Source of the DNA: an uncultured Bacteroidales bacterium
Lineage (GTDB): Bacteria > Bacteroidota > Bacteroidia > Bacteroidales > UBA3663
NCBI GenBank assembly: GCA_937899265.1
Contig: CALBPV010000036.1
Span: forward strand, 2,184-66,183
DNA length: 64,000 bases
Direction of reading: 5' to 3'
Both the position numbers and the translations under genes were made by a program. How positions within the stretch are numbered: the stretch's first letter is position 1; every line of letters begins with the position of its first letter. Positions 1 through 64,000 of the stretch are shown here, in pieces. The notes beneath the pieces were generated by a model. That model had not been told where the DNA came from and did no database searches. It saw only the letters and a program-made list of their open reading frames with translations.

Positions 1-482
1 TTCTTGCTGCGTGTGAAAAGCTTTCCGTCGGAAAAAGCACCGGCACCTCCCTCTCCGAAGCAATAGTTGGAATCGGAATCTACAGCCTGTGTACGCGCTA
101 TGAGAGCCACATCGCGCCTGCGTTCGACCACATTCTTGCCGCGTTCGAGAAGGACGGGCTTCACGCCGCCCTGAATCAAACGGAGAGACGCAAAGAGACC
201 GGCAGGACCGGCTCCCACAACGATGGCCTGCGGGGCATCGGAAGGAACGGGACGATACGCTACGGTCTCGAAACGTTCGACGGGAGGCAGTTCGTTGATG
301 TAGGCATCGACCTCCAACTGAATCATCACTTGGCGCTGTCGGGCATCGATGGACTCGTGGAGGATGCGGAGCCCGCAAAGGGCACGGCGTTCGATGGCGT
401 TCTCGCGTGCAATCAGCTCTTCGAGACGCTCGGCATCGTGCCACACTTCCGGGCGAACGCGCAGACGTATGTTTTTAATCAT
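1..482 (-). CDS. FAD/NAD(P)-dependent oxidoreductase, N-terminal part (gene runs off left edge)
   Basis: Own translation from ATG (complement of 480-482): MIKNIRLRVRPEVW...QAIVVGAGPAGLFASLRLIQGGVKPVLLERGK. This is a GxGxxG dinucleotide-binding fold as in COG2509-type FAD proteins. Absent from the ORF track because it is truncated by the window edge. Confidence 0.6.
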   Translation of the reverse strand, partial: MIKNIRLRVRPEVWHDAERLEELIARENAIERRALCGLRILHESIDARQRQVMIQLEVDAYINELPPVERFETVAYRPVPSDAPQAIVVGAGPAGLFASLRLIQGGVKPVLLERGKNVVERRRDVALIARTQAVDSDSNYCFGEGGAGAFSDGKLFTRSK

Positions 483-491
483 GATGTGCCA

Positions 492-1874
492 TTATTTAAA
501 AAGGAGACGGAACGCCTCGTCCACCCGTCCTACCGGACAAACCTGAATCTTGAGACGGGCAGGATCGAGTGCCTTGAGTGCTACCTGCGGAACGAAAATG
601 CGACGGAATCCGAGTTTTTCGGCTTCGCGAATACGCTGTTCGAGACGGGCCACAGGACGAATCTCGCCGGAGAGTCCCACTTCGCCCGTCATGCAGGTCT
701 GCATATCGACGGGCATATCCATATTGCTTGAAAGGATGGCTGTGATGACACTGAGGTCCATGGCGGGGTCGTTGATGCGAAGTCCGCCGGCAATGTTGAG
801 AAAGACATCTTTCTGTCCGAGTTTGAATCCCACTTTCTTTTCGAGCACAGCGAGCAGCATGTTGAGACGACGGGAATCGAAGCCCGTAGAGGAACGCATA
901 GGCGTGGCATAAGTGGCCGTAGAAACCAGACTTTGGGTTTCGATGAGGAAGGGACGCACGCCCTCCACAGCGGCCGCAATGGCAATGCCGGAGAGCCCCT
1001 CGTGGCGGGTGCTGAGCAGAAGTTCGGAGGGATTGGTCACCTGACGGAGACCGGAAGCCAGCATTTCATAGATACCCAATTCGGAAGTCGAGCCGAAACG
1101 GTTCTTGACGGCACGCAGAATGCGATACATATACTGCGGGTCTCCTTCAAACTGGAGGACAGTATCGACGATATGTTCCAACACTTTCGGACCGGCGAGC
1201 GCTCCTTCCTTGGTGATGTGTCCAATCAGGATGACGGGCGTACCGCTCTCTTTGGCAAACTTGAGGATACGGGACGCACACTCACGAATCTGTCCCACCG
1301 ACCCGGCGGACGATTCGAGGTCGTTGGTCGCAATGGTCTGGATAGAGTCGATGACAACCACATCGGGATTGACGTTGGCGATGTGGGTGAAGATGGAGTC
1401 GAGCGATGTCTCGCAAACAATATAGCAATCCTGGGGCATCGGAGCGCCGTTGGAGAGGCGTTCGGCGCGCATCTTGAGCTGATAGGCACTCTCCTCGCCC
1501 GACACATAGAGCACTTTGCGGTCGGTGATGTGCATGACGGTCTGGAGCACCAAGGTGGATTTTCCGATACCGGGGTCACCGCCCAAGAGTACCATACTTC
1601 CGGGCACCAGTCCGCCGCCCAACACGCGGTTGAGTTCTTCGTCGTGAAGGTCCATGCGAGGCTCTTCGACTCCCTCAATCTCGGAGAGCCGACGGGGTTT
1701 CTCTTTTTGTCCGGGCAATTGGAGAGCACCGGCATGACTGCCTTTGGCATCGGCCTTGGCCGAAACGACTTCTTCGACACAGGTTCCCCACTCGCCGCAC
1801 GAGGGACAACGTCCAAACCACTTGGGTTCTTCACATCCGCACGAACTGCAGAAAAAAGCTGTTTTGGTTTTCAT
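492..1874 (-). CDS. radA: DNA repair protein RadA/Sms
   Basis: ORF 492-2171 trimmed to the internal ATG (complement 1872-1874). Starts MKTKTAFFCSSCGCEEPKWFGRCPSCGEWGT (C4 zinc finger). Has Walker A GDPGIGKST, a KNRFG motif and a Lon-like C-terminal domain. Confidence 0.95.
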   Translation of the reverse strand: MKTKTAFFCSSCGCEEPKWFGRCPSCGEWGTCVEEVVSAKADAKGSHAGALQLPGQKEKPRRLSEIEGVEEPRMDLHDEELNRVLGGGLVPGSMVLLGGDPGIGKSTLVLQTVMHITDRKVLYVSGEESAYQLKMRAERLSNGAPMPQDCYIVCETSLDSIFTHIANVNPDVVVIDSIQTIATNDLESSAGSVGQIRECASRILKFAKESGTPVILIGHITKEGALAGPKVLEHIVDTVLQFEGDPQYMYRILRAVKNRFGSTSELGIYEMLASGLRQVTNPSELLLSTRHEGLSGIAIAAAVEGVRPFLIETQSLVSTATYATPMRSSTGFDSRRLNMLLAVLEKKVGFKLGQKDVFLNIAGGLRINDPAMDLSVITAILSSNMDMPVDMQTCMTGEVGLSGEIRPVARLEQRIREAEKLGFRRIFVPQVALKALDPARLKIQVCPVGRVDEAFRLLFK

Positions 1875-1935
1875 ATTGAGTAACAAAAGCCTCAGGCTGG
1901 GAAAGTCTGAGGCCGTTATTTGATGGGAGAAATGC

Positions 1936-4062
1936 TCAATTCCGCTTGCGGAACACAAGAGCAGTACGTGCAGGGATGTAAAGCTTGAGCCAACCCTTGC
2001 CGTCGCCTTCATAGAGCGGGTCGTAGTTCGTCTCGTAGTCGGCCTTGGGGTCAACGAAACCGAAGCCGCCGTACTTGGGAGAATCGGTGTCGAGTACGAG
2101 GTCGTACTGACCCTTGGGACAGAGGAAGCCGTACTCGGTGAACGAACGCTGACCGTCGAAGTTGAAGACAAAGAGCAGATTGCCGCGCATGTAGGCTATC
2201 ACATGGTCGCCGCGATTGTCCCAAATGGGAACCAAAGGCTGCTCGTTGAACTTCTTGACCTCCTGGACCAGATGAATCTCGTCCTCGTCAAAGCGGTTGA
2301 GGAACTTGTATTTCAACTCCTTGCGATCCACGAGATCCCACTGACGACGAGCATACTTGTAACTCCATCCGTTGCCTTCACGGGGGAAGTCTATCCACTC
2401 GGGATGACCGAATTCGTTGCCCATGAAGTTGAGGTAACCGCCGTTGATGGTGGAGAGGGTGATGAGTCGAATCATCTTGTGAAGTGCAATACCGCGGTTC
2501 ACATCGAAGTCGTCATCGTTCTCCATCATGTGCCAGTACATTTTGGCATCGATGAGACGGAAGATGATGGTCTTGTCGCCCACCAGCGCCTGGTCGTGGC
2601 TCTCAACGTATGAGATGGTCTTCTCGTCGGCACGGCGGTTGGTCATCGTCCAATAGATGTCGGTGGTGTTCCAATCTTCGTCGCGCTTCTCTTTGAGGGT
2701 CTTAATCCAATAGTCCGGAATGCCCATTGCCAAACGATAGTCGAAGCCCATGCCGCCGTCTTCAATCTTGGCGGCCAAACCGGGCATACCGCTCATCTCC
2801 TCGGCAATTGTGATAGCGTGAGGATTGAATTCGTGAATGAGTTTGTTGGCCAGCGTGAGGTAACAGATGGCATCGCCGTCCTGAGTTCCGTTGTAGTAGT
2901 CATCGTAGCTGCCGAAATCCTGACCCAAACCGTGACTGAGATATAACATCGAGGTCACGCCGTCGAAACGGAAGCCGTCGAACTTGAATTCGTCTAACCA
3001 ATACTTACAGTTGGAGAGCAGAAAATGGAGCACTTCGTTGGAAGCATAGTTGAAACAGAGGCTGTCCCATGCCGGATGTTCGCGACGACCGCCGGAATAG
3101 AAATATTGGTCGGGCATGCCGCAGAAGTTGCCCAAGCCTTCGATTTCGTTCTTCACGGCGTGGCTGTGGACTATATCCATGATGACGGCAATGCCCATCT
3201 CGTGGGCTTCGTCGATGAGACGCTTGAGTTCGTCGGGAGTACCGAAACGCGACGAGGGGGCAAAGAAATTGCTCACATGATAGCCGAACGAACCATAGTA
3301 CGGATGTTCCTGAATGGCCATAATCTGGATGGCCGTGTAGCCCAGCTTCTTGACGCGGGGCAGCACATTCTTGCGGAATTCATCGTAGGTTCCGACTTTT
3401 TCTTCGCTGGTAGCCATACCGATGTGGCACTCATAGATGAGCAGCGGCTCGGTCTTGGGCACAAAGTTTTCAACCTTGAACTTATAGGCGTGGGAGGGTT
3501 CCCAAACCTGGGCCGAGAAGATTTTTGTCTCATCGTCCTGAACCACACGGTTCACCCATGCGGGAATACGTTCTCCCCAGCCTCCGTCCCAATAGATATG
3601 GAGCTTGTAGAGATCCTTGTGGTGCATCGCTTCGGCGGGCAGAATGATTTCCCACACGCCTCCGTCACCCAACTTGGTCATCGCATAATCTTCGCGTTCC
3701 TCCCAGTCGTTGAAGTCGCCCACAAGATAAATCTTTGTGGCATTGGGAGCCCATTCGCGGAAAATCCACTTCGCCCCTTTCTTGTGGAGACCGAAGTACA
3801 AATAACCGGAAGCCATAGCCGAGAGGGAACCGGCCTCACGCGTGAGTTCGTGGTCCTTCCACAGCATATATTTATAGCGTCCTACGATGGCTCCGCTGTA
3901 AGGCGAGAGATAGGGGTCGCGCTTGATGATACCAAAACGATCGGGTTGCAAACCGTTCATCCATTCCGCAATCAGATTGTCGTCACCTGTGGCGAGTATC
4001 TGTTCTGCATTCTTGGGAATGGAAATGATTTTACGTGTCTTGGCAGGAACTTGTTTTTTCAT
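1936..4062 (-). CDS. glgB: 1,4-alpha-glucan branching enzyme (GH13)
   Basis: GH13 conserved regions DIVHSHA, GFRFDGVTSMLY, IAEEMSG and YVESHDQ, a branching-enzyme type signature. The first ORF codon is GTG (4065); ATG follows at 4062. Confidence 0.85.
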   Translation of the reverse strand: MKKQVPAKTRKIISIPKNAEQILATGDDNLIAEWMNGLQPDRFGIIKRDPYLSPYSGAIVGRYKYMLWKDHELTREAGSLSAMASGYLYFGLHKKGAKWIFREWAPNATKIYLVGDFNDWEEREDYAMTKLGDGGVWEIILPAEAMHHKDLYKLHIYWDGGWGERIPAWVNRVVQDDETKIFSAQVWEPSHAYKFKVENFVPKTEPLLIYECHIGMATSEEKVGTYDEFRKNVLPRVKKLGYTAIQIMAIQEHPYYGSFGYHVSNFFAPSSRFGTPDELKRLIDEAHEMGIAVIMDIVHSHAVKNEIEGLGNFCGMPDQYFYSGGRREHPAWDSLCFNYASNEVLHFLLSNCKYWLDEFKFDGFRFDGVTSMLYLSHGLGQDFGSYDDYYNGTQDGDAICYLTLANKLIHEFNPHAITIAEEMSGMPGLAAKIEDGGMGFDYRLAMGIPDYWIKTLKEKRDEDWNTTDIYWTMTNRRADEKTISYVESHDQALVGDKTIIFRLIDAKMYWHMMENDDDFDVNRGIALHKMIRLITLSTINGGYLNFMGNEFGHPEWIDFPREGNGWSYKYARRQWDLVDRKELKYKFLNRFDEDEIHLVQEVKKFNEQPLVPIWDNRGDHVIAYMRGNLLFVFNFDGQRSFTEYGFLCPKGQYDLVLDTDSPKYGGFGFVDPKADYETNYDPLYEGDGKGWLKLYIPARTALVFRKRN

Positions 4063-4074
4063 CACGACACAATT

Positions 4075-4521
4075 TTAGAGCTTGACTTTGACGATAACTT
4101 TTTTCCACTTGCCTTCGCCAATGCCGGGCTGGTGTCCGTCCTCGGGGAAGAAGATGGCAAACTGACCCTTCTTGACGGTGAGCATCACCTGGGCGGGGTC
4201 TTTCCAGAACATCACGTCCTTCTCGGGATTGTAGGCATCACGCACTTCCTTGAGGTCGCAGACGGGAGTGTAGCCCATCTGCTCGTCCTGCTCGATAGCA
4301 ACCTGGATGTCGATGTAATCCTTGTGGCTCTCCATCTTGGCGGTCTGAGCGTCCTTACCTGTGATTTCGGTAAAGTTCACGAACAAATCCTTCTCCTTGA
4401 GGTAAATTTTCTGAGGCTCAAGTTTGGAGAAATCTGTTGACTTGATGTAATCAAATGCTTCTTTGAAAGCGGGATGCAGGCTGATGTAGAGATCAGCATT
4501 TGCGAGCGAATCTAATACCAT
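4075..4521 (-). CDS. YhcH/YjgK/YiaL (DUF386) family protein
   Basis: 148 aa from ATG (complement 4519-4521): MVLDSLANADLY...GQFAIFFPEDGHQPGIGEG. The length and the FFPxDxHxP-type motif fit the family. The upstream part of the 235-aa ORF looks non-coding. Confidence 0.7.
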   Translation of the reverse strand: MVLDSLANADLYISLHPAFKEAFDYIKSTDFSKLEPQKIYLKEKDLFVNFTEITGKDAQTAKMESHKDYIDIQVAIEQDEQMGYTPVCDLKEVRDAYNPEKDVMFWKDPAQVMLTVKKGQFAIFFPEDGHQPGIGEGKWKKVIVKVKL

Positions 4522-4590
4522 AGCTTTAAGTTTAATGCGTGAAAAATTAATACCTTGAGTGTTGCGTTCCCAAAACTTTAAAACGCAACA

Positions 4591-4616
4591 GCGAGATTCC
4601 CGGCTTGGAATCTCGC
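4591..4616 (-). terminator. Perfect 10-bp GC-rich hairpin followed by a T-rich tract on the minus strand
   Basis: gcgagattcc-cggctt-ggaatctcgc. On the minus strand it is followed by TGTTGCGTTTTAAAGTTTT. It lies downstream of the ECF operon and upstream of the DUF386 gene. Confidence 0.5.
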
Positions 4617-4782
4617 TGCAAATATAAGGATTATTTTTCAAACCACCAAAATTTTCTTGCAAATATTTCAGTTTTGGGGGATAAATCGTTGAATTTTTCT
4701 GTTTTTGTCGTCTGACAGCGCATAAATTTGAACAAAATCCGACATCTGCTGAAATGGTTCTCGGAGTCTCAAAATCGCGCAA

Positions 4783-5298
4783 TCATTTACGTCTGTTCTC
4801 TCCTTTGCGCACGTTCTGATTATCTTTTCCATTGGGTTGTTTGCCCTTGTTCCAGAACTGCGCTTTGAAACGTTTCTCGGCCTTCACGTAATCGTAGAGC
4901 TGTTTGGGTGTCAGCACCATCTCGAACTTGTTGAGATAGTCGCGATCCAAGAGGGCATCCTCGTAGTTGAGCTGTGCGTCGTTCATGACTGCCTTGAGAT
5001 AAAGTTCGTCCGATACGGTACCGTTGTTCTTCTTCATCTCACGATGCAATTCGCGCGAAGACTGTCCGTATTTTTCGAAGAGGGCTCCTTTGGCTTTCTG
5101 CAATTCCTCATAGAGAGGGCGGAACTTCTGGGCCGTTGCCTCATCGAGTTTCATTTCGTTCACAATGTAGTCGGTCTTGTTGCGAAGGAATTGCTCGAAT
5201 GAGGGCCGTTCTCCGCTTGGATTCTGCGGGTCTTCCTGTGCTATGGCCAAAGTAGAACTCATCAGAAGGGCCAATGCGAATGACAGAATAGTTTTCAT
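4783..5298 (-). CDS. Secreted periplasmic LTxxQ (Spy/CpxP-like) protein
   Basis: Signal peptide MKTILSFALALLMSSTLAIAQ from ATG (complement 5296-5298). Helical K/E-rich protein with an LTPKQL motif. Third gene of the ECF sigma operon. Confidence 0.6.
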   Translation of the reverse strand: MKTILSFALALLMSSTLAIAQEDPQNPSGERPSFEQFLRNKTDYIVNEMKLDEATAQKFRPLYEELQKAKGALFEKYGQSSRELHREMKKNNGTVSDELYLKAVMNDAQLNYEDALLDRDYLNKFEMVLTPKQLYDYVKAEKRFKAQFWNKGKQPNGKDNQNVRKGENRRK

Positions 5299-5333
5299 AG
5301 GGATTTTTTTGTAATTGTCAATTCTGTTAAAAA

Positions 5334-5744
5334 TCACAATTCTTCGCTGTAGAGAGCCTCGTAGATATCATAATCCGAGACAGAGGCCAACATCATCGAT
5401 TCGCTCAGGTCTGAGGTTTCGGAGATTGCTTCTGCTGTCACAGCCTCGCCCGCCAAGGTCTCGTTGTAAGCAGCTTCGCGAGGAGAGAACCAAACGAAGA
5501 GACCCGTAATCAATGCGACACTGGCAGCGATGCTCCACCAGAGAATGTGGTGGCTACCGGCGGCTGCCTGCGGCTCCAATGGAAGAGTAGGAGCTGTGCG
5601 CTGTGCCTTCTGCGCTTCGAGTTCGTCGATTTTAAGCTCCAGATTCTTCTGGAAGTCGGCGAAGAAACCCTCGGGCACCGTCATTCCTGTTTCGTAAGTC
5701 CCGAAATCAGGTTCGTTCCAATCGTTCATCTTAATCTGTTTCAT
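5334..5744 (-). CDS. Putative anti-sigma factor (single-pass membrane protein)
   Basis: 136 aa with one hydrophobic span (ILWWSIAASVALITGLFVWF). Lies immediately downstream of the ECF sigma gene. No recognisable catalytic motif. Confidence 0.55.
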   Translation of the reverse strand: MKQIKMNDWNEPDFGTYETGMTVPEGFFADFQKNLELKIDELEAQKAQRTAPTLPLEPQAAAGSHHILWWSIAASVALITGLFVWFSPREAAYNETLAGEAVTAEAISETSDLSESMMLASVSDYDIYEALYSEEL

Positions 5745-5811
5745 TTTGTTTCATTTTTTGTCCTTATGACACCTTCTGCAGAGGAAGGTTTAAAAGTTTA
5801 TCGCATTTTTT

Positions 5812-6378
5812 TCACACTTCGTTTTTGTGGAAATAGGCTGCCACTTTTTCTGCTGCGAAATGATAGCTGGCCTTGAGGGCTCCCACCGAAGTATTGAGAA
5901 TGGCCGAGATTTCCTCGTATGGCATGTCGTCGAAATACCTCATATTGAAGACCTGTCTCTGCTTGGCGGGCAGCGTAGCTATCGCCTTGAGCAGTGTTCG
6001 CTGGGTCTCGTCTCCGTCGAAATATTTGTCGGCCTGGAGCTGGTCCATCAGGAATCCTTCGGGGTCGCTTTGGGTCATCTCCTGCTCGGCCTGTCTCTTC
6101 TGGAGGAAGGTGATGGATTCGTTGTGGGCAATGGAGTAGAGCCACGTTGAGATTTTGGCTTCTCCCCGGAAATTGTCGAGATTGGTCCAGGCCTTGAGGA
6201 AGGTATTCTGCAAGACATCGGCCGTATCGTCGTGGGAGATGAGGAGTTTCCTTATCTGCCAATAAAGTTGTTCCTGATAAATGCCCACCATCTCTGTGAA
6301 GGCGGCTCGGCGCGTGTCGGGATTTATCAGTCTGGCTGTCAGCCGGGCCTCTTCCGATGGATTGAGTGTTTTGGACAT
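5812..6378 (-). CDS. RNA polymerase ECF-type sigma-70 factor
   Basis: 188 aa. Region 2 (DDTADVLQNTFLKAW...FRGEAKISTWLYSIAHNE) and region 4 (LPAKQRQVFNMRYFDDMPYEEISAILNTSVGALKASY) are readable. Confidence 0.9.
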   Translation of the reverse strand: MSKTLNPSEEARLTARLINPDTRRAAFTEMVGIYQEQLYWQIRKLLISHDDTADVLQNTFLKAWTNLDNFRGEAKISTWLYSIAHNESITFLQKRQAEQEMTQSDPEGFLMDQLQADKYFDGDETQRTLLKAIATLPAKQRQVFNMRYFDDMPYEEISAILNTSVGALKASYHFAAEKVAAYFHKNEV

Positions 6379-6429
6379 GTTGTTCGTTTTGCTTAACTTG
6401 TTTTTTGGACGATGGTTCTGTTGAAAAGT

Positions 6430-9342
6430 TTAAAATTCACGAGGGTTCCGTTGGCAGAGTTCTGTAAACGGACAGAAAGTACAATGTTTGATGTCGGCCT
6501 GAACGAAGGGCACTGCGGGGTCATAGAGTTCGTTGACCATCAGGCGGAACTCTTCCTCGAAGCCGTCCATTTGGGTGCGCAGTTCTCTCAACTGACCCTC
6601 CTCTCCCGTCAATGCCGTCGAGACATCGGGGTCGGTAAAGCGGCGCACATGGTAGAGATGTCCTTCCAGCCTATAGTCCTGCAAATGGATTTGAGGCCCT
6701 AAAATGGCTTGGGAAGGAAACTTCAGCAGCATCATTCCGTAGAGCATCACCTGGAAGGCTTCGTCCGAGGCTGCGAGTTTCAGTTTGTTCTTGGGATTGG
6801 ACGTTTTGTAATCGACGATTCTCAGAGCTCCGCGACACACATCGATGCGATCGTAGATTCCCTTGAGATTCACTTTCAGGTGGGGCGATACCTCATAGGT
6901 GAACCGTTCGCTTTTTTCCAATGCGACGATTCTCAGAGGCGAGAGTTTGGCATCGTGTTTCAGGGTATTCTTCACATACGTCACGATGATGTCGGCCACC
7001 AACTGGTGATAACCTGTCAGATCCGTCACCCCGATTTCCTTTCGGAATTGGTCGCACACCATATTATATATATAGGGTTCGTTGGCGAGTATTTTTTTTA
7101 ACACGTCGCTCTGCACCTCCTTCCCTATGAAGGGACGGTACAGCTGCTCCATCACACCGTGATAGATATTGCCGAACACGTTGCTGGCCATTTCCTCCTT
7201 CACGGTCTCTTCTTCGCGAAGGTCTTTGATGTAACTGAAGTAGAATTCCAACGTGCAGTTGCGATAGATTTTAAATGCCGTAGCCGAGAAATGCTTGTCT
7301 CCTCCCATGCGATATCTGTCCAACAGGGCTCTCACCTCGGGTGATTTCTCTATCTCTATGGGATCCACATTCACCACACCGGGCTCGTATTGTACAAAAT
7401 GCGTATGGCTGTCCAAATCGATGTGATAGAGATAGCGCAGCTGCTTCAGGTAACGGGACTCCTCGCCCGACAACAATCCTTCGGAACGCGAGTCGTAAAT
7501 CAGCGTCACCTGTTTGGCACGTGAAAGAAGTCGGTAGAAATGGTAGGCAAAGACGGCATCCTTGTGTTGCTGGGTGGGCAAGTGGAACGCGTGGCGTAGC
7601 GACATCGGGATGAACGTGTTGACCGACGTTTTGGCCGGAAATACGCCTTCGTTCATCGAAAGCAAAATCACGCGGTCGAAGTCCAGACCTCGTGTCTCCA
7701 ACACACCCATCAGCTGCAATCCGCTCAGAGGTTCGCCCGAGAAGGGCACGGAGAGTCCGCGTGTGAGTTGCTGGACGAGGCGGAAGAATGTCTGCACGTT
7801 AAAGGTCCAATCCACTCCCCCGATGAGGTCTGCCAGTTTTTCGACCACATCGATGTATGCCTTCAGAAATTCGCGGTCGAAGACGGTGAAGCGTTCCTCT
7901 TCCTTGTCGTCTATCACACAATGGGTCAGATATTTGAAAATTTTCAGCAGATAAACGACAGCTTCCCCAACGGTCTCCACCGGCTGGAATATCAGACTCA
8001 GCCAACTGTCGTGGGTCAACATTTTTTGGGGCACGATGTAGCGGTTCTGCCGGTTGATTTCGTGGGTCAGCTCCAGCGCCGGGTCGCCTGTGATACTGAG
8101 TGTGAAATGATGGGTAAGCAAGGGGAGTACGCTCTTGTAGAAGAACGAGGCCTCTCCCTCGCTTGTCCGCTGTGTCTGCTGGAGACCGGCGAGGTGATCG
8201 ACAAACGCCGACACCGCTGTTCCTTTGAGGCTGTAACCCATCGTGATGTTGTAGGACGGGATTTCGGGAGGCAGGGCATAGACCATCGGCAGCATGAGAT
8301 TTTCTGCCGGCAAAACCACCGCTGTGCGGAACGCTTCTTCCGGGGTTTCGATATGCCAGTCTTTGAGCTGACGGGCGGCCACTTGTGCCTGTCCCACGCC
8401 CGAGGGAACCACATAGACATTGAACTCCCTGTCCGAGTCTGGCACAAGACTTCCCTGCCTTTCTTCTTCGGGAATGGCATCGGGGAAATCCTGCAGGTTC
8501 CTCCGTGTGAAAAAGGCTCCCTGCGACTTCATTTCGCCGTCGTGCAGTCGGGGGTCGTCATAGTCCCAACAGAACTCGGCCACGCCTTCCTTTTGGAGCC
8601 AGCGCATCAGGGCACGTTCGGTCTCGGTGATGGCAGTCAGTCCCACGAAAACTATCTTCTCCGTGTGGAGCAGCTGACGAGGGTCGCCGCTGTTCCAGAT
8701 ACCGCGTTCGCCGTTGCAGTATTCTTCTATCACTTCCCGCTCCAACATTCCCTCATAGGCCAGACCGTCTCGACGCAATTCCTCGCGAAAGGTTTTGTAG
8801 AGGTCGTAGAGAATGCTCCACGTCTCCTCAAACACCTGCTTCTTTCTCTCCTCGCTCAACTGGGCCACGCTCTTCCAGAACCTTTCCACCACAGCCCGTT
8901 CTTCATCGGTCATTGTGCCGTAGCGCAGGTCGATTTCTTTGAGGTCGCGGATGTTGGTGAACAAGCGGCGGGCATCCGTCAAGTATTCGTCCACATCGTT
9001 GAAATCGCCCAACAGTATGTCGCCCCAGAAGACGAAACTGTCAAACGACTCTCCGCTCTTCGACAGTTTCCGGTAGAGGGTGTAGAGACGGAACAGAAGC
9101 TCCGTACGATCCAGTACTCTTAGGTCGGAGAATTGGGTGAAAATGTCGGCAATGGTCGTGGTGCGCGGTGCGAAAACCGGCGCTGTCACAGACTGCGTCA
9201 AATAGTGTTCCATGAAGAGTCCGCTTCTTCGGTTGGGGAACACGAAAAGGTGCGAGGCCAAATGAACGGCTCGCCGGGCGGGTGTCATGCCTTCACTCTG
9301 TCGCAAATAATGTTCTGCAACGATTCTGAGGAACTCTTTCAT
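6430..9342 (-). CDS. PD-(D/E)XK nuclease family protein, AddB-like
   Basis: About 970 aa from ATG (complement 9340-9342; MKEFLRIVAEHYL). The C-terminal end has RIDVCRGALRIVDYKTS (nuclease core) and a Cys cluster ...HCTFCPFTELC, as in AddB/RecB-family nuclease domains. Confidence 0.7.
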   Translation of the reverse strand: MKEFLRIVAEHYLRQSEGMTPARRAVHLASHLFVFPNRRSGLFMEHYLTQSVTAPVFAPRTTTIADIFTQFSDLRVLDRTELLFRLYTLYRKLSKSGESFDSFVFWGDILLGDFNDVDEYLTDARRLFTNIRDLKEIDLRYGTMTDEERAVVERFWKSVAQLSEERKKQVFEETWSILYDLYKTFREELRRDGLAYEGMLEREVIEEYCNGERGIWNSGDPRQLLHTEKIVFVGLTAITETERALMRWLQKEGVAEFCWDYDDPRLHDGEMKSQGAFFTRRNLQDFPDAIPEEERQGSLVPDSDREFNVYVVPSGVGQAQVAARQLKDWHIETPEEAFRTAVVLPAENLMLPMVYALPPEIPSYNITMGYSLKGTAVSAFVDHLAGLQQTQRTSEGEASFFYKSVLPLLTHHFTLSITGDPALELTHEINRQNRYIVPQKMLTHDSWLSLIFQPVETVGEAVVYLLKIFKYLTHCVIDDKEEERFTVFDREFLKAYIDVVEKLADLIGGVDWTFNVQTFFRLVQQLTRGLSVPFSGEPLSGLQLMGVLETRGLDFDRVILLSMNEGVFPAKTSVNTFIPMSLRHAFHLPTQQHKDAVFAYHFYRLLSRAKQVTLIYDSRSEGLLSGEESRYLKQLRYLYHIDLDSHTHFVQYEPGVVNVDPIEIEKSPEVRALLDRYRMGGDKHFSATAFKIYRNCTLEFYFSYIKDLREEETVKEEMASNVFGNIYHGVMEQLYRPFIGKEVQSDVLKKILANEPYIYNMVCDQFRKEIGVTDLTGYHQLVADIIVTYVKNTLKHDAKLSPLRIVALEKSERFTYEVSPHLKVNLKGIYDRIDVCRGALRIVDYKTSNPKNKLKLAASDEAFQVMLYGMMLLKFPSQAILGPQIHLQDYRLEGHLYHVRRFTDPDVSTALTGEEGQLRELRTQMDGFEEEFRLMVNELYDPAVPFVQADIKHCTFCPFTELCQRNPREF

Positions 9343-9346
9343 GCCA

Positions 9347-9354
9347 CAAAGATA
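9347..9354 (-). promoter_or_regulatory. Bacteroidetes -7 box (TATCTTTG on minus strand), 4 nt before the ATG of the AddB-like gene
   Basis: The plus strand reads caaagata at 9347-9354, matching the TAnnTTTG consensus known for Bacteroides sigma-A promoters. Confidence 0.5.
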
Positions 9355-9427
9355 AAGTTTTTTTCTGAATCTTTGTCCTAAATCGAAAAAAAAATCAACA
9401 TTTCTCGTTTTTCTCGCCAAAATTGCT

Positions 9428-9435
9428 TATCTTTG
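9428..9435 (+). promoter_or_regulatory. -7 box TATCTTTG upstream of the dipeptide epimerase
   Basis: Exact TAnnTTTG match about 65 nt upstream of ATG 9500. Confidence 0.5.
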
Positions 9436-9499
9436 CAGCCGGAAATACAAAAGAAAACGTCCTTTTCGGCCTCTTTTGCACCCTTCCCGCTATTCAAAA

Positions 9500-10534
9500 A
9501 TGACTCTCAATTTCACACCCCATCCGCTTCGGTTGAAGCATACATTCACAGTAGCCGGCTCTTCGCGGACCGAAACTCCCGATGTGCTCGTCACCGTCTC
9601 CTGCGACGGACTTACCGGTTACGGCGAAGCTTCTATGCCTCCTTACCTCGGGGAGTCTGTCGAAAGCGTTGTTGCATTTCTCTCGCGCATCGATCTCTCG
9701 GGATATGAAGACCCTTTTGCGCTGGCAGAGATTCATGCCTATCTCGACACACTTTCTCCCGGAGACTGGGCTGCAAAGGCGGCTGTCGATATTGCGCTCC
9801 ACGACCTTCAGGGGAAGCTCACTGGACTGCCTCTTTGGCGTCTTTGGGGACTTCCTCCGCTTCCCGGGGGTGAACAGGGACTCCCCACGACCTTCACCAT
9901 CGGCATCGATACGCCCGAGACGGTACGTGCCAAGACACTCGAAGTCGCTGGCCGCTTCCGCAGGCTCAAAGTGAAAGTGGGCGTTCCCGGCGACCGCGAA
10001 CTCATCGCCTCCATACGCTCGGTGACCGACACTCCCCTCACCGTCGATGCCAATCAGGGATGGACATCCCGCGAGGAAGCTCTCGACCGCATTTTTTGGC
10101 TCCGCGAACAGGGTGTTGTCATGATAGAACAGCCGCTGCCCAAGACCCGGCTCGATGACCTCGCCTGGCTCACCGAACGTTCTCCCCTGCCCGTCATTGC
10201 CGATGAGAGTTGCCAACATCTCTCCGACCTCAAACGTCTCCAAGGCTGTGTCTCCGGCATCAACATCAAACTCATGAAGTGCGGAGGTCTCTGGGAAGCC
10301 CGCCAAATGGCTGTCACGGCACGTGCCCTCGGCCTGCAGGTCATGTTGGGCTGTATGACAGAAACTGCCTGTGCCGTCTCTGCCATCGCCCATCTTGCTC
10401 CAATCGCCGATTGGGCCGACCTCGATGGCAACCTGCTCATCTCCAACGACCCTTTCACGGGCGGCCTTCAGGTCATCGACGGCAACATAGTCCTGCCTTC
10501 AGCTCCCGGCATCGGCGTTCAACGCTCCTTTTGA
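9500..10534 (+). CDS. Dipeptide epimerase (L-Ala-D/L-Glu epimerase type, enolase superfamily)
   Basis: Enolase-superfamily catalytic pattern: RLKVKVG (KxK), VDANQGW, MIEQP, IADES and NIKLMKCGG. Start taken at MTLNFTPHPLRLKHTF. Confidence 0.8.
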   Translation: MTLNFTPHPLRLKHTFTVAGSSRTETPDVLVTVSCDGLTGYGEASMPPYLGESVESVVAFLSRIDLSGYEDPFALAEIHAYLDTLSPGDWAAKAAVDIALHDLQGKLTGLPLWRLWGLPPLPGGEQGLPTTFTIGIDTPETVRAKTLEVAGRFRRLKVKVGVPGDRELIASIRSVTDTPLTVDANQGWTSREEALDRIFWLREQGVVMIEQPLPKTRLDDLAWLTERSPLPVIADESCQHLSDLKRLQGCVSGINIKLMKCGGLWEARQMAVTARALGLQVMLGCMTETACAVSAIAHLAPIADWADLDGNLLISNDPFTGGLQVIDGNIVLPSAPGIGVQRSF

Positions 10535-10573
10535 TATTATTCTTACCTGTTACATACATTAATTAATTTATAA

Positions 10574-11425
10574 ATGGAAAAATTGACTGGTTTTTTCTCG
10601 CCCGAAATGCTCGCCATGTTTGAGCAGTGGGCTATCACTTTCTGTAAGAATGTGGTCGTTGCCATCATCGTCTTCGTGATTGGCAAGTATCTCATCAAAT
10701 GGGTCACCAAACTCTTCGGCAAGGTGCTCGAAAAGCGCAACACCGATCCCGGTGTGGAGAGTTTTCTCAAGAGTGTGGTCCGCGTGTCGCTTTGGCTTTT
10801 GCTCGCCATCGTGATTATTTCGATTCTCGGCATCGAGACCTCTTCGTTCATTGCACTCTTTGCCTCTGCAGGCATGGCCATCGGCATGGCTCTCAGCGGA
10901 ACGCTCCAGAACTTCGCGGGCGGAGTGATGATTCTGCTCTTCAAACCCTTCCGTGTGGGTGACTACATCGAAGCCCAAGGCTTCCAGGGAACCGTTCGTG
11001 AGATTCAGATTTTCAACACCATCCTCACCACCGTTGACAATCAGACCATCATCATCCCCAACGGCGGTCTCTCAACGGGAGCAATGAAGAACTATTCCAA
11101 AGAGCCCTACCGTCGTGTTGATCTCAAGTTCCAGTTTTGCTACGGAACTGACTTCGACAAGGTGCGCGACAACATTGCTGCGCTCCAGAAGGCTACTCCC
11201 GAAATCTTGCAGCAGCCCATCGAGGGCACCCCTGTGGCTGCACCCTGGATTGGTCTCATCTCGCTCGACGAAAGCGGCGTGAGCGTTCAGACCCGCCAGT
11301 GGGTCAAGGCTGCCGACTATTGGACGGTTTATTTCGGTTTCAACGAGACCGTTTACCAACAGCTCAAAGACAAGGGATTCATGTTCCCCTTCTCCCGTGT
11401 CGATGTCACAATGCTCAATAAGTAA
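10574..11425 (+). CDS. Mechanosensitive ion channel (MscS family)
   Basis: 283 aa with N-terminal TM helices. The conserved core reads ALSGTLQNFAGGVMILLFKPFRVGDYIE...GTVREIQIFNTILTTVDNQTIIIPNG. Confidence 0.85.
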   Translation: MEKLTGFFSPEMLAMFEQWAITFCKNVVVAIIVFVIGKYLIKWVTKLFGKVLEKRNTDPGVESFLKSVVRVSLWLLLAIVIISILGIETSSFIALFASAGMAIGMALSGTLQNFAGGVMILLFKPFRVGDYIEAQGFQGTVREIQIFNTILTTVDNQTIIIPNGGLSTGAMKNYSKEPYRRVDLKFQFCYGTDFDKVRDNIAALQKATPEILQQPIEGTPVAAPWIGLISLDESGVSVQTRQWVKAADYWTVYFGFNETVYQQLKDKGFMFPFSRVDVTMLNK

Positions 11426-11447
11426 TCCCAACGTACTTCAATCGAGC

Positions 11448-11495
11448 AGGAGGTAAACACCACTACTCACAGGTGTTTACCTCCTTCTTTCATTT
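11448..11495 (+). terminator. Rho-independent terminator after the MscS gene
   Basis: 14-bp perfect stem aggaggtaaacacc / ggtgtttacctcct (11448-11461 and 11472-11485) followed by tcttt. Confidence 0.7.
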
Positions 11496-11620
11496 TTGCC
11501 GATTTCTCACACCACCGCACGTGCCGTTCGGCATACAGCTTTTGCGGCGGCACTTTTTATCCAAATGTTTTCAGGGCCTCAGTTGCATATACCGTCCGCA
11601 CCGACAAATAAATTTGCAGC

Positions 11621-11761
11621 ATGTTTGTACGCAAGAAACCTCACAAGTCAGACTCGGTCAGTGTCCAAGTGGTGACAAAGACCGGAAGCCACAGGCAGAA
11701 GGGCATCAAGTCCATCGCTTTCAGCAATCTTCCTCGTCGTCTTTCTTCTTTTTGGAACTGA
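11621..11761 (+). pseudogene. Remnant of an IS4/IS1634-type transposase N-terminus (46 codons then stop)
   Basis: Own translation: MFVRKKPHKSDSVSVQVVTKTGSHRQKGIKSIAFS... This resembles, from memory, the MFVRKK..S.S.SVQVV.K start of IS1634-like transposases of Bacteroidetes. It is preceded by a TAAATTTG -7 box at 11609-11616. Confidence 0.3.
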
Positions 11762-12014
11762 AAACACCGACAACAGCATCGACAATCCAGCGACCTATCT
11801 TATTCTTGATACCGCTTTGGGTGGTGGGAATACCGGTCTTTTTGGTAAACTCGCGTTTTCCGATACGCTTTAGGTCTTTGAGCACTTCTTCGCCCACGGA
11901 CTCTTCTTTTTTCTTGCGCGTCGAGGATTTCTTTGCGGTGGTCGTTTTCTTTGTCGTCGTTGTAGTTGTTGTTTTCTTCGTCGTTGTTGTAGTTGTTTTC
12001 TTCGTTGTTGCCAT
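11721..12014 (-). CDS. Small Thr/Lys-rich hypothetical protein
   Basis: Starts MATTKKTTTTTTKKTTTTTTTKKTTTAKKSSTRKKKEE, followed by a less biased C-terminal half. ATG at complement 12012-14, directly downstream of metH. Coding status is uncertain. Confidence 0.4.
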   Translation of the reverse strand: MATTKKTTTTTTKKTTTTTTTKKTTTAKKSSTRKKKEESVGEEVLKDLKRIGKREFTKKTGIPTTQSGIKNKIGRWIVDAVVGVFSSKKKKDDEEDC

Positions 12015-12049
12015 AGGGAGTGGATTTGTATTTAATGGAGGGGAAGTGT

Positions 12050-15000
12050 TCAAATATTGAAATAACGGGCTCGGGGATTACCGATATAAATGCCGCAGAC
12101 CGAAGCCTGGGGATACATGGCTCCGTGTTCGGTGATGCTTATGCCCAAATCGTCGAACCCGATGAGTTCGCGCAACTTGAAAATCTCGTTTAGGTCAGGC
12201 CATGAAGGATAACCCACTGCCGGACGGATGCCGGGCCACCCGGACTCGCGATGCATATATTCGCCGGCGGCTTCGGCCAATCGGTCTCCAAGGCTTTGCA
12301 TCAACAGCGAAGCATAGTCGTCCGACCCCTGTTTCAGGGCTTCCAGTTCGTCGATGAACCGCTGACTCACGGTACAGGCAAAGACTCCGATGTGGTCATC
12401 TCCGCGAGCCGACACCCAGTCGCACAGCGACAGTCCCTCGCCTGCTGTCTGGCGGGCAGTCTGCAAATAGACATTCTTGGTACAGCAGGGACAATCCGAT
12501 GGATGTCCTGTCTTCCAGGCCGTCACCCGAATGCCGTTACCGTCGCTTTTGGCCGGATAATAAGCCACCGCTGCACGCATGGCGTATGTTTCGTCATCGG
12601 CATGTGCCTCCAGCCAAGCCAATGCATCGGCTTGGAGCTTGCTGGCTTCTTCCGAACCGGGTTTCACTCTCCACGTCCAAAAAAATGGAACCCAGTCGGT
12701 CAGCGGAATCAGTTCCCTGACGGGGATGGGTTTGTGACGCACCCTGCCCATGAAAGGCGGAACCGACAGCCGGTCGGGAATCTGTACCGCAGGTTGCGAC
12801 ACTTGTTTTTCCTCTTTATGGGAGGAGGACATTTCTTCTTTTCTCTGTGCGCGGAGTGCCTCCTGTTGACGGCGGTTTTCTTCAATGAAAGCATCCCGGG
12901 TCTCTTTATCCGTCAGTTTCTGACAAATCACAGGGTTCATGGCGGCATCCCTCACATGGAACACCGGTCCGCTGTACAGGGGTGCTATCTTCACGGCCGT
13001 ATGCAGCGGAGAGGTCGTTGCTCCGCCCACCATTATGGGAATTTTCAAACCTGCGCGTTCCATCGCTTCGGCCACGTGGCACATCTCTTCGAGCGAGGGG
13101 GTAATCAATCCGCTGAGGCACACAAAGTCGGCTTTCTCCCGGATGGCAGTCTCCACAATCTTTTCGGGGGGAACCATCACGCCCAGGTCAGTCACGTCCC
13201 AATTGTTGCAAACCAAAACCACTGCCACTATATTCTTGCCAATGTCGTGCACATCGCCCTTCACCGTCGCAATGACTATCTTGCCGTTCTTGAGCGAGGC
13301 GACTTGGTCCCCACTGTTATCCTCCATGTAGGGGTTGAGCAGCTCGACAGCCCTCTTCATCGTGCGTGCTGTCTTCACCACTTGCGGCAGAAACATCTTT
13401 CCCTCTCCGAACAGTTTGCCCACATGGTTCATTCCGTCCATCAGCGGACCTGCAATGATGGACAACGGAGTTCCGTATTCGGCGATGGCGACCGGGATGT
13501 CTTCTTCCATGTGAGACGGGTCTCCGTCGGTCAGCGCTTTCTTCAGTTTCTCCCCTACCGTCAGTCCCTCGCGGGGGTCGGCAACGATTCGGGTCTCCGC
13601 ATTCTGCATCTGTTCTTTATTCCGGGTAGAATAGTCGATGAGCCTTTCAGCTGCATCATCCCTGCGGCAGAGTATCACGTCTTCGAGTCTTTCTCTCAAC
13701 TCCGGTTCTATGTCGTCATACTGCACCTTGGCGGCAGGATTCATGATGGCCATTCCCATCCCTTTCTGTATGGCATGATAGAGGAAGACGGCATGCATTG
13801 CCTCACGCAGGGTGTTGTTGCCTCGGAACGAGAAACTCAGGTTGCTCAGTCCTCCGCTCACCCGCGCTCCGGGCAGGTTCTTGCGAATCCACGCTGTGGC
13901 TTCGATGAAGTCGAGGCCGTATCTGTCGTGTTCCTTCATGCCCGTTGCTACGGTCAGTACGTTTGGGTCGAAAATGATATCTTCGGGCGGGAAATTCGCC
14001 TTCTCTGTGAGGAGTTTGTAGGCTCTTTCTGCGATTTCTATTTTACGCTCATAGCTGGTAGCCTGTCCTTCTTCGTCGAAGCACATCACCACTACAGCGG
14101 CACCCATTTTCCGTATCTCGCGGGCATGATTCAGAAAACGTGCTTCGCCTTCTCTGAGCGAGATGCTGTTGACAATGCTTTTGCCCTGTACGCACTTGAG
14201 TCCTGCGGATATCACCTCCCAGCGCGACGAGTCTATCATCACGGGCACACGGGCAATGGCGGGGTCGCTCATCAGGAGATTGAGAAACGTTGTCATTTCC
14301 TTCACTCCGTCCAGCATCCCGTCGTCCATATTGATATCTATCACCATCGCTCCGTCTTCTACCTGCCGGCGAGCTATGGCCATTGCTTCGTCGTAGTTCT
14401 TTTCGCCGATGAGACGCAGGAATTTCTTCGAGCCCGCCACATTGCACCTCTCGCCTACATTGACGAATGTGCCTTCTCCAGGAGCAGTGAGTTCCAGACC
14501 GGAGAGTTTCAGCCCGGGGGTTTCCACCTGTGTCGTTTTGCGGGGCGACAGGTTTTGTATCAGCTCTCCAAGGGCTGCTATATGCTGAGGTGTCGTTCCG
14601 CAGCATCCGCCCACGATGTTTACAAGACCTTCGTCTGTCATCGCCTTCACCTCGTCCCGCATCTTCTCGGGCGAATCTTCATATTGACCCCATTCGTTGG
14701 GCAGTCCGGCGTTGGGGTGGCATGAAATCCGACACCCGGGCATCGCTTCGGCCATCTGTCTCAGCCAAGGAAGCATGTCCTTGGCACCGAGTCCGCAATT
14801 CAGTCCTATCGACAACGGGGCTGCGTGGCTCACCGAAGCCGCAAATGCCTCTATGGTCTGTCCCGACAGCGTGCGACCCGAGGCATCCGACACCGTCATC
14901 GACAGCATCAGTTCCGGACACGGTCCTTCGGTCGCGTCTCTCACGGTCTCGAAAGCGGCGATGGCGGCTTTGGCATTCAGGGTATCGAACACGGTTTCCA

Positions 15001-15523
15001 CCAGAATGGCATCGACACCGCCTTCTGTGAGGGCAGTGATTTGTTCTCGGTATGCGGCCTCCAGTTCGTCGAACGTGATGGCTCGTGAAGCCGGGTCGTT
15101 GGCATCTTCGCTCATCGAGAGCATCTTGCCGGTCGGTCCCACCGCGCCGGCTACAAAGCGGGGCTTCTCCGGTGTCTCACGGGTCATCCGGTCGGCTTCT
15201 TCCCTTGCCAGACGAGCTGCCGCCAGATTCATTTCCCTCACGGCATCTTCCGTCCCGTACTCTCCCTGCGTCACACGTTGTGCTCCGAAACTGTCGGTTT
15301 CGATGATGTCGGCTCCCGCTTCGAGATAGAGACGATGTATTTTGCTGATGATGTCGGGACGTGTGAGCGGCAAGAGGTCATTGTTGCCTTTCAACAGATT
15401 TTTTGTGTCACGCCACCTCGACCCGCGGAAATCGTCTTCCGTGAGGTTTTCGGCTTGAATCATCGAACCCATGGCTCCGTCCAATAAGAGGATTCTCTTC
15501 TCTGATGCTTCGCGTATTGTCAT
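12050..15523 (-). CDS. metH: Cobalamin-dependent methionine synthase
   Basis: 1157 aa with four readable parts. These are the Hcy-binding N-terminus, the pterin-binding domain, the B12-binding motif (GDVHDIGKNIV) and the C-terminal AdoMet activation domain. Confidence 0.95.
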   Translation of the reverse strand: MTIREASEKRILLLDGAMGSMIQAENLTEDDFRGSRWRDTKNLLKGNNDLLPLTRPDIISKIHRLYLEAGADIIETDSFGAQRVTQGEYGTEDAVREMNLAAARLAREEADRMTRETPEKPRFVAGAVGPTGKMLSMSEDANDPASRAITFDELEAAYREQITALTEGGVDAILVETVFDTLNAKAAIAAFETVRDATEGPCPELMLSMTVSDASGRTLSGQTIEAFAASVSHAAPLSIGLNCGLGAKDMLPWLRQMAEAMPGCRISCHPNAGLPNEWGQYEDSPEKMRDEVKAMTDEGLVNIVGGCCGTTPQHIAALGELIQNLSPRKTTQVETPGLKLSGLELTAPGEGTFVNVGERCNVAGSKKFLRLIGEKNYDEAMAIARRQVEDGAMVIDINMDDGMLDGVKEMTTFLNLLMSDPAIARVPVMIDSSRWEVISAGLKCVQGKSIVNSISLREGEARFLNHAREIRKMGAAVVVMCFDEEGQATSYERKIEIAERAYKLLTEKANFPPEDIIFDPNVLTVATGMKEHDRYGLDFIEATAWIRKNLPGARVSGGLSNLSFSFRGNNTLREAMHAVFLYHAIQKGMGMAIMNPAAKVQYDDIEPELRERLEDVILCRRDDAAERLIDYSTRNKEQMQNAETRIVADPREGLTVGEKLKKALTDGDPSHMEEDIPVAIAEYGTPLSIIAGPLMDGMNHVGKLFGEGKMFLPQVVKTARTMKRAVELLNPYMEDNSGDQVASLKNGKIVIATVKGDVHDIGKNIVAVVLVCNNWDVTDLGVMVPPEKIVETAIREKADFVCLSGLITPSLEEMCHVAEAMERAGLKIPIMVGGATTSPLHTAVKIAPLYSGPVFHVRDAAMNPVICQKLTDKETRDAFIEENRRQQEALRAQRKEEMSSSHKEEKQVSQPAVQIPDRLSVPPFMGRVRHKPIPVRELIPLTDWVPFFWTWRVKPGSEEASKLQADALAWLEAHADDETYAMRAAVAYYPAKSDGNGIRVTAWKTGHPSDCPCCTKNVYLQTARQTAGEGLSLCDWVSARGDDHIGVFACTVSQRFIDELEALKQGSDDYASLLMQSLGDRLAEAAGEYMHRESGWPGIRPAVGYPSWPDLNEIFKLRELIGFDDLGISITEHGAMYPQASVCGIYIGNPRARYFNI

Positions 15524-15576
15524 TGATAAGTGAGAATTTCGGGGTACCTGTGAAATAACAACAATTCTGAATCTAT

Positions 15577-15618
15577 AAAAAAAGTCTCAAAACCCCGGTT
15601 TCCAGAGATATTGAGACT
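15577..15618 (-). terminator. Hairpin plus T7 run downstream of tRNA-Gln
   Basis: The minus strand reads AGTCTCAA-(20 nt)-TTGAGACT-TTTTTTT. The long loop makes this only a moderate call. Confidence 0.4.
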
Positions 15619-15627
15619 CTACATCTG

Positions 15628-15698
15628 TTGCCCTACCGGGACTCGAACCCAGTCAAGCAGAACCAAAATCTGATGTGCTACCATTACACCATAGGGCA
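15628..15698 (-). tRNA. tRNA-Gln (anticodon TTG)
   Basis: Minus strand: TGCCCTATGGTGTAATGGTAGCACATCAGATTTTGGTTCTGCTTGACTGGGTTCGAGTCCCGGTAGGGCAA. The acceptor stem is TGCCCTA/TAGGGCA. The anticodon stem CAGA/TCTG carries the loop TTTTGGT. The T-arm is GGTTCGAGTCC. No CCA is encoded. Confidence 0.9.
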
Positions 15699-15720
15699 GA
15701 ATTTTCTGATTTTGCGGGTG

Positions 15721-15728
15721 CAAATATA
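15721..15728 (-). promoter_or_regulatory. -7 box (TATATTTG on minus strand) upstream of tRNA-Gln
   Basis: The plus strand reads caaatata, 23 nt upstream of the tRNA 5' end. Confidence 0.5.
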
Positions 15729-15822
15729 AAGCAAAATTTCCGAATTTCCAAATTTTTATCAAAAAAAATGCACCTCAGGCATGTTTTTTCTTCCGCCTTG
15801 CCTTGTTTTCAAAGTTTTATTG

Positions 15823-15830
15823 TATCTTTG
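15823..15830 (+). promoter_or_regulatory. -7 box TATCTTTG driving the riboswitch/btuB transcript
   Basis: Exact TAnnTTTG match just upstream of the riboswitch. Confidence 0.55.
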
Positions 15831-15849
15831 CGGTCATATTATTGAGAGC

Positions 15850-16030
15850 TTATTGCTCGTCATGCAGTGCCGCAAAGCTGACCGAGTGCGGCTTAAAACA
15901 GGAAGAGGGGTGTGAATCCTCCGCTGTCCCGCAACTGTGATGTCCCTGTGGTCCGGTGTTGCCCTTGTCAATGCGATACCCCGACCGGGACTAAGCCAGG
16001 AGACTTGCTGCGTGATGCCTGCCACCCAAG
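15850..16030 (+). promoter_or_regulatory. Cobalamin (B12) riboswitch
   Basis: The conserved core is readable: cttaaaacaggaagaggggtgtgaatcctccgctgtcccgcaactgtga. This compares with the consensus GGUUAAAAGGGAA..GGUG..AAUCC..GCUG.CCCGCAACUGU. A B12 box aagccaggagacttgc lies at about 15982-15998. The element sits in the 5' leader of a TonB-dependent receptor. Confidence 0.8.
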
Positions 16031-16076
16031 TCCCGCGATCGACGGGATGCAGACGAACATCTTTATAGAACGAACC

Positions 16077-18023
16077 ATGCGTTTCTGCGCATCTTTGCTT
16101 ATTGCCTTTTTCTCGGCGACAGGGGTCTTTGCCTCTGTCAGGTCGGACACTCTGCGTGAAGTGGTTGCCGAATCGCGGCGCCCCGAACACAGCGTGAGCC
16201 TCTCTTCGACCTCACCCTCCGAATCCGTCTCCGCTGTCGCCATGAAGCGTCTCGGGCTCCGGGGAGTGAGCGATGTGCTCCGCCTCATGGGAGGCATCTC
16301 TGTGCGTGACTACGGAGGGTTGGGAGGCATGAAGACGGTTTCTGTTCGCGGCCTCTCGCCCCACCATACCGCTGTCCTTCTGGACGGTCTGCCAGTCTCC
16401 AATTCACAGGCCGGACAGATTGACCTCTCGCGATTTGCAACCTACAACATGGAGTCGTTGCGCCTCCACATCGGTGGACCTTCCCGCATCCTGGCTCCGG
16501 CGCTCCTGGGTGCCTACTCTGGGTCGGTGGCTATGGAATCGCACTCCGAAGGTTGTGAAGCCGTTGTCGAATACGGTTCGTGGAACACGCTCAGTGCCGA
16601 TTTCTCCTCGCCGTGGGCCTCTGTGCTCTATAACCACACCGACGGGGACTATCCCTTCACGCTAAGCAACGGACAGCATTCCTCAAGACTGCATCGTGAC
16701 CACGGACGCGTCGATGCTCTCCAGGCCGCGTTACCCTCCTTCCTCCGCTGGACCTCCGGGCCTTCCTGTTCATTCTCTCTTCGCAGCTCTCTCCAGGGGT
16801 ATTATTCCCATCGCGAGTTGCCCGGCTCGGTCGTCTATTACACCAACGAAGGCACCGAGCAACTGTGGGACCTCAACCTCTCGGCCCGCACGCGTCTCGA
16901 AGGAATGATTTCCGAAAAATGGTCCCTTGTGGCTGGTCTCCAGTATAACTACGGGTGGAACAAATACTTCGATGCCGCTCTGGTCACCGACGGCTCAGAC
17001 GGCACTTCACGCTATCGTCAGAACGAATACTATCTCACGGCAGGTCTCGCCTACCGTCCGCTTCGCTCGCTCTCGCTGGCATTGGTCCACGATGGACAGT
17101 GGTCCTCCCTGCGCACCAATCTCACCGGGGGAGAACAGCCCGACCGCTGGATTTCGTGGAATGCCCTCCGCGTTCGTTACCGCACCTCCCGGCTCAACAT
17201 CGAAGGCGAACTGCTGGCCACCGTCCATCGTCTCCGCGAGACCTCCGGCCTCCATGCCTCGCCGTCTGCCTCTTGCCGATGGACTCCCTCATTGGCGGCT
17301 TCGGTTCAACCCTGGGCCACTCAGTCCTTTTTCGTGCGTGCCTCCTGGCGCAAGTCGTTCCGCCTGCCTTCGTTCAACGACCTCTACTACTATCGTCTCG
17401 GCAACCACGACCTCCGTCCCGAACAGGCCACCGAAACCAACGTTGGCCTCACATGGGGTCATGAGTCCGAAACGTGGAAGACGGAGCTCACTGCCGATTT
17501 CTACTTCAATCGCGTCACCGACAAGATTGTGGCCTTTCCCACTACCTTCGCCTGGCGTATGACCAACTTCGGACGGGTCGATATCCTCGGATTGGATTTG
17601 GGCGGCAATATGGAGTGGCGCTCCGAACAGGTGTCCGTCAACGCTGTGTTCCACATCTCCTGTCAAGATGCACGCGACCGCACAGATTCCGAAGATTCTT
17701 TCCTCGCCACCCCGTCGGCCATCCCCTACACGCCTGCCGTCACGGGCAATGCCTCCCTCTCCTGCGTCATGCCCTGGGTCTCTGTCGGATGGACACTCAA
17801 CTGGATGGGCCGACGCTATTCCAACGTCATAGAGAGCGACCGTTACCGACTCGACCCTTTTGCCGAACACGGATTCTCTCTTTCGCGTGTATTTTATTTA
17901 AAAGGTGTGGAACTCATTCCGCAAGCCTCGCTGCTCAATGCTTTCGACAGTCATTTCGAGATAGTACAATATTATCCCATGCCAGGTCGTCATTGGCGAC
18001 TCGGCCTGACAGCCAGATTCTGA
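16077..18023 (+). CDS. btuB: TonB-dependent receptor, BtuB-like
   Basis: Start taken at MRFCASLLIAFFSATGVFA (signal peptide). Plug motifs DVLRLMGGISVRDYGGLGGMKTVSVRGLSPHHTAVLLDGLPV are present, and the protein ends in Phe. It follows a B12 riboswitch. Confidence 0.85.
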   Translation: MRFCASLLIAFFSATGVFASVRSDTLREVVAESRRPEHSVSLSSTSPSESVSAVAMKRLGLRGVSDVLRLMGGISVRDYGGLGGMKTVSVRGLSPHHTAVLLDGLPVSNSQAGQIDLSRFATYNMESLRLHIGGPSRILAPALLGAYSGSVAMESHSEGCEAVVEYGSWNTLSADFSSPWASVLYNHTDGDYPFTLSNGQHSSRLHRDHGRVDALQAALPSFLRWTSGPSCSFSLRSSLQGYYSHRELPGSVVYYTNEGTEQLWDLNLSARTRLEGMISEKWSLVAGLQYNYGWNKYFDAALVTDGSDGTSRYRQNEYYLTAGLAYRPLRSLSLALVHDGQWSSLRTNLTGGEQPDRWISWNALRVRYRTSRLNIEGELLATVHRLRETSGLHASPSASCRWTPSLAASVQPWATQSFFVRASWRKSFRLPSFNDLYYYRLGNHDLRPEQATETNVGLTWGHESETWKTELTADFYFNRVTDKIVAFPTTFAWRMTNFGRVDILGLDLGGNMEWRSEQVSVNAVFHISCQDARDRTDSEDSFLATPSAIPYTPAVTGNASLSCVMPWVSVGWTLNWMGRRYSNVIESDRYRLDPFAEHGFSLSRVFYLKGVELIPQASLLNAFDSHFEIVQYYPMPGRHWRLGLTARF

Positions 18024-18088
18024 ACAGAATAAAAAGACGGCAATATAACGAAATAACGAAATAATGAATAACTTTAACAACAAAAAAA

Positions 18089-19183
18089 ATGAAGAAAACA
18101 ATCCGCTTTTCGTCACTGGCCCTTGTGGCCTGCATTCTGCTGGCCGGCTGTGAAGGGGACGATTTCAAGTACCCCGAAGAACCCGTCAACTATGCTGTTG
18201 TCCCCTATGGCTATGTCCTCAATCAGGGCAGCTGGGGTTCCAACAATGCCTCCCTTTCTGCCATCTACCTTCGTGGCGGACAGTATATGGTGAGTCCCGA
18301 CTTCTATCTCAAAAACAACGGACAGAACCTCGGCGACCAAGCTCAGGACATCCTCATGAGCGAGGGCGGGCGCGTGTTTGTGAGTGTCACCAATTCCAAG
18401 TACATCGCCAAGCTCGACCGCAACGGTGTGGAACTGGCCCGCTACAGCGACTTCACCAACGGCCCCCGTTCATTTGTTGAGGCCGACGGCGACCTTTTCC
18501 TTTCGACCTACGACGGCAAAGTGCTGCGCTTCGACACCGCTACCCTCACACCCAAAGCCACCTACGAGTTGGGAGCCTGGCTCGAGGACATCGCTGTGGC
18601 TGAAGGCAACGTTGTGGTCTCCAACTCCGACTACACCGGCATGGGGCTGGGCCACTCGCTGGGCATCATCAACGTGGCTTCCGGACGTGTCACCGAAGTG
18701 GAGTGTGCTCCCAATCCCACCCGTCTGGTGGCTTGGAACGGCGATTTCTTCTTCACCACCACCGAGTATGATGCCTCTTGGAATGCCGTCACCAAGGTGT
18801 GGTGTCTGTCCGATGCCGGTGCGGCCAACACCATCGACTCCGTCACCTTGGCCACCAATCTCTATCCCACCGACAACTGCCTCCTCATGATGAAGCAGAC
18901 GGTCAACTATTACGTCACGCCCTACGCCTACTCCAACAATTTTCTTTCCTACAGCAACGGAACAGTGAGTGCCGTCGAGCCATTCAAGACGGACCTCTCC
19001 TCGGCTCCTGTCTATATGGTTCAGCAGCACGGAGACAACCTCTATGTGGGCATCTCCAACTATGCGGCATCGGGTTCGGTGCTCAACTCGTCGCTTCTCA
19101 TTTTCGACCTTGAGGGCAATCTCGTCCAGCGTATTTCCGATGCCGGCGGTGTCTTCCTCTCCAAGATTGTCTTTGCCGAATGA
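18089..19183 (+). CDS. Surface lipoprotein, beta-propeller-like repeats (YncE/DUF5074-like; possible BtuG-type corrinoid binder)
   Basis: Lipobox MKKTIRFSSLALVACILLAGCEGDD. Has a NQGSWGSNNASLSAI motif and repeated blade-like segments (VFVSVTNSKYIAKLD, LFLSTYDGKVLRFD, VVVSNSD, FFFTTTEYD, LYVGISNY). Lies between btuB and btuF. Confidence 0.65.
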   Translation: MKKTIRFSSLALVACILLAGCEGDDFKYPEEPVNYAVVPYGYVLNQGSWGSNNASLSAIYLRGGQYMVSPDFYLKNNGQNLGDQAQDILMSEGGRVFVSVTNSKYIAKLDRNGVELARYSDFTNGPRSFVEADGDLFLSTYDGKVLRFDTATLTPKATYELGAWLEDIAVAEGNVVVSNSDYTGMGLGHSLGIINVASGRVTEVECAPNPTRLVAWNGDFFFTTTEYDASWNAVTKVWCLSDAGAANTIDSVTLATNLYPTDNCLLMMKQTVNYYVTPYAYSNNFLSYSNGTVSAVEPFKTDLSSAPVYMVQQHGDNLYVGISNYAASGSVLNSSLLIFDLEGNLVQRISDAGGVFLSKIVFAE

Positions 19184-20319
19184 GACGGCTCCCTCTGTTC
19201 CTTCTGATGTTGCTTGCTGTGGCCTGTACCGGGCCGCAGCAGGAGACTCGGCTGGTGTCTGCCCGTGTGGAATATGCCACGTTGCTCCAAATGCAGGATA
19301 CCTGTCGCGGAACCCTGTGCCGCATCATCAATCCATGGGACACCACCCGAGTGCTGATTCAATATTTCCTGCTGCCCGAAACGGACACGTTGTTCTCCGA
19401 GGCGGAGGCGGAAAGTCTGGAGCATCACTACGGAAAGTTTACCCTCGTCCGTACACCGCTCTCACGCAATACCGTTTGTGCGTCATGCCACTGCTACCTC
19501 CTCCGCGAACTTGGTGCCCTTGACTGCATGGCTGTTGTCTGCGATGCCGACTATACCCAGCTCCCAGATGTTCGCAAACGTCTCGCCGACGGCTCTCTCC
19601 TCGATGCCGGCACGGCCATTGCGCCCAACATCGAGGTGCTCCTTTCTGCCCAAAGCGATGCCATTTGGATTTCTCCCTTCGAGAATGCCGGTCTCGGACA
19701 GCTCTCGTTGCTCCGCATCCCCGTCATCTTCTGTGCCGACTATATGGAGAACACTCCGCTGGCGCGGGCCGAATGGATGAAGTTCTACGGACGGCTTGTG
19801 GGCCGTGCTGCCGAAGCCGATTCTCTCTTTGCCGTTGTACGCAGCAACTATCTGCGCCTCGCTGTGGCTCCCTCCGACACCCTGTCGCGCCCCGTTCTGC
19901 TGGTGGATTTGCCCACTTCTGCCACGTGGTATGTGCCGGGCGGACGTTCCACCATGGGACATCTCTATCAGGATGCAGGCTTCCGCTATCCCTGGGCTTT
20001 CGACACCCATGCCGGCTCGTTGTCGCTTTCTCCCGAAGTGGTGCTTGACGACGGATGGGAAGCTGATGTTTGGCTTTTCAAGTATTACAATACCGGGCGC
20101 GACTGGACACTCTCCGACCTCCGGGCTCTCTCGCCCGCATTCGGTTCGTTGCGGGTGGTTCGCGAGGGGAACTTGTGGGGATGCAACACCGCAACGTCTC
20201 CCTATTTCGACGAGACGCCTTTCCGTCCCGACCTTCTGCTTGGCTCGCTGCGTCGAATCGCCCTTCCCGCCGACACGTTGGCTCCCGATTCCCTGCCTGT
20301 CTATTTCCGTCCGTTATGA
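19180..20319 (+). CDS. ABC transporter periplasmic substrate-binding protein, BtuF/TroA-like
   Basis: Lipoprotein signal MRRLPLFLLMLLAVAC. An ATGA start/stop overlap links it to the previous gene and also to the next gene. Layout is class III binding-protein-like (...DAGTAIAPNIEVLLSAQSDAIWISPFE...). Confidence 0.75.
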   Translation: MRRLPLFLLMLLAVACTGPQQETRLVSARVEYATLLQMQDTCRGTLCRIINPWDTTRVLIQYFLLPETDTLFSEAEAESLEHHYGKFTLVRTPLSRNTVCASCHCYLLRELGALDCMAVVCDADYTQLPDVRKRLADGSLLDAGTAIAPNIEVLLSAQSDAIWISPFENAGLGQLSLLRIPVIFCADYMENTPLARAEWMKFYGRLVGRAAEADSLFAVVRSNYLRLAVAPSDTLSRPVLLVDLPTSATWYVPGGRSTMGHLYQDAGFRYPWAFDTHAGSLSLSPEVVLDDGWEADVWLFKYYNTGRDWTLSDLRALSPAFGSLRVVREGNLWGCNTATSPYFDETPFRPDLLLGSLRRIALPADTLAPDSLPVYFRPL

Positions 20320-21281
20320 AACGTTTTCTCTTCCTTTCTGTGGTGCTTTTGGCCCTCGGAGTGGCCAATATCCTCTGCGGCTCGGTCTCCCTCGGGGCTG
20401 ATGAAGTATGGGCTGCCCTCACGGGCGGCGAGGGTGTGAGCGCCCCTCATCGGTTCTTTGTGCTCCACGTCCGTGTGCCTGCGGCCATCACCGCAGCCCT
20501 TACGGGGGCGGCTCTCAGTGTATGCGGTCTGACACTCCAAAGCTATTTCCGCAATCCGCTGGCGGGTCCTTCCGTGCTGGGCATCACCTCCGGAGCCAAT
20601 CTCGCCGTTGCCATCGTCATGCTCATGGGTGTCATGTCGCCGGCAGCCCTTACAGGTTCTGCCCTTGTGGGTGCTATGGCTGTACTCCTCCTGCTTTTGG
20701 CTCTCACCCGGTGGATACGACAGGATCTCACGTTGCTCATCATCGGTGTCCTGCTTTCCTATCTCGTTTCGGCCATTATCACTCTGCTCAATTATTATGC
20801 CACCGCCGACGGCGTGCAGAGCTATATGATTTGGGGGATGGGCAATTTCGGCGGCGTGGGTTCTGAACATCTGGCTTTTTACAGTCTCACCGTTCTCACA
20901 GGCCTTCTCCTCACCGTCTTCCTCATCAAACCGCTCAACGGATGGTTGCTGGGCACCGACTATGCCCTCAGTCTCGGCATCTCCCCCTCGATTACACGTC
21001 TCCTCGTCCTTCTCTCCACCGGCATTCTCGCGGCTGTCACTACCGCCTATTGCGGCCCCATTTCGTTCGTAGGACTCAGCGTTCCCCATTTGGCCCGTCT
21101 GGCCTTCCATAGCGATGACCATCGCCGCCTCTTGCCTGCCACAGCGCTCCTGGGAGCCATTCTCACCTCTCTGTGTCTCCTTCTCAGCACCCTTCCTGCA
21201 GAGGGACGCCTCCTTCCCATCAACGCCCTCACCCCCATTTTCGGCTTCCCCGTCGTCCTCTATATCCTGCTCCGCAAATAA
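20316..21281 (+). CDS. FecCD-family ABC permease (BtuC-like)
   Basis: Start at MKRFLFLSVVLLALGVANILCGSV (ATG 20316). About 9-10 hydrophobic spans. FecCD signature region GVLLSYLVSAIITLL...WGMGNFGG. Confidence 0.9.
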   Translation: MKRFLFLSVVLLALGVANILCGSVSLGADEVWAALTGGEGVSAPHRFFVLHVRVPAAITAALTGAALSVCGLTLQSYFRNPLAGPSVLGITSGANLAVAIVMLMGVMSPAALTGSALVGAMAVLLLLLALTRWIRQDLTLLIIGVLLSYLVSAIITLLNYYATADGVQSYMIWGMGNFGGVGSEHLAFYSLTVLTGLLLTVFLIKPLNGWLLGTDYALSLGISPSITRLLVLLSTGILAAVTTAYCGPISFVGLSVPHLARLAFHSDDHRRLLPATALLGAILTSLCLLLSTLPAEGRLLPINALTPIFGFPVVLYILLRK

Positions 21282-21591
21282 TCTTGAAACTTGAAACTTG
21301 CATCAGTGCCGAGGAACAGACCAGCGACCCGTCTGGGTCGTAGGGCTGAACATCAGCGAGAACCGCCACACCATCGACCGGTGGAAGGTCGTGCAGGTGA
21401 AGCGCCCCCGCTTCTTGATGCTTAAAGTTTCCCACACTTCCCAATGTGTGCAGAATATAAAGTCCAGTCAGCAAGAAGGGGGCTGTCGGCACAAGTTCCT
21501 AATCCGAGGAAAACAGTGAGCGCATTGAGTGCAAAATGAGAGCAAATATTTTTTCTCCCAACACGTCACATGGGCACGAAATCTGGGCTCC

Positions 21592-22014
21592 CCGGCAAAA
21601 TCCTGTGTTCGAAAACAGTTTGATTTAGGGGGCGTTACCGTCCGTTTGGGTCCATCGATAATCGATGGCGGCTTAAAAAACTTTTTGCGAGTCCATCGTC
21701 CGACGATAGAGGCTCGGAAAACTTTTTGCGGATCCATCGATAATCGATGGCGGCTCAAAAAACTTTTTGCAGGTCCATCGTCCGACGATAGAGGCTCGGA
21801 AAACTTTTTGCGGGTCTATCGATATCCGATGGCGGCTTAAAAAACTTTTCGCGGGTCTATCGATATCCGATGGCGGCTCAAAAAACTTTTTGCAGGTCCA
21901 TCGGAGTCCGATAGGGTCGTCAACGCCCCTTTTGGGTTCATCCGATTCGGTTGGATTCAAAACGGGTCGTTGATGCCCCCAATCAAACTATTTTCGAACA
22001 CAGGGTTTTGCCGG
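21592..22014. repeat. 423-bp non-coding element bounded by imperfect terminal inverted repeats of about 40 bp (MITE-like)
   Basis: Left arm, 21592-21632: ccggcaaaatcctgtgttcgaaaacagtttgatttaggggg. Reverse complement of the right arm, 21976-22014: ccggcaaaaccctgtgttcgaaaatagtttgattggggg. They differ by 2 mismatches and a 2-nt indel. Confidence 0.6.
21651..21915. repeat. Tandem array of six exact-period 41-bp units plus a partial seventh, each with an internal palindrome
   Basis: Units start at 21651, 21692, 21733, 21774, 21815, 21856 and 21897. Type A reads tccatcgataatcgatggcggctYaaaaaactttttgc; type B reads tccatcgtccgacgatagaggctcggaaaactttttgc. The order is A B A B A' A'. Confidence 0.9.
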
Positions 22015-22182
22015 TGAGCGATTGTTACGCGAAGTTCGGGAATCGTGACTCGTGACTCGTGAAATTATCCTGGACAAGCACTCCACCGGCGTCGGGGCGG
22101 GTCTATATGGTCATGAGAAACAGGACGCACAGCTCTATTTCCGCGACAGGAGCTTGACCTCTTCAGAGCGCTGCAATGTGGG

Positions 22183-22485
22183 TTATAGTCTGCCCTCTTT
22201 CAGGACTTTATATCTCCGCTGAAGGGCCACCAAGACACTTCTTTCGGCCATGGGATTGAGCCCTCTGAATGTCGTGTGCTGTTTGAGTTCATCCAACGAC
22301 ATCTCCATGAGAAGTTTTGCAATGCACTCATCGGCGAAGGAGTTGGATACAACATTGACACCTGTAAAGTCAAGAACGACTTTCTCACCTCCATGGATTA
22401 ACAGCAGCAGTTTTTCGCGAAGTTTCCGCCCCATCTCCCGTGTGCCGAAATCTGTTCCATATTCTATAAACCTGAATTCTACCAT
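22183..22485 (-). CDS. STAS-like domain protein (DUF4325-type)
   Basis: 100 aa: MVEFRFIEYGTDFGTREMGRKLREKLLLLIHGGEKVVLDFTGVNVVSNSFADECIAKLL... The VVLDFxGV..xSxSF pattern is as in SpoIIAA/RsbV-like STAS folds. Its ATG overlaps the stop of the upstream GHKL gene by 7 nt. Confidence 0.65.
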   Translation of the reverse strand: MVEFRFIEYGTDFGTREMGRKLREKLLLLIHGGEKVVLDFTGVNVVSNSFADECIAKLLMEMSLDELKQHTTFRGLNPMAERSVLVALQRRYKVLKEGRL

Positions 22486-23129
22486 AATGATTCCAATTCT
22501 TCTGTTTCTACAAATGTTTCATTATATTCACATACGGCATCGGTCCGATGATCAACCACTTGATTGGCATCTATTTCCTTGCCCGTACTGATTTCCATAT
22601 AGATGAGAGTTCCTTGCCAAAAACCGTTTTCCCAAACGTCAGTCTTGCCATCCTTGATGATTAATTTGTGACTACCTGAATGCAGAATAAAACGTTTGCC
22701 TATATCATTGACAAGCCTTGCTGTAGTATATAACCCGAAGCCCATACCCTTTCCGTCGGTTATGGCATCTTGCAGACATAGACGAAGGGCATCTGCTTCA
22801 GTTATGTCCCTGTATTGGACGTTTTCGCTCAGTGACTTTCGGATACCCTTCCCGTCGTCTGCTATCAGTATTCGCAGTGTGGACTCCTCCCTGTCGTAAC
22901 AGGTAATTGCCGTCCCCAAAGGCTTGCCCGAATGAATGTGCACATTGTCCATTATCTCATAGAGGCAATAACTGAGTGCTTGCAACACGCTGACTTCTAT
23001 CTCAAAATGAGAGGTCATCGCATTGACAACGTTTTTATATACTGTATTCAATGTCTGGGCATCAAACACATCTATCGAAGGATTGGCAGCTCCTTTGAAA
23101 TATCTGTCTAAGAGGAATGCTATATCCAT
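22479..23129 (-). CDS. GHKL-superfamily ATPase, RsbW/SpoIIAB-like (histidine-kinase-like ATPase domain only)
   Basis: N-box EIMDNVHIHS, G1 LRILIADDGKGI and G2 DGKGMGFGLYTTARL. Start moved from TTG (23171) to ATG MDIAFLL (complement 23127-29), because a -7 box overlaps the TTG. Confidence 0.7.
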   Translation of the reverse strand: MDIAFLLDRYFKGAANPSIDVFDAQTLNTVYKNVVNAMTSHFEIEVSVLQALSYCLYEIMDNVHIHSGKPLGTAITCYDREESTLRILIADDGKGIRKSLSENVQYRDITEADALRLCLQDAITDGKGMGFGLYTTARLVNDIGKRFILHSGSHKLIIKDGKTDVWENGFWQGTLIYMEISTGKEIDANQVVDHRTDAVCEYNETFVETEELESLW

Positions 23130-23168
23130 TAGGCCTTGTTTAATACATTTAAAGAGAATATTCGGCTG

Positions 23169-23176
23169 CAAAGTTA
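23169..23176 (-). promoter_or_regulatory. -7 box (TAACTTTG on minus strand) for the GHKL/STAS pair
   Basis: The plus strand reads caaagtta, about 40 nt upstream of ATG 23129. Confidence 0.45.
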
Positions 23177-23290
23177 CATTTTTTTTTGAAAATACAAAGC
23201 TTCCAAACCGTTAAAAGTAAAAAACTACGGTAAAAGCCCCACCGGTTCAGCACGAAACGTCATCTTTGTCCGCCAAATTTGGAACTAGAA

Positions 23291-24571
23291 TCAGTTTTGG
23301 AGCAACCACTCGAGAGCAGAGCGGATGTGAATGATATGACCGGAGAGAAGCGTCTCGCGAGTCTCCGAGAGTGTTATCAGTGTGAGATTGTCGCATCGGA
23401 GTATGTTGGAGGCTTGTACCAACGCATTTGTTTCCCGGGAGAGAGTTTTGGGCGAGTCGATATCGTATGCCACTTGTACCAACTCTATCGTACGCCCCTG
23501 TTCGCATACGACAAAATCAACCTCCTTGCTACGGCTGGAGGGTTTGTAATAGTAGATGTCGTAGTACAACGGAGCTGCCCTGCGAAGCAATTCGATATAT
23601 ACAATATTCTCCAACCGCCAACCGGCATTCTGTCCGACCAGACTGTCTGTCCTATTGGCTATCAGACCTGTGTCGATGACGTATGCTTTGGAATCTCGCA
23701 AGCGCTCCCGGCTTTTGAATGAGAACTTATGAATTTGCAGAATAAGAAAAGCTTGCATCAGGTAGTTCACATATTTTTTGGTAGTCACCGGGCTTCCGAT
23801 ACCGAACAGTCGGGTCAATTCATCGTAGTTTATTTCCTGACAGTTGTTGTTGATTAGGTGATTGGCAATCAATTGGAGAGCCTCCACATTTCGCAGGTGA
23901 AAGCGTTGACGGATATCTTTGTGGATAATGGTGCCTATCAGCCCTTGCACGTATGCCCTCTTGTTGCGGATGTGCATAAGTTCCGGGAAGCCGCCGTTAA
24001 CCAGGTATTCTGCCCAAGCTGCCTTTACCGCTGCCTTGGCTTTGGTGGTCAGCCCGCGAGTGTCAGTCTTCAGATATGAGCAGTATTCGGCAAAGGAAAA
24101 GGGGAAAAGGCGGATTTCATTGTACCGTCCGGTCAGATGTGAGGAGAACTCGCTACTGAGTAATTTGGCATTTGATCCTGTCACGAAAACATGGAATCCC
24201 GTTCGAAGCAGGCGATTGACAAAAAGATGCCATCCTTCGACGTTCTGTATCTCGTCCAAAAGGATATAGTTGATGTCCTGCCCATACAACTGGTAGATGC
24301 AACTGAGCAGTGTATTGAGATCAGGGGTTTTAAGGTCGAAAAAACGGTCGTCGTCGAGGTTGGCGTAAGCGTACCTGATCTGATGTTGGAGTAGCACTTT
24401 GTGGCAAAGTGTGGACTTGCCAGAGCGGCGCACACCTATAACGACTTGCGCCAAGGGGCTGTCGAACTCGAATAGCTCCTCTTCCATTCGGCGAGTCCAA
24501 CTCGAAAATTTCATTCCGGCTACCTCGTCCTTCTGCTCGGCAAGCACTTCGAGGATGATGTTTTCTGTCAT
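23291..24571 (-). CDS. AAA+ ATPase with C-terminal DUF4143 (COG1373 type)
   Basis: 426 aa with Walker A GVRRSGKST and Walker B YILLDEIQ. The C-terminal end has a restriction-endonuclease-like EVDFVV...ELVQVAYDI segment. Confidence 0.8.
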   Translation of the reverse strand: MTENIILEVLAEQKDEVAGMKFSSWTRRMEEELFEFDSPLAQVVIGVRRSGKSTLCHKVLLQHQIRYAYANLDDDRFFDLKTPDLNTLLSCIYQLYGQDINYILLDEIQNVEGWHLFVNRLLRTGFHVFVTGSNAKLLSSEFSSHLTGRYNEIRLFPFSFAEYCSYLKTDTRGLTTKAKAAVKAAWAEYLVNGGFPELMHIRNKRAYVQGLIGTIIHKDIRQRFHLRNVEALQLIANHLINNNCQEINYDELTRLFGIGSPVTTKKYVNYLMQAFLILQIHKFSFKSRERLRDSKAYVIDTGLIANRTDSLVGQNAGWRLENIVYIELLRRAAPLYYDIYYYKPSSRSKEVDFVVCEQGRTIELVQVAYDIDSPKTLSRETNALVQASNILRCDNLTLITLSETRETLLSGHIIHIRSALEWLLQN

Positions 24572-24602
24572 ATCTTCAATATTTTTGAATCTTTTGTGGG
24601 GA

Positions 24603-24610
24603 CAAAGATA
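24603..24610 (-). promoter_or_regulatory. -7 box (TATCTTTG on minus strand) for the DUF4143 ATPase
   Basis: The plus strand reads caaagata, 32 nt upstream of ATG 24571. Confidence 0.5.
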
Positions 24611-24638
24611 CGTTTTTTTTCCAAATGAGCAAAAAAAA

Positions 24639-24745
24639 GTGTAGTAAAATGCAGATTTTCGGGTCCAAAAGTGTAGTAAAATGCAGATTTTCGGGTTCTA
24701 AAGTGTAGTAAAATGCAGATTTTCCGACTAAAAAGTGTAGTAACC
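24639..24745. repeat. Three exact-period 32-bp direct repeats plus a partial fourth
   Basis: gtgtagtaaaatgcagattttcgggtccaaaa (24639), gtgtagtaaaatgcagattttcgggttctaaa (24671), gtgtagtaaaatgcagattttccgactaaaaa (24703) and gtgtagtaacc... (24735). The array sits immediately upstream of the ATPase promoter. Confidence 0.9.
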
Positions 24746-24856
24746 TGCCGGTTAAATCTCCGACATTGGATGGATTAAGTATACGGGCGGCCAGCGTAAT
24801 CCCAAGCCGCCGTTTCGACAAGTCTCATCACAAACCCGAAATTCCTTTTGCCTCAA

Positions 24857-25519
24857 TCAGTCTCTGTTCATCACGCTTTCCGCCAACAAATACACTCGCG
24901 TACCGAGTGTTTGCGGCCAACGGTCAGAAGGATTCTTGTCCAACGTCCTTGCCCGTTTTATCGCGTCTTCCACATGAGTTATCAAAGCCTGTGCATCGTA
25001 GGATGACTCATGATAAGCCCCCATCTTCCGGCGTAACCGCACCTTCAAATATGGGTCGGCATTTTTAGATTTTCGGCGATTCTCCATCCATAGAATCTGT
25101 TCCTCGGGTGTCACTGATGCTGAATCTTCTATATGCAATAATAGCCAAAGTTCGAAACAAGGATTGCTTAATGCCATGTGCATAGCGACTTCCTGTGAAC
25201 ATTCCGTGGCAACACGAGAAAGCATGGCCTCAGTCCAGCGGTCTTTATCTACTACTAACCAGAGTTCGTCGTCTGCCTCTAACTCATATTGGCTTTTGTA
25301 GTCATTGAGCTGTTTCAACACATGTTCAGGACTGGAGTTGTTTTGTTCATCTGCACTACGTTCCAGAATATGTACGTGCACACGGGGATTGGTATATTCT
25401 TTGGCTAATGCCTTGAAATATATCCGCTCCGTGTCTTTGCCCTCGGAGGCTATGACTATGAGGCGAGCGTCACGAAATGCCTCGCGACGTTCACGCATCA
25501 AACTATTCCTGCTTCGCAT
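24857..25519 (-). CDS. RloB-like protein (AbiLii-like)
   Basis: Motifs IVIASEGKDTERIYF, LWLVVDKDRW and ALSNPCFELWLLLH match the RloB family signature. Overlaps the upstream ATPase gene by 17 nt. Confidence 0.85.
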   Translation of the reverse strand: MRSRNSLMRERREAFRDARLIVIASEGKDTERIYFKALAKEYTNPRVHVHILERSADEQNNSSPEHVLKQLNDYKSQYELEADDELWLVVDKDRWTEAMLSRVATECSQEVAMHMALSNPCFELWLLLHIEDSASVTPEEQILWMENRRKSKNADPYLKVRLRRKMGAYHESSYDAQALITHVEDAIKRARTLDKNPSDRWPQTLGTRVYLLAESVMNRD

Positions 25520-26846
25520 TGTCCCAATGAATATTATTCAGTTCACCAAAGAATGGAATTGCTCCATAGCGACCGTTCAGATAACCTTTCTGCACATTCT
25601 CCCTTGGCTTGTACTCACAGAGTGAAGACAAATGGCTTTCTCCTTTCTTGTCTTTCTCCACAAACCATACTTCATCTTGGCGGACAGGGGCTGTAGAAAG
25701 CAAATTTGATTCGTGTGTTGTGCATATTAACTGCATCTGCGAGTCGCTTCTGAGCAAACTGTTGTACAACTCCAATAATTTCAATGTCAACATCGGGTGT
25801 AAGCTCCTGTCAACCTCGTCAATCACATAGACTGCATCATTGGCACGCATATCGATAAGCATTGGAATGAAGTCGAACAAGCGTGACGTTCCATCGGACT
25901 CTTCGAACATTTCGAAGATATAGTCCGAGTTGCTGTCATCCTTCTTGTGGATGGTTTTCAGCTCTTGCCACTTCAGATTCTTCGACTTGTCTTTTTCTGC
26001 AATGATGAAGCGGTTCTCATTGTGAATCACCACCCCGATTTCGGCTCCTTTGCCTTCAAGAGCCTCCTCAACCTTTTGCCGAATATCATCGTGAATGCCC
26101 AATTCTTCAGGTTTTGACTCTACACGACAAAGGTCGGAGATGCCTGTTCCGAAATAATTCAGAAGTTCGCGCATCACGGTTCTGAATTGGGTGTCGTTTA
26201 CAACTCGGAACGGGAAATCTGTTCTGTGTGTATTTGGGAAGATGACATTCAGATTCTCAAACCATTTTCGGGCAGACTTAATCGCATCAATTCCCTTTCC
26301 GTTTCGCTTGATATACTCACTAAGGAAAGTACCCTTGGTAGGAGTACCATCAATCAAGAATTTCAAGAATTGTCCATCCTCATCCTTCATGTACTGTGTA
26401 GCAATTACATTTTCCCAGTTGTCGGCAGAACGCTTGCGCTCAAAAATCATGGTGTCATTACGACTGCCCGTCTTATACAGCCATTCCTCCAGCAAACCGC
26501 CTTTAGAGAAAGCTATACCGTAAGCAAAGAACTGGTTTTCTGCCTTGAACTCCAATTCGATACACGAACGCTCTTGAGGAGCATCCGTCATCTTGAAATA
26601 GTTATATTTTAGATTACTCCAGCCATTCAGGGCAAATTCTTTGACAATAGCCAAACATTTTATGATATTTGACTTTCCGGAAGCATTGGCACCATAAATC
26701 AATCCCATGCGGAGTACGGATAAATCATCCCGTTTCTCCGCACGTGACACTTGCAACGGCAATTGGTCGCTCTTGCTGGCTGTAAACAAGATGCGCGTTT
26801 CCTCGTTAAATGAGTAAATGTTTTCAAATTTGGCTGACAATAACAT
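25503..26846 (-). CDS. AAA_21/ABC-type ATPase (AbiLi/RloA-like)
   Basis: Walker A GANASGKSN, Walker B VYVIDEVDRSLHP and the TTHES motif. Start set to ATG MLLSAKFENIYSF (complement 26844-46), because the longer ORF starts at TTG and contains the -7 box. Confidence 0.85.
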   Translation of the reverse strand: MLLSAKFENIYSFNEETRILFTASKSDQLPLQVSRAEKRDDLSVLRMGLIYGANASGKSNIIKCLAIVKEFALNGWSNLKYNYFKMTDAPQERSCIELEFKAENQFFAYGIAFSKGGLLEEWLYKTGSRNDTMIFERKRSADNWENVIATQYMKDEDGQFLKFLIDGTPTKGTFLSEYIKRNGKGIDAIKSARKWFENLNVIFPNTHRTDFPFRVVNDTQFRTVMRELLNYFGTGISDLCRVESKPEELGIHDDIRQKVEEALEGKGAEIGVVIHNENRFIIAEKDKSKNLKWQELKTIHKKDDSNSDYIFEMFEESDGTSRLFDFIPMLIDMRANDAVYVIDEVDRSLHPMLTLKLLELYNSLLRSDSQMQLICTTHESNLLSTAPVRQDEVWFVEKDKKGESHLSSLCEYKPRENVQKGYLNGRYGAIPFFGELNNIHWDNAKQE

Positions 26847-26878
26847 AACAACGTCTGATATTTCGTAAATTTTCGTTG

Positions 26879-26886
26879 CAAAGATA
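26879..26886 (-). promoter_or_regulatory. -7 box (TATCTTTG on minus strand) for the ATPase/RloB operon
   Basis: The plus strand reads caaagata, 33 nt upstream of ATG 26846. Confidence 0.5.
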
Positions 26887-27079
26887 ACCAATTATTTTAA
26901 AAATCAGACAATTATTCACGTTAAATATGTATAAATACGACAAATATTATGCCATATAATACTGTTTTGTCAGTTAATGGCACAGTTATTCGACAAATTT
27001 GACAATTCTACAATATATTAAAGGTAATATAAGGCGCTATGCTTTGTTCGCCAAAACCGGGCAGGAAATCAACGACTGG

Positions 27080-28474
27080 CTATTCCCAACACTCGAGATC
27101 CTGCTCTATCTCGGGCAACTGTTCGCGGCGGAAGACAGGTTCGCGAATGCCGCGCCGTTTCTGGCTGCGATAGTCATCGAGCAGGCGGAAGGCATATTTG
27201 CCCAGCAGCACGATGGCGACAAGGTTGCAGGCGGTGAGCAAAGCCATGCAGAAGTCTATCATGCTCCAAACCGTCTCCAGTGTGGTCCAAGCTCCGAAGA
27301 GCACCATCACACCGCCGGACAGCAGACGATAGGCGGTCATGGCCGAGCGGCTCTGCGTCATGAAGCGCACGTTGGCCTCGCCGTAGTAATAGTTGCCTAT
27401 TATCGAAGAATAGGCGAAGAGGAAGATGGCCACAGCCACGAAGACGGGTCCCCATGCCCCCACCTCCGACTGGAGGGCAGCCTGTGTGAGCATGATGCCG
27501 TTCAGTTCGGGCGAAGTGTAGAGACCGCTGATGAGGATGATGAAGGCCGTGCAGGAGCAGACCACGAGGGTGTCGGTGAAAACTCCCAGCGCCTGAATAA
27601 GTCCCTGCTTGACCGGATGGGAGACAGAAGCCGTGGCCGCTGCATTGGGGGCACTGCCCTCGCCGGCCTCGTTGCTGAAGAGTCCGCGCTTCACACCGTT
27701 CATGATGGCAGCACCGAGCGTGCCGCCCACTGCCTGCTCCACACCGAAAGCACTCCGAACGATAACAGCCAGCACATGGGGGATATGTTCGATGTTCATC
27801 ACGATAATGACCACAGCGAGAATGAAATAGCCCACCGCCATGACGGGCACAAGCACGGAGCTGACTTTGGCAATGCGCTGTATGCCGCCGAAGACAATGA
27901 CGAGCGTCAGCAGGGCAAGCAGCACACCGGTCACCATGGGACTCCACCCGAAGGCACCCTCCATGGCTCCGCAAATGGTGTTGGTCTGCACAGAGTTGTT
28001 GGCCAGACCGAACGACACCGTAATGAGCACGGCAAAAAGCACGGCCATCCAGCGGCAGTGGAGTCCCCGCTGAATATAGTAGGCCGGGCCGCCGATGAAC
28101 GAGTCCCGGTGATGTTGTTTGTAGAGCTGGCCCAGCGTCGATTCGACAAAGGCGGTAGCCCCTCCCACCAACGCCATGACCCACATCCAGAAAACGGCAC
28201 CGGGGCCACCCACGGCAATGGCAGTGGCCACACCGGCGAGGTTGCCTGTGCCCACACGCGAAGCCAGCGAGACAGCAAACGCCTGGAACGACGAGATATG
28301 CTTCTGACCGCCATCGGGTTTGCCCGTCGAGTCGGTGAGCAGTCGCAACATCTCGCCCACCATGCGGAACTGCACAAAACGGGTGCGCCATGTGAACCAC
28401 AGGCCGCACCCTATAAGTGCCGCGATGAGGACGTAGCCCCATAGCGCGTCGTTGATTTGATTCAGTATTTCCAA
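27080..28474 (-). CDS. Alanine/glycine:cation symporter (AGCS family)
   Basis: 464 aa, polytopic. The N-terminus reads (M)EILNQINDALWGYVLIAALIGCGLWFTWRTRFVQF and there is an AGVATAIAVGGPGAVFWMW motif. An apparent TTG start lies 1 nt after the nagB stop. Confidence 0.88.
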   Translation of the reverse strand: MEILNQINDALWGYVLIAALIGCGLWFTWRTRFVQFRMVGEMLRLLTDSTGKPDGGQKHISSFQAFAVSLASRVGTGNLAGVATAIAVGGPGAVFWMWVMALVGGATAFVESTLGQLYKQHHRDSFIGGPAYYIQRGLHCRWMAVLFAVLITVSFGLANNSVQTNTICGAMEGAFGWSPMVTGVLLALLTLVIVFGGIQRIAKVSSVLVPVMAVGYFILAVVIIVMNIEHIPHVLAVIVRSAFGVEQAVGGTLGAAIMNGVKRGLFSNEAGEGSAPNAAATASVSHPVKQGLIQALGVFTDTLVVCSCTAFIILISGLYTSPELNGIMLTQAALQSEVGAWGPVFVAVAIFLFAYSSIIGNYYYGEANVRFMTQSRSAMTAYRLLSGGVMVLFGAWTTLETVWSMIDFCMALLTACNLVAIVLLGKYAFRLLDDYRSQKRRGIREPVFRREQLPEIEQDLECWE

Positions 28475-28475
28475 A

Positions 28476-29273
28476 TTACAACAGGATGTTGTTCTGCTCC
28501 TTCTCCTTGAAGTACTTGAAGGTGGCTACTTTGAGTTCATCACAAGCATCCTCGTCGCAGACAATGATGCCGTGCCGGTGCATCTGGAGGGCAGAAACCG
28601 TCCACATGTGGGATACGGAGCCTTCGATGACGGCCTGAAGGGCACGTGTCTTGGCGTGGCCGTTGACGAGAATCATCACCTCGCGTGCGTCCATCACGGT
28701 GCCTACACCGACGGTGAGGGCGAACTGGGGCACATTGTTGGGATCGCCTCCGAAGAAACGGCTGTTGGCGATGCGGGTGTCGGAGGTAAGAGTCTTCATG
28801 CGGGTGCGGCTGGTGAGCGACGAGCCGGGTTCGTTGAAAGCAATGTGACCGTCGGGACCGATGCCGCCCACGAAGAGGTCGATGCCGCCGAACTTGAGAA
28901 TCTCCTTCTCATACTCCTCACATTCCTTCTTGAGGTCCTCGGCATTGCCGTTGAGGATGTGGATGTTCTCGGGCTTGATGTCAATATGGTTGAAGAAGTT
29001 GTTGAACATGAAGCTGTGGTAGCTCTCGGGATGGCTCTCGGGCAGGCCTACATACTCGTCCATGTTGAAGGTTACAACGTTCTTGAACGAAACGATGCCT
29101 TCCTCGTTGGCCTTGATGAGGGCTTTGTACATGCCGAGCGGGCTGCTGCCTGTGGGGAGACCCAGCACGAAGGGATGGCTGGCTGTGGGTTTGGCGGCAT
29201 TGATTTTGCCGATGACGCGATTTGCTGCCCACTGGGACATCAAATCGTAAGAAGGTTCAATAATGACTCTCAT
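28476..29273 (-). CDS. nagB: Glucosamine-6-phosphate deaminase
   Basis: 265 aa: [17 protein letters not shown]...[13 protein letters not shown]...FNMDEYVGL...[18 protein letters not shown]. These are classical NagB motifs. Confidence 0.92.
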
Positions 29274-29319
29274 AAGTGTATATTTAATTGGTTCAAATGT
29301 TCAGACAGGGTCCGGAAGA

Positions 29320-31185
29320 TTATTCCACTGTGACCGACTTGGCCAGATTGCGGGGCATATCGACATTGAGATTGCGAGCCACAGCCACATGATAGCTCAG
29401 CAACTGCAGCGGAATCACCGTGAGCAGGGGCACGAGCGTGTTAAGCGTGGGAGGAATCTCAATCACACTGTCGGCAATGGCCTTGACATCCTTGTCACCG
29501 CGTGTCACTATGGCGAGAATCTTGCCGTTGCGGGCCTTGACCTCCTTCATGTTGGAGATAATCTTCTGATAAAGCTGATGATGGGTAGCCACGAAAATGG
29601 TGGGCATGTCGCTGTCGATGAGGGCGATAGGGCCGTGTTTCATCTCGGCGGCGGGATAACCTTCGGCATGGATGTAGGAGATTTCCTTGAGTTTCAGCGC
29701 ACCCTCGAGAGCCACGGGATAATTGTAGCCGCGTCCCAAGTAGAGGAAGTTACGCACGTATGTGTAGGTGAGCGCCAGATGCTTTATCTTGTCATCCATG
29801 TCGCTCTTGAGCATTTCCTCCATGAGGTCGGGAATCTCAGCGAGTTTGCCAATGGTGTAGTGATATTCGTTGTCGGGCAGACTTCCCAGTTCGTGACCCA
29901 GCTGGAGAGCCAGCATCGTGAGCACGCACACCTGTCCGGTGAAGGCTTTGGTGGAAGCCACACCAATCTCGGGGCCTACGTGGATGTAAATGCCCGTATC
30001 GGAGGCACGGGCGATGGACGAACCTACACCGTTGACCACGCCGAAGATGAGGGCTCCGTGTTCCCGAGCCAACTGGATGGCAGCCAGGGTGTCGGCAGTC
30101 TCACCGCTCTGGGAGATGGCTATCACCACGTCGCCTGACTCTATGACAGGATTGCTGTAGCGGAACTCGGAGGCGTAGGCCACTTCGACGGGTACACGGC
30201 ACATCTGCTCAATGAGCTGCTTGCCTATGAGTCCTGCATGCCACGAGGTGCCGCAGGCCACGATGATGAAGCGATGGGCCTTCAACAGCCTGTTTTTGAA
30301 GTCGCGGATGGCAGAGAGCTGGATGAAGTTGTTGGAGAGGTTGTCGCGATCGACAAACACACGACCGCGCATACTGTCGCGCAGACACTGGGGCTGGTCG
30401 TAGATTTCCTTTATCATAAAATGCGGGAACCCGCCCTTGGTCAACATCGAGATGTCAAGTTCGACCTCCTTGATGTCGTAATCGACGCTCTGGTTCTGGA
30501 GCGAGAAGATTTCGGGTTTCTTGCCGGGAGAGAGCACAGCCACCTGTTCATCCTCGAGATAAACCATCTTCTTGGTGAACTCGACGATGGGGCTGGCATC
30601 GGAGCCAACGAAAAACTCGCCTTCGTTCTCGCCCACGCCAATCACGAGGGGTGACGACTTGCGGGCCACGATGAGACGTTCGGGATGTTCGCGGTCGATG
30701 AGGGCGATGGCGTAGGCGCCTATCACCTTGTTGAGGGCACGCACCACAGCCTCACGCACGTCATCGGTGGTGGTGAGGGCAAATTCGACGAGTTGTACCA
30801 ATACTTCCGTATCGGTCTCGCTCTTGAACTGATATCCTTTCTGGATGAGCTGTTCACGGATGGTGGCGAAATTCTCGATGATACCGTTGTGAACCATCGC
30901 CAGCCGTCCGCTTTGCGAGACGTGGGGATGGGCGTTCACCGAATTGGGTTCGCCGTGCGTAGCCCAACGGGTGTGGGCGATACCGAGTCCACCTGCCACG
31001 TCCTTGCCGGCACAGGCTGCCTCGAGTGTAGCCACTTTGCCTTTTTCCTTATATACATTGAGCCGATGGTCATTGAGCAGTGCAACACCTGCAGAGTCAT
31101 AACCACGATACTCCAGCTTTTTCAATCCGCCAATCAAGATGGGAAACGCTTCCCGCGAACCGATGTAACCGACTATACCACACAT
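29320..31185 (-). CDS. glmS: Glutamine--fructose-6-phosphate aminotransferase (isomerizing)
   Basis: Starts MCGIVGYIG (N-terminal nucleophile Cys), has two SIS domains and ends in the typical ...LAKSVTVE. Confidence 0.95.
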   Translation of the reverse strand: MCGIVGYIGSREAFPILIGGLKKLEYRGYDSAGVALLNDHRLNVYKEKGKVATLEAACAGKDVAGGLGIAHTRWATHGEPNSVNAHPHVSQSGRLAMVHNGIIENFATIREQLIQKGYQFKSETDTEVLVQLVEFALTTTDDVREAVVRALNKVIGAYAIALIDREHPERLIVARKSSPLVIGVGENEGEFFVGSDASPIVEFTKKMVYLEDEQVAVLSPGKKPEIFSLQNQSVDYDIKEVELDISMLTKGGFPHFMIKEIYDQPQCLRDSMRGRVFVDRDNLSNNFIQLSAIRDFKNRLLKAHRFIIVACGTSWHAGLIGKQLIEQMCRVPVEVAYASEFRYSNPVIESGDVVIAISQSGETADTLAAIQLAREHGALIFGVVNGVGSSIARASDTGIYIHVGPEIGVASTKAFTGQVCVLTMLALQLGHELGSLPDNEYHYTIGKLAEIPDLMEEMLKSDMDDKIKHLALTYTYVRNFLYLGRGYNYPVALEGALKLKEISYIHAEGYPAAEMKHGPIALIDSDMPTIFVATHHQLYQKIISNMKEVKARNGKILAIVTRGDKDVKAIADSVIEIPPTLNTLVPLLTVIPLQLLSYHVAVARNLNVDMPRNLAKSVTVE

Positions 31186-31243
31186 ATATCCTTAGTTTTC
31201 TTGGAAATTTGCTGTTTGAGACAATTTGTTGTTAAGTTGGGTG

Positions 31244-31251
31244 CAAATTTA
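31244..31251 (-). promoter_or_regulatory. -7 box (TAAATTTG on minus strand) upstream of glmS
   Basis: The plus strand reads caaattta, about 60 nt upstream of ATG 31185. Confidence 0.45.
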
Positions 31252-31364
31252 GCGAAAAATGAATAAAAATCGGGTAAAATGCCACACTTTTTTTATTATC
31301 GGCAAGATTTTTTTTTATAAAAGTGTTTTCATTGTAAAGTTTAGTTGTTATTTTATCCACTTTT

Positions 31365-31907
31365 TCACAGTGAAGGAGCGTAATCCCGCAGTTTCCTTTC
31401 CCGTTCCTTCACGTCGGGCAGAAATTGTGCCATGAGGGCATGGAAGCGTGGGGAATGGTTCATCTCGACCAAGTGGCAGAGTTCGTGGACAATGATGAGT
31501 TCAATCAGGTCGTCGGGCATACGTCCCAGAGCGACATTGAGCATGATGTGTCCCTTGGCCGAACAGCTGCCCCAGCGTGTTTTGGCGTGGCGGACGGTGA
31601 GGCGAGTGGGCCTGCGACCTGTCTTTTCCCAAAAGAGGTCTGCCCACTTTCGCATGAACGTATTCAATTTGTGGCCGATGGCTCTCACCTCTTCGCGGGT
31701 ATAGGGTGACTGGACAGGAGACTGCGCCTTTCGGGTTTCCACTCTACGTAGAGCCCGCAGTATCCAGTCGGCCTTGCCGGTGACAAAAGATTCAATCTCA
31801 CGGTCAGAGGTCCACAGGGGGGCACGCACTATAACGCGACCGTCGCGGGTGACTTGAATGGCCATCGTGCGACGGGCTGAACGGACGAGACTAAACGAGA
31901 CTGGCAT
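31365..31907 (-). CDS. YgjP-like metal-dependent hydrolase (DUF45/M48-like, HExxH)
   Basis: Has the HELCHLVEMNHSPRF zinc motif. The N-terminus MPVSFSLVRSARRTMAIQVTRDGRVIVRAP is typical of the family. It would overlap the rimO end by 17 nt; an alternative ATG lies at 31943. Confidence 0.7.
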   Translation of the reverse strand: MPVSFSLVRSARRTMAIQVTRDGRVIVRAPLWTSDREIESFVTGKADWILRALRRVETRKAQSPVQSPYTREEVRAIGHKLNTFMRKWADLFWEKTGRRPTRLTVRHAKTRWGSCSAKGHIMLNVALGRMPDDLIELIIVHELCHLVEMNHSPRFHALMAQFLPDVKERERKLRDYAPSL

Positions 31908-33186
31908 AGAGTTCGTAAGGGGCAGCAGAAGTGATGCGAACATTGCAGAACTGTCCCGGTTCAAGTGCCGTTTCGGCAGGAATGAGGATTTCGGGATCCA
32001 CCTCGGGCGAATCGAATTCGGAACGGGCCACCCAATAGTCGCCTTCGAGACGATCGACAACGACACGCAGTGTCTGTCCCATCTTAGCCTCCTGACACTC
32101 GAGCGAAATCTCCTCCTGAAGTGCCATGAGACGGTCGAGTCTGTCCTGCTTCACCTCGGGAGACACGTCGTCGGTATAGTGTAGGGCGGCATAAGTACCC
32201 TCCTCCTCGCTGTAGGCAAAAGCACCCATGCGTTCGAAACGCTGGCGACGGGTGAAGCGGAGCAATTCCTCAAAGTCCTCTTCGGTCTCGCCGGGAAAAC
32301 CTACCATGAAGGTAGTGCGGAGATGTATGCCCGGTACCTGACGGCGGATTTCGGCCAACAATTCTTCGGTCTCGGTGCAGGTAATATGACGGCGCATCCG
32401 GTTGAGCATACGGTCAGAACCGTGCTGGAGTGCGATGTCGAGATAGCGGCAGATGTTGGGACGCGAAGCCATGACGGGCAACAAGTCCATCGGGAAGTCA
32501 TTGGGATAGGCATAGTGGAGACGCAACCATTCCACGCCAGGCGTGTCTGCTATCTTTTCCACCAGCTCGGCGATATTGTAGCGGCGATAGAGGTCGTGGC
32601 CGTAGCCCGTGAGGTCCTGAGCGATGAGTTGGATTTCGTGTACACCCTGAGCCACAAGTTCCCTCACCTCCTCCAGGATATCCTCCATGGGGCGTGACTT
32701 GTAAACTCCCGTGATGATGGGTATCGCGCAGTAGGCGCAGTGACGGTCACAGCCTTCGGCTATCTTGACGTAGGCATAATGGGAGGGCGTTGTCCGGTAA
32801 CGGCTGGATTCCAAACTGTCGTCCCAGCGATGTCCCAGGTCGCGGAGGATGCCTTTCCAGTCAAACTTGCCGTAGATGGCATCCACCTCGGGAATCTCGT
32901 CGGTAAGCTCCTGACGATAGCGTTCGGAGAGACATCCCATCACAAAGATGCGTCCGATGCGGTGACGGCGTTTGGCTTCGGTGAGCTGCAGGATGGTGTT
33001 GATACTCTCCTCCTTGGCATCGCCGATGAAACCGCAGGTGTTGACTATGACAATCTCGCCGTGCGGATCTTCGGGGTCGTGGTGCATCTTGTATCCCGCG
33101 TGAGCCAGCTGGGCCATGAGGCGTTCCGAATCGACAAGATTCTTGCTGCACCCCAACGTAATGAGGTCAATACGATTCTTCTGCAT
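31891..33186 (-). CDS. rimO: Ribosomal protein S12 methylthiotransferase
   Basis: MQKNRIDLITLGCSKNLVDSE (UPF0004 domain), a radical-SAM CxxxCxxC (GCDRHCAYCAIP) and a C-terminal TRAM domain. Confidence 0.88.
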   Translation of the reverse strand: MQKNRIDLITLGCSKNLVDSERLMAQLAHAGYKMHHDPEDPHGEIVIVNTCGFIGDAKEESINTILQLTEAKRRHRIGRIFVMGCLSERYRQELTDEIPEVDAIYGKFDWKGILRDLGHRWDDSLESSRYRTTPSHYAYVKIAEGCDRHCAYCAIPIITGVYKSRPMEDILEEVRELVAQGVHEIQLIAQDLTGYGHDLYRRYNIAELVEKIADTPGVEWLRLHYAYPNDFPMDLLPVMASRPNICRYLDIALQHGSDRMLNRMRRHITCTETEELLAEIRRQVPGIHLRTTFMVGFPGETEEDFEELLRFTRRQRFERMGAFAYSEEEGTYAALHYTDDVSPEVKQDRLDRLMALQEEISLECQEAKMGQTLRVVVDRLEGDYWVARSEFDSPEVDPEILIPAETALEPGQFCNVRITSAAPYELYASLV

Positions 33187-34142
33187 CAGGCACCAAAGAG
33201 GCTGTCAACAAAAGCCCTGCGGTTAAATATCTGGAGGTCGTCGATACCCTCTCCGAGACCGATGTAGCGGACAGGGGTTCGGAGCTGGTCGCTGATACCT
33301 ATCACGACACCACCCTTGGCGGTACCGTCGAGTTTGGTTATGGCGAGTGCTGTGACATCCGTCACGGCCGCAAACTGCTTGGCCTGTTCGAAGGCATTCT
33401 GACCTGTGGAACCGTCGAGTACGAGGAGCACTTCGGGATTCGAATCGGTCACCACTTTCTGGATAACCTTGCGTATTTTGCCGAGTTCGTTCATGAGCCC
33501 CACCTTATTGTGGAGGCGGCCTGCGGTGTCGATGATGACCACATCGGCCTGTTCTTTCACGGCATGGGACACCGCGTCGAAAGCCACCGATGCGGGGTCG
33601 GATCCCATCTGTTGCTTCACGACAGGCACGCCCACGCGCTGTCCCCAGATTTCGAGCTGCTCAATGGCAGCTGCACGGAAGGTGTCGGCAGCACCGAGAA
33701 TGACTTTGTTGCCGGCCTCCTTGAACTTGTAGGCCAGTTTGCCGATGGTGGTGGTTTTGCCCACGCCGTTGACACCCACCACCAGGATGACATACGGACG
33801 CTTGACGCCCTCGCGCACGGTGAAGCCGTCGAGTTCCTCGGTCTGGTTTTCAACCAAGAGAGCGGTCACTTCCTCGCGAAGGATGTTGTTGAGTTCGGCG
33901 GTCGATACATAGTTGTCGCGAGCCACACGGTCTTCGATGCGCTCGATGATTTTGAGCGTGGTATCGACACCCACATCAGAGGTCACAAGGGTTTCCTCGA
34001 GCGAGTCGAGCACCTCGTCATCCACACGGCTCTTACCTGCGATGGCACGTGTCAGTTTCGAGAAGAAACCCTCTTTGGTCTTGTTGAGACCGTTGTCGAG
34101 GGTCTCTTTGTCTTTTTTCTTGAAGAAATCAAAAAATCCCAT
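33186..34142 (-). CDS. ftsY: Signal recognition particle receptor FtsY
   Basis: SRP GTPase motifs GVNGVGKTTTIGKLA, DTAGR and TKLDGTAKGG. Confidence 0.93.
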   Translation of the reverse strand: MGFFDFFKKKDKETLDNGLNKTKEGFFSKLTRAIAGKSRVDDEVLDSLEETLVTSDVGVDTTLKIIERIEDRVARDNYVSTAELNNILREEVTALLVENQTEELDGFTVREGVKRPYVILVVGVNGVGKTTTIGKLAYKFKEAGNKVILGAADTFRAAAIEQLEIWGQRVGVPVVKQQMGSDPASVAFDAVSHAVKEQADVVIIDTAGRLHNKVGLMNELGKIRKVIQKVVTDSNPEVLLVLDGSTGQNAFEQAKQFAAVTDVTALAITKLDGTAKGGVVIGISDQLRTPVRYIGLGEGIDDLQIFNRRAFVDSLFGA

Positions 34143-34252
34143 AGAATTCGGAATTATTCACGACCGGACGGCCGCGTGTGATAAGCAAAGCAACAAAGGC
34201 CGCACCGAGCGAGTATCTCGTTGCGACCCTTTAAAATATATAAGGAGTCTGC

Positions 34253-34405
34253 TTATTTAGCAAGAGCTGCCTTTACCTGTTCGTTAGGTACCATCTCCTC
34301 TTGGAAGATGTAAGCACCTGTCTTGGGTGATTTTACGACGCGTACAATCTTGGAATAGGTACGGCCATCACCGGTCTTGAGGGTTGCGACGGTTTTCTTT
34401 GCCAT
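34253..34405 (-). CDS. DUF4295 family small protein
   Basis: Own translation: MAKKTVATLKTGDGRTYSKIVRVVKSPKTGAYIFQEEMVPNEQVKAALAK (50 aa, below the ORF-track cutoff). It holds the conserved Bacteroidetes position after rpmB-rpmG. Confidence 0.7.
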   Translation of the reverse strand: MAKKTVATLKTGDGRTYSKIVRVVKSPKTGAYIFQEEMVPNEQVKAALAK

Positions 34406-34420
34406 TGTAGTATTCTCCTA

Positions 34421-34609
34421 TTATTTAATTTCCTTGTGAATCGTGTAGCGCTTCAAGTAGGGATTGTACTTCTTGAGCTCGAGGCGCTCGGTTGTATTTT
34501 TGCGGTTCTTGGTGGTGATGTAACGGGACATTCCGGGAACACCGGAAGCCTTCTGCTCAGTGCATTCGAGAATCACCTGTACGCGGTTACCTTTAACTTT
34601 CTTAGCCAT
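34421..34609 (-). CDS. rpmG: 50S ribosomal protein L33
   Basis: 62 aa: [62 protein letters not shown]. Confidence 0.93.
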
Positions 34610-34629
34610 AGTTCTGATCTCCTATGTAT

Positions 34630-34857
34630 TTATTCAACGACATAACCTGCCTCTCTCAAGACAGCAGAGATGCCCTTGCGATTGATAGTACGGATAGCGT
34701 TAGCCGAAACCTTGAGTACAACGTAATCGTCAAGTTCGGGAACGTAGAATTTCTTCACCTGCAGGTTAACGTTGAAGAGTCGCTTTGTGCGGCGCTTGGA
34801 GTGGGAAACGTTGTTTCCGCGACCTGCCTTTTTGCCTGTAATCTGACAAACTTTCAT
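34630..34857 (-). CDS. rpmB: 50S ribosomal protein L28
   Basis: 75 aa: [33 protein letters not shown]... Confidence 0.93.
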
Positions 34858-35048
34858 TTTGTTGTTTCTTTAAATTTGTTTTTTGATTTGTGGGTGAGCA
34901 CTCGGAATTATGGAGTTCCTGCGCTCTGACAAGTCTCGCGGCCTCTTGGGTTGAACAGGGCTCTGTGCGGGCGGCTGCATCTTTCCGCCGTGGGGTGCAC
35001 TCCTGTCGAGAAGCCTGAAAAACATGCTTTTGTGCGAAAAAAGCGGTG

Positions 35049-35056
35049 CAAAGATA
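35049..35056 (-). promoter_or_regulatory. -7 box (TATCTTTG on minus strand) about 190 nt upstream of rpmB
   Basis: The plus strand reads caaagata. It implies a long GC-rich leader. Confidence 0.4.
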
Positions 35057-35095
35057 GAATTATTTTTCGATTTTTCCAAACAAAGAGACGGAAAA

Positions 35096-35557
35096 TTACA
35101 AATTTTTCTGCATTTCGTCCCAAAGAAAGGCCAAAGCGGCATCTGCAGCTTGCAAAATCACGCTCTCCCGGTCGCCTTCGAAGTGATAGGTGCGTGTCGC
35201 TGTATGCGTTCCGACACGGGCTGCCATACACACCGTTCCGACCGGCATCAACGCTGTGCCGCCCCCGGGACCGGCCACGCCGGTGGTCGAGATTGCGCAG
35301 TCGGTAAGCAGCACCCGAGCCACGCCGTCGGCCATCTGCCGGGCCGTACTTTCGCTCACTACTCCGTCGCTCACATCGACACCCAGCACACGTTCTTTCA
35401 CCTCAACGGCATAACTCACGACCGAACCTTTGAAGTAGTCTGACGAACCGGCCACACGCGTGATGAGGGAGGCTATCATGCCGCCCGTACAACTCTCGGC
35501 TGACGACACAGTCAGCCCCCGTTCACGCAAAAAATCTCCTATTTTTTTCGATAACAT
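35096..35557 (-). CDS. CinA-family protein (PncC-type nicotinamide-nucleotide amidase domain)
   Basis: 153 aa: LTVSSAESCTGGMIASLIT...GSSDYFKGSVVSYA...GVAGPGGGT. Confidence 0.85.
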   Translation of the reverse strand: MLSKKIGDFLRERGLTVSSAESCTGGMIASLITRVAGSSDYFKGSVVSYAVEVKERVLGVDVSDGVVSESTARQMADGVARVLLTDCAISTTGVAGPGGGTALMPVGTVCMAARVGTHTATRTYHFEGDRESVILQAADAALAFLWDEMQKNL

Positions 35558-35621
35558 GCCGCAAAATTACAGAAAAAATATTTATTTACCAAATAAATTT
35601 GGAATTTTAACAAAAAACTCC

Positions 35622-35629
35622 TATCTTTG
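35622..35629 (+). promoter_or_regulatory. -7 box TATCTTTG, 4 nt before ATG 35634 (leaderless layout)
   Basis: ctatctttgcactATG. Confidence 0.5.
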
Positions 35630-35633
35630 CACT

Positions 35634-37877
35634 ATGAAACACGAAGAAATCAACAATATCAACAACGAAATAAGCGAAAAGTTGAGCAATCGCCAATTCT
35701 CGGAGGCACTGTCCAGAATCCGCCAAGTGTGCGACATTCTTGATTTCGGCGACCTGCGTGAAAGAGCCGAAACCTTGCAGCGGGACTACGGCTACATGCT
35801 GAGCTACTATGCCCAGGGTTCTCAGGACCCTTCGCGCGAGGAAATGTTCGACCATCTTTACAACGACTCGTGGACGTTGCTCGACTGCTGGTGCGACCGC
35901 GCCGAACAGCTGTCGTCTCCTTTTTATTATTACAGCGAGAAACGGATGCTCCGACAGCGGGGACTGAACCTTCCCTCGATGGCGGACGACTTCATTGAGC
36001 TTTGCCGGAAAGACGTCCGCGACTTCACGCCCGCCTCGAAGACCCAACATTGGTCGGACATCGACGCGATGGCCGAAACGCTCTGGCTGGCCATTTGGAC
36101 CGATTTCCCCACCAATCGCGAACACCGCAACAGTATCCACCGCCTACTGCTCGACGAGAGCGTGCCCCTCTCCTACCGGGCCTCGTTCCTGTCGGCCATG
36201 ACCATCGGTCTGCTCTCATTCTTCGATGCCGAGAAGGCCGAAGACCTGTTCACTTTCACCATCGACGGTTTGCCCGATGACATTACGCAACGAGCCTGGA
36301 TAGGATATCTTCTGGTCATTTTGAAACACAACTACCGCATCGACCATCTACCCCGCCTTCAAGCCCAGCTGCAGTACATCGCGGATGAACACAAACGCTA
36401 CAAGCCCGGCGAGGATAATCTACTCTTCCTGCAGCTGATTCTTCTGCAGGCTTGCGGCACAAAGGAAATGGCCCGCAAACTTCAGGATGAAATCATGCCC
36501 AACATACTCAAAGGCATCACCGAGATGGCCGACAAAATAAGGGAGACCGACCTGCCTCAGGGTATCAACATTCTCGAAATAGAAGAGGACTCCGAAGGCA
36601 TCTCCGTCAACCCCGAATGGAAGAAGTCAAAGCTCGGACGGAGTTTTCAAAACTATGCCCAGATGCAGAGCAGAGGCGAGGACATACGTTACTATTCCTT
36701 CCAGGCGATTTCCAAAATGTCTTTCTTCCGCAACTACTGCCATTGGTTCTCGACCTTTGATCCCGAGCTGCCTTGGCTGCGTACCATTGTCGAGAAGTAT
36801 CCCGACTTATGGAAGATGCAGAATCTGTTGCGTGTCTCCCAGAAATTATGCTACACCGAGTCCAATGGCATAATCATCTATATGACCGAGAACCTTACCC
36901 TCAGCAAAAAGAGCGGCGACAACAAAGAACTCCTGCCCAAGAATATGTTGAACCACTTCTCGGAACTTGTCGGCGACAAACATGAGTTGAATCCCCACGA
37001 GATTGCTCTCACCTACACCCACGACCTCTACCGTTTCTTCACGCTGGCACCCCACTGCGAAGAATGGGAGAATCCGTTCGATAACCGCGAGTACATGTTC
37101 TTTGCCTCGTCGGCTTGGCTGGCTCCCATCATCTCGAAGAAAAGCGAAGCCCGCGATGTTGCCGAATATCTCTTTGCCCACGAACGCTGGAAGGAGGCTG
37201 TCTTTGCCATCCAGAAATGGATAGACTTCGAGGTGACGGAGGAAGCGCTCCAGAAACTGGCCTATGCCGCCTACCAGAAGGAGGTCGATGACCCCACACT
37301 GGCTCGCGAGGCTCTGGTGGTCTGCAACCATCTCTATCCCGACAAGAAATGGACCCTCAATTACCTCATCTCCTTCTATCTCAAGGAGGAGGAATACAAT
37401 ACGGCCGAACTGATGCTCCAACACGCTGTCGAACTGTGGCCCGACGACCGCAAGCTGTTGCTCAAACAGGCCGAATGTTTCATTGCCCAGCATCGCTGGA
37501 AAGATGCCTTTGAACCCCTCTTCAAGATTGATCTCAAGGAGGAGGGTCTCTCCAAGGTAAACCGTCTGCTGGCCCATTGCAACATGATGACCAAACACAA
37601 CGCCAAAGCCGAACAGTACATCACTTCTGTCCTCAAGAAGAAACCCGCTCGCAAGGATTGGCTTCTGGGCGCCCACATCGCTCTCCAGAACGGCAATATC
37701 CCCAAAGCCATCGAAAGGTACAAGATGTGTCTGTCTTCCGGTAAATGGTCGATGGAAGACCTCCAGCAGCGCGTCTTTGACGACTGGCCCAACCTGATAG
37801 AGGCCGGAATCAAAGACTCCGACCTCTCATTGGCTCTCGAGACCCTGCGTCACCTCGGACAGGCCTCAAGCATATAA
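35634..37877 (+). CDS. Large helical/TPR-like hypothetical protein
   Basis: 747 aa from MKHEEINNINNE. The C-terminal third has TPR-like repeats (...YNTAELMLQHAVELWPDDRKLLLKQAECFIAQHRWKDAFEPL...). No catalytic motif recognised. Confidence 0.6.
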   Translation: MKHEEINNINNEISEKLSNRQFSEALSRIRQVCDILDFGDLRERAETLQRDYGYMLSYYAQGSQDPSREEMFDHLYNDSWTLLDCWCDRAEQLSSPFYYYSEKRMLRQRGLNLPSMADDFIELCRKDVRDFTPASKTQHWSDIDAMAETLWLAIWTDFPTNREHRNSIHRLLLDESVPLSYRASFLSAMTIGLLSFFDAEKAEDLFTFTIDGLPDDITQRAWIGYLLVILKHNYRIDHLPRLQAQLQYIADEHKRYKPGEDNLLFLQLILLQACGTKEMARKLQDEIMPNILKGITEMADKIRETDLPQGINILEIEEDSEGISVNPEWKKSKLGRSFQNYAQMQSRGEDIRYYSFQAISKMSFFRNYCHWFSTFDPELPWLRTIVEKYPDLWKMQNLLRVSQKLCYTESNGIIIYMTENLTLSKKSGDNKELLPKNMLNHFSELVGDKHELNPHEIALTYTHDLYRFFTLAPHCEEWENPFDNREYMFFASSAWLAPIISKKSEARDVAEYLFAHERWKEAVFAIQKWIDFEVTEEALQKLAYAAYQKEVDDPTLAREALVVCNHLYPDKKWTLNYLISFYLKEEEYNTAELMLQHAVELWPDDRKLLLKQAECFIAQHRWKDAFEPLFKIDLKEEGLSKVNRLLAHCNMMTKHNAKAEQYITSVLKKKPARKDWLLGAHIALQNGNIPKAIERYKMCLSSGKWSMEDLQQRVFDDWPNLIEAGIKDSDLSLALETLRHLGQASSI

Positions 37878-40800
37878 ATCGCATCCAGCCCGAAACAGGC
37901 GATTCCGTTCGTCGAAAAGCGTTCGGCTGTGGGACGTTCCAGTTTCAGCTGACGCCATGCTTCCTCATAGCTCTCCTTATCCCCCGTCGTGCTGTAAGCA
38001 TAGGCGGGAAGACGGGGTATGAGGAATTTGTTTCGTGATATAGTAATGGCTTTCGAAGGATAGTCGTGACAATGGGTCTGCCAGGTCTGTACAAACGTTG
38101 CAATCGTAGAGACAGTCTCGGGTGACACATTTTTCTGTTCTCCCAAGGTACTCAGACAAGGCAACAGCTCGTTCATCATCTCGAATCCGCCCATGATGGA
38201 AAGCAAGTGGTTGGTGTTCTGTTCTTCCGGATTGCCCTCCCATGAGATGACACCCGTTGCAGGGTCGTAGCCCAAAGCTTTCTGTCCGGTGAAGATGCCG
38301 TTGGGCATTCCGTTGATGGAATGCATGCCTGCCAGTATTTTGTCCAAATAAACGGGATTGAGCGTACGTTCGTATTCGGTCATCCAGTTGGACACATATC
38401 CCACCCAGTCGGGACCGATTCTGAGTCGGGCAGGAGCCGTGCAGGGATAGAGTTCGCGCGGCTGGGCCAGACGCATGGGGTCGAGACGGTAGAGCAGTGT
38501 GTCGGCATCTCTCACGGCCGTCATCAGGTCGCCCGTGCGGTCGTCGCCGCCCGAGAGATAGTAGTAGAAACGGTTCCATTGGGCCTCCGAAATGCGGCTC
38601 TCCTTGGCTCCGCAGCCCCAGTGGGTCACGTTGTGGCGCGACCCCAGCGCTTTCCAAGGGCCTTCGTGATAGACATCGGTTTCCGAGCAGTGACGGGTCA
38701 TCGCCACTGCCATTTCCCAAAGTTTCCGGTCACCCGTGCGGAGGAAATTATACCACAGGAACATGGGCGAAGCCAATTCAGTGTTGTCCCACGCGAATCC
38801 GCCCACGTCGTACATCCATTCTTGTCGCCAGCTGTCATAGGCATGCATAAAGTCTCCGTAGTTCCAGTAGCCATACCAGTGTCGTTCGTCCTGCTGTCGG
38901 CGGTAGAAATCACACCAGTAGGCCAGATCTTTCTCCAACGGGTCGTCGGTGGGGAGCGACCAAATGCCGAAGGCTCGTTGGGCATGCAGATATTCGGGCG
39001 AAGGCAGGAGCTGCATGTCTGACTGGCCTGCCTGTTCTTTCATCCGGCTTTCGAGGCCGGCAGCCGAAGTCACAGCTCCGAAGGTCAATTCCGAGGTCCG
39101 TGCAATACCAAAGGGAGACGACATTCCCTCCTGCACATCTTCATAAGCAGCAATGAGGTCATGGGGCTCCGTGTCGTAGTGGCGCAGGTCCATGGGTTCG
39201 GCTTCGGGCGACCAGAGATACACCGTCATCGAGGCTTCCTTTTCGGTGGCTCCGTCGATTTGGAGTGTCGAAGGACAGCTCTGCCAGAAATCTTTCAGTT
39301 TCACCCTCAGTCCGCCTTTCGAATCGGCAAGTGCGAAGGTTCCGCCTGCACGGTGTCCCGCGAAGGTGCCTATCCAGGGAGTATTTTGCTTGGCCCGCTT
39401 GCGGAGCGTCCATCCCATATCGTTCGGTTGGGAGAGCCGGAAGCCGTCCCATGTGGCCAAATGTTCGGTCATGAAGCAATCAGTGTCTTCCAAGCGGGAA
39501 CTGTCGATGCGTTCTCCGTTGCGTTGGGAGGCATTCAGTCCCTGCGTGAAGGGTTTGCGACCCGAGAGATTCTCCACCGATTCGTGCCAAACTGTAGTGT
39601 CCGTCTCGAAGAAAACGTGGCGGTTGTAGAGCTCATCGCTCAGGGGCACACGGAATCTCACGCCTATCGACCGTATCATCGGGTCGCGATTGACGGTGCC
39701 GAACGGGGCACTCTCTTCTTCTCCTATATTATATATAAAGGTGTGGACCATCCTTATCTCCGGCGTGCCGGCCACAAGATAGAGATGGAGGATAAAACTC
39801 GGAGTACGGGCTCCTTCGAGGTGGCCATAGACTTTGAATGCAGCCGACACCTCGCCTTTGCGCAAAAGGCGGAGGCTGTCGATGCTACAGGTCTGCTCTT
39901 CGTCCTCTGTGGTAAGACACGAGACCAGCGAAGCTTCTCTCAGGGTGATATTCCCGCCCGTCCGCATCGAATCGACAAAGGCTCTCAGCGGACGCTTCGG
40001 GAGCCAAAGCCGGTAGCAGCCGTTGTCGATGGCGTATTGCGATTCTGTTTCCCTGACGGAGAGCGCCTGTCCTGCGGTTTTCTTTCCTTTGGAGGTTTTC
40101 AACTCGGGTTTCAGTTCGTAGCTGTCCCTCATCGTCACCGCGCCTTCGAACCCGGCCCACTTCACACTGCCGTCCGGCCAATAGGCCAACGGACGGAAAT
40201 CGACCTGCTCGCCGCCGAGGGTGAATTGCGTCTGCTCAGAAAGGGCTCCTGCCGGAAACGGCACACCGAAACGGACAGGCACACATTCGCCGTCCCTGCC
40301 GGCGGCTTCAGCTCCGCCCGCCCAGCCGAGTGTCACTTTGTTGTCCTCGGAGGCATCGTAACGGTGATAGGTGAAATTGGCGATTTGGAATCGGGACCAC
40401 GTGGACCGGAAGCCGAACCATCCGCTCTTGAGGGGGTTCGGATCCTGCCAGGATACAAGCCGTTCGCCGTCGATTTCGTAGATGAATTTCGAGTCGGCCA
40501 CAATGATGCGGATGTGGCGCCAGCGGTTGGCCACATTGAGATGCGGCACATCGGTGTATTCCTGTAGCACGGGCGGACGCACGTCTTTGTTCTCCACCGC
40601 TGCTTCGTTGCCGTCATAGCGGCGGAACCTCGTGGTCGTGTTGCCGTTACCGCCGTAGCCCACATAGTAGGTCTTCAGGCTGTAGCTCCTCACGAAGATG
40701 CCGTTTCGCCACGTCTGGCGACGGAACACATCCTTCGCCCCGGGATCGGTGGCCATCACGAAACAATTGAGGTCGGAAGGCCTGTCGCAGGCTTTGCCGG

Positions 40801-41044
40801 GTTTGTCGCCCTCCTGCGGCAGGTTCCGTTCGTCCACCATCAGACGGGCATCGTATTCTATCACTACGGGAGCTTCCATTTTCTCCTTTCTCCACACGGT
40901 GATTCCCTGCGGCGCGGTGATTTCGACCGTGTCGCCGTGGAATTCGGTCTTCACATCGGGCGACTCCGATTCTATCGTCCAATGGTTGTCGAAAGCATCG
41001 GCATTGAGGGCCGAGACGACAAACAGTAAGGCAAGGGGCATCAT
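37850..41044 (-). CDS. Secreted fusion protein: N-terminal DUF1961/YesU-like lectin fold + YetA/PcRGLX-like (PL26-like) region
   Basis: Signal peptide MMPLALLFVVSALNADA. The N-terminal part has ...PSDLNCFVMATDP...YYVGYGGNGNTTTRFRRYDG. The C-terminal part has WYGYWNYGDFMHAYD...YDVGGFAWDNTELASPMFLWYNFLRTGD, alpha/alpha-toroid-like. The family assignment is from memory. Confidence 0.55.
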   Translation of the reverse strand: MMPLALLFVVSALNADAFDNHWTIESESPDVKTEFHGDTVEITAPQGITVWRKEKMEAPVVIEYDARLMVDERNLPQEGDKPGKACDRPSDLNCFVMATDPGAKDVFRRQTWRNGIFVRSYSLKTYYVGYGGNGNTTTRFRRYDGNEAAVENKDVRPPVLQEYTDVPHLNVANRWRHIRIIVADSKFIYEIDGERLVSWQDPNPLKSGWFGFRSTWSRFQIANFTYHRYDASEDNKVTLGWAGGAEAAGRDGECVPVRFGVPFPAGALSEQTQFTLGGEQVDFRPLAYWPDGSVKWAGFEGAVTMRDSYELKPELKTSKGKKTAGQALSVRETESQYAIDNGCYRLWLPKRPLRAFVDSMRTGGNITLREASLVSCLTTEDEEQTCSIDSLRLLRKGEVSAAFKVYGHLEGARTPSFILHLYLVAGTPEIRMVHTFIYNIGEEESAPFGTVNRDPMIRSIGVRFRVPLSDELYNRHVFFETDTTVWHESVENLSGRKPFTQGLNASQRNGERIDSSRLEDTDCFMTEHLATWDGFRLSQPNDMGWTLRKRAKQNTPWIGTFAGHRAGGTFALADSKGGLRVKLKDFWQSCPSTLQIDGATEKEASMTVYLWSPEAEPMDLRHYDTEPHDLIAAYEDVQEGMSSPFGIARTSELTFGAVTSAAGLESRMKEQAGQSDMQLLPSPEYLHAQRAFGIWSLPTDDPLEKDLAYWCDFYRRQQDERHWYGYWNYGDFMHAYDSWRQEWMYDVGGFAWDNTELASPMFLWYNFLRTGDRKLWEMAVAMTRHCSETDVYHEGPWKALGSRHNVTHWGCGAKESRISEAQWNRFYYYLSGGDDRTGDLMTAVRDADTLLYRLDPMRLAQPRELYPCTAPARLRIGPDWVGYVSNWMTEYERTLNPVYLDKILAGMHSINGMPNGIFTGQKALGYDPATGVISWEGNPEEQNTNHLLSIMGGFEMMNELLPCLSTLGEQKNVSPETVSTIATFVQTWQTHCHDYPSKAITISRNKFLIPRLPAYAYSTTGDKESYEEAWRQLKLERPTAERFSTNGIACFGLDAIYMLEACPR

Positions 41045-43986
41045 AAGGCTTGTTTTTTGAATCCGGGTTTCAATTCATCGGGCATCTCTTTGGTGAACAT
41101 ATCCACCGGGGGAGCCACCTTGGTGAATAGCTCGGCCACGCGCTCCGCCTCCACCTCAAACTTGGGCTGGAACTCGTCCGAGTTCATGTAGTCGAGAATC
41201 GACTTGCGCAGTTGACGGGCCACGATGCGGTTCTTCAGGTCGTGTGAGAGATCCATCGTGGTCATCATCAGACGTCCTTTGCCCACGCGGGCTTCAAACA
41301 ACACTCCGATTTTGCGCGAGAGGAACCAGGTGTCGATGCTCTGCACCAGGGGTTGGAACCCTTGCGGGAAATCGGTGAAGAGCATCACAGGCGTTCGATT
41401 GACGAGTTCGAACCACTGGATGTCGCTGCAGTCTTCGGTAAGGAACTCGCGGAAGGCCGGATGTGTGTGGTCCAGGTAAATGCCCGTCGTGTGGGGCGGA
41501 CGCATCTTGAACCACGACGTGTTCCAGAACACGGGAGTCCAATACTGCCTCACATCCCGTCCGTAGGTCACTTTGCCGCCGGCCGTGATGAGCACGTCGC
41601 CTCCGGCTGCCAGCGTTTGGCGGGCTTTGTCGTCCAGCGAGTCGCACACATAGACTCTGCCCTCCACTGTCTCGGGTGCCGAGGGATAGAACCAGAAGTT
41701 CCACGAATTGCGGGCAAGGATGACTTCGGGCTGTTGTACGGGAACGACCGATACCGTCATCTTCACTTGCTTCGGTCCGCTCACCTTCCAGAACGAAGGC
41801 TGGAACGAGCTTTTCAGAATGCCTGCCGAGAGTCCCAGGTCGAGGTTGAAAGCCATTTTAGTCAGGGAGGGCACGAGTTTGCGCTGCAACAGGTTGCCGC
41901 TCTCGTCCGTGAATTCTATCTGCAGTCCCACACCGAAGAGCGGACCGGCTCCATAGTTCGACACGTCAATCGAATAGTGAACCGTGTCGTTGTCGTTCCA
42001 TACAAACTTGGGCACCCTCAGCAGCGGAACCACGGGCGCGGTCCATTGACGGAATTCCTCGGGCGTGGTGTAGCCTTTGTTTTCGAAGAACACATTCAAC
42101 ACGCCTTCGAGGGCCGTTCCCTGTCCGGAATAGTCGTTGATGGCCAACATCTGATAGCCGCTGTAAGGAGCCGTGCGGAGCAGTTTTTCGATTTCGTATT
42201 TGTAGCAGACGGTTTGCAGGCGGCCGGAAGCGTAGAGGAACTTCTCGGCCATCTCTGCCATGTCGTTCTTGGCCAACATGTCCTTGAAGATGCCGAAATT
42301 CCTCGGTTCCATCACACCTGTGTAATGGCTCATCTCCTTGAAATCGGGGAAGACACACCACTGCCCCAGCTCGTGACAGATGAAGGGCTGATGCAAGGTG
42401 TCAAGTTTCGATTTGAAGTCATCCAGCGTGCCGGGCTGACGACGCCAGTCCAGACCTCGAGCTCCAGCCTTCACGTGGTACTGGTTGGCAGGCTGCCATG
42501 CCCAGCCGCCGCCCACAGAGAAACCCGTGTAGAGACGGCGCGAATCGGCCTGTTTCCAATAGTTGACAAAGTCGGTGGCCCACGGCACCCAATTGCCCCT
42601 GGGTTCGTTGCCCGCACTGAAGAAGGTGAACGACGGGTGATTGCCGTATTCGCGGACGATGCGTTTCGTCTCGTTCATCAGGAAGGTGTCGATGGGTTCT
42701 TTGCGACCCAACGAGACCCCGTGATTGGGCCACGACGGACCTTCGGGCTGCAAGTAGAAGCCCACCTCATCGGCTGCAATGAAAGCGGCCTCGGGAGGAC
42801 AATAGGAATGGAACCTCATGTGGTTCAAGCCCCACTCGCGGCAGATTCTGAAGACCCGTTTCCAGGAGGCTGTGTCCATCGGGGCATAGCCCGTGAGGGG
42901 AAAGTCGCAATTCTCCACCGTACCGCGCAGCAGGGCCTTCCGCCCGTTGATGAACAGCGAGTCGTTGCTGGCATGTACCTCTCTCAGACCAAAGGTCACT
43001 TCTTTCGCAGTCAGCGTCTTGTGGCTCTTGGCATCGCTCACTTCCGCCTTGATTTTGTAGAGCACGGGGGTGAATTCGTCCCACGCATACTTGAACCCTT
43101 CGAGGGACACTTCATGGACGGAAACGTCTTTGCGTCCGGCCATCAGGGTGTAGGACTTCACTGTCTCCAAGTGCTGTGTTCCGCCGTTGTAGGCATCTGC
43201 CGTTACTTTCACCGTCACGACCTGTTGCTTCCCTCCGTCGTTCTTGAGGGCGAGGCGTATGCGGGCGGCACGGTGTCCGAAGTCGGGATAAACCTCTATG
43301 CCGTTGAGCGTCTCGGAATTTTCAAAATGCACAGGAGGCACCGTTCGGAGGGAAATCTCGCCCACGATACCATTCCAGTTGCCCTGCGTCTGGTCCGACA
43401 CCGAATGGGAGTCTTTGCCTACCGGCGTGTCGCGATTGGTGTTATCGACCCGCACCGCTATCAAGTTCTTTTTGCCGGGCTTCACAGCACGTGTAATATC
43501 ATACACGTGGGGCACGCAGAGTGAGAGTTGGGAGCCCTGCTCCTGACCGTTCACCCAAACCGTCGTCTTGATGTGCGGACGCTCCATGGAGAAGACCACC
43601 GCTTCTCCCTTCCATTCTTTCGGCACTTCCACTTCTTTGTAGTACCAGGCCACGCCCTTATAGACGCGTTTCGGGGTCAGGCAGAACGGCAACGAGATGT
43701 TACCCTCCTTGCGATAGGGAGCCATTGCGGGATTGAAATAATAGGAACTGTCGTAAATCGAACAGGTCCAGTCGGTCGTCAGTGAAGGAAGGTCACCGAT
43801 GCCGCTCTCGTTGAGCGAAGCCGGAAGGCGGAGCGTCTCTGCCGACGGACTGTTGTACCAGCCCGCAGCAACGCCTTCCTCCTGGCGATCCAAACGGTAA
43901 CTCCATGAGCCGGAAAGGTCTATCACCTCCCCTGCTGCCACACTGCACACAAGCAATAAAGCGAACGAAAGCAAAATTTGTTTCAT
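41041..43986 (-). CDS. Glycoside hydrolase family 2 protein
   Basis: Start at MKQILLSFALLLVCSVAAGEV (complement 43984-86). Has a GH2 sugar-binding N-domain and a TIM barrel region (...NHMRFHSYCPPEAAF...GNHPSFTFFSAGNEP...). An ATGA overlap links it to the downstream gene. Confidence 0.75.
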   Translation of the reverse strand: MKQILLSFALLLVCSVAAGEVIDLSGSWSYRLDRQEEGVAAGWYNSPSAETLRLPASLNESGIGDLPSLTTDWTCSIYDSSYYFNPAMAPYRKEGNISLPFCLTPKRVYKGVAWYYKEVEVPKEWKGEAVVFSMERPHIKTTVWVNGQEQGSQLSLCVPHVYDITRAVKPGKKNLIAVRVDNTNRDTPVGKDSHSVSDQTQGNWNGIVGEISLRTVPPVHFENSETLNGIEVYPDFGHRAARIRLALKNDGGKQQVVTVKVTADAYNGGTQHLETVKSYTLMAGRKDVSVHEVSLEGFKYAWDEFTPVLYKIKAEVSDAKSHKTLTAKEVTFGLREVHASNDSLFINGRKALLRGTVENCDFPLTGYAPMDTASWKRVFRICREWGLNHMRFHSYCPPEAAFIAADEVGFYLQPEGPSWPNHGVSLGRKEPIDTFLMNETKRIVREYGNHPSFTFFSAGNEPRGNWVPWATDFVNYWKQADSRRLYTGFSVGGGWAWQPANQYHVKAGARGLDWRRQPGTLDDFKSKLDTLHQPFICHELGQWCVFPDFKEMSHYTGVMEPRNFGIFKDMLAKNDMAEMAEKFLYASGRLQTVCYKYEIEKLLRTAPYSGYQMLAINDYSGQGTALEGVLNVFFENKGYTTPEEFRQWTAPVVPLLRVPKFVWNDNDTVHYSIDVSNYGAGPLFGVGLQIEFTDESGNLLQRKLVPSLTKMAFNLDLGLSAGILKSSFQPSFWKVSGPKQVKMTVSVVPVQQPEVILARNSWNFWFYPSAPETVEGRVYVCDSLDDKARQTLAAGGDVLITAGGKVTYGRDVRQYWTPVFWNTSWFKMRPPHTTGIYLDHTHPAFREFLTEDCSDIQWFELVNRTPVMLFTDFPQGFQPLVQSIDTWFLSRKIGVLFEARVGKGRLMMTTMDLSHDLKNRIVARQLRKSILDYMNSDEFQPKFEVEAERVAELFTKVAPPVDMFTKEMPDELKPGFKKQAL

Positions 43987-44023
43987 AATATCGGATGTAT
44001 AAATTGATTCGCATTCAAGTCTG

Positions 44024-44031
44024 CAAATATA
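44024..44031 (-). promoter_or_regulatory. -7 box (TATATTTG on minus strand) upstream of the GH2 operon
   Basis: The plus strand reads caaatata, about 40 nt upstream of ATG 43986. Confidence 0.45.
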
Positions 44032-44266
44032 CTGAAATTTTCCGAACTGTCCATATATTTTTACAATTTTAACGTTTTTGTGGCCCACAAACCGCCGTTT
44101 CCGCCCCGTTTCGCCGTTTTTCCCACGGCTTTCAGACGAATCCTGTGCTTGAAAAGACCGTGTCCTTTTGCCGTCTCCACACTACAAAACAGGGGAAAGA
44201 AAGGAATAAAGAGAGTATATTTGAGGAATAAAGAATAAAAAACTTGCATAAATCAAATAAAAGTTG

Positions 44267-44274
44267 TATCTTTG
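44267..44274 (+). promoter_or_regulatory. -7 box TATCTTTG upstream of the CoA-transferase
   Basis: Exact TAnnTTTG match 27 nt before ATG 44301. Confidence 0.5.
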
Positions 44275-44300
44275 CGGCAAACAAACGACAAACACAAACT

Positions 44301-45788
44301 ATGATTTATCCAATATTGACAGCTGAAGAGGCTGCCAGAACCATCAAGAACGGGGATGTGATAGGCATCGGCGGTTTCTCGTCGGTTGGGACTCCCAAGG
44401 CCATTCCCTCGGCGTTGGCCAAATATGCAACAGCCGAACACGAGGCAGGTCGGGAATTTCAGGTAGGTTTGATTACGGGCGGCGCCACAGGCAATCCCAT
44501 CGACAGCGAGATGGCGCTGGCCAAAGCCGTGAAGTTCCGTACTCCCTTCCAGTCGAACAAAGACATGCGCGGTGCCATCAATTCGGGCGAAGTGCAATAC
44601 TTTGACCTGCATCTCTCGATGATAGGTCAGGATGTACACTACGGCTTTCTGGGCAAAATAGACACAGCCATCATCGAAGCATCGGAAATCGAGGAGAACG
44701 GCAATGTGATTTTGACCACATCTGTGGGCATCTCCCCCACGCTCTGTATGGTGGCCGACAAAATCCTGATAGAGTTGAACGAGAAGCATGCAGGTAAGCT
44801 GCGCGGCATGCACGACATCTACGTGCCCGAGAATCCGCCCTACCGCAAGGCCATTCCTATAGAACATGTGGGCGACCGCATCGGTACCATCGACGTAAAA
44901 ATCGACCCAAAGAAGGTCATCGGCGTGGTGCTGACCAACGACAGCGACCATTTGGCACCCTTCACCCCGCTGAATGCCGAGACGCAGCAGATTGGCAACA
45001 ACGTGGCCGAGTTCCTGGCCAACGAACTGAAGCGCGGAGGCATCCCCAAGGAGTTCCTCCCCCTGCAGAGCGGTGTGGGCAACATCGCCAATGCCGTGCT
45101 GGGAGCTTTGGGTGACAACCCTCAGGTGCCGGCCTTCTCGATGTACACCGAAGTGATTCAAAACAGCGTGGTCGATTTGATGCTCAAGGGACGGTGTCAG
45201 TATGTGACCGGCTCGTCGCTGACGCTCGACGAAGAGGCTCTGCAGAAGATGTACGACAACATGGACGTGTTCGGTCCCCGGGTACTGCTGCGTCCGCAGG
45301 AGCTTACCAACCATCCCGAGATGATACGCCGTCTGGGCATCATTGCCATCAATACGGCGCTGGAGCTCGACATCTTCGGCAACATCAACTCCACACATGT
45401 GAGCGGCACAAGGATGATGAACGGTATCGGCGGGAGTGCCGACTTTGCCCGCAATGCCTACCTCTCCATATTCACCACTCCCTCGACGGCCAAGAAAGGC
45501 CTCATCTCGTCGATAGTGCCGATGGTGACACACGTCGATTCGTCGGAACACAGCGTTCGCGTGGTGGTGACAGAACAGGGTGTAGCGGATCTGAGAGGGA
45601 AGTCTCCCTCGCAGCGTGCACGCCTCATCATCGAGAACTGTGTGCACCCCGACTACAAAGAGCTGCTGTGGGATTTCCTCCGCCTGTCAGAGGGCAAGGG
45701 TCTCCACACGCCCACCTCGCTGCGCCACGCCTTCGCGATGCACCTCGCCTATGAGGATACGGGTGACATGAAGAACGCCAAGTTCTGA
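44301..45788 (+). CDS. Acetyl-CoA hydrolase/transferase family protein (succinate/acetate CoA-transferase type)
   Basis: Starts MIYPILTAEEAARTIKNGDVIGIGGFSSVGTPK. Has LQSGVGNIANAV and the catalytic-Glu region SGTRMMNGIGGSADF. Confidence 0.85.
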   Translation: MIYPILTAEEAARTIKNGDVIGIGGFSSVGTPKAIPSALAKYATAEHEAGREFQVGLITGGATGNPIDSEMALAKAVKFRTPFQSNKDMRGAINSGEVQYFDLHLSMIGQDVHYGFLGKIDTAIIEASEIEENGNVILTTSVGISPTLCMVADKILIELNEKHAGKLRGMHDIYVPENPPYRKAIPIEHVGDRIGTIDVKIDPKKVIGVVLTNDSDHLAPFTPLNAETQQIGNNVAEFLANELKRGGIPKEFLPLQSGVGNIANAVLGALGDNPQVPAFSMYTEVIQNSVVDLMLKGRCQYVTGSSLTLDEEALQKMYDNMDVFGPRVLLRPQELTNHPEMIRRLGIIAINTALELDIFGNINSTHVSGTRMMNGIGGSADFARNAYLSIFTTPSTAKKGLISSIVPMVTHVDSSEHSVRVVVTEQGVADLRGKSPSQRARLIIENCVHPDYKELLWDFLRLSEGKGLHTPTSLRHAFAMHLAYEDTGDMKNAKF

Positions 45789-45809
45789 GCCCCTGCGCGA
45801 ACCAATTAA

Positions 45810-45846
45810 CCCCGGACTGTCTGCACGGACCGTCCGGGGCTTTTCG
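45810..45846. terminator. GC hairpin between convergent genes
   Basis: ccccggac-(14 nt)-gtccgggg followed by cttttcg. It could serve both the CoA-transferase (+) and the opine-dehydrogenase-like gene (-). Confidence 0.5.
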
Positions 45847-45867
45847 TGTGCGAGCCGCAAAGGGAAG

Positions 45868-46890
45868 CTATTTGGCGTAAAGTTCCGTCATTCTGATTCC
45901 CCACTGATAAACCCGTTCGGTCACAGGCATGGAGACACCCTTGTCGCGGGCGACCGAGACGATGAAGCGCATGCCGAAGGGAAAATCCTCGGTGAAATAA
46001 CGGCTCGAGAAGTCGGGTACGAACCTACCGTCTCCAAGGGCTCGCATGGGTGCCGGAATGTTTTGGAATGCGGGAATGGAAGAGAGTTTTCGGGTGAGTG
46101 AAGGAACATCGCTGCATCCGTAGTAGTCCAACACGGGCGGAATGCTTTCGGCAGAAACCCCGATGCAGTCGAGGAGTTGTCTGAACTCAAGGTCCATCGT
46201 CACATACAAGTGCGAAGCATCGTCGGTCCATCCGGCATAGAATTCTGGCACAGCATCCCACGTCATACCAGGCTTCCAATCTCCCCAAAGCGTGTAGAGA
46301 CGGGCGGGATGAAGAAGGGGATTGCTGTTGGAGAGCGAAACTTCATAATAGCTTCCGGCCAAGCGGACAGGCGTGGAGAACATCTGCTGGAGTGTAGTTC
46401 GGACATCCCCCGGACGAGGCGAGTGTTCCACAGCGGCTGTGAGCGAATCTTTGTAGCCCTTGAGCTCGGCAGCATGACCGTAGGTAAGGGTGCGTGCGAT
46501 GAAAGGCACGCGTTGGAAGCCGAAGAGCACTTGTGAGGCGGGCAACAGTTCGAGAGCTTCGAAGAAGAAACCTGTGCTCGAAACTACGGAACCCACCCAT
46601 GTGGACTCCGACAGACAGGGACGTACAGCAAGAAGGACTTCACGAATGGCAAAGCCCGGCAGACACAGCAAGACCAGATCGGCACCGGGAATCACGTCCT
46701 CGGGATGGGAAGAGACCTTGTGGAGCGTTCCCCGGAATGTCTGTCCCTTGCAATCATGCACCTCTATTACAGAGGACCAACGGGACGGTGAGGATGTGAG
46801 CAGACTGACACGGCAACAATCCTGAGCTGCCAAAAAACCAGCACAGACGTGGCCGAGATTTCCTCCGCCGCATACGGTAATGTTCATCAT
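45868..46890 (-). CDS. NAD(P)-dependent octopine/nopaline (opine) dehydrogenase family protein
   Basis: N-terminal Rossmann fold ITVCGGGNLGHVCAGFLAA. The length and layout fit the family. Its start overlaps the stop of the upstream gene (ATGATGA). Confidence 0.6.
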   Translation of the reverse strand: MMNITVCGGGNLGHVCAGFLAAQDCCRVSLLTSSPSRWSSVIEVHDCKGQTFRGTLHKVSSHPEDVIPGADLVLLCLPGFAIREVLLAVRPCLSESTWVGSVVSSTGFFFEALELLPASQVLFGFQRVPFIARTLTYGHAAELKGYKDSLTAAVEHSPRPGDVRTTLQQMFSTPVRLAGSYYEVSLSNSNPLLHPARLYTLWGDWKPGMTWDAVPEFYAGWTDDASHLYVTMDLEFRQLLDCIGVSAESIPPVLDYYGCSDVPSLTRKLSSIPAFQNIPAPMRALGDGRFVPDFSSRYFTEDFPFGMRFIVSVARDKGVSMPVTERVYQWGIRMTELYAK

Positions 46891-48704
46891 AAAGATTCCA
46901 ACGACTTGAGAGCCGCAATGAGACGGGCGTTGTCGTCGTGATTGCGTACGGCGATGCGCATATACTGGCGACCGTCGAAGCCACCTTTGCCGGAACAGTC
47001 GCGTGTGAGGATATTGAACGACTTGAGGAGCTGCATCACCAGACGGGTGGCCCGAAGGGGCGGCAGAATCTCAACGAGAAAATAGTTGGCCTGGGAAGGC
47101 ATGACACGCAAGTAGGAGACGGAGCGAAGTTTCTGTTCGAAATCCCGCCTTTCGGCAATGAATTTGCGGCAGGATTGGCGGTAATCTTTCTCGTACTTGG
47201 TGAAAATCTGCATGAAATATTCGGCAAAACTGTTGAGGTTCCAGATGCTAACCTCGCGTTTGATGCGGGCAATGAGTTCGCAATCGGCTGCTGCCAAAAT
47301 GCCCAAACGCAAACCCGGCACGCCGTAACTCTTGGAGATGCTCTTCATGACCACCAAACGGGGATATGTCTCGAGAATGGCATCACAGAGGAGAGAGCTG
47401 GTCTCCCAATCCTCGCTGAAATCGACAAAGCTTTCATCGACAATGAGACGGATTTCCTGCGACTCGCACCAGCCGGCCAGGCGAAGCAATTCGTCGCGGG
47501 GAATGAAATTGCCGGACGGATTGTCCGGGTTGATGAGCAGGAGCGTCTCGACCCGATGGGCCGAGAAGAAAGCAATCAGGTCATCGACACCGTAGCGCCA
47601 CTCGGGATGGGCCGGCACAAAGGTGACAAGCGTGGAAGGGTCGCGCCGGTTGGGGTATTCCTCAAAAGTGGGACGCGTGATTCCGAGACGTCCGGGCAGG
47701 TCTTCCATGAGGATTTTGATGAGTTCTGCAGCTCCGTTGCCCGGTACAATATATTCCTCTCGTACCCCCCAACACTTGGAGGCCAACAGGGTATTGACCT
47801 TCATCCCGGAAGGATATTCTGTGAGGAGTGTGCGGAAATTGGCCTGCATCTCGTCGATGATGCGCGATGTGGGAAAATAGGGATTGACGAGATAGCAATA
47901 ATCCAACATCTTGGGGAAGCGCCAATAGCCGCCGAAGCGTCCATAGTACTTGCGCAGGATGTCATCCTCCTCTGCAAAAAGAGCTTCTGCGATGTCAAGA
48001 TCCTGTTTGTCGTCTATCTCGTACCACTTCTCGTCGGTGATGGGGAGAGCCTTGAGGTCGTGGCTGTTGAGGAACGAGATGATGCGGAGCACATTTTCGT
48101 AGTACTCATTGTTGCCGACCGACTTGGTGTAGGCTTCGAGGAAAGGCACATACTTGTTGCGGGAGAACTCGCGCGAGAACTTATAGATATTGACCGTCTT
48201 GTAGTAGGTGTCAATCTGGGAGTAGCGGAATGCATCCTTGGTGATAAAGTTGACGATGTTGCAATCGTCGTCAATCTGAACCATCGTGCCGTCCATCCAC
48301 GGTTCGTATTTGGCTACAAGAGCCAAGTTGGGGCAAGGATTGTCAAGCAGGAGCGAGAACATACCGTCGTCGAAGATGAGGTCACTCTCAATGAGGAGCG
48401 TGTCATCCTCCTGCAACTTGTCCTTGGCAAGAGCAAGCGAATAGATGTTGTTGGTCTTGTCGTAAACGGGATTGACGACATATTCAACAGGGAGATTTCC
48501 CCGGAAAGGGCCGATGTAGTCCATCAGCTTCTGTCCTTCATATCCGACAACGACGACGAGACGACGCAAAGACAGCCGCTGCAACTGTGCCAAAACCCGG
48601 TCAATCAACGTTGTACCGTTGACGGGCACCATGCATTTGGTATTGTTGCGGGTATATTCGCCGAGGCGTTTCCCCATGCCGGCGGCTAAGATTACTGCTT
48701 GCAT
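46887..48704 (-). CDS. Fusion: LicC/MobA-like nucleotidyltransferase + class I/II (HisC/CobD-like) PLP enzyme
   Basis: The N-terminus MQAVILAAGMGKRLGEYTRNNTKCMVPV is an NTP-transferase G-loop. The C-terminal part has NPDNPSGN, LIVDESF and the PLP-lysine motif SISKSYGVPGLRLG. Confidence 0.8.
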   Translation of the reverse strand: MQAVILAAGMGKRLGEYTRNNTKCMVPVNGTTLIDRVLAQLQRLSLRRLVVVVGYEGQKLMDYIGPFRGNLPVEYVVNPVYDKTNNIYSLALAKDKLQEDDTLLIESDLIFDDGMFSLLLDNPCPNLALVAKYEPWMDGTMVQIDDDCNIVNFITKDAFRYSQIDTYYKTVNIYKFSREFSRNKYVPFLEAYTKSVGNNEYYENVLRIISFLNSHDLKALPITDEKWYEIDDKQDLDIAEALFAEEDDILRKYYGRFGGYWRFPKMLDYCYLVNPYFPTSRIIDEMQANFRTLLTEYPSGMKVNTLLASKCWGVREEYIVPGNGAAELIKILMEDLPGRLGITRPTFEEYPNRRDPSTLVTFVPAHPEWRYGVDDLIAFFSAHRVETLLLINPDNPSGNFIPRDELLRLAGWCESQEIRLIVDESFVDFSEDWETSSLLCDAILETYPRLVVMKSISKSYGVPGLRLGILAAADCELIARIKREVSIWNLNSFAEYFMQIFTKYEKDYRQSCRKFIAERRDFEQKLRSVSYLRVMPSQANYFLVEILPPLRATRLVMQLLKSFNILTRDCSGKGGFDGRQYMRIAVRNHDDNARLIAALKSLESL

Positions 48705-48713
48705 GGCGCGAGA

Positions 48714-50279
48714 TTACTGCTTGCTTCGGTTCTCGTTGGGGTTCCACCCTCCAAGCACCCAGGAGGCTGTAGCGTATTTCTTGACCAAGTCTGCGTCCTT
48801 GACGGGTGTGAGATGACGGCTGTAGGGGTGACGCGATTCCATATCGACAGGTTCTCCGTTCTCATAGTATCGCGTGCCGTACTCGGCAAAGAAATTGTCC
48901 TTCGACCCGATTACGGACCAGCCCGTGGGCGAGATATGCTTCTCACGGCAGTTGATGAGCACCATTTCGGCGTAGGGGAACTTGCGGGAGGTGAGCGAAT
49001 TGGTGCGTCCGTAGTCGCTCAGACGTGACAAGTTGCCCAAAAACGTACATTCCAAGAAGACGAGGCCGCGCTGGCCCTCTTCGTTTCGGGGCCAGATGAA
49101 TGGACCGCCCGAATTGATTAACTGACAGCGGTAATAGAAGTTGGGTCCCATCGAGAGCACCACATCAAAACCGCCTTCGAGGATGCAATCCTGGAAGAAG
49201 GTGGTGCCGTTGCATGCCACAGCACGCTGGACACTCTTGATTCTGCAATTCTTCACCACCAAATGTTCACTCTGGGAAATCAGACCTTCTCCCTGCCCCA
49301 TCTCACCGTTGGAAGTATTCTCGATGGTAAGATTCTCGATGATGATGTCGCTACAGTTGTCGATGGCCATCACCGAACGGCGGAAGGGGAACGAGCCCTT
49401 CTGTTCGTTGGCAATGATGCGGCGGGGATGCGGATTTCGGTTGTCACAGTTCTCATAGAAAATGCGCACCTTGTCCTTGTCTGCACCGCGAAGGGTGAGG
49501 TTGGTTTTGTTGCGGAAATAGATTATTTCGTGATACTGTCCGGGATCAATCTCGATGACAACAGGTGTGGTCATGGAGTCGGGCACATAATCTATGGCTT
49601 CCTGAACAGAGCGGAAATCTTTGTCGCCGTAGCGGGAAACGCGCAGAACGCCTTTTTCCAACACGGGACCGTTGCCTCGGGTGGAGAACTCCCACTTGTC
49701 GCCCTTGGAAATGCCGGGCGACGAACCGTCGGCCTGAACGATGATGCCGGGATCGACAGTGATATAATAGTGATGGCCGTACTCCAGAATATTGTGGTGC
49801 ATTTGGATGACCACGATGCTGTCTTCCACAAAGATGGGGTCGAAATGGAACCCGTCGGTGAAGCCGCCGATGATGGATGTTTGGTATTCACCGATTTCGT
49901 CTTCCGCCTCCGGTGCCGAGGGCGTGCCGGGACGGGTGTCGCGATTGGTGGCCTGACGCGTACGGCTGAAATCGTAGGGAGTGGTCAAGTAGTGCTCGTT
50001 GACATCCTTCTGCCTTTTTTCCTCGGGATAGGGAGGTATGGAGAGGTCTATCTCATCGACCAGATTGTCAGTGTTGGAGTCATAGACGGCGATCTTGCCC
50101 TTACGCACAATTTTCTGGACGGGATCCTCGAAAACAATTACGAAATGAGCATCGGGATCGTTGTTCATCGACATCGGCTCGGGAACGAGGTGCATCTTTG
50201 ATTTGGGCTTAGCACAGGACGCTAAAGTCAAAATGGTCATAATGACAAGACCACAGGCGGCAAAATGTTTCGATTTCAT
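48714..50279 (-). CDS. Lipoprotein with pectinesterase-like (CE8/right-handed beta-helix) domain
   Basis: Lipobox MKSKHFAACGLVIMTILTLASC (ATG complement 50277-79). Has FRSVQEAIDYVPDSMTTPVVIEIDPGQYHEII, like the CE8 N-terminal signature. The catalytic-site positions are divergent (SVQRAV, GGFDVVLS). Confidence 0.55.
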   Translation of the reverse strand: MKSKHFAACGLVIMTILTLASCAKPKSKMHLVPEPMSMNNDPDAHFVIVFEDPVQKIVRKGKIAVYDSNTDNLVDEIDLSIPPYPEEKRQKDVNEHYLTTPYDFSRTRQATNRDTRPGTPSAPEAEDEIGEYQTSIIGGFTDGFHFDPIFVEDSIVVIQMHHNILEYGHHYYITVDPGIIVQADGSSPGISKGDKWEFSTRGNGPVLEKGVLRVSRYGDKDFRSVQEAIDYVPDSMTTPVVIEIDPGQYHEIIYFRNKTNLTLRGADKDKVRIFYENCDNRNPHPRRIIANEQKGSFPFRRSVMAIDNCSDIIIENLTIENTSNGEMGQGEGLISQSEHLVVKNCRIKSVQRAVACNGTTFFQDCILEGGFDVVLSMGPNFYYRCQLINSGGPFIWPRNEEGQRGLVFLECTFLGNLSRLSDYGRTNSLTSRKFPYAEMVLINCREKHISPTGWSVIGSKDNFFAEYGTRYYENGEPVDMESRHPYSRHLTPVKDADLVKKYATASWVLGGWNPNENRSKQ

Positions 50280-50325
50280 TGTGTCGGAAAGTTTACAATA
50301 ACAGTGATACTTCTTATAAGCGCTG

Positions 50326-50333
50326 CAAAGATA
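50326..50333 (-). promoter_or_regulatory. -7 box (TATCTTTG on minus strand) for the CE8-like operon
   Basis: The plus strand reads caaagata, 47 nt upstream of ATG 50279. Confidence 0.5.
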
Positions 50334-50468
50334 AGCATTATTTTTGAAATCAGCATACAAAAACCAAAAAAAAATCAAAAAAAGTTCCAAACACGCGTAT
50401 TTTTGCCGTTTGCAGGACAGTTCGGAGGTGTTTAAGGCTCTTCTATTAATCAAGAATTTGAGTATTAT

Positions 50469-50723
50469 GGTCTAAGGTCTAAGGTCTAAGGTCTAAGGTC
50501 TAAGTCTAAGGGCAAAGGTCTAAGGGCAAAGGTCTAAGGGCAAAGGGCAAAGGTCTAAGGGCAAAGGGCAAAGGTCTAAGGTCTAAGGTCTAAGGTCTAA
50601 GGGCAAAGGTCTAAGGGCAAAGGTCTAAGGTCTAAGGTCTAAGGTCAAAGGTCAACCATGAACCCTTAACCATGAACCCTTAACCATGAACCGTGAACCC
50701 TTAACCATGAACCATTGTTCATG
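50469..50723. repeat. Compound microsatellite: about 27 heptamers (GGTCTAA and GGGCAAA interleaved), then 14-mer CCATGAACCCTTAA repeats
   Basis: With A=GGTCTAA and B=GGGCAAA the read-out is: A x5, GTCTAA, B A B A B B A B B A A A A B A B A A A, GGTCAAA, GGTCAA. Next come CCATGAACCCTTAA x2, one copy with a 7-nt insertion, and a terminal palindrome catgaac-catt-gttcatg. Confidence 0.92.
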
Positions 50724-50788
50724 CATCCCGTTGAAGGGAGAGGCTCTAATTCTTGTATTCGCCGGAGCTCAACGTGAAGTTGGGACAT

Positions 50789-52066
50789 TCAAAACGAAGA
50801 GCGGGGGCGGTCGAAATCGGAACGCTTGAAGCGGAAACGACTCGAAGAGGGAAGTTTGATATAACCGACGTAGAACGTCTTGCGACTATCATGGGCACGC
50901 ATTTTGAAGACGAAATCGACCACAGGCGTGATTAATTCCCAAAACAGCGGAGACAGCCAAAAACGGCGCAAACGGAAGATGCGGGCATTGAGCAGATTGA
51001 CTGAAATGACCCAGGTAGCCCGCAGCAGGAGCAACAACAGCAGCACAGCGGGAAGAATGAACTGAACATAAGACAACGACGGGGAAGTCCAATCCACGCG
51101 CAGCAAGGTGAACACAAGAAGTGCCCACGCCCCGAGAACGAAAAGATAGCGTGACAGGATATCCAGCAAACGAACCGACATCGGCCACCGATGATACCAA
51201 TGAGAGGTGAATGCCCGGTTTTTGCGTTCCCGACTCCATCCGTAGGACAGCGGGGACTGTTGGTCGATGATAAGCGCCTGGGACGAACATTCTACAGTGA
51301 CATTGCTGCGGGTGGAAACATCAGCCACAAAGAGGTCGTCTTCGCCGGGATGGATGTTGAGGTGATTGGCAAAGCCCTGATTGTGATTGGCAAAAAAGAC
51401 TTCTTTGCGAAACGCAAGGTTGGTGCCCCATCCGGCATAGGGACGGACTGCAAGCGTCAGACCGAACAGGGTAATCATGCGCTGGAACAGGTCATAGCTG
51501 TAGAACCGAGAGAGAAAACCTGCACGATTCTCGTATGCCACAGGGGCAAGGACAAAATCAATGCCTTCGTTGAAGTTGCGTACCACCGATGCAATCCACT
51601 CCTCGCTTGAGGGTGTACACTGGGCCTGAGTAGCTATGACAATCTCTCCGTGAGCGGCCTTTACTCCCAACATGAAAGCCAATTTTCTACGGGAAAGAGT
51701 ACGCATTTCGTCATCGAGATGCGTATGGATGAAATGGTCGTTACGCTGCTCCATCATCTTGAGTACGTCGGGGGTCTCGTCGGACGATGCATCATCGACC
51801 ACTATGACCTCGAAATCCGGATATTGCTGGGCAAAGAACTCGGGCAGATTGCGAAGGAGGGCATCGGCTTGATTGTGGGCGTAAATGACAACCGAGACCG
51901 AAGGAGCCGACCGGGCAAAAGCCACCTTGCCGCGCTTTTCCCGTTTTCCCCTGCGGGCGGGTGCGGCCCAAACGATGAGCCAGAGCAACAGCTGTATGAA
52001 CCAAAATATAACAACTCCGGCGACAGAATAAACCAACCAGAGCGGATAGGAAGACAGAAATTCCAT
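50789..52066 (-). CDS. Membrane-bound family 2 glycosyltransferase
   Basis: Start at MEFLSSYPLWLV (complement 52064-66). Has the GT2 signature SVSVVIYAHNQADALLRNLPEFFAQQYPDFEVIVVDDASSDET, with TM helices at both ends. The upstream 210 codons of the 635-aa ORF are rejected. Confidence 0.8.
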   Translation of the reverse strand: MEFLSSYPLWLVYSVAGVVIFWFIQLLLWLIVWAAPARRGKREKRGKVAFARSAPSVSVVIYAHNQADALLRNLPEFFAQQYPDFEVIVVDDASSDETPDVLKMMEQRNDHFIHTHLDDEMRTLSRRKLAFMLGVKAAHGEIVIATQAQCTPSSEEWIASVVRNFNEGIDFVLAPVAYENRAGFLSRFYSYDLFQRMITLFGLTLAVRPYAGWGTNLAFRKEVFFANHNQGFANHLNIHPGEDDLFVADVSTRSNVTVECSSQALIIDQQSPLSYGWSRERKNRAFTSHWYHRWPMSVRLLDILSRYLFVLGAWALLVFTLLRVDWTSPSLSYVQFILPAVLLLLLLLRATWVISVNLLNARIFRLRRFWLSPLFWELITPVVDFVFKMRAHDSRKTFYVGYIKLPSSSRFRFKRSDFDRPRSSF

Positions 52067-52089
52067 TGTTTGTATTCTCAAATGCGCTG

Positions 52090-52097
52090 CAAAGATA
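52090..52097 (-). promoter_or_regulatory. -7 box (TATCTTTG on minus strand) for the GT2 gene
   Basis: The plus strand reads caaagata, 24 nt upstream of ATG 52066. Confidence 0.5.
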
Positions 52098-52203
52098 GCA
52101 TAAATTTGGGAGAAAAACAAGAAAATGAAAAAGTTTTTCGAAAAAAAAAGCATACACCTCATTTTGAGATGTATGCAAAGGATGGGAATGGCTTCTGCCT
52201 GAA

Positions 52204-53061
52204 TCAGCGGCTGCGCGTATTGGACGTTGCCTGACGGCCGGAAGTGCGTCCTCCGAATGTGCCGCGCGAAGAACCTTTGCTTGATGCGGAAGCAGAGCGG
52301 TTCGAGCCGGAAGCGGAGGCTGAACGCGCCGGTGTCGTGAAACGCGGCTGGGAAGGATTGGCAGCACCGCTGTGATTGCCCGAATTGGAAGGATGGGTTA
52401 CATTGCCCGAAGGTTGATTGCCACTCGGGGTTGCGTGATTGTCCGAACGGTTGCCGTTGCCCGAGGATGGATTGCGGCCTGCATTGCCCTGATGATAGCC
52501 GTTGCCCGAGCGATAGCCCTGATTGGGATGGTGTGCCGGGGCGGAGGCGCTGTGGTGGGGCGCAGGAGCGGCATTGTGGCGGGGTGCAGAACCATAATGG
52601 CTCTTGTATCCGTGGTGTGTGTAATACCAGCCTGGCTCGAAATGGAACACCGGCGATGCATAACCGTAGTGATGATAAGCTACGGGATGACCCCAAACCA
52701 TCTCAATCTGACCGGGAGTGAGATACGGGCGGAAGCGGTCGTAGTAGAGGCTGCGAATCGCCAGAGGATCGGATGCATAATAGACATCGTGACAGTAGGA
52801 ACGATAGACGGGTTCGAAGAGCATGGCCTGAGCCGTGTTGAGTGCCAATGCGGTAACCAAATCTACGAAAGATGCTTCATAGAGAGGTGCAGTCACCAAC
52901 ATGGGAGATGCAACCACAGGAACCGGTGCGGGCACGGGATCGGAGGAAACGACAACGGTGGCGGGACCGGCGTTCACTGCGAACGAGAAATGTACGTGCT
53001 GAGCGTTGCTCAAATTCGTGGTGCCGAGGATGGCAGCAGCGACAAGAATCATCTTCTTCAT
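52204..53061 (-). CDS. Secreted protein with a His/Tyr-rich core and a Ser/Gly/Asn/His low-complexity tail
   Basis: Signal peptide MKKMILVAAAILGTTNLSNAQ. The middle reads ...HPVAYHHYGYASPVFHFEPGWYYTHHGYKSHYG... The tail reads ...NQGYRSGNGYHQGNAGRNPSSGNGNRSDNHATPSGNQPSGN... Confidence 0.5.
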   Translation of the reverse strand: MKKMILVAAAILGTTNLSNAQHVHFSFAVNAGPATVVVSSDPVPAPVPVVASPMLVTAPLYEASFVDLVTALALNTAQAMLFEPVYRSYCHDVYYASDPLAIRSLYYDRFRPYLTPGQIEMVWGHPVAYHHYGYASPVFHFEPGWYYTHHGYKSHYGSAPRHNAAPAPHHSASAPAHHPNQGYRSGNGYHQGNAGRNPSSGNGNRSDNHATPSGNQPSGNVTHPSNSGNHSGAANPSQPRFTTPARSASASGSNRSASASSKGSSRGTFGGRTSGRQATSNTRSR

Positions 53062-53178
53062 AATGTAATAAATTTTAAGAGGTTCAACATTGTCTTTTTT
53101 CTGTCTTTAAGACGATGGTGAACCTCTGCCGTTTATCTGAAGGGTGAAAATATTCAATGAATTTGTATTTTTCCTCAC

Positions 53179-55701
53179 TTAATCGGTTGTTGTGGGTTCA
53201 TTTTTCATCAATCGGACGGAGAAAGTCTTGGGGAAATAGTTGTTGGTGGCACTTTGGAAACGCACCTTGACGTTAGGTTTGTCGCGCAGCATGGCGACGG
53301 GCACAGATACCGTCACATCGAAGAATTTGTTCTTCCCCTTGGGACGTGCCGTCATGGGGACATCGACCTCCTGAAGCCGGGTGCCGTCCACAAAGATGAC
53401 ACCTGCACGTCCTCTGTCGCTGACCGTGAAACGCAACATAAGTACCACCTCGGTTTCCTGGGCAGGAATCTTGTCGGTGGAAAGGGCGTACTCAAACCAC
53501 TGGTCGGAAGGAGCGTCGCGGAACGTCTCGGAGTTGAGGTTGCCGTGGGTATTGATTTTGGAGGTGGCCATGGCATGCTGCCGTTCGGAGGCCTCATCGC
53601 CCGGACGCACTTGGTCGTAGGTATTGCTTTCCATCTCGGCTGCCCGCAACTCTTCCTGATAGAGCGGGTTGCGTATCCAAGCCGACTCGGTCTGCTGGTT
53701 CCAATAGAGGGTGTACCGCTGGTGGTGGATGTCGTAGAAGGGACGCACCTCAACGTTGTGCCACAGCGAACCCTTGGCCGTAGCATCTACATTTAAAATA
53801 AGGTGTGCTGCATCCTTGAACTTAATCTTGGAAGGAATGCTGCCTCGATCACATATCAACATGGGAGACAATGCCAAAGAGGGGAACTTGCCTCGAACGG
53901 AGGGCTCGTGGTCGTGCTGGCCTTCGCGTCCATATTCGTTGGACAGAAGTTCGTAACGCTCCTCCCCCGGTTTGGTGCCGGTTTCTACAGCGGCAAGCAC
54001 TGACGGTCCCATCCTGAGCGCAATATAGTTGCTTACGTTGGGACACGGATCGAAAGAGAACATCATCGGATAGTTCACCTCTATCACGTCTCCCGCATTC
54101 CAGGTCTTTCCACAATAGATAAAGCCGGCCTTGCGGGGTTTGACGTCACGCAGACCCTTGACAGGTTGTCCGTTGACGGTGATTTCGTATTTGGGACCGG
54201 CCCAGGCCGGATGGCGAATCGCCAGTTTGTAATGTCCGGGCTTGGTAATCTTGATGGTCGATTTGGAACCGTAGGGATAATTGGACTCCTGACGGAGACC
54301 GAACTCGGCATTGTTGAGCTCGGAGGCGATGAAGAGATTGACAAACAAGGTGTCGTCATCGTAGGAATAAATCCACTCGCCGTATTTGGAGTGCAGTTCC
54401 ATGCCCGTGCCTACGCAGCACCACATCGACTCGTTGATGGTGGAGTAGATGCGGTAGGACGACGGACGCGACGGGGTGTAGAAAGCATAACCGCCCGTCT
54501 CGGGGTCGAGTGTGCCGAGAATGTGGTTGAGCTGTACATTCTCATAGTAATCCACCATCGAAGGGTCGTGGGTGACTTGGAAGAGATACTGCGTGATTTT
54601 CATCATGTCTGACGAATTGCAGGTCTCGGGGCCGTCGGCTTCGGTGATGTATCGTCCGGTCTTGTCGGCGGGCTGGTAGTAGGATGCCACCCCCGAACCG
54701 CCGAAACATACGGTGCGGTTGTGGACTACGTCTTTCCAATAGTTGAACGAAGCCTGGAGATACCGGTCATCGCGTTTGAGCTGGGCTATGCGGGCGTTAC
54801 CCACAAACTTGCCCGACATTTCGTCGGCATGTTTGAGGTCGAGGAACTTGTGGTCGTCATCCCCCAGCAGGTTCTCAATCACAATCTGATGGGAGAATTT
54901 CTTGGCAGCGTCCATATATTTGCCGCCTCCCAAAAGAACGTTGGCATCGGCCAAAACCTCGTTGATGGAACCGGCTTCCCACTGCAGAATCTGCATCTCC
55001 ATGATATCCTGGGTGAAGAGCGAGACAGACTTGATAATCCAATCGCAGAGCTTGCGATACTCGTCTTTGGCCTTTGTGCTGCCGGTATAGACGTAGGCAT
55101 CGCGCAGACCGGAAAGGATTTTCTGTTCGCAATAATAGGGAATCCAGTTACCGTATTGGTTGTAGATACGGTAGTCGCCGTCGATGAGGGTCTTCCAAAT
55201 CTCATTGTTGGGAATGCCCCCGAGGAACCCTTCCATACCGGGCTGTTTGGCAAAAGCTTCCTGACAGTCGCCCAAAACCTGGAGCATATAGTCGATACGC
55301 TCCTTGTATTTGCCCTTCAGAACCGGATCGTGACAGGCGGCGTATGCATAACTGAGCGCCGAGAGATAATGGCCTCCGATGTGGCCGTCGAACGCAGTGG
55401 AATTCACCCACGCCCAAGAGGGGAAGTTGGGGTGGTCGTACTCCCACTGATAATAGGGCGAAGACTCGTTGGCTGTCTTGGACAGTCCGGACTGGCGGAT
55501 AAAGGGAGTGAGAATACGCTTGACGTCGTAGTCCAAAAGTGTCTTGAAATTGCGTTCCTGTGCTTCGCGGAAACGGCCTTCCAGAAGGGTGACATCCTGC
55601 AAGTTGAAACGCGTCTCGTCCAAAACATGCTGTCCGAATGCGCTGAGTGCATTCAGAACCATCGCCAGAGCGAGCAGGAATATGTTTTTGGACATTGACA
55701 T
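53179..55701 (-). CDS. GH127/GH146-type (DUF1680) beta-L-arabinofuranosidase-like glycoside hydrolase
   Basis: Signal peptide present. Motifs FDGHIGGHYLSALSYAY and SMWCCVGTGME (Cys pair of the GH127 metal site). 840 aa with an extra C-terminal beta-domain. Confidence 0.75.
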   Translation of the reverse strand: MSMSKNIFLLALAMVLNALSAFGQHVLDETRFNLQDVTLLEGRFREAQERNFKTLLDYDVKRILTPFIRQSGLSKTANESSPYYQWEYDHPNFPSWAWVNSTAFDGHIGGHYLSALSYAYAACHDPVLKGKYKERIDYMLQVLGDCQEAFAKQPGMEGFLGGIPNNEIWKTLIDGDYRIYNQYGNWIPYYCEQKILSGLRDAYVYTGSTKAKDEYRKLCDWIIKSVSLFTQDIMEMQILQWEAGSINEVLADANVLLGGGKYMDAAKKFSHQIVIENLLGDDDHKFLDLKHADEMSGKFVGNARIAQLKRDDRYLQASFNYWKDVVHNRTVCFGGSGVASYYQPADKTGRYITEADGPETCNSSDMMKITQYLFQVTHDPSMVDYYENVQLNHILGTLDPETGGYAFYTPSRPSSYRIYSTINESMWCCVGTGMELHSKYGEWIYSYDDDTLFVNLFIASELNNAEFGLRQESNYPYGSKSTIKITKPGHYKLAIRHPAWAGPKYEITVNGQPVKGLRDVKPRKAGFIYCGKTWNAGDVIEVNYPMMFSFDPCPNVSNYIALRMGPSVLAAVETGTKPGEERYELLSNEYGREGQHDHEPSVRGKFPSLALSPMLICDRGSIPSKIKFKDAAHLILNVDATAKGSLWHNVEVRPFYDIHHQRYTLYWNQQTESAWIRNPLYQEELRAAEMESNTYDQVRPGDEASERQHAMATSKINTHGNLNSETFRDAPSDQWFEYALSTDKIPAQETEVVLMLRFTVSDRGRAGVIFVDGTRLQEVDVPMTARPKGKNKFFDVTVSVPVAMLRDKPNVKVRFQSATNNYFPKTFSVRLMKNEPTTTD

Positions 55702-55714
55702 CTATGCGTTCAGT

Positions 55715-56710
55715 TTATTGTAAAGCCAGACGGAAGCCGCAATAGGCAATCGCGCTGTGGAGACTTTCCTCCGAGGTGTAGGAACTGCGTATGAACTTAC
55801 GGCGGTTGGCCGGACAGTAGTATTGGGATTTCTGCTGGGTCCAGGTGCCACCGCGGAGAATGAGCGTGTCGCCCAGGCCTGCAAGAGCCGTTTCGTTCTT
55901 GAGCGGAGGATTGATGGTGTCGGCAGCGGAATATTTGTAGTAGCTGTTCTGTACCCACTCGGCCACGTTTCCGCTCATGTCGCAGAGACCCAGTTCATTG
56001 GCCTTGAGCTGACCGCCTTCATGCACGCCGTAATTACTGCCGGTCACACCCTGGGCACAAGCGTTGGAATAGCACCACGAAGTCTCGGTGTAGTCGTCCG
56101 ACCCGATGTATCGGTATCCCAGACAATAGCGTCCGCCGCGTGCAGCGCATTCCCATTGTGCCTCGGTGGGCAGGTGGAAGTGCAGACCTGTCTTGGCATT
56201 CAGTGCCTCACAGAAAGCGACGGCATCGTCGTAGCTGATGTTATAGGCTGCTATGGTGTCGCCCAGGCCGGTCTCTTTGTACCATGCTGCGTTGCGCTCC
56301 ACCTCGGGAATCTTGCAGTAACGACCCGTAGGAAGGACATTCCCCATGACGGCTTTCCATTCGCCCTGAGTCACCTCGTAGCGTCCGATGTAATAATCGG
56401 ACATCGAAACGGTGATGACCGGGCCTACCCATGTGGCCGTATCGGACTTGGAATAGGCAAAATAGTTGGCCAGGGATGTGCTCTTCAATTGAGCGCCCAT
56501 GTAGAACAGCGTGTTTTCAACCTTGACCATATTGTTGATAAGCCCGGTGATGACGGCTTTGTCGTTTTCGGACACACCGTTCCATACCACTTCGCCCACG
56601 GGGAAAACCTGACGGTCATACAAGATGCCGGTCTCATCTTCGTCGCAAGCAGTGAATGTCACACATGCGGCCAAACACAATATGGCAGAAGCCAAAATCT
56701 TTATCTTCAT
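55715..56710 (-). CDS. Formylglycine-generating-enzyme (SUMF1/FGE-sulfatase) domain lipoprotein
   Basis: Lipobox LCLAACVTFTAC. Motifs LPTEAQWECAARGG, GLCDMSGNVAEWVQN, LRGGTW and GFRLA. Confidence 0.8.
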   Translation of the reverse strand: MKIKILASAILCLAACVTFTACDEDETGILYDRQVFPVGEVVWNGVSENDKAVITGLINNMVKVENTLFYMGAQLKSTSLANYFAYSKSDTATWVGPVITVSMSDYYIGRYEVTQGEWKAVMGNVLPTGRYCKIPEVERNAAWYKETGLGDTIAAYNISYDDAVAFCEALNAKTGLHFHLPTEAQWECAARGGRYCLGYRYIGSDDYTETSWCYSNACAQGVTGSNYGVHEGGQLKANELGLCDMSGNVAEWVQNSYYKYSAADTINPPLKNETALAGLGDTLILRGGTWTQQKSQYYCPANRRKFIRSSYTSEESLHSAIAYCGFRLALQ

Positions 56711-56739
56711 TTTTATTGCTTTCTTCTTATATCGCGCTG

Positions 56740-56747
56740 CAAATATA
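56740..56747 (-). promoter_or_regulatory. -7 box (TATATTTG on minus strand) for the FGE-domain gene
   Basis: The plus strand reads caaatata, 30 nt upstream of ATG 56710. Confidence 0.45.
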
Positions 56748-56852
56748 CAAATAAATTTTCAATTAATCAACATTTCAACCTGTATATTTGCAGATTTTTT
56801 CAAAATTAACTGTTTTTTGTCCGATTTTGCCCCCAACTCTCCTCTTTTTCCC

Positions 56853-58187
56853 TTACAAAGTCGGCAAAGAGATGCCGTTTATCTTACGATAAAGGTCGAG
56901 TGCATATTCATCGGTCATGCCGCTGATATAATCCAACACGGCAAGCAGACGGCAGTAAAGCACCGGAGAACGCATCTCGTATTGTCCGGGCACCCGGGAG
57001 AGCAACAGGCGGGAAGCCGTATGGTCGGGCCAAAGCACGGCTTCGAGATAGCGGTCGAGCAGAACCGAGAAAATTCTGTGGCCTGCAATTTCGATATCGA
57101 CCACATCGGAGGTGTTGTAGATTTTGGAACGTGCCACCTCGGAACAACGCTGATAGGCTCGCTTGGGGGTCTCGGAGATGAGGTTCATGAGCGGTGTCAT
57201 GAAGTGCCCGTGCAGAATGTCCTCCTCGTGGGATATGAAAGCCTCCGAACACTCGTGCACCAGCGTTCCGATGGCACACGAACGAAGGTAGGCTATCTGC
57301 TCGTTGATATCGCTCACAAAGAGCTGCAGCCGCTCTTCCACCTGAAGACGACGTTCTCCTTCGAGGAATCCCAGAAGAAGCTCCTTGGTTTCTTCGGTCG
57401 AGAGGATTTTGAGATGATGGGCGTCTTCGATGTCCATGATTTGATAACAGATGTCATCGGCCGCCTCGACAAGGAAGACCAGCGGATGACGCGAAAAACA
57501 CATTCTCTCCTCGTCAACGGGTTCGATGCCCAACTCGTCCATGACGCGATGGAATCCGTCGCTCTCGGATTTGAAATACCCGAATTTGCCCTTCTTCCCG
57601 GCGGCTGTCGAGGGATAGGGATATTTGATGACGGATGCCAGCGAGGAATAGGTCAAAGCAAAGCCTCCGGGACGCCGTCCGTTGAACTGATGGCTCAGCA
57701 GACGGAAGGCGTTGGCATTTCCCTCGAAACAGACTAAGTCCCTCCATTCCTGCTCGTCAAGTTCGGAGCGCAGACTTTTGCCGTTTCCCTCTGCAAAATA
57801 GGAGGAAATGGCACGTTCGCCGCTGTGTCCGAACGGAGGGTTTCCCATATCGTGGGCCAGACAGGCCGTTGCCACGATATCGTCTATCGAATTGAGTTTC
57901 CAAGTCCACTCCTCCCCTTTGTATTTTTCGAGGAAAGCAGCGGCTGCATTGTTGGCCAGACTGCGACCCACACACGACACTTCGAGGGAATGTGTCAAAC
58001 GGTTGTGTACAAAAACGATACCCGGGAGCGGGAACACCTGGGTTTTGGACTGCATCCGCCGGAATGCCGAGGAGAATATCAGACGGTCGTAATCGCGCTG
58101 AAATTCCGTGCGGGCATGGGGACGCAACCCGGTCAGATGTTCCTGGCCGAAACGTATGGTCGAGAGCAGTTGATCCCAATTCATCAT
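56853..58187 (-). CDS. dgt: dGTP triphosphohydrolase-like HD-domain protein
   Basis: RTEFQRDYDRLIFSSAFRRMQSKTQVF...NRLTHSLEVS...CLAHDMGNPPFGH. These are classical Dgt motifs. Confidence 0.88.
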   Translation of the reverse strand: MMNWDQLLSTIRFGQEHLTGLRPHARTEFQRDYDRLIFSSAFRRMQSKTQVFPLPGIVFVHNRLTHSLEVSCVGRSLANNAAAAFLEKYKGEEWTWKLNSIDDIVATACLAHDMGNPPFGHSGERAISSYFAEGNGKSLRSELDEQEWRDLVCFEGNANAFRLLSHQFNGRRPGGFALTYSSLASVIKYPYPSTAAGKKGKFGYFKSESDGFHRVMDELGIEPVDEERMCFSRHPLVFLVEAADDICYQIMDIEDAHHLKILSTEETKELLLGFLEGERRLQVEERLQLFVSDINEQIAYLRSCAIGTLVHECSEAFISHEEDILHGHFMTPLMNLISETPKRAYQRCSEVARSKIYNTSDVVDIEIAGHRIFSVLLDRYLEAVLWPDHTASRLLLSRVPGQYEMRSPVLYCRLLAVLDYISGMTDEYALDLYRKINGISLPTL

Positions 58188-60154
58188 AACACAATCAGTC
58201 CTCCGCGAGGTTGTAATTTGATTTTCACCGTACCTTGTTTATTCACTTTCAGCGTGGTCTGTTCGGCACGCGGCAAAAGTTCGCCCTTGCGAAGCGGGAG
58301 GTCGCGCAGACAGGTTCTCTCGCTGCGGTTCCACCCAAACGATGACAAATCCACCGTCAAATCGAGGGTTTCATCTGTGCCGTTCAGGGCTGCAACATAC
58401 CATTTTTCGCCGCTGCGACGGGCCAGGACCACATAACGGCCGGGATAGCCGTCGAGGAAACGGACCTCGTCCCAGGCGGTGGGCAGGTTGCGAATGAATT
58501 CTTTCTCGAAATCGGGCGTTTCTTCGGCGGCATTGGGCGTGAGGGCCACACAATTGACCGAGGTCTGGATAACGATGCCCGAGGCCAGTTCGAAGATATC
58601 CGTCGTGTAACGCGGGTGCCGGCTCTTGTTGTCCCGGCTCATGTATTTGTTCAGGATGATTCCGCCCCAGTCGAAACTGCCCGTAGCATTGCGCACAAAG
58701 GGATGCATCGTCAGCTCCCGGGCTTCCGTCCTGGCATGCGAGTCGGTGAAATAGACATTCTCGCTGGCCAGACATGCCTCGGACGCAATATAATTGGGGA
58801 ACATCTTTTCCCATCCTCTGGGCATCGTACATCCGTGGAAGATGACTGCCAGTCCGTAGCGGTTGGCATCCGTCAGGATATCCTCATAGAGCGCCATTGC
58901 CTCCTGCTTGTCCGAGCCGAAGAAATCCACTTTGATGCCGGCCACTCCGATTTTCCGGAGCCAAGCCATTTCTTCGTCCCGCGCTGCAGAGGTATTCATG
59001 CGGTTTCGCGGGGTTTGGGGAGCATCGTTCCACCAGCCGTTGCTGTTGTACCACAGCAGGAGTCTTACTCCCTTCGAGCGGGCATAAGCCGAAAGCTCCT
59101 CCATGCGGTCGCGTCCGATTTGGGTGTCCCAGAATCCGTCCACCAGACAGTATTCCAGACCCAACGACGAGGCCAGGTCGATGAATTTCACCTGATCGTC
59201 GTAATTGACCGAATTGTCCTGCCAGATGAGCCACGACCAGGTGTAACGTCCGGGGTTGTAGTCGCAGGATGCCTCATAACGGGGATTGACCACATCAAAA
59301 GCAATTGTTGTCTCTACAATGGGTTTGAGTGTCTCGCCCACAGTTATCGTGCGCCAAGGGGTATGGCCGGGCAGTTCCAATCCCGGTTGGCCGGAAGACT
59401 TCCCGCGCCACTCGCCGTCGTTGGGGAAGGCTATGCGGAATCCGCTCTCCGCCTCCCACTCCGTGAGATGACTGCCGCAATAACGGTTGTCAACCCCCGT
59501 TTCGCTGATTAGGACCCAGTTGTGCTCGTTGCGGAACAGAGCGGGGAATATGAAACCCTCTCCGAATTGCGACTTCTCCGTCACCGGCATGTCGGCCAGA
59601 TAATCTTCCTCGTAGCTGGGCTTGGTTTTCTCCCATCCGGTCATCGGGTCTATCTGGGGAGAAACAAACGCCGTTGCGGTGGAGGGCAGACGGAACGAAG
59701 AAACCTCCTCACGAACGACACATCCCTTGGGATTTCCGTACGAGGTGTGGTTCCCGCGCAGCAGGCGGTAGCGGAACGCTACATCGTTGTCGCTCACTTG
59801 GAATGTGACCACCATATCGTAACCGTTGGCCGAACGCAGGGTGATGTCGGCACAATTGGCCACATAGTGAGAACGTGACGCTTTGGTGCGCGTCATTTCG
59901 TAGGTTGTGTCAATCTGTGAGGTACTCACTCCCTGCCAACTGACATCGCGGGAGAAATCGGCATAGTCTGTCACCAATCCCAAACGGGATGATTCCAATG
60001 CCGGCTGTCCGTTGAGCAATACCTGATAACGGGCTTCTCCCCCGTCGTCAGAGATACGGACGGACAGTTGTCCGTTGGGTGAGGTAACAACAGTTTCCCC
60101 GGCCCACAGGGACAGAGGAGAAAGGAGAAGGAAGGCGAAGAGGACTCGTTTCAT
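58184..60154 (-). CDS. Glycoside hydrolase family 97 (SusB-like alpha-glucosidase/alpha-galactosidase)
   Basis: Signal peptide, then SPNGQLSVRISDDGGEARYQVLLNGQPALESSRLGL (GH97 N-domain). TIM barrel region ...GLEYCLVDGFWD...GIKVDFF...VIFHGCTMPRGW. Confidence 0.85.
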   Translation of the reverse strand: MKRVLFAFLLLSPLSLWAGETVVTSPNGQLSVRISDDGGEARYQVLLNGQPALESSRLGLVTDYADFSRDVSWQGVSTSQIDTTYEMTRTKASRSHYVANCADITLRSANGYDMVVTFQVSDNDVAFRYRLLRGNHTSYGNPKGCVVREEVSSFRLPSTATAFVSPQIDPMTGWEKTKPSYEEDYLADMPVTEKSQFGEGFIFPALFRNEHNWVLISETGVDNRYCGSHLTEWEAESGFRIAFPNDGEWRGKSSGQPGLELPGHTPWRTITVGETLKPIVETTIAFDVVNPRYEASCDYNPGRYTWSWLIWQDNSVNYDDQVKFIDLASSLGLEYCLVDGFWDTQIGRDRMEELSAYARSKGVRLLLWYNSNGWWNDAPQTPRNRMNTSAARDEEMAWLRKIGVAGIKVDFFGSDKQEAMALYEDILTDANRYGLAVIFHGCTMPRGWEKMFPNYIASEACLASENVYFTDSHARTEARELTMHPFVRNATGSFDWGGIILNKYMSRDNKSRHPRYTTDIFELASGIVIQTSVNCVALTPNAAEETPDFEKEFIRNLPTAWDEVRFLDGYPGRYVVLARRSGEKWYVAALNGTDETLDLTVDLSSFGWNRSERTCLRDLPLRKGELLPRAEQTTLKVNKQGTVKIKLQPRGGLIVL

Positions 60155-60187
60155 AGTTTTTTATTTGAATGTATAAATAAGTGAGGA

Positions 60188-61153
60188 CTACCTGTTGTCT
60201 TTGCTTCCGAATCGAAGGAAAAGCGAGGCAATGATGGTGCCTGAAATACTGTGCCAGGCACAAGAGATGGCGCAGGGAAGCACAGAGAGGGGTTGGGCTG
60301 CAAAGAATACCGATGCCAGATTGGTGGCCAGTCCTGCATTCTGCATTCCCACTTCGATGGAAATGGTGCGTTTTTTGGCGCTGTTGAATCCCACTATATG
60401 TCCCGTAGTCCAACCCAGCAGATAACCCAATGAATTGTGACAGAATACCACTGCAAAGGTGCCGAGGAACAGCACCCAACCTCGGGAAACGAGGTCGTCA
60501 TGAACTGTGGATATCACACCGCCCACAATGCAAGCCAGACAGATGACGCTCAATCCGGGCATCAGGCCTTGGAGGGTCGGAAAGACGGAGGAACGTCCGA
60601 ATTTCCAATTCAGGAACACTCCGAACCCCACGGGAATGACTGTGACGATGAGTATGTTCAAAAACATTCCGACGGCATCTATTTCGATGATGGCTCCTGC
60701 CGTCAGCTCCATCAGCAGAGGGGTCATGAGCGGTGCCAAAAGTGTCGAAGCACAGGTCATTCCCACCGAGAACGCCACGTCGCCGTGACACAGATAAGAC
60801 ATGATATTGCTGGAAACTCCGCCGGGGCAACAGCCTACCAGCAGGATACCGATGGCCAGCGCCGGCTCCAGCCCAAAGACCTTGACCAGAAGCCAGGCCA
60901 CACAGGGCATGATGACAAATTGGGCCACGGCACCGATGAAAATGTCCCAGGGACGTTGTAACAAGACGCGGAAATCATCGGTCGAGAGGGTCAGTCCCAT
61001 AGTCAGCATGATGAGACCGAGAATCACCGTCTGCGTTGTGCCACGCACCCAATCAAAGGTCTGTGGAACAAAAAATGTGAAGACGGCAATGCCGATAATA
61101 AACCACGAAGCATAGGCTGCAAGCCATTTGCTCAAACGCAAAAAAAGATTCAC
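60188..61153 (-). CDS. Bile acid:sodium symporter (BASS/SBF) family transporter
   Basis: Has the LLVGCCPGGVSSNIMSYLCHGDVAFSV signature and about 9-10 TM spans. Apparent GTG start. Confidence 0.85.
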   Translation of the reverse strand: MNLFLRLSKWLAAYASWFIIGIAVFTFFVPQTFDWVRGTTQTVILGLIMLTMGLTLSTDDFRVLLQRPWDIFIGAVAQFVIMPCVAWLLVKVFGLEPALAIGILLVGCCPGGVSSNIMSYLCHGDVAFSVGMTCASTLLAPLMTPLLMELTAGAIIEIDAVGMFLNILIVTVIPVGFGVFLNWKFGRSSVFPTLQGLMPGLSVICLACIVGGVISTVHDDLVSRGWVLFLGTFAVVFCHNSLGYLLGWTTGHIVGFNSAKKRTISIEVGMQNAGLATNLASVFFAAQPLSVLPCAISCAWHSISGTIIASLFLRFGSKDNR

Positions 61154-61227
61154 TCTGTTAAATGCTTTGGGGAAAATCTGTCAATTCCGATTTTTATCAA
61201 GAATTGGAGAAAGGGAACCTCTCCCCG

Positions 61228-62958
61228 TTAATCTTCGATAAACTTGAAATGCTCGTAATTCTCCTGTTTTTCGAACGCAGCTTTCTGTCCGGCAGGCACA
61301 TGGAGAATGACGTATTTGTCGTCGAACGAATTCCACTCTATCATGATGGGGCGTTGCATGGTGACATCAATCAGCGACGGACAGTTCATGAACGCCTTGG
61401 CTGCAATGCTCTTGACCGACTGGGGGAATCGCATATTCAGCAGCGTGGAACAGTCTTCGAAGGCACTCGTGGCAATGGACTCCATACGAGAAGGCAGGCT
61501 CACTTCGGCCAACGAAGAACAACCCTTGAACGTTTTGAATCCGATACGGGTCAAATGACTGGGCAAAATTATCCTGTCCAAGGTCACGCAGTTTTCAAAA
61601 CAGGCATCTCCTATCAGCACCAGCGACGACGGAAGTTCTATGCGGAAAAGGCTGCTGCATGCCGAGAAGCACAGTTCTCCGATTTGTTCCAACCCTTCGG
61701 GCAGGGTGACATCACGGATGGTGAAACAATTGGCAAAGGCGCTGGCAGCTATGTTCTTGAGCTTGGCCGGAAATTTGACATTCGTGAGCGAGACACAGTC
61801 GCGGAAGGCCGAATTGCCGATCTCGGTCACATTGTCGGGCATCTCGATGTCTCTGAGGGTACGGCAGTTGACGAAACATTGCGCGGGAATCGACGTGAGG
61901 GATGAAGGCAGGTTGACGGACGAGAGGGAAACACAGTTGAAGAATGCCCCCTCTCCTATTGTATTTATGCTCGACGGCAACTTGATTTCGCGGGTGGAAA
62001 CACAATCGGCAAAAGCGCCCGCACCGATGCTTGTGACCCCTTCCGGTATAGTGAGGCTCCACAACCGCTCTGTGCCCGCAAAAGCCTGGTCGAGAATGTG
62101 TTCCACGCCTTTCGACACGACTACATTGCCCACTATCTTGCTGGGAAACGTGTGCAGCGATTTACGGTCCGATGTCAACAGCACTCCGTGATCGTCCACA
62201 TAAAAAAGGTTGCCGATGGCCACATGAATCTGCTGCAGGTCGCAATAGTTGAAGGCTCCGGCTCCGATTTCTTTCACCTCGACCGGAATGGTGATGTTGG
62301 TAATGCCCGAACACTTCTGGAAAGCCATTTTCCCGATGGTTTTGAGATGTTGGGGAAGATAGACGGCCGACAGACTCTTACAGCTGGCGAAAGCACGTTC
62401 TCCGATTTCTTCGAGATTGTCCGGAAACTTGATATCTTTCAGCGAAACGCAGAAGGCAAATGTCCAGGCATCTACTTTGGTGATGGAATTCGGCAATTGT
62501 ATGCTTTCGAGGGTGGTGCAGTTTTCAAAGGCTGCTTCGCCGATGGCGACCACCGTTGCAGGCAAATCCAGATTCTGGATTCTCACACACCTCTCGAAGG
62601 CACTCGGCCCGATTTCTGTCAAACCCTCGGAAAGGGAAACTCTCCCCAGTTGCGTACAGCCCATGAAGGCACCGTTGCCGATGGTCGTAACGGTATAGGG
62701 CAAGGCTACGCTTCCCAAATCCGTACAATCGCGGAAGGCATAGTCATCGATGGCTACCACTTCATACTTTTTGCCGTTGTATTCCACCTCTGCGGGTACG
62801 ATGATGTCTCCCGCATAATTGTCGTCGGATTTCGCGACCTTGCAGCCTCCTTTCGTTTCTTTGTAGGTCAAATCTCCCACGACGAAGACATGTTCTCCGT
62901 TGCTGCAGCCGGTCAGTAGAAGCAGAGCTGTCAGACAACACCCGATGAACGTTTTCAT
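61228..62958 (-). CDS. BspA-type leucine-rich-repeat lipoprotein
   Basis: Lipobox LLLLTGCSNGE. About 20 repeats of the pattern LP..L..IG..AF..C..L..I. Confidence 0.85.
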   Translation of the reverse strand: MKTFIGCCLTALLLLTGCSNGEHVFVVGDLTYKETKGGCKVAKSDDNYAGDIIVPAEVEYNGKKYEVVAIDDYAFRDCTDLGSVALPYTVTTIGNGAFMGCTQLGRVSLSEGLTEIGPSAFERCVRIQNLDLPATVVAIGEAAFENCTTLESIQLPNSITKVDAWTFAFCVSLKDIKFPDNLEEIGERAFASCKSLSAVYLPQHLKTIGKMAFQKCSGITNITIPVEVKEIGAGAFNYCDLQQIHVAIGNLFYVDDHGVLLTSDRKSLHTFPSKIVGNVVVSKGVEHILDQAFAGTERLWSLTIPEGVTSIGAGAFADCVSTREIKLPSSINTIGEGAFFNCVSLSSVNLPSSLTSIPAQCFVNCRTLRDIEMPDNVTEIGNSAFRDCVSLTNVKFPAKLKNIAASAFANCFTIRDVTLPEGLEQIGELCFSACSSLFRIELPSSLVLIGDACFENCVTLDRIILPSHLTRIGFKTFKGCSSLAEVSLPSRMESIATSAFEDCSTLLNMRFPQSVKSIAAKAFMNCPSLIDVTMQRPIMIEWNSFDDKYVILHVPAGQKAAFEKQENYEHFKFIED

Positions 62959-63001
62959 TATTTTCTGGTAATTGTTTTGTAATACACCGACAACCGGGTT
63001 G

Positions 63002-64000
63002 TCAGCTGAACAGATTTAGTATTTTGTTTCTGAATTTTTCTATCACTGACGGCGAAGTGTTGAAGTTTTTGTGCCGCCTAAGATCCTCCAGCGTTTTCTT
63101 CTCGTCGTTGTCCAGCGTTTCGGGCACATAGACCGACACTTCGGCCACCAGGTCTCCCCTTCCGTAGCGGTTCACCGAGGGCAGGCCTTTTCCGGCCAGA
63201 CGTATCTGTGTGCCGGGCTGTGTGCCGGCTTTGACGGTCTGCCTGATGCTGCCGTCCACCAGCGGTATCTCCACCTCGCCGCCCAAAGCGGCCGTCGGGA
63301 AGTCGAGCAGGAGATTGTACAGCAGATTGTTGTCCTGCCGGATGAAGACATTTTGCTTCTCCTCCTCGATGAGCACATAGAGGTCTCCCGGGATGCCGCC
63401 CCGTCGTGCTGCGTTGCCGTAGCCCTCCATCGTGAGCTGCATTCCCTCGGCCACGCCTGCGGGGATTTTCACGTCGATGACTTTCTCTCCCAGCACGATG
63501 CCCTCTCCGTTGCAGTGCGGACAGCGGGTTCTGATTTTCTTGCCTGTGCCGCCGCAGTCGGGACAGATGCTTTCGGTCTGCATCACACCCAAGAACGTGC
63601 GTTGCATCTTGCGTATGCGGCCTTGACCGTGACATGCAGAACAGGTCTCGATGGCTGTGCCGTCCTTGGCTCCGGTACCCTGACAACGTTCGCAGCGCAC
63701 ATATTGCTTCACCTTCAAGTGTTTTTCGACACCGTTGAGCACATCTTTGAGCGACACTTTCACCCTCACACGGATGTTCGTACCGTGATTCAGCGGTGCG
63801 CCGCCCCCCTCCTCGTCTCCGAATCCGAAGCCGCTGAAGGCACTGCCCCCGCGTCCTCCGAAGAACGAATTGAAGATGTCGAAGGGATTGAAGCCTGCTC
63901 CGTCGAAACCTCCGCTGCCGGCCATCGGATCGTCGAATCCGAACTGGTCATAGCGCTGACGTTTCCGGGGGTCCGAAAGCACCTCGTATGCCTCGGCGAC
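63002..64000 (-). CDS. dnaJ: Molecular chaperone DnaJ (C-terminal approx. 330 codons; J-domain lies beyond right edge)
   Basis: Readable parts are ...AYEVLSDPRKRQRYDQFG, the G/F-rich linker, four CxxCxGxG zinc motifs (CERCQGTG, CSACHGQG, CPDCGGTG, CPHCNGEG) and the C-terminal substrate domains. The reading frame continues to position 64000. Confidence 0.93.
   Translation of the reverse strand, partial: VAEAYEVLSDPRKRQRYDQFGFDDPMAGSGGFDGAGFNPFDIFNSFFGGRGGSAFSGFGFGDEEGGGAPLNHGTNIRVRVKVSLKDVLNGVEKHLKVKQYVRCERCQGTGAKDGTAIETCSACHGQGRIRKMQRTFLGVMQTESICPDCGGTGKKIRTRCPHCNGEGIVLGEKVIDVKIPAGVAEGMQLTMEGYGNAARRGGIPGDLYVLIEEEKQNVFIRQDNNLLYNLLLDFPTAALGGEVEIPLVDGSIRQTVKAGTQPGTQIRLAGKGLPSVNRYGRGDLVAEVSVYVPETLDNDEKKTLEDLRRHKNFNTSPSVIEKFRNKILNLFS

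What the first reader, a model, noticed from the sequence alone, without database searches (positions are those of the whole stretch)
21282..27079. Low-GC accessory island of about 5.8 kb that replaces the expected ABC ATPase gene of the cobalamin importer
Composition, from hand counts of single 60-nt lines:
- Inside the island G+C is 38 % (line 22501), 47 % (23761), 35 % (25501) and 42 % (26281).
- In flanking genes G+C is 53 % (12061, metH), 63 % (20401, btuC-like) and 67 % (27601, symporter).

Content: a repeat element and three unrelated NTPase-based modules (GHKL+STAS, AAA+/DUF4143, AAA_21+RloB), all on the minus strand. This is typical of defence islands.

Edges: the island starts right after the stop of the FecCD permease. 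btuB-lipoprotein-btuF-btuC are linked by ATGA overlaps, but no ATP-binding subunit follows. I see no integrase, transposase, tRNA or clear direct repeats at the edges.
Basis: partly seen in the sequence, partly recalled or inferred. Interest (0 to 1): 0.75.

Follow-up and report, generated by a model that had tools for sequence, protein, structure and literature searches.

The report
Defence-gene island; no lost btuD
A real 5-kb low-GC patch of three horizontally acquired, mostly phage-defence-type gene cassettes in a rumen/bioreactor Bacteroidales genome; it did not replace a vitamin B12 transporter ATPase, and it probably lies next to the B12 operon only because of a join inside a 433-bp repeat.

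Summary
The low-GC stretch is real: 45.4% G+C against 54.0% for the rest, the lowest of all 5.8-kb windows. It holds three cassettes, each with its own promoter:
- AbiL (AbiLi ATPase plus AbiLii/RloB TOPRIM).
- An AAA_14-DUF4143 ATPase (PADLOC candidate PDC-S01).
- A SpoIIAB-like GHKL kinase plus a STAS-like DUF4325 protein.

"Replaces btuD" fails on three counts:
- Two other assemblies of the same species (about 99-100% identical) show btuC-repeat-peptidase C1 with no btuD. They place the island next to dnaX, not btuC.
- A sister species (btuC 83% identical) ends btuB-btuG-btuF-btuC directly at a convergent gene.
- 21 of 49 Bacteroidales loci of this type have no btuD homologue.

The window equals the btuC-side repeat copy up to 21744 and the island-side copy from 21803. 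It switches inside 58 bp that are identical in both copies. The adjacency is therefore an assembly chimera (favoured) or a very recent recombination.

No integrase, tRNA or flanking direct repeats were found, and no island-free strain. The AbiL cassette is 82-94% identical in protein across many Bacteroidales genera, which is clear horizontal transfer.

The island is ordinary. The minimal kinase-STAS pair is the only mildly novel part.

The parts
15848..16026 (+). Cobalamin riboswitch leading the btuB operon. A Bacteroidetes -7 promoter motif TATCTTTG lies at 15823-15830.
   Evidence: Rfam RF00174, 70.5 bits, E 2.2e-15. TAnnTTTG scan.
16047..18023 (+). btuB-like TonB-dependent receptor (658 aa as called in L081).
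   Evidence: Plug and TonB_dep_Rec_b-barrel domains. Gene call in L081.
18089..19183 (+). BtuG-like surface lipoprotein (beta-propeller).
   Evidence: No Pfam hit. phmmer matches PDB 8blw_B, 8ptf and 8ptd 'YncE family protein', E 3e-16 to 3e-17. That these entries are BtuG is from my memory.
19180..20319 (+). btuF-like periplasmic binding protein.
   Evidence: Peripla_BP_2, E 1.3e-11. ATGA overlaps with both neighbours.
20316..21281 (+). btuC-like FecCD permease, the last gene of the operon.
   Evidence: FecCD, E 1.9e-69. The exact protein is also on FLNU01000326.
21282..21586 (.). Native 3' flank of btuC. It is not part of the island.
   Evidence: Matches btuC contigs L081, L339 and L261, which carry no island genes in the fetched stretch. 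G+C 0.515. No btuD remnant.
21587..22019 (.). Repeat element R. It has 44-nt terminal inverted repeats (21587-21630 and 21976-22019) around about 6.5 tandem 41-nt palindrome-containing units. In this window it is a hybrid of two genomic copies.
   Evidence: TRF and the repeat finder. Single-strand fold -118 kcal/mol, z -10.3. Copies A (btuC-pepC) and B (dnaX-island) are aligned.
21745..21802 (.). Crossover interval: 58 bp identical in R copies A and B. The window matches copy A at every informative site up to 21744 and copy B at every one from 21803.
   Evidence: The SPAdes contig L087 ends exactly at 21745.
22020..22182 (.). Spacer between R and the island genes. It is specific to the island/dnaX locus.
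   Evidence: Identical to L086 and near-identical to L082 and L087. Unrelated to L081.
22183..22485 (-). STAS-like DUF4325 protein (100 aa), the presumed kinase substrate or partner.
   Evidence: PF14213, E 2.6e-14. Weak match to VapS (PDB 9z7o), E 0.008; S47 and S49 flank the column that appears to hold the VapS phospho-serine, by my count from chain length. Overlaps the kinase gene by 7 nt.
22479..23129 (-). GHKL ATPase/kinase of the anti-sigma-factor (SpoIIAB/RsbW) type (216 aa). Its -7 promoter motif lies at 23169-23176.
   Evidence: HATPase_c_2 and HATPase_c, E about 2e-6. AF2 model pLDDT 92.4. Foldseek top hits are SpoIIAB, probability 1.00, TM-score on target 0.73-0.76. N-box, G1 and G2 residues are invariant in 28 relatives. 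Promoter motif.
23291..24571 (-). AAA_14 + DUF4143 ATPase (426 aa), PADLOC candidate PDC-S01. Its -7 promoter motif lies at 24603-24610.
   Evidence: Pfam E 3.5e-33 and 4.1e-21. PDLC04787, E 1.5e-98. Nearest homologues are 79% identical. Promoter motif.
24635..24743 (.). Tandem repeat of 32 bp x 3.4, just upstream of the AAA_14 promoter. Function unknown.
   Evidence: TRF score 176, 90% matches. The repeat finder family D1.
24857..25519 (-). AbiLii / RloB TOPRIM protein (220 aa).
   Evidence: PF13707, E 2.2e-35. PADLOC AbiLii, E 8.9e-22. The motifs 'ASEGKDTE' (Glu) and 'VVDKDRW' (DxD) are read from the translation.
25503..26846 (-). AbiLi ABC-type (AAA_21) ATPase (447 aa). It overlaps AbiLii by 17 nt.
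   Evidence: PF13304, E 7.9e-27. PADLOC AbiLi, E 1.3e-78. Walker A 'GANASGKS', Walker B 'VYVIDEVD' and H-loop 'TTHES' are read from the translation.
26847..27079 (-). AbiL upstream region with the -7 motif TATCTTTG (26879-26886). Homology to the AbiL cassette in other genera ends at about 26945-27062.
27080..28474 (-). Na+/alanine symporter, the native-composition right neighbour of the island in all conspecific assemblies.
   Evidence: PF01235, E 1.2e-160. G+C 0.595. Loci L082-L084.

Best explanation
Positions about 22020-27062 are a composite of three gene cassettes. Each has its own promoter, and all appear horizontally acquired (shown directly only for AbiL).

1. AbiL. AbiLi is an ABC/AAA_21 ATPase and AbiLii/RloB is a TOPRIM protein. 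This is an OLD-like two-gene abortive-infection system. By analogy with PARIS, OLD and Gabija, the ATPase senses infection and releases or activates the TOPRIM nuclease (inferred).
2. A single AAA_14-DUF4143 ATPase (PADLOC candidate PDC-S01). Its mechanism is unknown.
3. A SpoIIAB/RsbW-type GHKL serine kinase with a translationally coupled STAS-like DUF4325 partner. This is a minimal relative of the CapK/CapS and VapK/VapS kinase-substrate pairs. The kinase presumably phosphorylates a serine (S47 or S49) of the STAS protein in response to a stress or phage cue (inferred).

In this species the island sits between the Na+/alanine symporter and, across a copy of the 433-bp repeat R, the 3' end of dnaX.

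The cobalamin operon (riboswitch-btuB-btuG-btuF-btuC) natively ends at btuC without a btuD. It is followed by another copy of R and then a peptidase C1 gene. Nothing was replaced.

In this window the two loci are joined inside a 58-bp stretch that the two R copies share. The most likely cause is a short-read assembly chimera (my estimate about 0.6). Otherwise it is a very recent homologous recombination between the R copies (about 0.35).
For: Composition.

Domain and PADLOC assignments.

Separate Bacteroidetes -7 promoter motifs 32-40 bp upstream of each module's ATG.

AbiL as an independent, widely transferred cassette:
- 78-90% nucleotide and 82-94% protein identity in about 50 Bacteroidales species. 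Homology is limited to about 24863-26950 (to 27062 in some). AAA_14, GHKL and STAS are never adjacent.
- Its neighbours elsewhere are sometimes defence genes: a type III restriction enzyme, an OLD-like nuclease, other AAA_21/AAA_15 ATPases.
- AbiL is grouped with ABC ATPase + TOPRIM systems in PMC11464382.

GHKL-DUF4325 as a conserved two-gene cassette:
- It keeps the same 7-nt overlap in unrelated contexts.
- Fused GHKL-DUF4325 and HTH-GHKL-DUF4325 relatives exist.
- Fold is closest to SpoIIAB/RsbW.
- The STAS protein weakly matches VapS.
- CapKS and VapKSC biology: PMC13373217.

No btuD in this lineage.

Island next to dnaX: FLNY01004988 (203 kb) and FLNU01000384.

Hybrid repeat with one switch in 21745-21802.

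The FLNU01 contigs are identical or nearly so (at most 3 mismatches) to the window outside R, yet carry the parental junctions. SPAdes and MEGAHIT contigs break inside R.

The window's source seems to be a draft assembly. btuC lies on a 68.7-kb contig, and pepC lies on an unread 33.7-kb contig that I presume belongs to the same assembly.
Against: - No read-level data, so chimera and real recombination cannot be separated. A 58-bp identity is enough for RecA-type recombination.
- All three other assemblies (from two or three strains) that cover this locus carry at least the part of the island they span. No empty site was found, and synteny around the symporter and dnaX is lost in other species. 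'Accessory' therefore rests on composition and cross-genus identity only.
- Defence function is not demonstrated for any module here. PDC-S01 is only a candidate.
- The GHKL-DUF4325 pair had no significant PADLOC hit. In two other genomes it sits beside a polysaccharide-utilisation locus and giant surface proteins, not defence genes.
Confidence: 0.8

Rival explanations
1. One reading: a 5.8-kb accessory island integrated directly after btuC and displaced the btuD ATPase gene of a btuBFCD operon.
For: btuC is the last gene of an operon linked by ATGA overlaps. No ATPase follows it, and the G+C drop begins nearby. 26 of 49 comparable Bacteroidales btuB-lipoprotein-btuF-btuC loci do have btuD after btuC.
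Against: - Conspecific contigs without the island next to btuC also lack btuD (L081, L339).
- The sister species ends at btuC, with a convergent gene 20-40 bp away.
- No btuD remnant is present.
- 21 of 49 comparable loci have no btuD homologue in the fetched locus.
- The island's other neighbour in the two other assemblies that span it is dnaX.
- Positions 21282-21744 are native btuC-flank sequence.
Confidence: 0.03
2. The btuC-island junction is real. Homologous recombination between the two R copies (an inversion or translocation) in this strain or subpopulation brought the island next to the B12 operon.
For: - A single clean switch lies inside 58 bp of identity, which is long enough for RecA-dependent exchange.
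- Both R copies lie between convergent genes next to variable low-GC defence cassettes: a NotI-like R-M system beside copy A in FLNY01, and the island beside copy B. These sites are therefore plastic.
Against: - The FLNU01 contigs are identical or nearly so to the window outside R, yet carry both parental junctions.
- FLNY01 shows both parental junctions on 66.6-kb and 203-kb contigs.
- Other short-read assemblers break at exactly this repeat.
- The hybrid junction is seen in no other contig.
- The reciprocal dnaX-R-pepC junction could not be looked for.
Confidence: 0.33
3. Only AbiL is a defence system. On this view the AAA_14-DUF4143 gene and the GHKL-DUF4325 pair are regulatory or selfish (toxin-antitoxin-like) cassettes that are low-GC for the same reason, horizontal transfer. 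The stretch would then be a mixed accessory patch rather than a defence island.
For: - The GHKL-DUF4325 pair had no significant PADLOC match.
- Its contexts in two other genomes are a polysaccharide-utilisation locus and giant surface proteins.
- AAA_14-DUF4143 proteins are a very large family in this order, with more than 7700 hits at E below 1e-50. PDC-S01 is an unvalidated candidate (my knowledge of PADLOC).
Against: - Related kinase-STAS pairs (CapKS, VapKSC) control or constitute anti-phage systems (PMC13373217).
- A DUF4325-like stretch matches part of a PADLOC DrmA model.
- Three NTPase modules are clustered next to a bona fide Abi system.
Confidence: 0.35

Closest known systems
AbiL (AbiLi/AbiLii) abortive-infection system; the RloA/RloB-type ABC ATPase + TOPRIM class related to OLD, Gabija and PARIS
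   Same: Two overlapping co-oriented genes. They match the PADLOC AbiLi (E 1.3e-78) and AbiLii (E 8.9e-22) models and carry AAA_21 and RloB domains. ATPase and TOPRIM motifs are intact. PMC11464382 places AbiL among ABC ATPase + TOPRIM defence systems.
   Different: Nothing notable. This is a Bacteroidales variant that circulates as a cassette of about 2.1-2.2 kb at 82-94% protein identity across genera. Its trigger and nuclease target are unknown.
PADLOC phage-defence candidate PDC-S01 (AAA_14 + DUF4143 single-gene ATPase)
   Same: Full-length match to PDLC04787 (E 1.5e-98) with the same two-domain architecture.
   Different: The family is a candidate only. No function has been tested here or, to my knowledge, elsewhere.
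CapK/CapS regulators and the VapK/VapS/VapC toxin-antitoxin system (Chambers et al., EMBO J 2026, PMC13373217)
   Same: An anti-sigma-factor-like GHKL kinase gene is immediately followed by a small STAS-domain gene. The STAS protein weakly matches VapS, and serines flank the column that appears to hold the VapS phospho-serine. Longer relatives of the kinase carry an extra N-terminal domain of about 110 aa, as VapK does.
   Different: The kinase has no HTH or STAS domain (216 aa). The STAS protein has no wHTH (100 aa). There is no VapC/PIN gene and no downstream immune operon; downstream lie repeat R and the convergent dnaX. The output of the pair is therefore unknown.
SpoIIAB-SpoIIAA / RsbW-RsbV partner-switching modules
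   Same: The best structural matches of the AF2 model are SpoIIAB and RsbW. HATPase_c_2 is matched, and a STAS-type partner is encoded in the same operon.
   Different: There is no cognate sigma factor or PP2C phosphatase gene nearby. The kinase has a conserved C-terminal extension of about 50 aa (WQGT motif and a terminal Trp). The pair behaves as a mobile cassette.
Bacteroides btuB-btuG-btuFCD vitamin B12 uptake loci
   Same: Cobalamin riboswitch, TonB-dependent receptor, BtuG-like lipoprotein, BtuF and BtuC in one operon.
   Different: There is no btuD. This btuD-less form recurs in conspecifics, in the sister species and in 21 of 49 comparable Bacteroidales loci.

Membership tests
AbiL | Adjacent, co-oriented AbiLi and AbiLii genes that match the family profiles | tested here: met
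   PADLOC PDLC02335, E 1.3e-78, and PDLC02337, E 8.9e-22. The genes overlap by 17 nt.
AbiL | ABC/AAA_21 ATPase motifs and TOPRIM (RloB) catalytic residues intact | tested here: met
   PF13304, E 7.9e-27, and PF13707, E 2.2e-35. Walker A GANASGKS, Walker B VIDEVD and H-loop TTHES, plus the TOPRIM Glu (SEGK) and DxD (DKD), are read from the translations.
AbiL | Abortive-infection phenotype against phage | not testable with these tools
   Needs phage challenge of a host carrying the cloned cassette.
PADLOC PDC-S01 | Single protein with AAA_14 and DUF4143 domains matching a PDC-S01 profile | tested here: met
   PDLC04787, E 1.5e-98, over residues 27-425. PF13173 and PF13635.
CapK/CapS | CapK architecture HTH-STAS-GHKL | tested here: not met
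   The protein has 216 aa and only HATPase_c/HATPase_c_2 hits. The AF2 model's best structural matches are the single-domain kinases SpoIIAB/RsbW, and I saw no HTH or STAS domain in its secondary-structure layout.
CapK/CapS | CapS = STAS plus a C-terminal wHTH; the pair sits upstream of an immune operon | tested here: not met
   The protein has 100 aa and only DUF4325. Downstream lie a 164-bp spacer, repeat R and the convergent dnaX.
VapKSC | Third gene encoding a VapC/PIN nuclease | tested here: not met
   No ORF follows the STAS gene here or in homologous cassettes L249-L260.
VapKSC | VapS-like STAS protein with a conserved phospho-acceptor Ser/Thr | tested here: inconclusive
   phmmer against 9z7o_A gives E 0.008. 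By my count from chain length (134 vs 116 residues), the VapS S48 column aligns with N48, flanked by S47 and S49.
SpoIIAB/RsbW partner switch | Anti-sigma-factor-type GHKL kinase fold with N, G1 and G2 boxes | tested here: met
   Foldseek against SpoIIAB: probability 1.00, TM-score on target 0.73-0.76. E58, N62, D91, G93, G95, G130 and G132 are invariant in 28 relatives.
SpoIIAB/RsbW partner switch | Cognate sigma factor and/or PP2C phosphatase in the module | tested here: not met
   The island genes have no such domain. The nearest sigma-70-family gene, an ORF at window 5812-6378 by correspondence with L261, is about 16 kb away in an unrelated context.
btuBFCD-type cobalamin importer | Cobalamin riboswitch plus TonB-dependent receptor, binding protein and FecCD permease in one operon | tested here: met
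   RF00174, E 2.2e-15. Plug/TonB_dep_Rec, Peripla_BP_2 and FecCD. BtuG-like lipoprotein.
btuBFCD-type cobalamin importer | Adjacent BtuD/FecE-type ABC ATPase | tested here: not met
   None in the 64-kb window and no remnant. Also absent in conspecific contigs and the sister species. The rest of the genome could not be searched.
Integrative genomic island | Integrase or recombinase, a tRNA or other att site, and flanking direct repeats | tested here: not met
   The five island genes have no integrase domain. The only tRNA is at 15627. There are no flanking direct repeats.
Integrative genomic island | Presence/absence polymorphism among close relatives | tested here: inconclusive
   All three other assemblies that cover the locus carry at least the part of the island they span. 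Synteny is lost in other species, so there is no empty-site comparator.

The most novel reading that the evidence does not exclude
The GHKL kinase + DUF4325 (STAS-like) pair may be a self-contained, horizontally mobile stress- or phage-sensing module of a new type. It is a minimal cousin of CapK/CapS and VapK/VapS that lacks every known output: no DNA-binding domain, no nuclease partner and no sigma factor. If so, either the phosphorylated STAS protein or the kinase's conserved C-terminal extension acts on an unknown, possibly host-encoded, target. A secondary possibility is that repeat R really does mediate exchange of defence cassettes between two chromosomal hotspots, with this window capturing such an event.
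Probability: 0.2. Interest if true: 0.55.

Novelty: new member of a known kind. Interest (0 to 1): 0.27.

Why it matters
Mainly as a correction. The apparent 'defence island that knocked out a B12 transporter ATPase' comes from two things: a btuD-less operon type that is common in Bacteroidales, and a junction inside a repeat that other assemblies of the same organism do not support. This shows how a repeat with only 58 bp of shared identity can create a false gene neighbourhood in draft or metagenome assemblies.

Two modest positives remain:
- The AbiL cassette is a clear case of a defence module of about 2.1-2.2 kb circulating at 82-94% protein identity across many Bacteroidales genera.
- The kinase-STAS pair extends the newly described CapK/VapK theme to a stripped-down, widespread two-gene form with 1123 cluster representatives at E up to 0.001. 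Its output is unknown.

Tried and rejected
- Cross-species empty-site test. Eighty loci each around homologues of the symporter and dnaX showed no conserved synteny with any window gene. They could not show an island-free site.
- Metagenome scan for the R/island junction 32-mer. It found only FLNY01004988, which I already had.
- Genome-collection scan for the R terminal inverted repeat. No hits. The species and its repeat are not in the GTDB representative set; the best btuC there is 82% identical.
- My first regex test for btuD next to btuC under-called ATPases. I replaced it with tblastn.
- Permissive tblastn for a btuD remnant in 21201-22200 gave only noise (E at least 0.07, at most 20 bits).
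- GC skew across the junction gave no clear discontinuity.
- Nucleotide search of the island against plasmids and phages found no match.
- NCBIfam gave no family names for the island proteins.
- A sequence search of the GHKL protein against the PDB was uninformative. The fold search was needed.
The reciprocal junction could therefore not be examined.

Full report
**Observation**

A sliding G+C profile shows a sharp drop from about 0.56-0.60 to 0.42-0.50 between about 21.25 and 27.1 kb.
- The stated interval 21282-27079 has G+C 0.454, against 0.540 for the rest of the window.
- It is the lowest of all 5798-bp windows. Windows outside it average 0.536 (sd 0.016, minimum 0.500).
- GC3 of the five island genes is 0.44-0.59, against 0.64-0.76 for btuB/G/F/C, the symporter, nagB and glmS.

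- DUF4325/STAS-like, 22183-22485.
- GHKL ATPase, 22479-23129.
- AAA_14+DUF4143, 23291-24571.
- RloB, 24857-25519.
- AAA_21, 25503-26846.

- No ABC ATPase follows btuC or occurs anywhere in the window.
- The only tRNA is tRNA-Gln at 15627-15698.
- The five island genes have no integrase or transposase domain.
- There are no flanking direct repeats.

**The B12 locus**

- A cobalamin riboswitch (RF00174, E 2.2e-15) lies at 15848-16026. A Bacteroidetes -7 promoter motif precedes it at 15823-15830.
- After it come a TonB-dependent receptor and then a lipoprotein. The lipoprotein matches PDB chains 8blw_B, 8ptf and 8ptd at E 3e-16 to 3e-17. I recall these as BtuG.
- The operon then continues with a Peripla_BP_2 protein and a FecCD permease.

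**Is btuD 'expected'?**

Three independent comparisons say no.

1. Same species.
   - Contig FLNU01000326 (L081) matches window 12607-22018. It then continues into a convergent peptidase C1_2 gene, with no btuD and no island.
   - Contig FLNY01004993 (L339, 66.6 kb, a second strain) shows btuC, the repeat, a 2152-bp low-GC insertion, then the same peptidase, lpxB, surE and parAB. The insertion carries a NotI-like endonuclease and a D12-class methyltransferase. Again there is no btuD.
2. Sister species (btuC 83% identical; six contigs). The order is metH-btuB-lipoprotein-btuF-btuC, followed 20-40 bp later by a convergent Exo_endo_phos gene.
3. Across Bacteroidales. Of 49 loci with btuB, lipoprotein, btuF and btuC homologues, 26 have btuD directly after btuC. 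Another 21 have no btuD homologue in the fetched locus, and 2 have one only upstream on the opposite strand.

A permissive search found no btuD remnant in 21201-22200.

**Where the island really sits**

- Contig FLNY01004988 (203 kb, L082/L085) matches window 21629-38474 at 99.5%. Its order is symporter, AbiLi, AbiLii, AAA_14, GHKL, DUF4325, repeat, then the 3' end of dnaX, followed by DUF805, Rce1-like, EamA and rplM-rpsI-rpsB-tsf.
- Contig FLNU01000384 (L086) shows the same island-repeat-dnaX junction.
- In both other assemblies the island's left neighbour is therefore dnaX, and the right neighbour of btuC is the peptidase.

**The repeat and the junction**

- The repeat R spans 21587-22019. 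It has 44-nt terminal inverted repeats (89% complementary) around about 6.5 tandem 41-nt units, each containing a short palindrome.
- As a single strand it folds far better than shuffled controls (z -10.3).
- Copy A lies between btuC and pepC. Copy B lies between dnaX and the island and lacks the left terminal repeat.
- Site by site, the window equals copy A at all 137 informative positions (including the unique left flank) up to 21744, and copy B at all 187 (including the unique right flank) from 21803.
- The 58 bp between (21745-21802) are identical in A and B.
- Outside R, the FLNU01 contigs differ from the window at only 0-3 positions, so they come from the same strain. Yet they carry the two parental junctions.
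- A SPAdes contig from ERZ842392 ends exactly at 21745. A MEGAHIT contig from the bioreactor metagenome ERZ922529 (ERR1278104) ends inside R.
- The hybrid junction was found nowhere else.
- The source appears to be a draft assembly. btuC lies on a 68.7-kb contig. pepC also lies on a 33.7-kb contig that was not returned, which I presume belongs to the same assembly.
- I conclude that the btuC/island adjacency is most likely a mis-join across a short shared repeat (about 0.6). A very recent R x R recombination is the alternative (about 0.35). Only read-level data can decide.

**What the island is made of**

Each module has its own TAnnTTTG -7 motif 32-40 bp upstream of its ATG, at 23169-76, 24603-10 and 26879-86. 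That this motif marks Bacteroidetes promoters is from my own knowledge.

AbiL:
- PADLOC profiles AbiLi (E 1.3e-78) and AbiLii (E 8.9e-22) both match.
- ATPase and TOPRIM motifs are intact.
- PMC11464382 lists AbiL among ABC ATPase + TOPRIM systems alongside OLD, Gabija and PARIS.
- This cassette, about 24863 to about 26950 (27062 in some genomes), is 78-90% identical in DNA and 82-94% in protein in about 50 species. Examples are Prevotella, Segatella, Xylanibacter, Paludibacteraceae, Parabacteroides, Alistipes and Phocaeicola.
- In those species the other island genes are never beside it. Its neighbours are sometimes other defence genes.
- Core proteins of this organism reach only about 57-88% identity to their best hits. 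This is direct evidence of horizontal transfer.

AAA_14-DUF4143:
- It matches PADLOC candidate PDC-S01 (E 1.5e-98).
- It belongs to a very large Bacteroidales family. The nearest homologues are 79% identical.

GHKL + DUF4325:
- The two genes overlap by 7 nt. They recur with the same overlap, at about 80% protein identity, in rumen metagenome contigs. One such protein is annotated from a Prevotella genome. The contexts there are unrelated: after a polysaccharide-utilisation locus, and between giant surface proteins.
- A library clustered at 50% identity holds 1123 relatives at E up to 0.001.
- These relatives include fused GHKL-DUF4325 and HTH-GHKL-DUF4325 proteins. They also include forms of about 310 aa with an extra N-terminal domain. 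The one such form checked (P0191) is followed by a DUF4325 gene.
- N-box, G1 and G2 residues are invariant in 28 aligned relatives.
- The AF2 model (pLDDT 92.4) is closest to SpoIIAB and RsbW.
- The STAS protein weakly matches VapS (PDB 9z7o, E 0.008). S47 and S49 flank the column that appears to hold the VapS phospho-serine, by my count from chain length.
- The 2026 CapK/CapS and VapKSC paper (PMC13373217) describes related kinase-STAS pairs that respond to DNA damage to control or constitute anti-phage systems.
- The pair here lacks the HTH and STAS domains of CapK, the wHTH of CapS, a VapC gene and a downstream immune operon. It works like these systems at the kinase-substrate level (inferred) but is not a member of either. 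Its output is unknown.

**Limits**

- All three other assemblies that cover the locus carry at least the part of the island they span.
- Synteny around the symporter and dnaX is lost in other species. Strain-level variability is therefore not shown.
- No function was tested.
- The island has no nucleotide match in the plasmid or phage collections.
- The rest of the genome could not be searched for a BtuD-type ATPase.

**Verdict**

This is a genuine but ordinary patch of horizontally acquired, largely defence-type cassettes. The headline claim that it replaced btuD is wrong. Its position next to the B12 operon is probably an assembly artefact at a repeat.

Noticed in passing
L339:11795-13946 (FLNY01004993.1): In a second strain, a 2152-bp low-GC (about 0.45) insertion sits about 90 bp beyond the right end of repeat copy A, between btuC and pepC. 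It carries a NotI-like restriction endonuclease and a D12-class methyltransferase. Both copies of R therefore adjoin variable defence cassettes.
   Followed up: partly
window 24635-24743: A 32-bp tandem repeat (3.4 copies, 90% matches) lies immediately upstream of the AAA_14 gene's -7 promoter motif. Its function is unknown; it could be a regulatory array.
   Followed up: no
window 24812-24933: Contigs of two other assemblies break here. FLNU01000384 and FLNU01000378 abut at 24812/24813, and two ERZ842392 SPAdes contigs overlap at 24879-24933. This is close to the edge of the AbiL cassette homology (about 24863). It suggests graph branching from related cassettes or strain variants in the samples.
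   Followed up: no
L304, L306 (loci): Contigs labelled Roseburia sp. and Oscillospiraceae carry an AbiL cassette 86-87% identical to the Bacteroidales one. This is probably mis-binning, or else cross-phylum transfer.
   Followed up: no
L264-L268, downstream of btuC: In the sister species the region beyond btuC/Exo_endo_phos varies between contigs: different large CHB_HEX_C/Fn3_assoc proteins, and a YafQ-type toxin in one. The 3' side of the B12 operon is therefore plastic there too.
   Followed up: no
window 34142-35460: A stretch of about 1.3 kb with no ORF of 180 aa or more and low G+C (0.46-0.49). No Rfam family reached the gathering threshold. A shorter dip to 0.43 lies at about 31.0-31.5 kb.
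   Followed up: no
window 15627-15698: tRNA-Gln (anticodon TTG) on the minus strand, between metH and the riboswitch-btuB promoter. It is about 6 kb from the island and not at an island edge.
   Followed up: yes
P0192 (420 aa), P0177 and P0180: Relatives of the kinase exist as HTH_3-GHKL-DUF4325 and GHKL-DUF4325 single polypeptides. These are Rosetta-stone fusions linking the two island proteins, with a domain order different from CapK.
   Followed up: partly

What the first reader, a model, noticed from the sequence alone, without database searches (positions are those of the whole stretch)
21592..22014. Inverted-repeat-bounded 423-bp element packed with 41-bp palindromic tandem repeats
- Two arms of about 40 bp (21592-21632 and 21976-22014) are reverse complements with only 2 mismatches and a 2-nt indel.
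- Between them lie six units with an exact 41-bp period and a partial seventh.
- Each unit combines a short palindrome (ccatcgataatcgatgg is perfect; ccatcgtccgacgatag is imperfect) with a constant A/T tract aaaaactttttgc.
- The units alternate in an A B A B A' A' pattern, which implies an 82-bp higher-order duplication.
- There are no unique spacers. A 41-nt period is not a multiple of 3, so the array is not a coding repeat.

Possible explanations are a MITE-like mobile element, an iteron or operator array for a DNA-binding protein, or a long, highly structured RNA. It lies directly downstream of the GHKL/STAS pair at the island edge. Short heptamer duplications flank it (cttgaaa x2.4 at 21283; cgtgact x2.6 at 22044).
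Basis: seen in the sequence. Interest (0 to 1): 0.65.

Follow-up and report, generated by a model that had tools for sequence, protein, structure and literature searches.

The report
Small transposon remnant with hairpin repeats
The feature is a copy of a small, non-coding, transposon-like repeat (a MITE) that carries an internal 41-bp hairpin minisatellite; it occurs at three or more places in this uncultured bacterium's genome, and the copy in this window is a hybrid of two of them, probably a mis-joined contig, so it is a fairly ordinary kind of element.

Summary
Two 44-nt inverted arms (89% complementary) bound six exact 41-bp units and a partial seventh, and each unit holds a palindrome and an A/T tract.

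It is not a local oddity tied to the GHKL/STAS genes. Contigs of the same species carry the same element at three unrelated loci:
- FecCD–pepC: complete, 7 or 8 units depending on strain, flanked by a perfect 8-bp direct repeat GAAATCTG.
- STAS–dnaX: left arm truncated.
- A third locus at a contig end.

It is non-coding and matches no Rfam family. I found no relatives in 185,579 species genomes, viral contigs, plasmids or phages.

The best reading is a lineage-restricted MITE-like non-autonomous transposon with an internal variable-number minisatellite. The architecture is that of MITEPgRS (also 41-nt repeats) and BrickBuilt in Porphyromonas gingivalis, and of pneumococcal BOX elements. The 8-bp duplication and GGCTC termini hint at an ISL3-type transposase, but no parent IS was found.

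The window copy equals copy 1 up to 21802 and copy 2 from 21745, joined in 58 shared bases. Another assembly of the same strain has both parental junctions. The window junction, and its A B A B A' A' order, is therefore a recombinant or, more likely, a chimeric contig.

Interest is low to moderate.

The parts
21578..21585 (.). GAAATCTG: the left copy of the 8-bp target-site duplication of family copy 1. Its right-hand partner is absent from the window.
   Evidence: In L004 and L011/L008 the same 8-mer flanks both ends of the intact copy. In the window the right flank reads GATTGTTA.
21586..21647 (.). Left terminal inverted repeat (arm 21586-21630, starting GGCTCCCCGGCAAAA) plus a subterminal segment. 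It contains the near-palindrome CTGTgTTCGAAaACAG.
   Evidence: Identical to the left end of copy 1 in L004/L011.
21648..21893 (.). Six 41-bp units (A B A B A' A'), each with a hairpin-forming palindrome and an A/T tract.
21745..21802 (.). 58-bp zone identical in family copies 1 and 2, where the window switches from copy 1 to copy 2. This is the recombination or mis-assembly joint.
   Evidence: the window is identical to L004 up to 21802 and to L002 from 21745; 1 mismatch in 9196 nt on the left and 0 in 3068 nt on the right.
21894..21975 (.). Partial seventh unit and right subterminal segment, including an extra palindrome TTCATCCGATTCGGTTGGATTC (21937-21958) and two copies of GGTCGTYRAYGCCCC.
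   Evidence: Identical to copy 2 in L002.
21976..22020 (.). Right terminal inverted repeat (reverse complement GCTCACCGGCAAAACCCTGTGTTCGAAAATAGTTTGATTGGGGG), belonging to family copy 2.

Best explanation
The feature belongs to a small family of MITE-like non-autonomous DNA transposons in an uncultured, probably Bacteroidota, bacterium from bioreactor metagenomes.

A family member has three parts:
- terminal inverted repeats of about 45-55 bp;
- short subterminal segments;
- an internal minisatellite of 41-bp units, each with a 17-19-bp palindrome and an A/T tract.

Shown:
- At least three copies sit at unrelated intergenic sites.
- The one intact copy is flanked by a perfect 8-bp direct repeat.
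- Unit number and unit order differ between strains and between copies.
- There is no coding capacity.

Inferred:
- The element was inserted by a DDE transposase supplied in trans that makes 8-bp staggered cuts. The termini begin GGCTC/GACTC/GTCTC, which resembles the GGCTCTTCG ends of ISL3-family elements. The assignment to ISL3 is a lead only (about 0.35).
- The minisatellite grows, shrinks and homogenises by slippage, unequal crossing-over and gene conversion.
- The palindromes are kept because hairpin or cruciform potential is either selected or regenerated mechanistically.
- Any effect on neighbouring genes (3'-end RNA structure between convergent genes) would be secondary.

The copy in the window is not an original insertion. 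It is the left part of copy 1 (FecCD side) fused to the right part of copy 2 (STAS side) within 58 identical bases. Another assembly of the same strain shows both parental junctions. The fusion is therefore either a homologous-recombination product present in part of the population or, more likely (about 0.6-0.65), a chimeric contig.
For: Family and ends:
- Copy 2, next to the same STAS gene, has the right arm and six units but no left arm, and is followed by dnaX instead of the B12 operon.
- Copy 1, after the same FecCD gene, has both arms and 8 units (L004) or 7 units (L008/L011), with GAAATCTG on both sides directly abutting the inverted termini GGCTCCCCGG / GACTCACCGG.
- Copy 3 lies at the start of locus L006 from contig FLNY01004991.1.
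- Two chance hits (L007, L009) show what non-family matches look like.

Non-coding: the overlapping ORFs have no Pfam hit. The 234-aa ORF that a gene caller placed across the element has no homologue but itself among 5.8 billion proteins.

Structure and composition:
- Both strands fold far better than shuffles, with z about -12.
- The element is AT-richer (47-50% GC) than its flanks at 55-60%.
- The known flanks at insertion ends are AT-rich: GAAATCTG, GATTGTTA, ACAAAAAC.

Hybrid nature:
- The window is identical to L004 through 21802 and to L002 from 21745.
- There is 1 mismatch in 9196 nt and 0 in 3068 nt to the FLNU contigs, against 99.15% and 99.74% identity to the FLNY strain.
- The window copy has non-matching flanks, as expected for a recombinant of two insertions.
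- Other assemblers break inside the array (L012 and L013).

Literature:
- MITEs with internal variable-number tandem repeats are known in the Bacteroidales. These are MITEPgRS, with 41-nt repeats in up to 14 copies (PMC2575886, PMC4596501), and BrickBuilt (PMC4596501).
- ISL3 elements have GGCTCTTCG termini and 8-bp direct repeats (PMC6305408 Table 3; PMC11448079).
Against: - The target-site duplication can be read on only one insertion, although it is seen in two strains.
- No autonomous IS with matching ends was found.
- No empty site could be found. Only two or three strains of the species exist in the collections.
- The detectable copy number is low (3). Exact-match scans could miss diverged copies.
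- The similarity of the ends to ISL3 termini is short: 7 of 9 at best and 6 of 9 on the other arm of the intact copy.
- Nothing shows that the element is still mobile.
Confidence: 0.8

Rival explanations
1. The array is a set of binding sites (operators, iterons or a partition site) for a dimeric DNA-binding protein that regulates or serves the adjacent genes, for example the GHKL/STAS pair.
For: Each unit holds a dyad-symmetric site at a fixed 41-bp spacing, about four helical turns. Each arm holds the near-palindrome CTGTgTTCGAAaACAG. ParA/ParB genes lie about 7 kb from copy 1 in L011.
Against: - The same array lies beside unrelated genes at three loci.
- It has transposon-like ends and a target duplication.
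- Unit number varies freely.
- The palindrome centres change while staying self-complementary. This fits a hairpin constraint better than a fixed recognition sequence.
- From my own knowledge, the arm palindrome does not match the canonical parS sequence. This was compared from memory and not run as a test.
Confidence: 0.05
2. The element is primarily a structured RNA. It would be either a non-coding RNA gene or a 3'-UTR module that terminates or stabilises the transcripts of the convergent flanking genes.
For: The predicted folding is very strong, at -210 and -193 kcal/mol with z about -12. Two copies lie between convergent genes. Transcribed MITEs are known to have such effects (PMC10969869, PMC3049150).
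Against: - There is no Rfam family at the gathering threshold or at E<=1, apart from a chance miRNA hit.
- The structure is equally good on both strands and as DNA.
- Mismatch and wobble positions do not favour one strand.
- No TAnnTTTG promoter motif lies in or near it.
- The simple scan finds no terminator inside the element, and the single site it reports in the surrounding region (22145-22128, minus strand) is no more than shuffles give.
- The copy number of the 'domains' varies.
Confidence: 0.08
3. The inverted arms are recombinase sites, and the 345-bp segment between them is an invertible switch (inverton) of the kind common in Bacteroidales.
For: It is an IR-bounded segment a few hundred bp long in a probably Bacteroidota genome.
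Against: - There is no promoter motif inside and no recombinase gene next to any copy.
- Copy 1 has the same orientation in four assemblies.
- Copy 2 lacks one arm altogether.
- The 8-bp direct repeat outside the arms is a transposition mark, not an inversion mark.
Confidence: 0.03
4. The units are REP/BIME-like palindromes spread by a RAYT (IS200/IS605-type) transposase acting on hairpins in single-stranded DNA.
For: The units are imperfect palindromes whose stems are kept through compensatory changes. They occur in clusters in intergenic regions.
Against: - All units have the same orientation at an exact 41-bp period. From my own knowledge, BIMEs instead show alternating orientation.
- The array is enclosed by long terminal inverted repeats with an 8-bp duplication.
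- No isolated units were found elsewhere in 64 kb or in the fetched loci.
Confidence: 0.03

Closest known systems
MITEPgRS (MITE464) of Porphyromonas gingivalis
   Same: It is a MITE in a Bacteroidales genome. Its interior is a tandem array of a short repeat whose number varies between copies (up to 14), and the reported period is 41 nt, the same as here. Copies are intergenic, partly fragmentary and associated with genome rearrangements (PMC2575886; PMC4596501).
   Different: - Its TIRs are the 12-nt ISPg1 (IS5-family) ends GAGACTGTTGCA. The best match in this element has 4 mismatches of 12.
- It has direct-repeat-like Repeat A/B modules inside both ends, whereas here the subterminal parts are inverted.
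- It has 20 or so copies per genome against 3 or more here.
- The 2015 paper reports no BLAST matches to that repeat outside P. gingivalis.
BrickBuilt MITE of Porphyromonas gingivalis
   Same: It has a minisatellite without spacers enclosed by 'leader' and 'tail' segments that carry small inverted-repeat ends. It is strictly intergenic, repeat number differs between strains at the same locus, and many copies are one-ended (PMC4596501).
   Different: It has a 23-nt unit, IS5-type 12-nt TIRs, and short TSDs that differ in length between copies. Promoter activity was shown experimentally for BrickBuilt, and none is indicated here.
BOX elements of Streptococcus pneumoniae (boxA-(boxB)n-boxC)
   Same: It is a composite interspersed repeat with two end modules that pair with each other and a variable tandem array of an internal module. 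It forms a stem-loop structure, and array length varies between strains in proportion to its size (PMC3049150).
   Different: It occurs in Firmicutes and has an unrelated sequence. From my own knowledge, not tested here, boxB is about 45 nt. It has a much higher copy number. A parent IS (ISSpn2) has been proposed for it on the basis of TIR similarity.
ISL3-family insertion sequences and their MITEs
   Same: They make an 8-bp direct repeat of an AT-rich target, and their terminal inverted repeats begin GGCTC...CG (ISArsp7 GGCTCTTCGCGG with DR CCTTTGCC; the Microcystis ISL3 and its 187-nt MITE) (PMC6305408, PMC11448079). Here the ends are GGCTCCCCGG, GACTCACCGG and GTCTCATCGG, with the DR GAAATCTG.
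   Different: No ISL3 transposase gene with these ends was found. The similarity covers only about 9 nt. Other families also make 8-bp duplications (IS256, IS66, IS1595 and part of IS4, from my own knowledge).

Membership tests
Prokaryotic MITE (non-autonomous DDE transposon) | Short (about 50-1000 bp) and without a transposase gene | tested here: met
   The copies are about 435-483 bp. Overlapping ORFs have no Pfam hit at E<=1. The 234-aa ORF called across it has no homologue but itself.
Prokaryotic MITE (non-autonomous DDE transposon) | Terminal inverted repeats | tested here: met
   The arms are 44 nt and 89% complementary. In the intact copy the pairing reaches the very ends, GGCTCCCCGG / GACTCACCGG.
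Prokaryotic MITE (non-autonomous DDE transposon) | Target-site duplication directly outside the ends | tested here: met
   GAAATCTG lies on both sides of copy 1 in FLNU (L004) and FLNY (L008/L011). The chance for a fixed register is about 1.5e-5. It cannot be read on copy 2 (truncated) or copy 3 (contig end). It is absent on the window hybrid, as expected.
Prokaryotic MITE (non-autonomous DDE transposon) | Several dispersed copies in one genome | tested here: met
   There are three loci in assembly GCA_900089705.1 (contigs ...4988...4991...4993) and two in GCA_900089675.1.
Prokaryotic MITE (non-autonomous DDE transposon) | A cognate autonomous IS with the same ends | tested here: inconclusive
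   Exact-pattern scans with arm cores found only the MITE copies themselves in metagenome contigs. They found nothing in species-representative genomes or viral contigs. The organism's full genome could not be scanned.
Prokaryotic MITE (non-autonomous DDE transposon) | Presence/absence polymorphism (empty sites) between strains | not testable with these tools
   The flanking proteins' 90% clusters hold only 1-2 full-length sequences (the metH cluster also holds two 39-aa fragments), so only two or three strains are available. All of them carry the copies.
MITEPgRS / MITE464 (P. gingivalis) | TIRs identical to ISPg1 (GAGACTGTTGCA / TGCAACGGTCTC) | tested here: not met
   The best match anywhere in the element has 4-5 mismatches of 12. 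The TIR sequences were taken from PMC4596501 Table 2.
MITEPgRS / MITE464 (P. gingivalis) | Internal tandem array of a 41-nt repeat, variable in number | tested here: met
   The period is exactly 41, with 6-8 units depending on copy and strain. Only the architecture and period are met.
BrickBuilt (P. gingivalis) | 23-nt internal repeat and GAGACCTTCGCA-type ends | tested here: not met
   The period here is 41. The best match to the TIR has 4 mismatches of 12.
ISL3-mobilised element | 8-bp direct repeat of the target | tested here: met
   The family rule comes from PMC6305408 and PMC11448079.
ISL3-mobilised element | Ends beginning GGCTCTTCG, shared with an ISL3 transposase gene in the same genome | tested here: inconclusive
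   The left end GGCTCCCCG matches 7 of 9, and the right end of the intact copy, GACTCACCG, matches 6 of 9. No transposase partner was found.
REP/BIME (RAYT-associated) | Palindromic units in alternating orientation, without TIR or TSD | tested here: not met
   All units are in direct orientation at an exact 41-bp period and are enclosed by TIRs with a TSD.
CRISPR array | Repeats separated by unique spacers | tested here: not met
   The units abut head to tail with no spacers.
Bacteroidales invertible promoter (inverton) | Promoter inside the IRs, both orientations present in the population, and a recombinase | tested here: not met
   There is no TAnnTTTG motif. The orientation is the same in all assemblies. 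One copy lacks an arm. No recombinase gene is adjacent.
Rfam RNA families | Match to a curated covariance model | tested here: not met

The most novel reading that the evidence does not exclude
The 41-bp hairpin array is not just selfish filler. It would be a functional module shared in design (the same 41-nt period) with MITEPgRS of Porphyromonas. This would point to a Bacteroidota-wide class of MITEs whose internal hairpin repeats are the working part. They could be multiple subterminal transposase-binding or hairpin-recognition sites, or a recombination-promoting or RNA-structural cassette. The class would be mobilised by a transposase family not yet linked to MITEs in this phylum.
Probability: 0.1. 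Interest if true: 0.45.

Novelty: new member of a known kind. Interest (0 to 1): 0.27.

Why it matters
Biologically this adds one more lineage-restricted MITE with an internal minisatellite to a short list (MITEPgRS, BrickBuilt, BOX). It comes from an uncultured bioreactor bacterium. The 41-nt period shared with MITEPgRS may deserve a direct sequence comparison.

Practically it matters more. The element is a repeat at which short-read assemblers break or mis-join. The 64-kb window very probably joins two chromosomal regions that are not adjacent in the organism: the B12-uptake/metH region and the AbiL/PDC-S01/GHKL-STAS defence island. Any reading of this window that depends on these genes being neighbours should be treated with caution. 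One example is the claim that the element lies 'at the island edge' downstream of a B12 operon.

Tried and rejected
- Exact-pattern scans of 185,579 species-representative genomes gave 0 hits with an arm core and with a degenerate unit pattern. Neither the taxon nor relatives could be obtained this way.
- Viral contig scans with the unit and arm patterns gave 0 hits.
- BLASTN ('distant' mode) of the element against plasmids and phages gave no match.
- Rfam at the gathering threshold on the whole window, and at E<=1 on the region, gave nothing relevant.
- The promoter/terminator consensus scan found no more than shuffles give. No Bacteroidota -7 motif TAnnTTTG lies in 21282-22182.
- Pfam on the six ORFs overlapping the region found nothing.
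- I searched the protein collection with the spurious 234-aa ORF called across the element, hoping to pick up other family members that had been mis-called as genes. It found only itself.
- Looking for further strains or empty sites via exact-protein look-ups of FecCD, the binding protein and the 364-aa protein returned only the same few contigs.
- Literature look-up of the assembly and run accessions, to name the organism, was uninformative.
- The sequence of MITEPgRS Repeat C was not available in the held text or supplements.
- Two metagenome hits (L007, inside a coding sequence that by eye looks like a UDP-glucose dehydrogenase gene, and L009) were chance 21-mer matches and were discarded.
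- I considered and rejected these readings: CRISPR (no spacers), inverton, parS/iteron array, REP/BIME, and a coding repeat (41 is not a multiple of 3, and there are no homologues).

Full report
**1. The observation**

The sequence is as described.
- The repeat finder reports one inverted pair, 21587-21630 and 21976-22019, 44 nt and 89% complementary, with 345 nt between the arms.
- A 24-nt arm core occurs only at these two places in the 64-kb window. None of 100 shuffles gave any match.
- Tandem Repeats Finder finds a 41-bp period with 6.5 copies at 21648-21912, and an 82-bp period with 3.1 copies, score 379. The start-to-start spacing is exactly 41.
- The tract AAAAACTTTTTGC occurs six times, all in the array, against 0.1 expected.
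- Split into units, the array reads A B A B A' A' plus a partial unit.
- Each unit carries a palindrome. Over 15 distinct unit variants from all copies, the 9-pair helix is paired in 89% of cells. The two central pairs occur as U-A/C-G, A-U/U-A and G-C/A-U, so the centre changes while staying self-complementary.
- The A/T tract is itself a weak palindrome.

**2. Context in the window**
- Upstream on the + strand lie a cobalamin riboswitch, a TonB-dependent receptor, a 364-aa protein with no family hit, a periplasmic binding protein and a FecCD permease that ends at 21281. metH lies on the other strand.
- Downstream on the - strand lie a STAS-like DUF4325 protein, a GHKL ATPase, an AAA_14/DUF4143 protein (PADLOC PDC-S01) and an RloB/AAA_21 pair (PADLOC AbiLii/AbiLi).
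- The element is AT-richer (47-50% GC) than the flanks at 55-60%.

**3. The same element elsewhere**

Exact-protein look-ups brought in contigs of the same species from other assemblies.

*Copy 2.* With the STAS protein, three loci (L001-L003) are 99.3-99.5% identical to the window from 32484 down to 21625, and there the similarity stops inside the left arm. These loci have the right arm and six units in a different order. In window orientation they read B B A' B A' A'. The left arm is cut down to GATTAGGGGCC, and dnaX follows instead of the B12 operon.

*Copy 1.* With the FecCD protein, L004 (assembly GCA_900089675.1, 'FLNU') shows the B12 operon followed by a complete element. It has a left arm identical to the window's, units A B A B B' B' B' B', an extra palindrome and a right arm. 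The next gene is pepC (Peptidase_C1_2). Directly outside the inverted termini GGCTCCCCGG... and ...CCGGTGAGTC lies the same 8-mer, GAAATCTG, on both sides.

*Copy 3 and the arm-core scan.* A scan of metagenome contigs with the arm core found copy 1 again in the second strain (FLNY01004993.1, L008/L011). It has the same 8-bp flanking repeat but seven units. The scan also found copy 2 again, and a third copy at the start of locus L006 from contig FLNY01004991.1. Two further hits were obvious chance matches.

*Assembler behaviour.* Two other assemblies end inside the array (L012, L013). This is what a dispersed repeat does to short-read assemblers.

**4. What it is**

The features are:
- terminal inverted repeats that reach the ends;
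- an 8-bp direct repeat of an AT-rich target;
- three or more copies at unrelated intergenic sites;
- one-ended fragments;
- no coding capacity: Pfam finds nothing on the overlapping ORFs, and the 234-aa ORF a gene caller placed across the element has no homologue but itself among 5.8 billion proteins;
- strong fold-back structure on both strands, z about -12 as DNA and as RNA of either strand.

This is the standard description of a MITE. The interior is a variable-number minisatellite.

The family is narrowly distributed. Arm and unit patterns found nothing in 185,579 species-representative genomes, in viral contigs, in plasmids or in phages.

The species itself is rare. The 90% clusters of its flanking proteins hold only one or two full-length sequences. 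For that reason no empty site could be sought.

From the TAnnTTTG motifs upstream of genes in L006 (seen in the sequence), the TonB-dependent receptor and the DUF5606/DUF5683 neighbours, I infer a Bacteroidota host. One record name places it in a bioreactor metagenome. The taxon was not confirmed.

**5. How it most likely works**

The features listed in section 4 are shown. The following steps are inferred.
- Insertion was by a DDE transposase supplied in trans that makes 8-bp staggered cuts.
- The ends begin GGCTC, GACTC or GTCTC followed by ..CGGCAAAA. ISL3-family elements begin GGCTCTTCG and make 8-bp duplications of AT-rich targets (PMC6305408 Table 3; PMC11448079). This is a short resemblance and no partner IS was found, so I give the ISL3 assignment about 0.35.
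- Differences in unit number (7 against 8 at the same locus) and in unit order between copies fit slippage, unequal exchange and gene conversion.
- The right subterminal part of copy 1 differs more between the two strains than the flanks do, which points the same way.
- The compensatory changes in the palindrome centres argue for a constraint on hairpin potential rather than on a fixed protein recognition sequence. The wobble or mismatch position favours the + strand in A' units and the - strand in B units. A strand-specific RNA is therefore not indicated.

**6. The window copy is a hybrid**

Base by base, the window is identical to copy 1 (L004) from the left flank through 21802. It is identical to copy 2 (L002) from 21745 through the right flank. 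The two copies share the 58 bases in between.

The window differs from the FLNU contigs by 1 base in 9196 on the left and 0 in 3068 on the right. The FLNY strain is 99.15% and 99.74% identical. The window therefore comes from the FLNU strain.

The FLNU assembly nevertheless contains both parental junctions, read through on contigs of 11.5 and 6.2 kb. The FLNY strain contains them as well. The window copy has non-matching flanks, GAAATCTG on the left and GATTGTTA on the right.

The parental arrangement is thus ancestral. The window junction is either a homologous-recombination product (an inversion or deletion between copies) present in part of the population, or a chimeric contig made through a 58-bp shared stretch. 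I favour the chimera at about 0.6-0.65, but I cannot decide without reads.

**7. Comparison with known elements**
- The closest known architecture is MITEPgRS (MITE464) of Porphyromonas gingivalis. It has TIRs like ISPg1 and an internal tandem array of variable number, up to 14 (PMC2575886). The repeat is reported as 41 nt (PMC4596501).
- BrickBuilt, in the same species, is a 23-nt minisatellite between a leader and a tail with small inverted ends (PMC4596501).
- Pneumococcal BOX elements are boxA-(boxB)n-boxC composites with variable boxB number (PMC3049150).
- Membership in the two Porphyromonas families fails on the ends. Their 12-nt TIRs have no match better than 4 mismatches in this element.

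**8. Rivals**
- *Operator/iteron array.* Rejected because the array sits beside unrelated genes and has transposon ends.
- *RNA gene.* Not supported: there is no Rfam hit, folding is symmetric, and no promoter motif was found. No terminator-like site lies inside the element. A secondary effect on the 3' ends of flanking transcripts remains possible.
- *Inverton.* Rejected: no promoter, no recombinase, one orientation in every assembly, and one copy lacks an arm.
- *REP/BIME.* Rejected: all units are direct, and the array is enclosed by TIRs with a TSD.
- *CRISPR.* Rejected: no spacers.

**9. Verdict**

This is a real, well-defined feature of a known kind. It is a new, lineage-restricted MITE family with an internal 41-bp hairpin minisatellite. 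It is seen here as a hybrid copy that probably marks a mis-join in the contig. Interest is low to moderate. The practical caution about the contig is the most useful outcome.

Noticed in passing
window 21745-21802 (junction); whole window left and right of it: The 64-kb window joins the metH/B12-uptake region to the defence-island region through a 58-bp stretch shared by two repeat copies. Another assembly of the same strain (1 mismatch in 9196 nt and 0 in 3068 nt) keeps these regions on different contigs with other neighbours (pepC, dnaX). The contig is probably chimeric.
   Followed up: yes
window 50469-50715: A long heptamer microsatellite, GGTCTAA x26.6, is directly followed by AACCATG x8.9. 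It lies between ORF 48714-50453 (-) and a glycosyltransferase-like ORF 50789-52696 (-). It could be a slippage-prone contingency locus.
   Followed up: no
window 24635-24743: A 32-bp tandem repeat (3.4 copies, 90% matches) lies in the gap between the RloB/AbiLii gene and the AAA_14/DUF4143 (PDC-S01) gene.
   Followed up: no
window 22183-26891: This is a defence-type gene cluster on the - strand. It holds a STAS-like DUF4325 protein overlapping a GHKL ATPase (neither matches a PADLOC system convincingly), PDC-S01 (E 1.5e-98), and AbiLii and AbiLi (E 8.9e-22 and 1.3e-78).
   Followed up: partly
window 12050-21281: The B12 module comprises metH (-), tRNA-Gln (15627-15698, -), a cobalamin riboswitch (15848-16026, +), a TonB-dependent receptor, a 364-aa protein with no Pfam or NCBIfam hit, a periplasmic binding protein and a FecCD permease. 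No ABC ATPase gene follows the permease in the window or in the parental loci.
   Followed up: partly
L011 12153-13951 (FLNY01004993.1): The FLNY strain carries a NotI-like endonuclease plus a D12-class methyltransferase between element copy 1 and pepC. The FLNU strain (L004) lacks this pair, and the sequences diverge just after ...GCGCGCGAAAATAA.
   Followed up: no
CTTGAAA x2.6 follows the FecCD stop codon. Both are small microsatellites unrelated to the element's ends.
   Followed up: partly
L006 1-700 (FLNY01004991.1): The third copy of the element lies about 460 bp upstream of a gene. By eye its N-terminus looks like that of a polysaccharide-export (Wza-like) lipoprotein, and TAnnTTTG promoter-like motifs lie in between. 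The gene was not analysed.
   Followed up: no

Follow-up and report, generated by a model that had tools for sequence, protein, structure and literature searches.

A minimal GHKL-STAS gene pair of Bacteroidales related to the CapK/CapS and VapK/VapS switches

It was not until 2026 that pairs of a kinase and a STAS protein came to be recognised as controllers of bacterial immunity, and then solely where they come with an obvious output in the form of a repressor domain or a PIN toxin. CapK/CapS and VapKSC are DNA-damage-activated kinase/STAS modules that regulate anti-phage systems or form such systems themselves, as published in 2026 (PMC13373217). CapK is an ssDNA-activated kinase with the domain order HTH-STAS-GHKL; its target CapS is a STAS-wHTH repressor whose gene precedes operons such as those of CBASS, Bub and Thoeris (PMC13373217). 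VapKSC consists of the STAS-GHKL kinase VapK, the STAS antitoxin VapS and the PIN toxin VapC (Chambers et al., EMBO J 2026, PMC13373217). Ser54 of CapS is phosphorylated by CapK, and mutants of VapS Ser48 show the same switch logic in VapKSC (PMC13373217). The N-terminal STAS domain and the GHKL domain of VapK and CapK are proposed to form an ssDNA groove; 36% of the vapKSC loci lie near other immune genes, and 20% of the capKS loci directly follow restriction genes (PMC13373217). DUF4325 genes, for their part, are transcriptionally coupled to PIN.4 VapC-like nucleases, a conflict-type partner (Matelska et al. 2017, PMC5499597).

Here we describe a gene pair, K and S, from an uncultured Bacteroidales bacterium, located in the 64,000-nt stretch of DNA that was analysed (the window). 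The pair is related to the CapK/CapS and VapK/VapS switches but reduced in its domains, and it has no recognisable output part. Despite lacking both a sensor domain and an output domain, it is strongly conserved, occurring either as two coupled genes or as a fused protein.

The K-S gene pair and its transcription unit

The following features, all on the minus strand, make up the locus.

22479..23129, minus: K, a 216-aa putative serine kinase of the GHKL type (SpoIIAB/VapK/CapK-type)
22183..22485, minus: S, a 100-aa bare STAS-like (DUF4325) protein
22479..22485, minus: 7-nt stop/start overlap ATGGTAG, holding the K stop TAG and the S start ATG
23169..23198, minus: Bacteroides-type promoter with TTTG at 23198-23195, an 18-nt spacer and the -7 box TAACTTTG at 23176-23169
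23228..23244, minus: terminator-like hairpin with a T-run behind it, separating the K promoter from the AAA_14 gene upstream
22128..22145, minus: weak terminator-like hairpin about 40 nt past the S stop, from a consensus scan only

The open reading frame of K spans 22479..23171 when counted from a TTG; translation from the ATG at 23129, which is conserved, yields the 216-aa protein. K combines a GHKL domain with a tail that is acidic, disordered and conserved and that ends in ELESLW. The first-pass annotation, made from the sequence alone, had put this C-terminal tail at about 50 aa; it actually comprises about 35 residues, which are of low confidence in the model. The extra N-terminal helical region of K described there extends only about 18 residues past the part that aligns with relatives. 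Its assignment of the two proteins to known domain families is borne out by Pfam: K passes the cut-offs of HATPase_c_2 (28.3 bits, cut-off 27.4) and HATPase_c (28.0 bits, cut-off 26.4), both by a narrow margin, and S that of DUF4325 (53.1 bits, cut-off 23; E 2.6e-14).

All of the motifs that had been quoted for K and S were found, and they are invariant across 48 family members. In K these are the N-box (Y57-E58-IMD-N62-VHIHS), G1 (D91-D92-G93-K-G95) and G2 (G126-K-G-M-G-F-G-L133); in S it is LDFTGVNVVSNSFADE. The invariant stretch V-S47-N48-S49-F-A-D-E of S is sited where helix α2 begins, Ser49 is near-invariant among distant relatives, and the motif LDFxGV..V[ST][NS]SFADE is retained down to about 30% identity. 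A PADLOC scan of K and S gave no system-level match, the best hit of K being mREase_IV (E 0.0096), and S matched a segment of DrmA (E 2e-4); an NCBIfam scan of both proteins gave no equivalog.

The overlap of the K stop with the S start, already noticed in the first reading, is identical in every split-type locus, which suggests translational coupling. Joining of K and S by a programmed frameshift was considered and rejected, there being no slippery heptamer at TCATTATGGTAG; in fused relatives, a linker of about 9 additional residues stands instead at the place where the split loci overlap. The pair also has its own promoter, as previously proposed. It conforms to the established promoter consensus of Bacteroides. 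Its -7 box TAACTTTG lies 40 nt from the ATG of K, and of 77 related loci, 49 have a TAnnTTTG in the 150 nt that precede K, mostly at 25-43 nt from the ATG, compared with 5.7% of random windows. The hairpin at 23228..23244 marks the upstream limit of the K-S transcription unit, whereas the downstream hairpin is weak evidence, the terminator consensus scan having yielded two such sites against 1.0 expected.

The pair had been placed in low-GC DNA between a repeat element and two NTPase modules, and this description stands. The GC content is 0.41-0.47 over 22-27 kb compared with 0.53-0.59 in the flanks. The repeat element is a tandem array of 41/82-nt units (21648-21912) that was found at this site only. 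One of the neighbouring modules is an AAA_14+DUF4143 protein that matches PADLOC PDC-S01 (E 1.5e-98), and the other is an AAA_21/RloB pair resembling AbiL (AbiLi, E 1.3e-78; AbiLii, E 8.9e-22). On the downstream side of S, the window contains the tandem repeat and convergent transporter genes, with no co-oriented gene downstream of S and no PIN ORF after it.

Relation to known kinase/STAS systems

Homology and modelling show K to be a putative GHKL serine kinase of the anti-sigma-factor type that looks active, and S to be a bare STAS-like domain. For the fused form of K-S, the predicted structure is of moderate quality (pLDDT 71.6, pTM 0.54), and the best real structural match of its K part in Foldseek is SpoIIAB (TMt 0.62-0.66). 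The N-domains of Hsp90 and Grp94 also rank high by Foldseek E-value with this model, but their TM of 0.2-0.3 and rmsd of 12-16 Å led us to reject them. S was modelled confidently by AlphaFold2 (pLDDT 94.4), with helix α2 running from residue 48, and its top Foldseek match is the STAS protein RsbS (probability 0.97, E 0.036, TM about 0.5). Macrodomains reach a TM similar to that of the STAS matches, which we read as generic three-layer α/β similarity; a macrodomain reading of S was dropped because the Pfam and VapS sequence evidence favour STAS. The kinase/STAS architecture proposed for the pair at the outset is thus upheld by both models.

Sequence comparisons place the pair next to the systems described above. 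A one-step family profile scores 76 bits with VapK, 35 bits with CapK, 30 bits with VapS and 7.5 bits with SpoIIAB, and a search of 1.8 billion proteins recovered VapK-like proteins among the relatives at E ≤ 1e-19. The direct similarity of K to VapK and CapK is weak (8-11 bits), the link being made via intermediates, and a single-sequence PDB search with K returned no GHKL chain and spurious matches only. An hhalign comparison of the K family with CapK is significant over the stretch from the N-box to G1 (E 1.6e-4); the corresponding comparison with CapS is not, and no S-CapS match was detectable. For S, the sole significant sequence match in the PDB is VapS (9z7o), with an E-value of 0.008 when S alone is the query and 2.9e-4 with a profile. 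A locus search from a VapS fragment gave no confirmed relative in species-representative genomes. The pair can therefore not be called wholly undescribed, as the first-pass annotation had suggested, since it belongs to the lineage of CapK/CapS and VapK/VapS, published in 2026 (PMC13373217).

The likeness to VapKSC extends to the gene order, in which the kinase gene precedes the STAS gene, to the LDF...S..F signature that VapS and S share at the start of helix α2, and to the nature of the locus as a small mobile cassette. [quoted passage not shown] Moreover, Ser48, the proven acceptor of VapS, aligns with Asn48 of S, which is not a serine. With CapK, the GHKL domain of K shares the pattern E-[IL]-[IL]-x-N-V-x-x-H-S-x-x-P-[IL]-x-G. 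Ser54 in the 'DSSF' of CapS occupies the position of Ser49 in the 'SNSF' of S, and some pairs of the broader family lie right behind restriction genes, as do capKS loci. Unlike CapK and CapS, K is without HTH and STAS domains and S without a wHTH, and no immune operon follows K-S, the downstream gene not being conserved across loci. S is also a clear DUF4325 member, as in the DUF4325/PIN.4 pairs, but its partner is a GHKL kinase and no PIN domain is involved.

Distribution and genomic contexts

The genes for K and S occur in over 1,400 protein clusters and in 257 species representatives or more, far beyond what chance would give. The cassette is conserved at 62-83% identity in hundreds of Bacteroidales species from gut and rumen. 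In approximately 25 of 80 sampled species loci (about a third), K and S form a single protein of about 317 aa, which provides a Rosetta-stone argument for a direct interaction between them. Degraded copies lack S and the tail of K together and do not leave orphan antitoxins.

The distribution is patchy and the locations are variable, with sometimes two copies in one genome. DNA similarity between loci ends at the start codon of K and near the stop codon of S. A mobile-element cassette with conserved ends was accordingly rejected, as the similarity is restricted to the coding region and the 41/82-nt repeat is unique to the present site. A third conserved gene was sought among 79 close loci and 46 distant ones without success; comM, AAA_14 and genes for giant surface proteins recur in subsets of loci only. 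Many copies follow surface-protein, PUL, capsule, comM or rodA operons. Of 74 loci, 60 have the upstream gene in the same orientation as K-S; some copies lie inside operons. Relatives are also found on Bacteroides phage BF1-TP2 (gp43/gp42), on small plasmids of Acinetobacter and Phaeobacter and, in five Flavobacteriaceae, immediately after GmrSD+HsdR. In close outgroup relatives, N-terminal HTH_3 or IF2_N-type domains are fused to K-S (P0247, 40% identity).

The pair had been presented as part of a defence island. This is true of the window, where the AbiL-like pair and the PDC-S01 protein stand alongside it, and is not family-wide, since no neighbour is conserved. In several loci, K-S is beside toxin-antitoxin, restriction-modification or Abi genes. 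Adjacent genes match 137 PADLOC families compared with 25 in a distant control. At least 20 of 129 adjacent genes (at least 16%) encode defence-like proteins against about 9 of 129 (7%), a difference of about twofold or more that is approximate, the scan giving family counts and not per-protein hits. K-S neighbourhoods are mostly not defence loci, and the defence enrichment is modest.

Proposed function and alternative readings

We propose, at somewhat better than even confidence, that K-S acts on its own as a phospho-switch of two components, within the CapK/VapK-CapS/VapS lineage. By analogy with CapS, VapS and SpoIIAA, K would bind S and, with ATP, phosphorylate it on Ser49 (possibly Ser47) at the N-terminus of helix α2. 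Phosphorylation would then alter the choice of S among its binding partners, which may be K, a second S or a protein encoded elsewhere. The occurrence of a single K-linker-S polypeptide in many species means that the reaction can take place in cis. As the pair has no ssDNA-sensing STAS or HTH domain, no DNA-binding domain and no toxin, its trigger and its output must lie within K and S themselves or be supplied in trans. Its likeliest role, which is the weakest step of the proposal, may be that of a small accessory cassette which sits in variable regions of Bacteroidales genomes and switches in response to stress or infection; with no output domain and no conserved partner, this functional end of the model is conjecture. 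The pair poses a testable question as to the target of phosphorylated or unphosphorylated S, or of K. It would also extend the thin catalogue of conflict and stress systems of the Bacteroidales, an important group of gut and rumen bacteria.

An alternative is a classical partner switch of the RsbW/RsbV or SpoIIAB/SpoIIAA type, in which K would hold an unlinked sigma factor and S would free it in a transcriptional stress or housekeeping response unrelated to phages. K-S resembles these systems in its kinase fold, its STAS-like partner, the serine at the N-terminus of helix α2 and the adjacency of the genes. SpoIIAB is the best solved-structure match of K, S resembles RsbS/RsbV, relatives are labelled 'anti-sigma regulatory factor' by JGI, and one distant plasmid relative adjoins a sigma-factor-like HTH gene. 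We nevertheless consider this reading unlikely. In agreement with the first-pass annotation, no sigma factor and no PP2C/SpoIIE phosphatase is present among the neighbours in the window or recurs among the 129 immediate neighbours. The gene order is kinase first, and by sequence the pair groups with VapK, CapK and VapS (76, 35 and 30 bits) and not with SpoIIAB (7.5 bits), K being far closer to VapK and CapK. The accessory, patchy, variable and sometimes doubled occurrence of K-S, with relatives on phages and plasmids, speaks against it as well. An ordinary regulator with an unlinked partner would be of modest interest. Transcriptional control of neighbouring genes in the manner of CapKS, which would concern defence genes here and surface-protein, PUL or capsule operons elsewhere, appears very unlikely. 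CapK/CapS do regulate adjacent operons, and the HTH_3 and IF2_N-type fusions of the outgroup relatives, the co-oriented upstream gene in most loci and the copies within operons are all consistent with such a function. However, neither K nor S has a DNA-binding domain, the window has no co-oriented gene downstream and neighbours are not conserved, and the terminator-like hairpin and the promoter of its own set the pair apart from the ATPase gene upstream.

A toxin-antitoxin or abortive pair is likewise improbable in our estimation. Here K would serve as effector by burning ATP or by phosphorylating proteins of the host or the phage, and S, or the STAS part of the fusion, would be a pseudo-substrate inhibitor that is released upon infection. 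A coupled two-gene cassette that has a promoter of its own and lacks any further conserved component would fit this idea, as would the toxin-antitoxin, restriction-modification and Abi neighbours of several loci and the occurrence on small plasmids, and VapKSC sets the precedent of a kinase/STAS pair gating a toxin. On the other hand, single-chain forms of K-S are common, which is unusual for toxin-antitoxin pairs, and when copies decay, S is lost along with the K tail and no orphan antitoxin stays behind. To our knowledge, STAS partners are the sole phosphorylation targets of SpoIIAB-type kinases, which also counts against K as an effector. It is conceivable, though doubtful, that K-S, as two genes or as the fused 317-aa protein, is a complete, self-sufficient immune or stress module, in which K is the effector or phosphorylated S signals to a host target and the trigger is sensed without an ssDNA-binding STAS domain. 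If K-S works alone, it would represent the minimal core of this switch family, and the self-sufficient module would amount to a new, minimal kind of defence built on a kinase, which many Bacteroidales of gut and rumen, and some of their phages, would carry.

Organization and setting of the K-S cassette

The small GHKL ATPase and putative serine kinase (K) and the STAS-like DUF4325 protein (S) are encoded by two genes in which the stop codon of K and the start codon of S overlap within a 7-nt ATGGTAG. The features of the cassette and its surroundings are:

23129..22479, minus strand: K, 216 aa from the conserved ATG at 23129 (230 aa if the TTG at 23171 is used)
22485..22183, minus strand: S, a 100-aa ORF
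23176-23169, minus strand: Bacteroides-type promoter of K, box TAACTTTG, preceded by TTTG and an 18-nt spacer, 40 nt upstream of the ATG
23244-23228, minus strand: hairpin and then T-run, between K and the upstream gene
23291-24571, minus strand: AAA_14+DUF4143 ATPase directly upstream of K (PADLOC candidate PDC-S01, E 1.5e-98)
24857-25498, minus strand: AbiLii, RloB-like protein (E 8.9e-22)
25503-26846, minus strand: AbiLi, AAA_21 ATPase (E 1.3e-78)
21648-21912: 41/82-nt tandem repeat

K matches HATPase_c_2 (28.3 bits, cut-off 27.4) and HATPase_c (28.0 bits, cut-off 26.4) in Pfam, and S matches DUF4325, "STAS-like" (53.1 bits, cut-off 23). The three ATP-binding boxes proposed for K in the first-pass annotation are all there and are invariant in a 48-sequence family alignment (E58/N62, D91-D92-G93-x-G95 and G126-K-G-M-G-F-G-L133), as is the S motif VVSNSFADEC. 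Of 77 related loci, 49 have TAnnTTTG upstream of K, versus 5.7% of random windows; the cassette's own promoter and the hairpin and T-run upstream of it make K-S look like a separate transcription unit.

The low-GC stretch, repeat element and two NTPase modules described initially were all recovered, with a GC content of 0.41-0.47 over 22-27 kb of the window. The AbiL-like (RloA/RloB-type) pair at 24857-26846 opens this low-GC islet, after a Na+/alanine symporter gene. The sole tRNA gene of the window, tRNA-Gln (anticodon TTG; 15627-15698, minus strand), is ~6 kb from the islet and shows no obvious connection with it. From 33128 down to 21625 the window shares 99.6% identity with a public contig (GCA_900089705.1, FLNY01004988.1), and the two part completely inside the 41/82-nt repeat (window 21625-21912; public contig 11225-11497), which has 6.5 copies whose units bear ATCGAT-type palindromes. 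Past the repeat lie dnaX in the public contig and ABC-transporter genes in the window; the break at the repeat marks either a rearrangement between strains or a chimeric assembly. No further copy of the repeat is present in the rest of the window or among the 80 related loci.

Relationship to CapK/CapS and VapKSC

The pair was initially put forward as an undescribed module; however, a GHKL kinase with a STAS protein linked to immunity is a known kind of system (PMC13373217). Once activated by ssDNA, CapK (HTH-STAS-GHKL) phosphorylates the repressor CapS (STAS-wHTH) at Ser54, upon which downstream immune operons are de-repressed (Chambers et al., EMBO J 2026, PMC13373217). For VapKSC, the proposal is that phosphorylation of VapS (STAS plus a tail) by VapK (STAS-GHKL) frees the PIN toxin VapC, and the system gave E. 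coli protection from one phage (PMC13373217); an older survey had described a PIN subgroup coupled to DUF4325 genes (PMC5499597).

VapS (9z7o) is the only significant PDB sequence match of S (E 0.008 with the single sequence, 2.9e-4 with the family profile). An exhaustive search of 1.8 billion representatives gave 1,712 relatives, among which are ~310-aa proteins consisting of a ~110-aa N-terminal domain and GHKL, and ~400-420-aa proteins that add DUF4325 to this arrangement. One related protein, P0247, is an HTH_3-GHKL-DUF4325 protein with 40% identity to the fused query across K and S; further relatives carry an IF2_N domain before GHKL-DUF4325. The VapK, VapS, CapK and CapS sequences were taken from the source files of PMC13373217. 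VapK matches many of the 1,712 relatives with up to 66 bits, and a profile of the family plus those relatives scores 76 bits for VapK, 35 for CapK and 30 for VapS. By hhalign the close family matches CapK over the N-box to G1 stretch (E 1.6e-4), with the common string E-[IL]-[IL]-x-N-V-x-x-H-S-x-x-P-[IL]-x-G. These scores place K among GHKL kinases of the CapK/VapK branch and S in the VapS/DUF4325 branch; since direct K-VapK similarity is weak (8-11 bits), this placement rests on the intermediates.

The predicted structure of S from the window (pLDDT 94.4, pTM 0.84) has the order beta-alpha-beta-beta-alpha-alpha-beta-alpha. Foldseek ranks the STAS protein RsbS highest for it (probability 0.97, E 0.036), ahead of further stressosome and RsbV chains and of macrodomains, a ranking that supports a divergent STAS-like fold. 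The model of a fused homologue, P0121 (pLDDT 71.6, pTM 0.54), is confident for the GHKL core and the STAS part, with an acidic tail and linker (residues 194-210) that is disordered.

The motif LDFxGV..V-[ST]-[NS]-S-F-A-D-E is kept in relatives down to ~30% identity, position 49 being Ser in 49 of ~53 sequences and position 47 Ser or Thr. Helix alpha2 starts at residue 48 in the model of S, which makes Ser47 the N-cap and puts Ser49 in the first turn. Ser54 of CapS, in "DSSF", directly precedes the conserved Phe as Ser49 of S does. The proven Ser48 of VapS aligns to Asn48, between the two serines of S. Ser49 is the better candidate phospho-acceptor, with Ser47 as the alternative.

Distribution, fused forms and genomic neighborhoods

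More than 1,400 protein clusters related to K are present in the protein collection, most of them unnamed or labelled "anti-sigma regulatory factor" or "ATP-binding protein", and relatives are encoded in at least 257 species-representative genomes. Almost all carriers are Bacteroidales from rumen, horse or gut (Prevotella, Bacteroidaceae, Paludibacteraceae, Rikenellaceae and Muribaculaceae). Among the 80 loci fetched, all split forms keep the identical 7-nt ATGGTAG overlap, which implies a single ancient fission (or fusion) that spread afterwards. The DNA similarity between loci starts at the K start codon and stops near the S stop codon, so the unit is the two coding regions alone. About 25 of the 80 loci (L042, L044-L059, L061-L064, L066, L071 and L080; match near position 10001 in most) encode K and S as one 316-327-aa polypeptide containing a ~9-residue linker. 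This form is abundant under the NCBI name "STAS-like domain-containing protein", and the fusion argues strongly for a direct action of K and S on one another. Programmed frameshifting from K into S was dismissed, the slippery site being absent. Decayed or deleted variants also exist (L073 10001-10672, L079 3273-3923, L060, L077 and L078); in some, internal deletions fuse the K core to the last S helix (216-223 aa), and others lack S, with similarity ending near residue 196 of K.

Clustering of 1,207 crude ORFs from the fetched loci into 882 clusters revealed no conserved partner gene, K and S alone being common to all loci. Recurrent settings are behind PULs and amid clusters of giant surface-type proteins of 1,200-4,000 aa; another is after mreBCD-PBP2-rodA, beside an islet whose content varies by strain, with a PIN toxin-antitoxin pair in one and HpaII+HNH in another. 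Several Prevotella lineages have giant same-strand ORFs on both sides of K-S, separated from it by 24-56 nt (L096-L099, where K is at 6001-6651, and L016, L027, L033, L043 and L073), some of these ORFs having Fn3_assoc/CHB_HEX_C_1/M26 domains and some no Pfam match.

ComM/Mg-chelatase is the commonest Pfam family among the 129 immediately adjacent proteins (8, every one upstream of fused copies), followed by AAA_14 with or without DUF4143 (6); UDP-glucose dehydrogenase, Fic, outer-membrane beta-barrels, BspA-type LRR proteins, glycosyltransferases and AbiEi are also frequent. The comM/yifB gene (Mg-chelatase-like) lies directly upstream of, and co-oriented with, fused K-S in ~8 species (L045, L048-L050, L052, L062 and L080), and a 169-aa fragment from that cluster is present in L071; one insertion site inherited from a common ancestor, or a hotspot behind comM, could explain this adjacency. 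The AAA_14+DUF4143 family adjoins K-S in ~7 of 79 other species in varying orientation, versus 1 of 129 distant control genes, which suggests island co-residence rather than an operon.

The defence-island setting claimed for the pair holds in the window and does not extend to the family as a whole, in which defence-like genes are moderately enriched beside K-S and a defence context is not the rule. Against a size-matched control gene set >5.5 kb from K-S, 137 versus 25 PADLOC families were matched at E <= 1e-10, and at least 20 of 129 adjacent proteins versus ~9 of 129 control proteins fell in listed PADLOC families (Fisher p ~0.05). The pairs are not mostly beside sigma factors or in a conserved core neighborhood, a distribution that the first-pass annotation would have taken as refuting it, but strong defence-gene enrichment is not shown either. 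Given the varied settings, the cassette resides in variable regions.

Proposed function and wider family

K-S is a real and conserved kinase/STAS-like pair, apparently with its own transcription, that belongs to the CapK/VapK-CapS/VapS lineage and has a minimal architecture and a location in variable regions. Kinship with CapK/CapS would fit a local transcription controller and kinship with VapKSC a kinase-toxin/antitoxin pair. Unlike CapK, K has neither an HTH nor an N-terminal STAS domain; VapK also has the latter, which forms half of the proposed ssDNA groove in CapK and VapK (PMC13373217). S lacks the wHTH of CapS, stops at the last STAS helix with no counterpart of the VapS tail that inhibits VapC, and is not followed by a PIN gene as in VapKSC. 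The local controller and the toxin/antitoxin pair are less likely rivals. SpoIIAB is the sole real structural match of P0121 in the PDB by Foldseek (TMt 0.62-0.66, rmsd 4.7-6.4 Å, probability 1.0; Hsp90-type hits at TM 0.2-0.3 were discounted). A classical sigma-factor switch of the SpoIIAB/RsbW kind is nevertheless a less likely rival too: the B. subtilis SpoIIAB sequence scores 7.5 bits against the same family-plus-relatives profile, and Pfam found no recurrent sigma-factor or PP2C family among the 129 immediately adjacent proteins.

We propose instead that K would phosphorylate S at Ser49, switching the interactions of S; more conjecturally, the module would sense stress or infection and act via K and S themselves or via an unlinked partner. 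The K-S version is without sensor domain, DNA-binding domain or toxin, shows both fission and fusion of K and S, and is Bacteroidales-specific. No description of this minimal variant was found in the searchable literature, and its missing output is a genuine, testable puzzle.

The wider family is likewise minimal. In 46 distant loci the usual layout is a ~310-aa kinase and then a ~97-aa S, with no conserved PIN or other third gene. In five Flavobacteriaceae (L110, L112, L114, L121 and L105; upstream genes at about 5620) a distant K (320 aa)-S (97 aa) pair lies directly behind a GmrSD-type restriction gene and a type I HsdR gene on the same strand, reminiscent of the linkage to restriction-modification genes that is reported for capKS. 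Mobile elements carry relatives too. The B. fragilis phage BF1-TP2 carries gp43 ("ATP-binding protein", 295 aa) and gp42 ("DUF4325", 119 aa) with a 4-nt overlap (L094 4644-5887), a phage-borne kinase/STAS-like pair without a PIN gene, and a Clostridioides phage carries a relative as well. A 6.8-kb Acinetobacter plasmid bears a relative beside BrnT/BrnA, and further plasmid-borne relatives are found in Phaeobacter, Nostoc and Alicyclobacillus.
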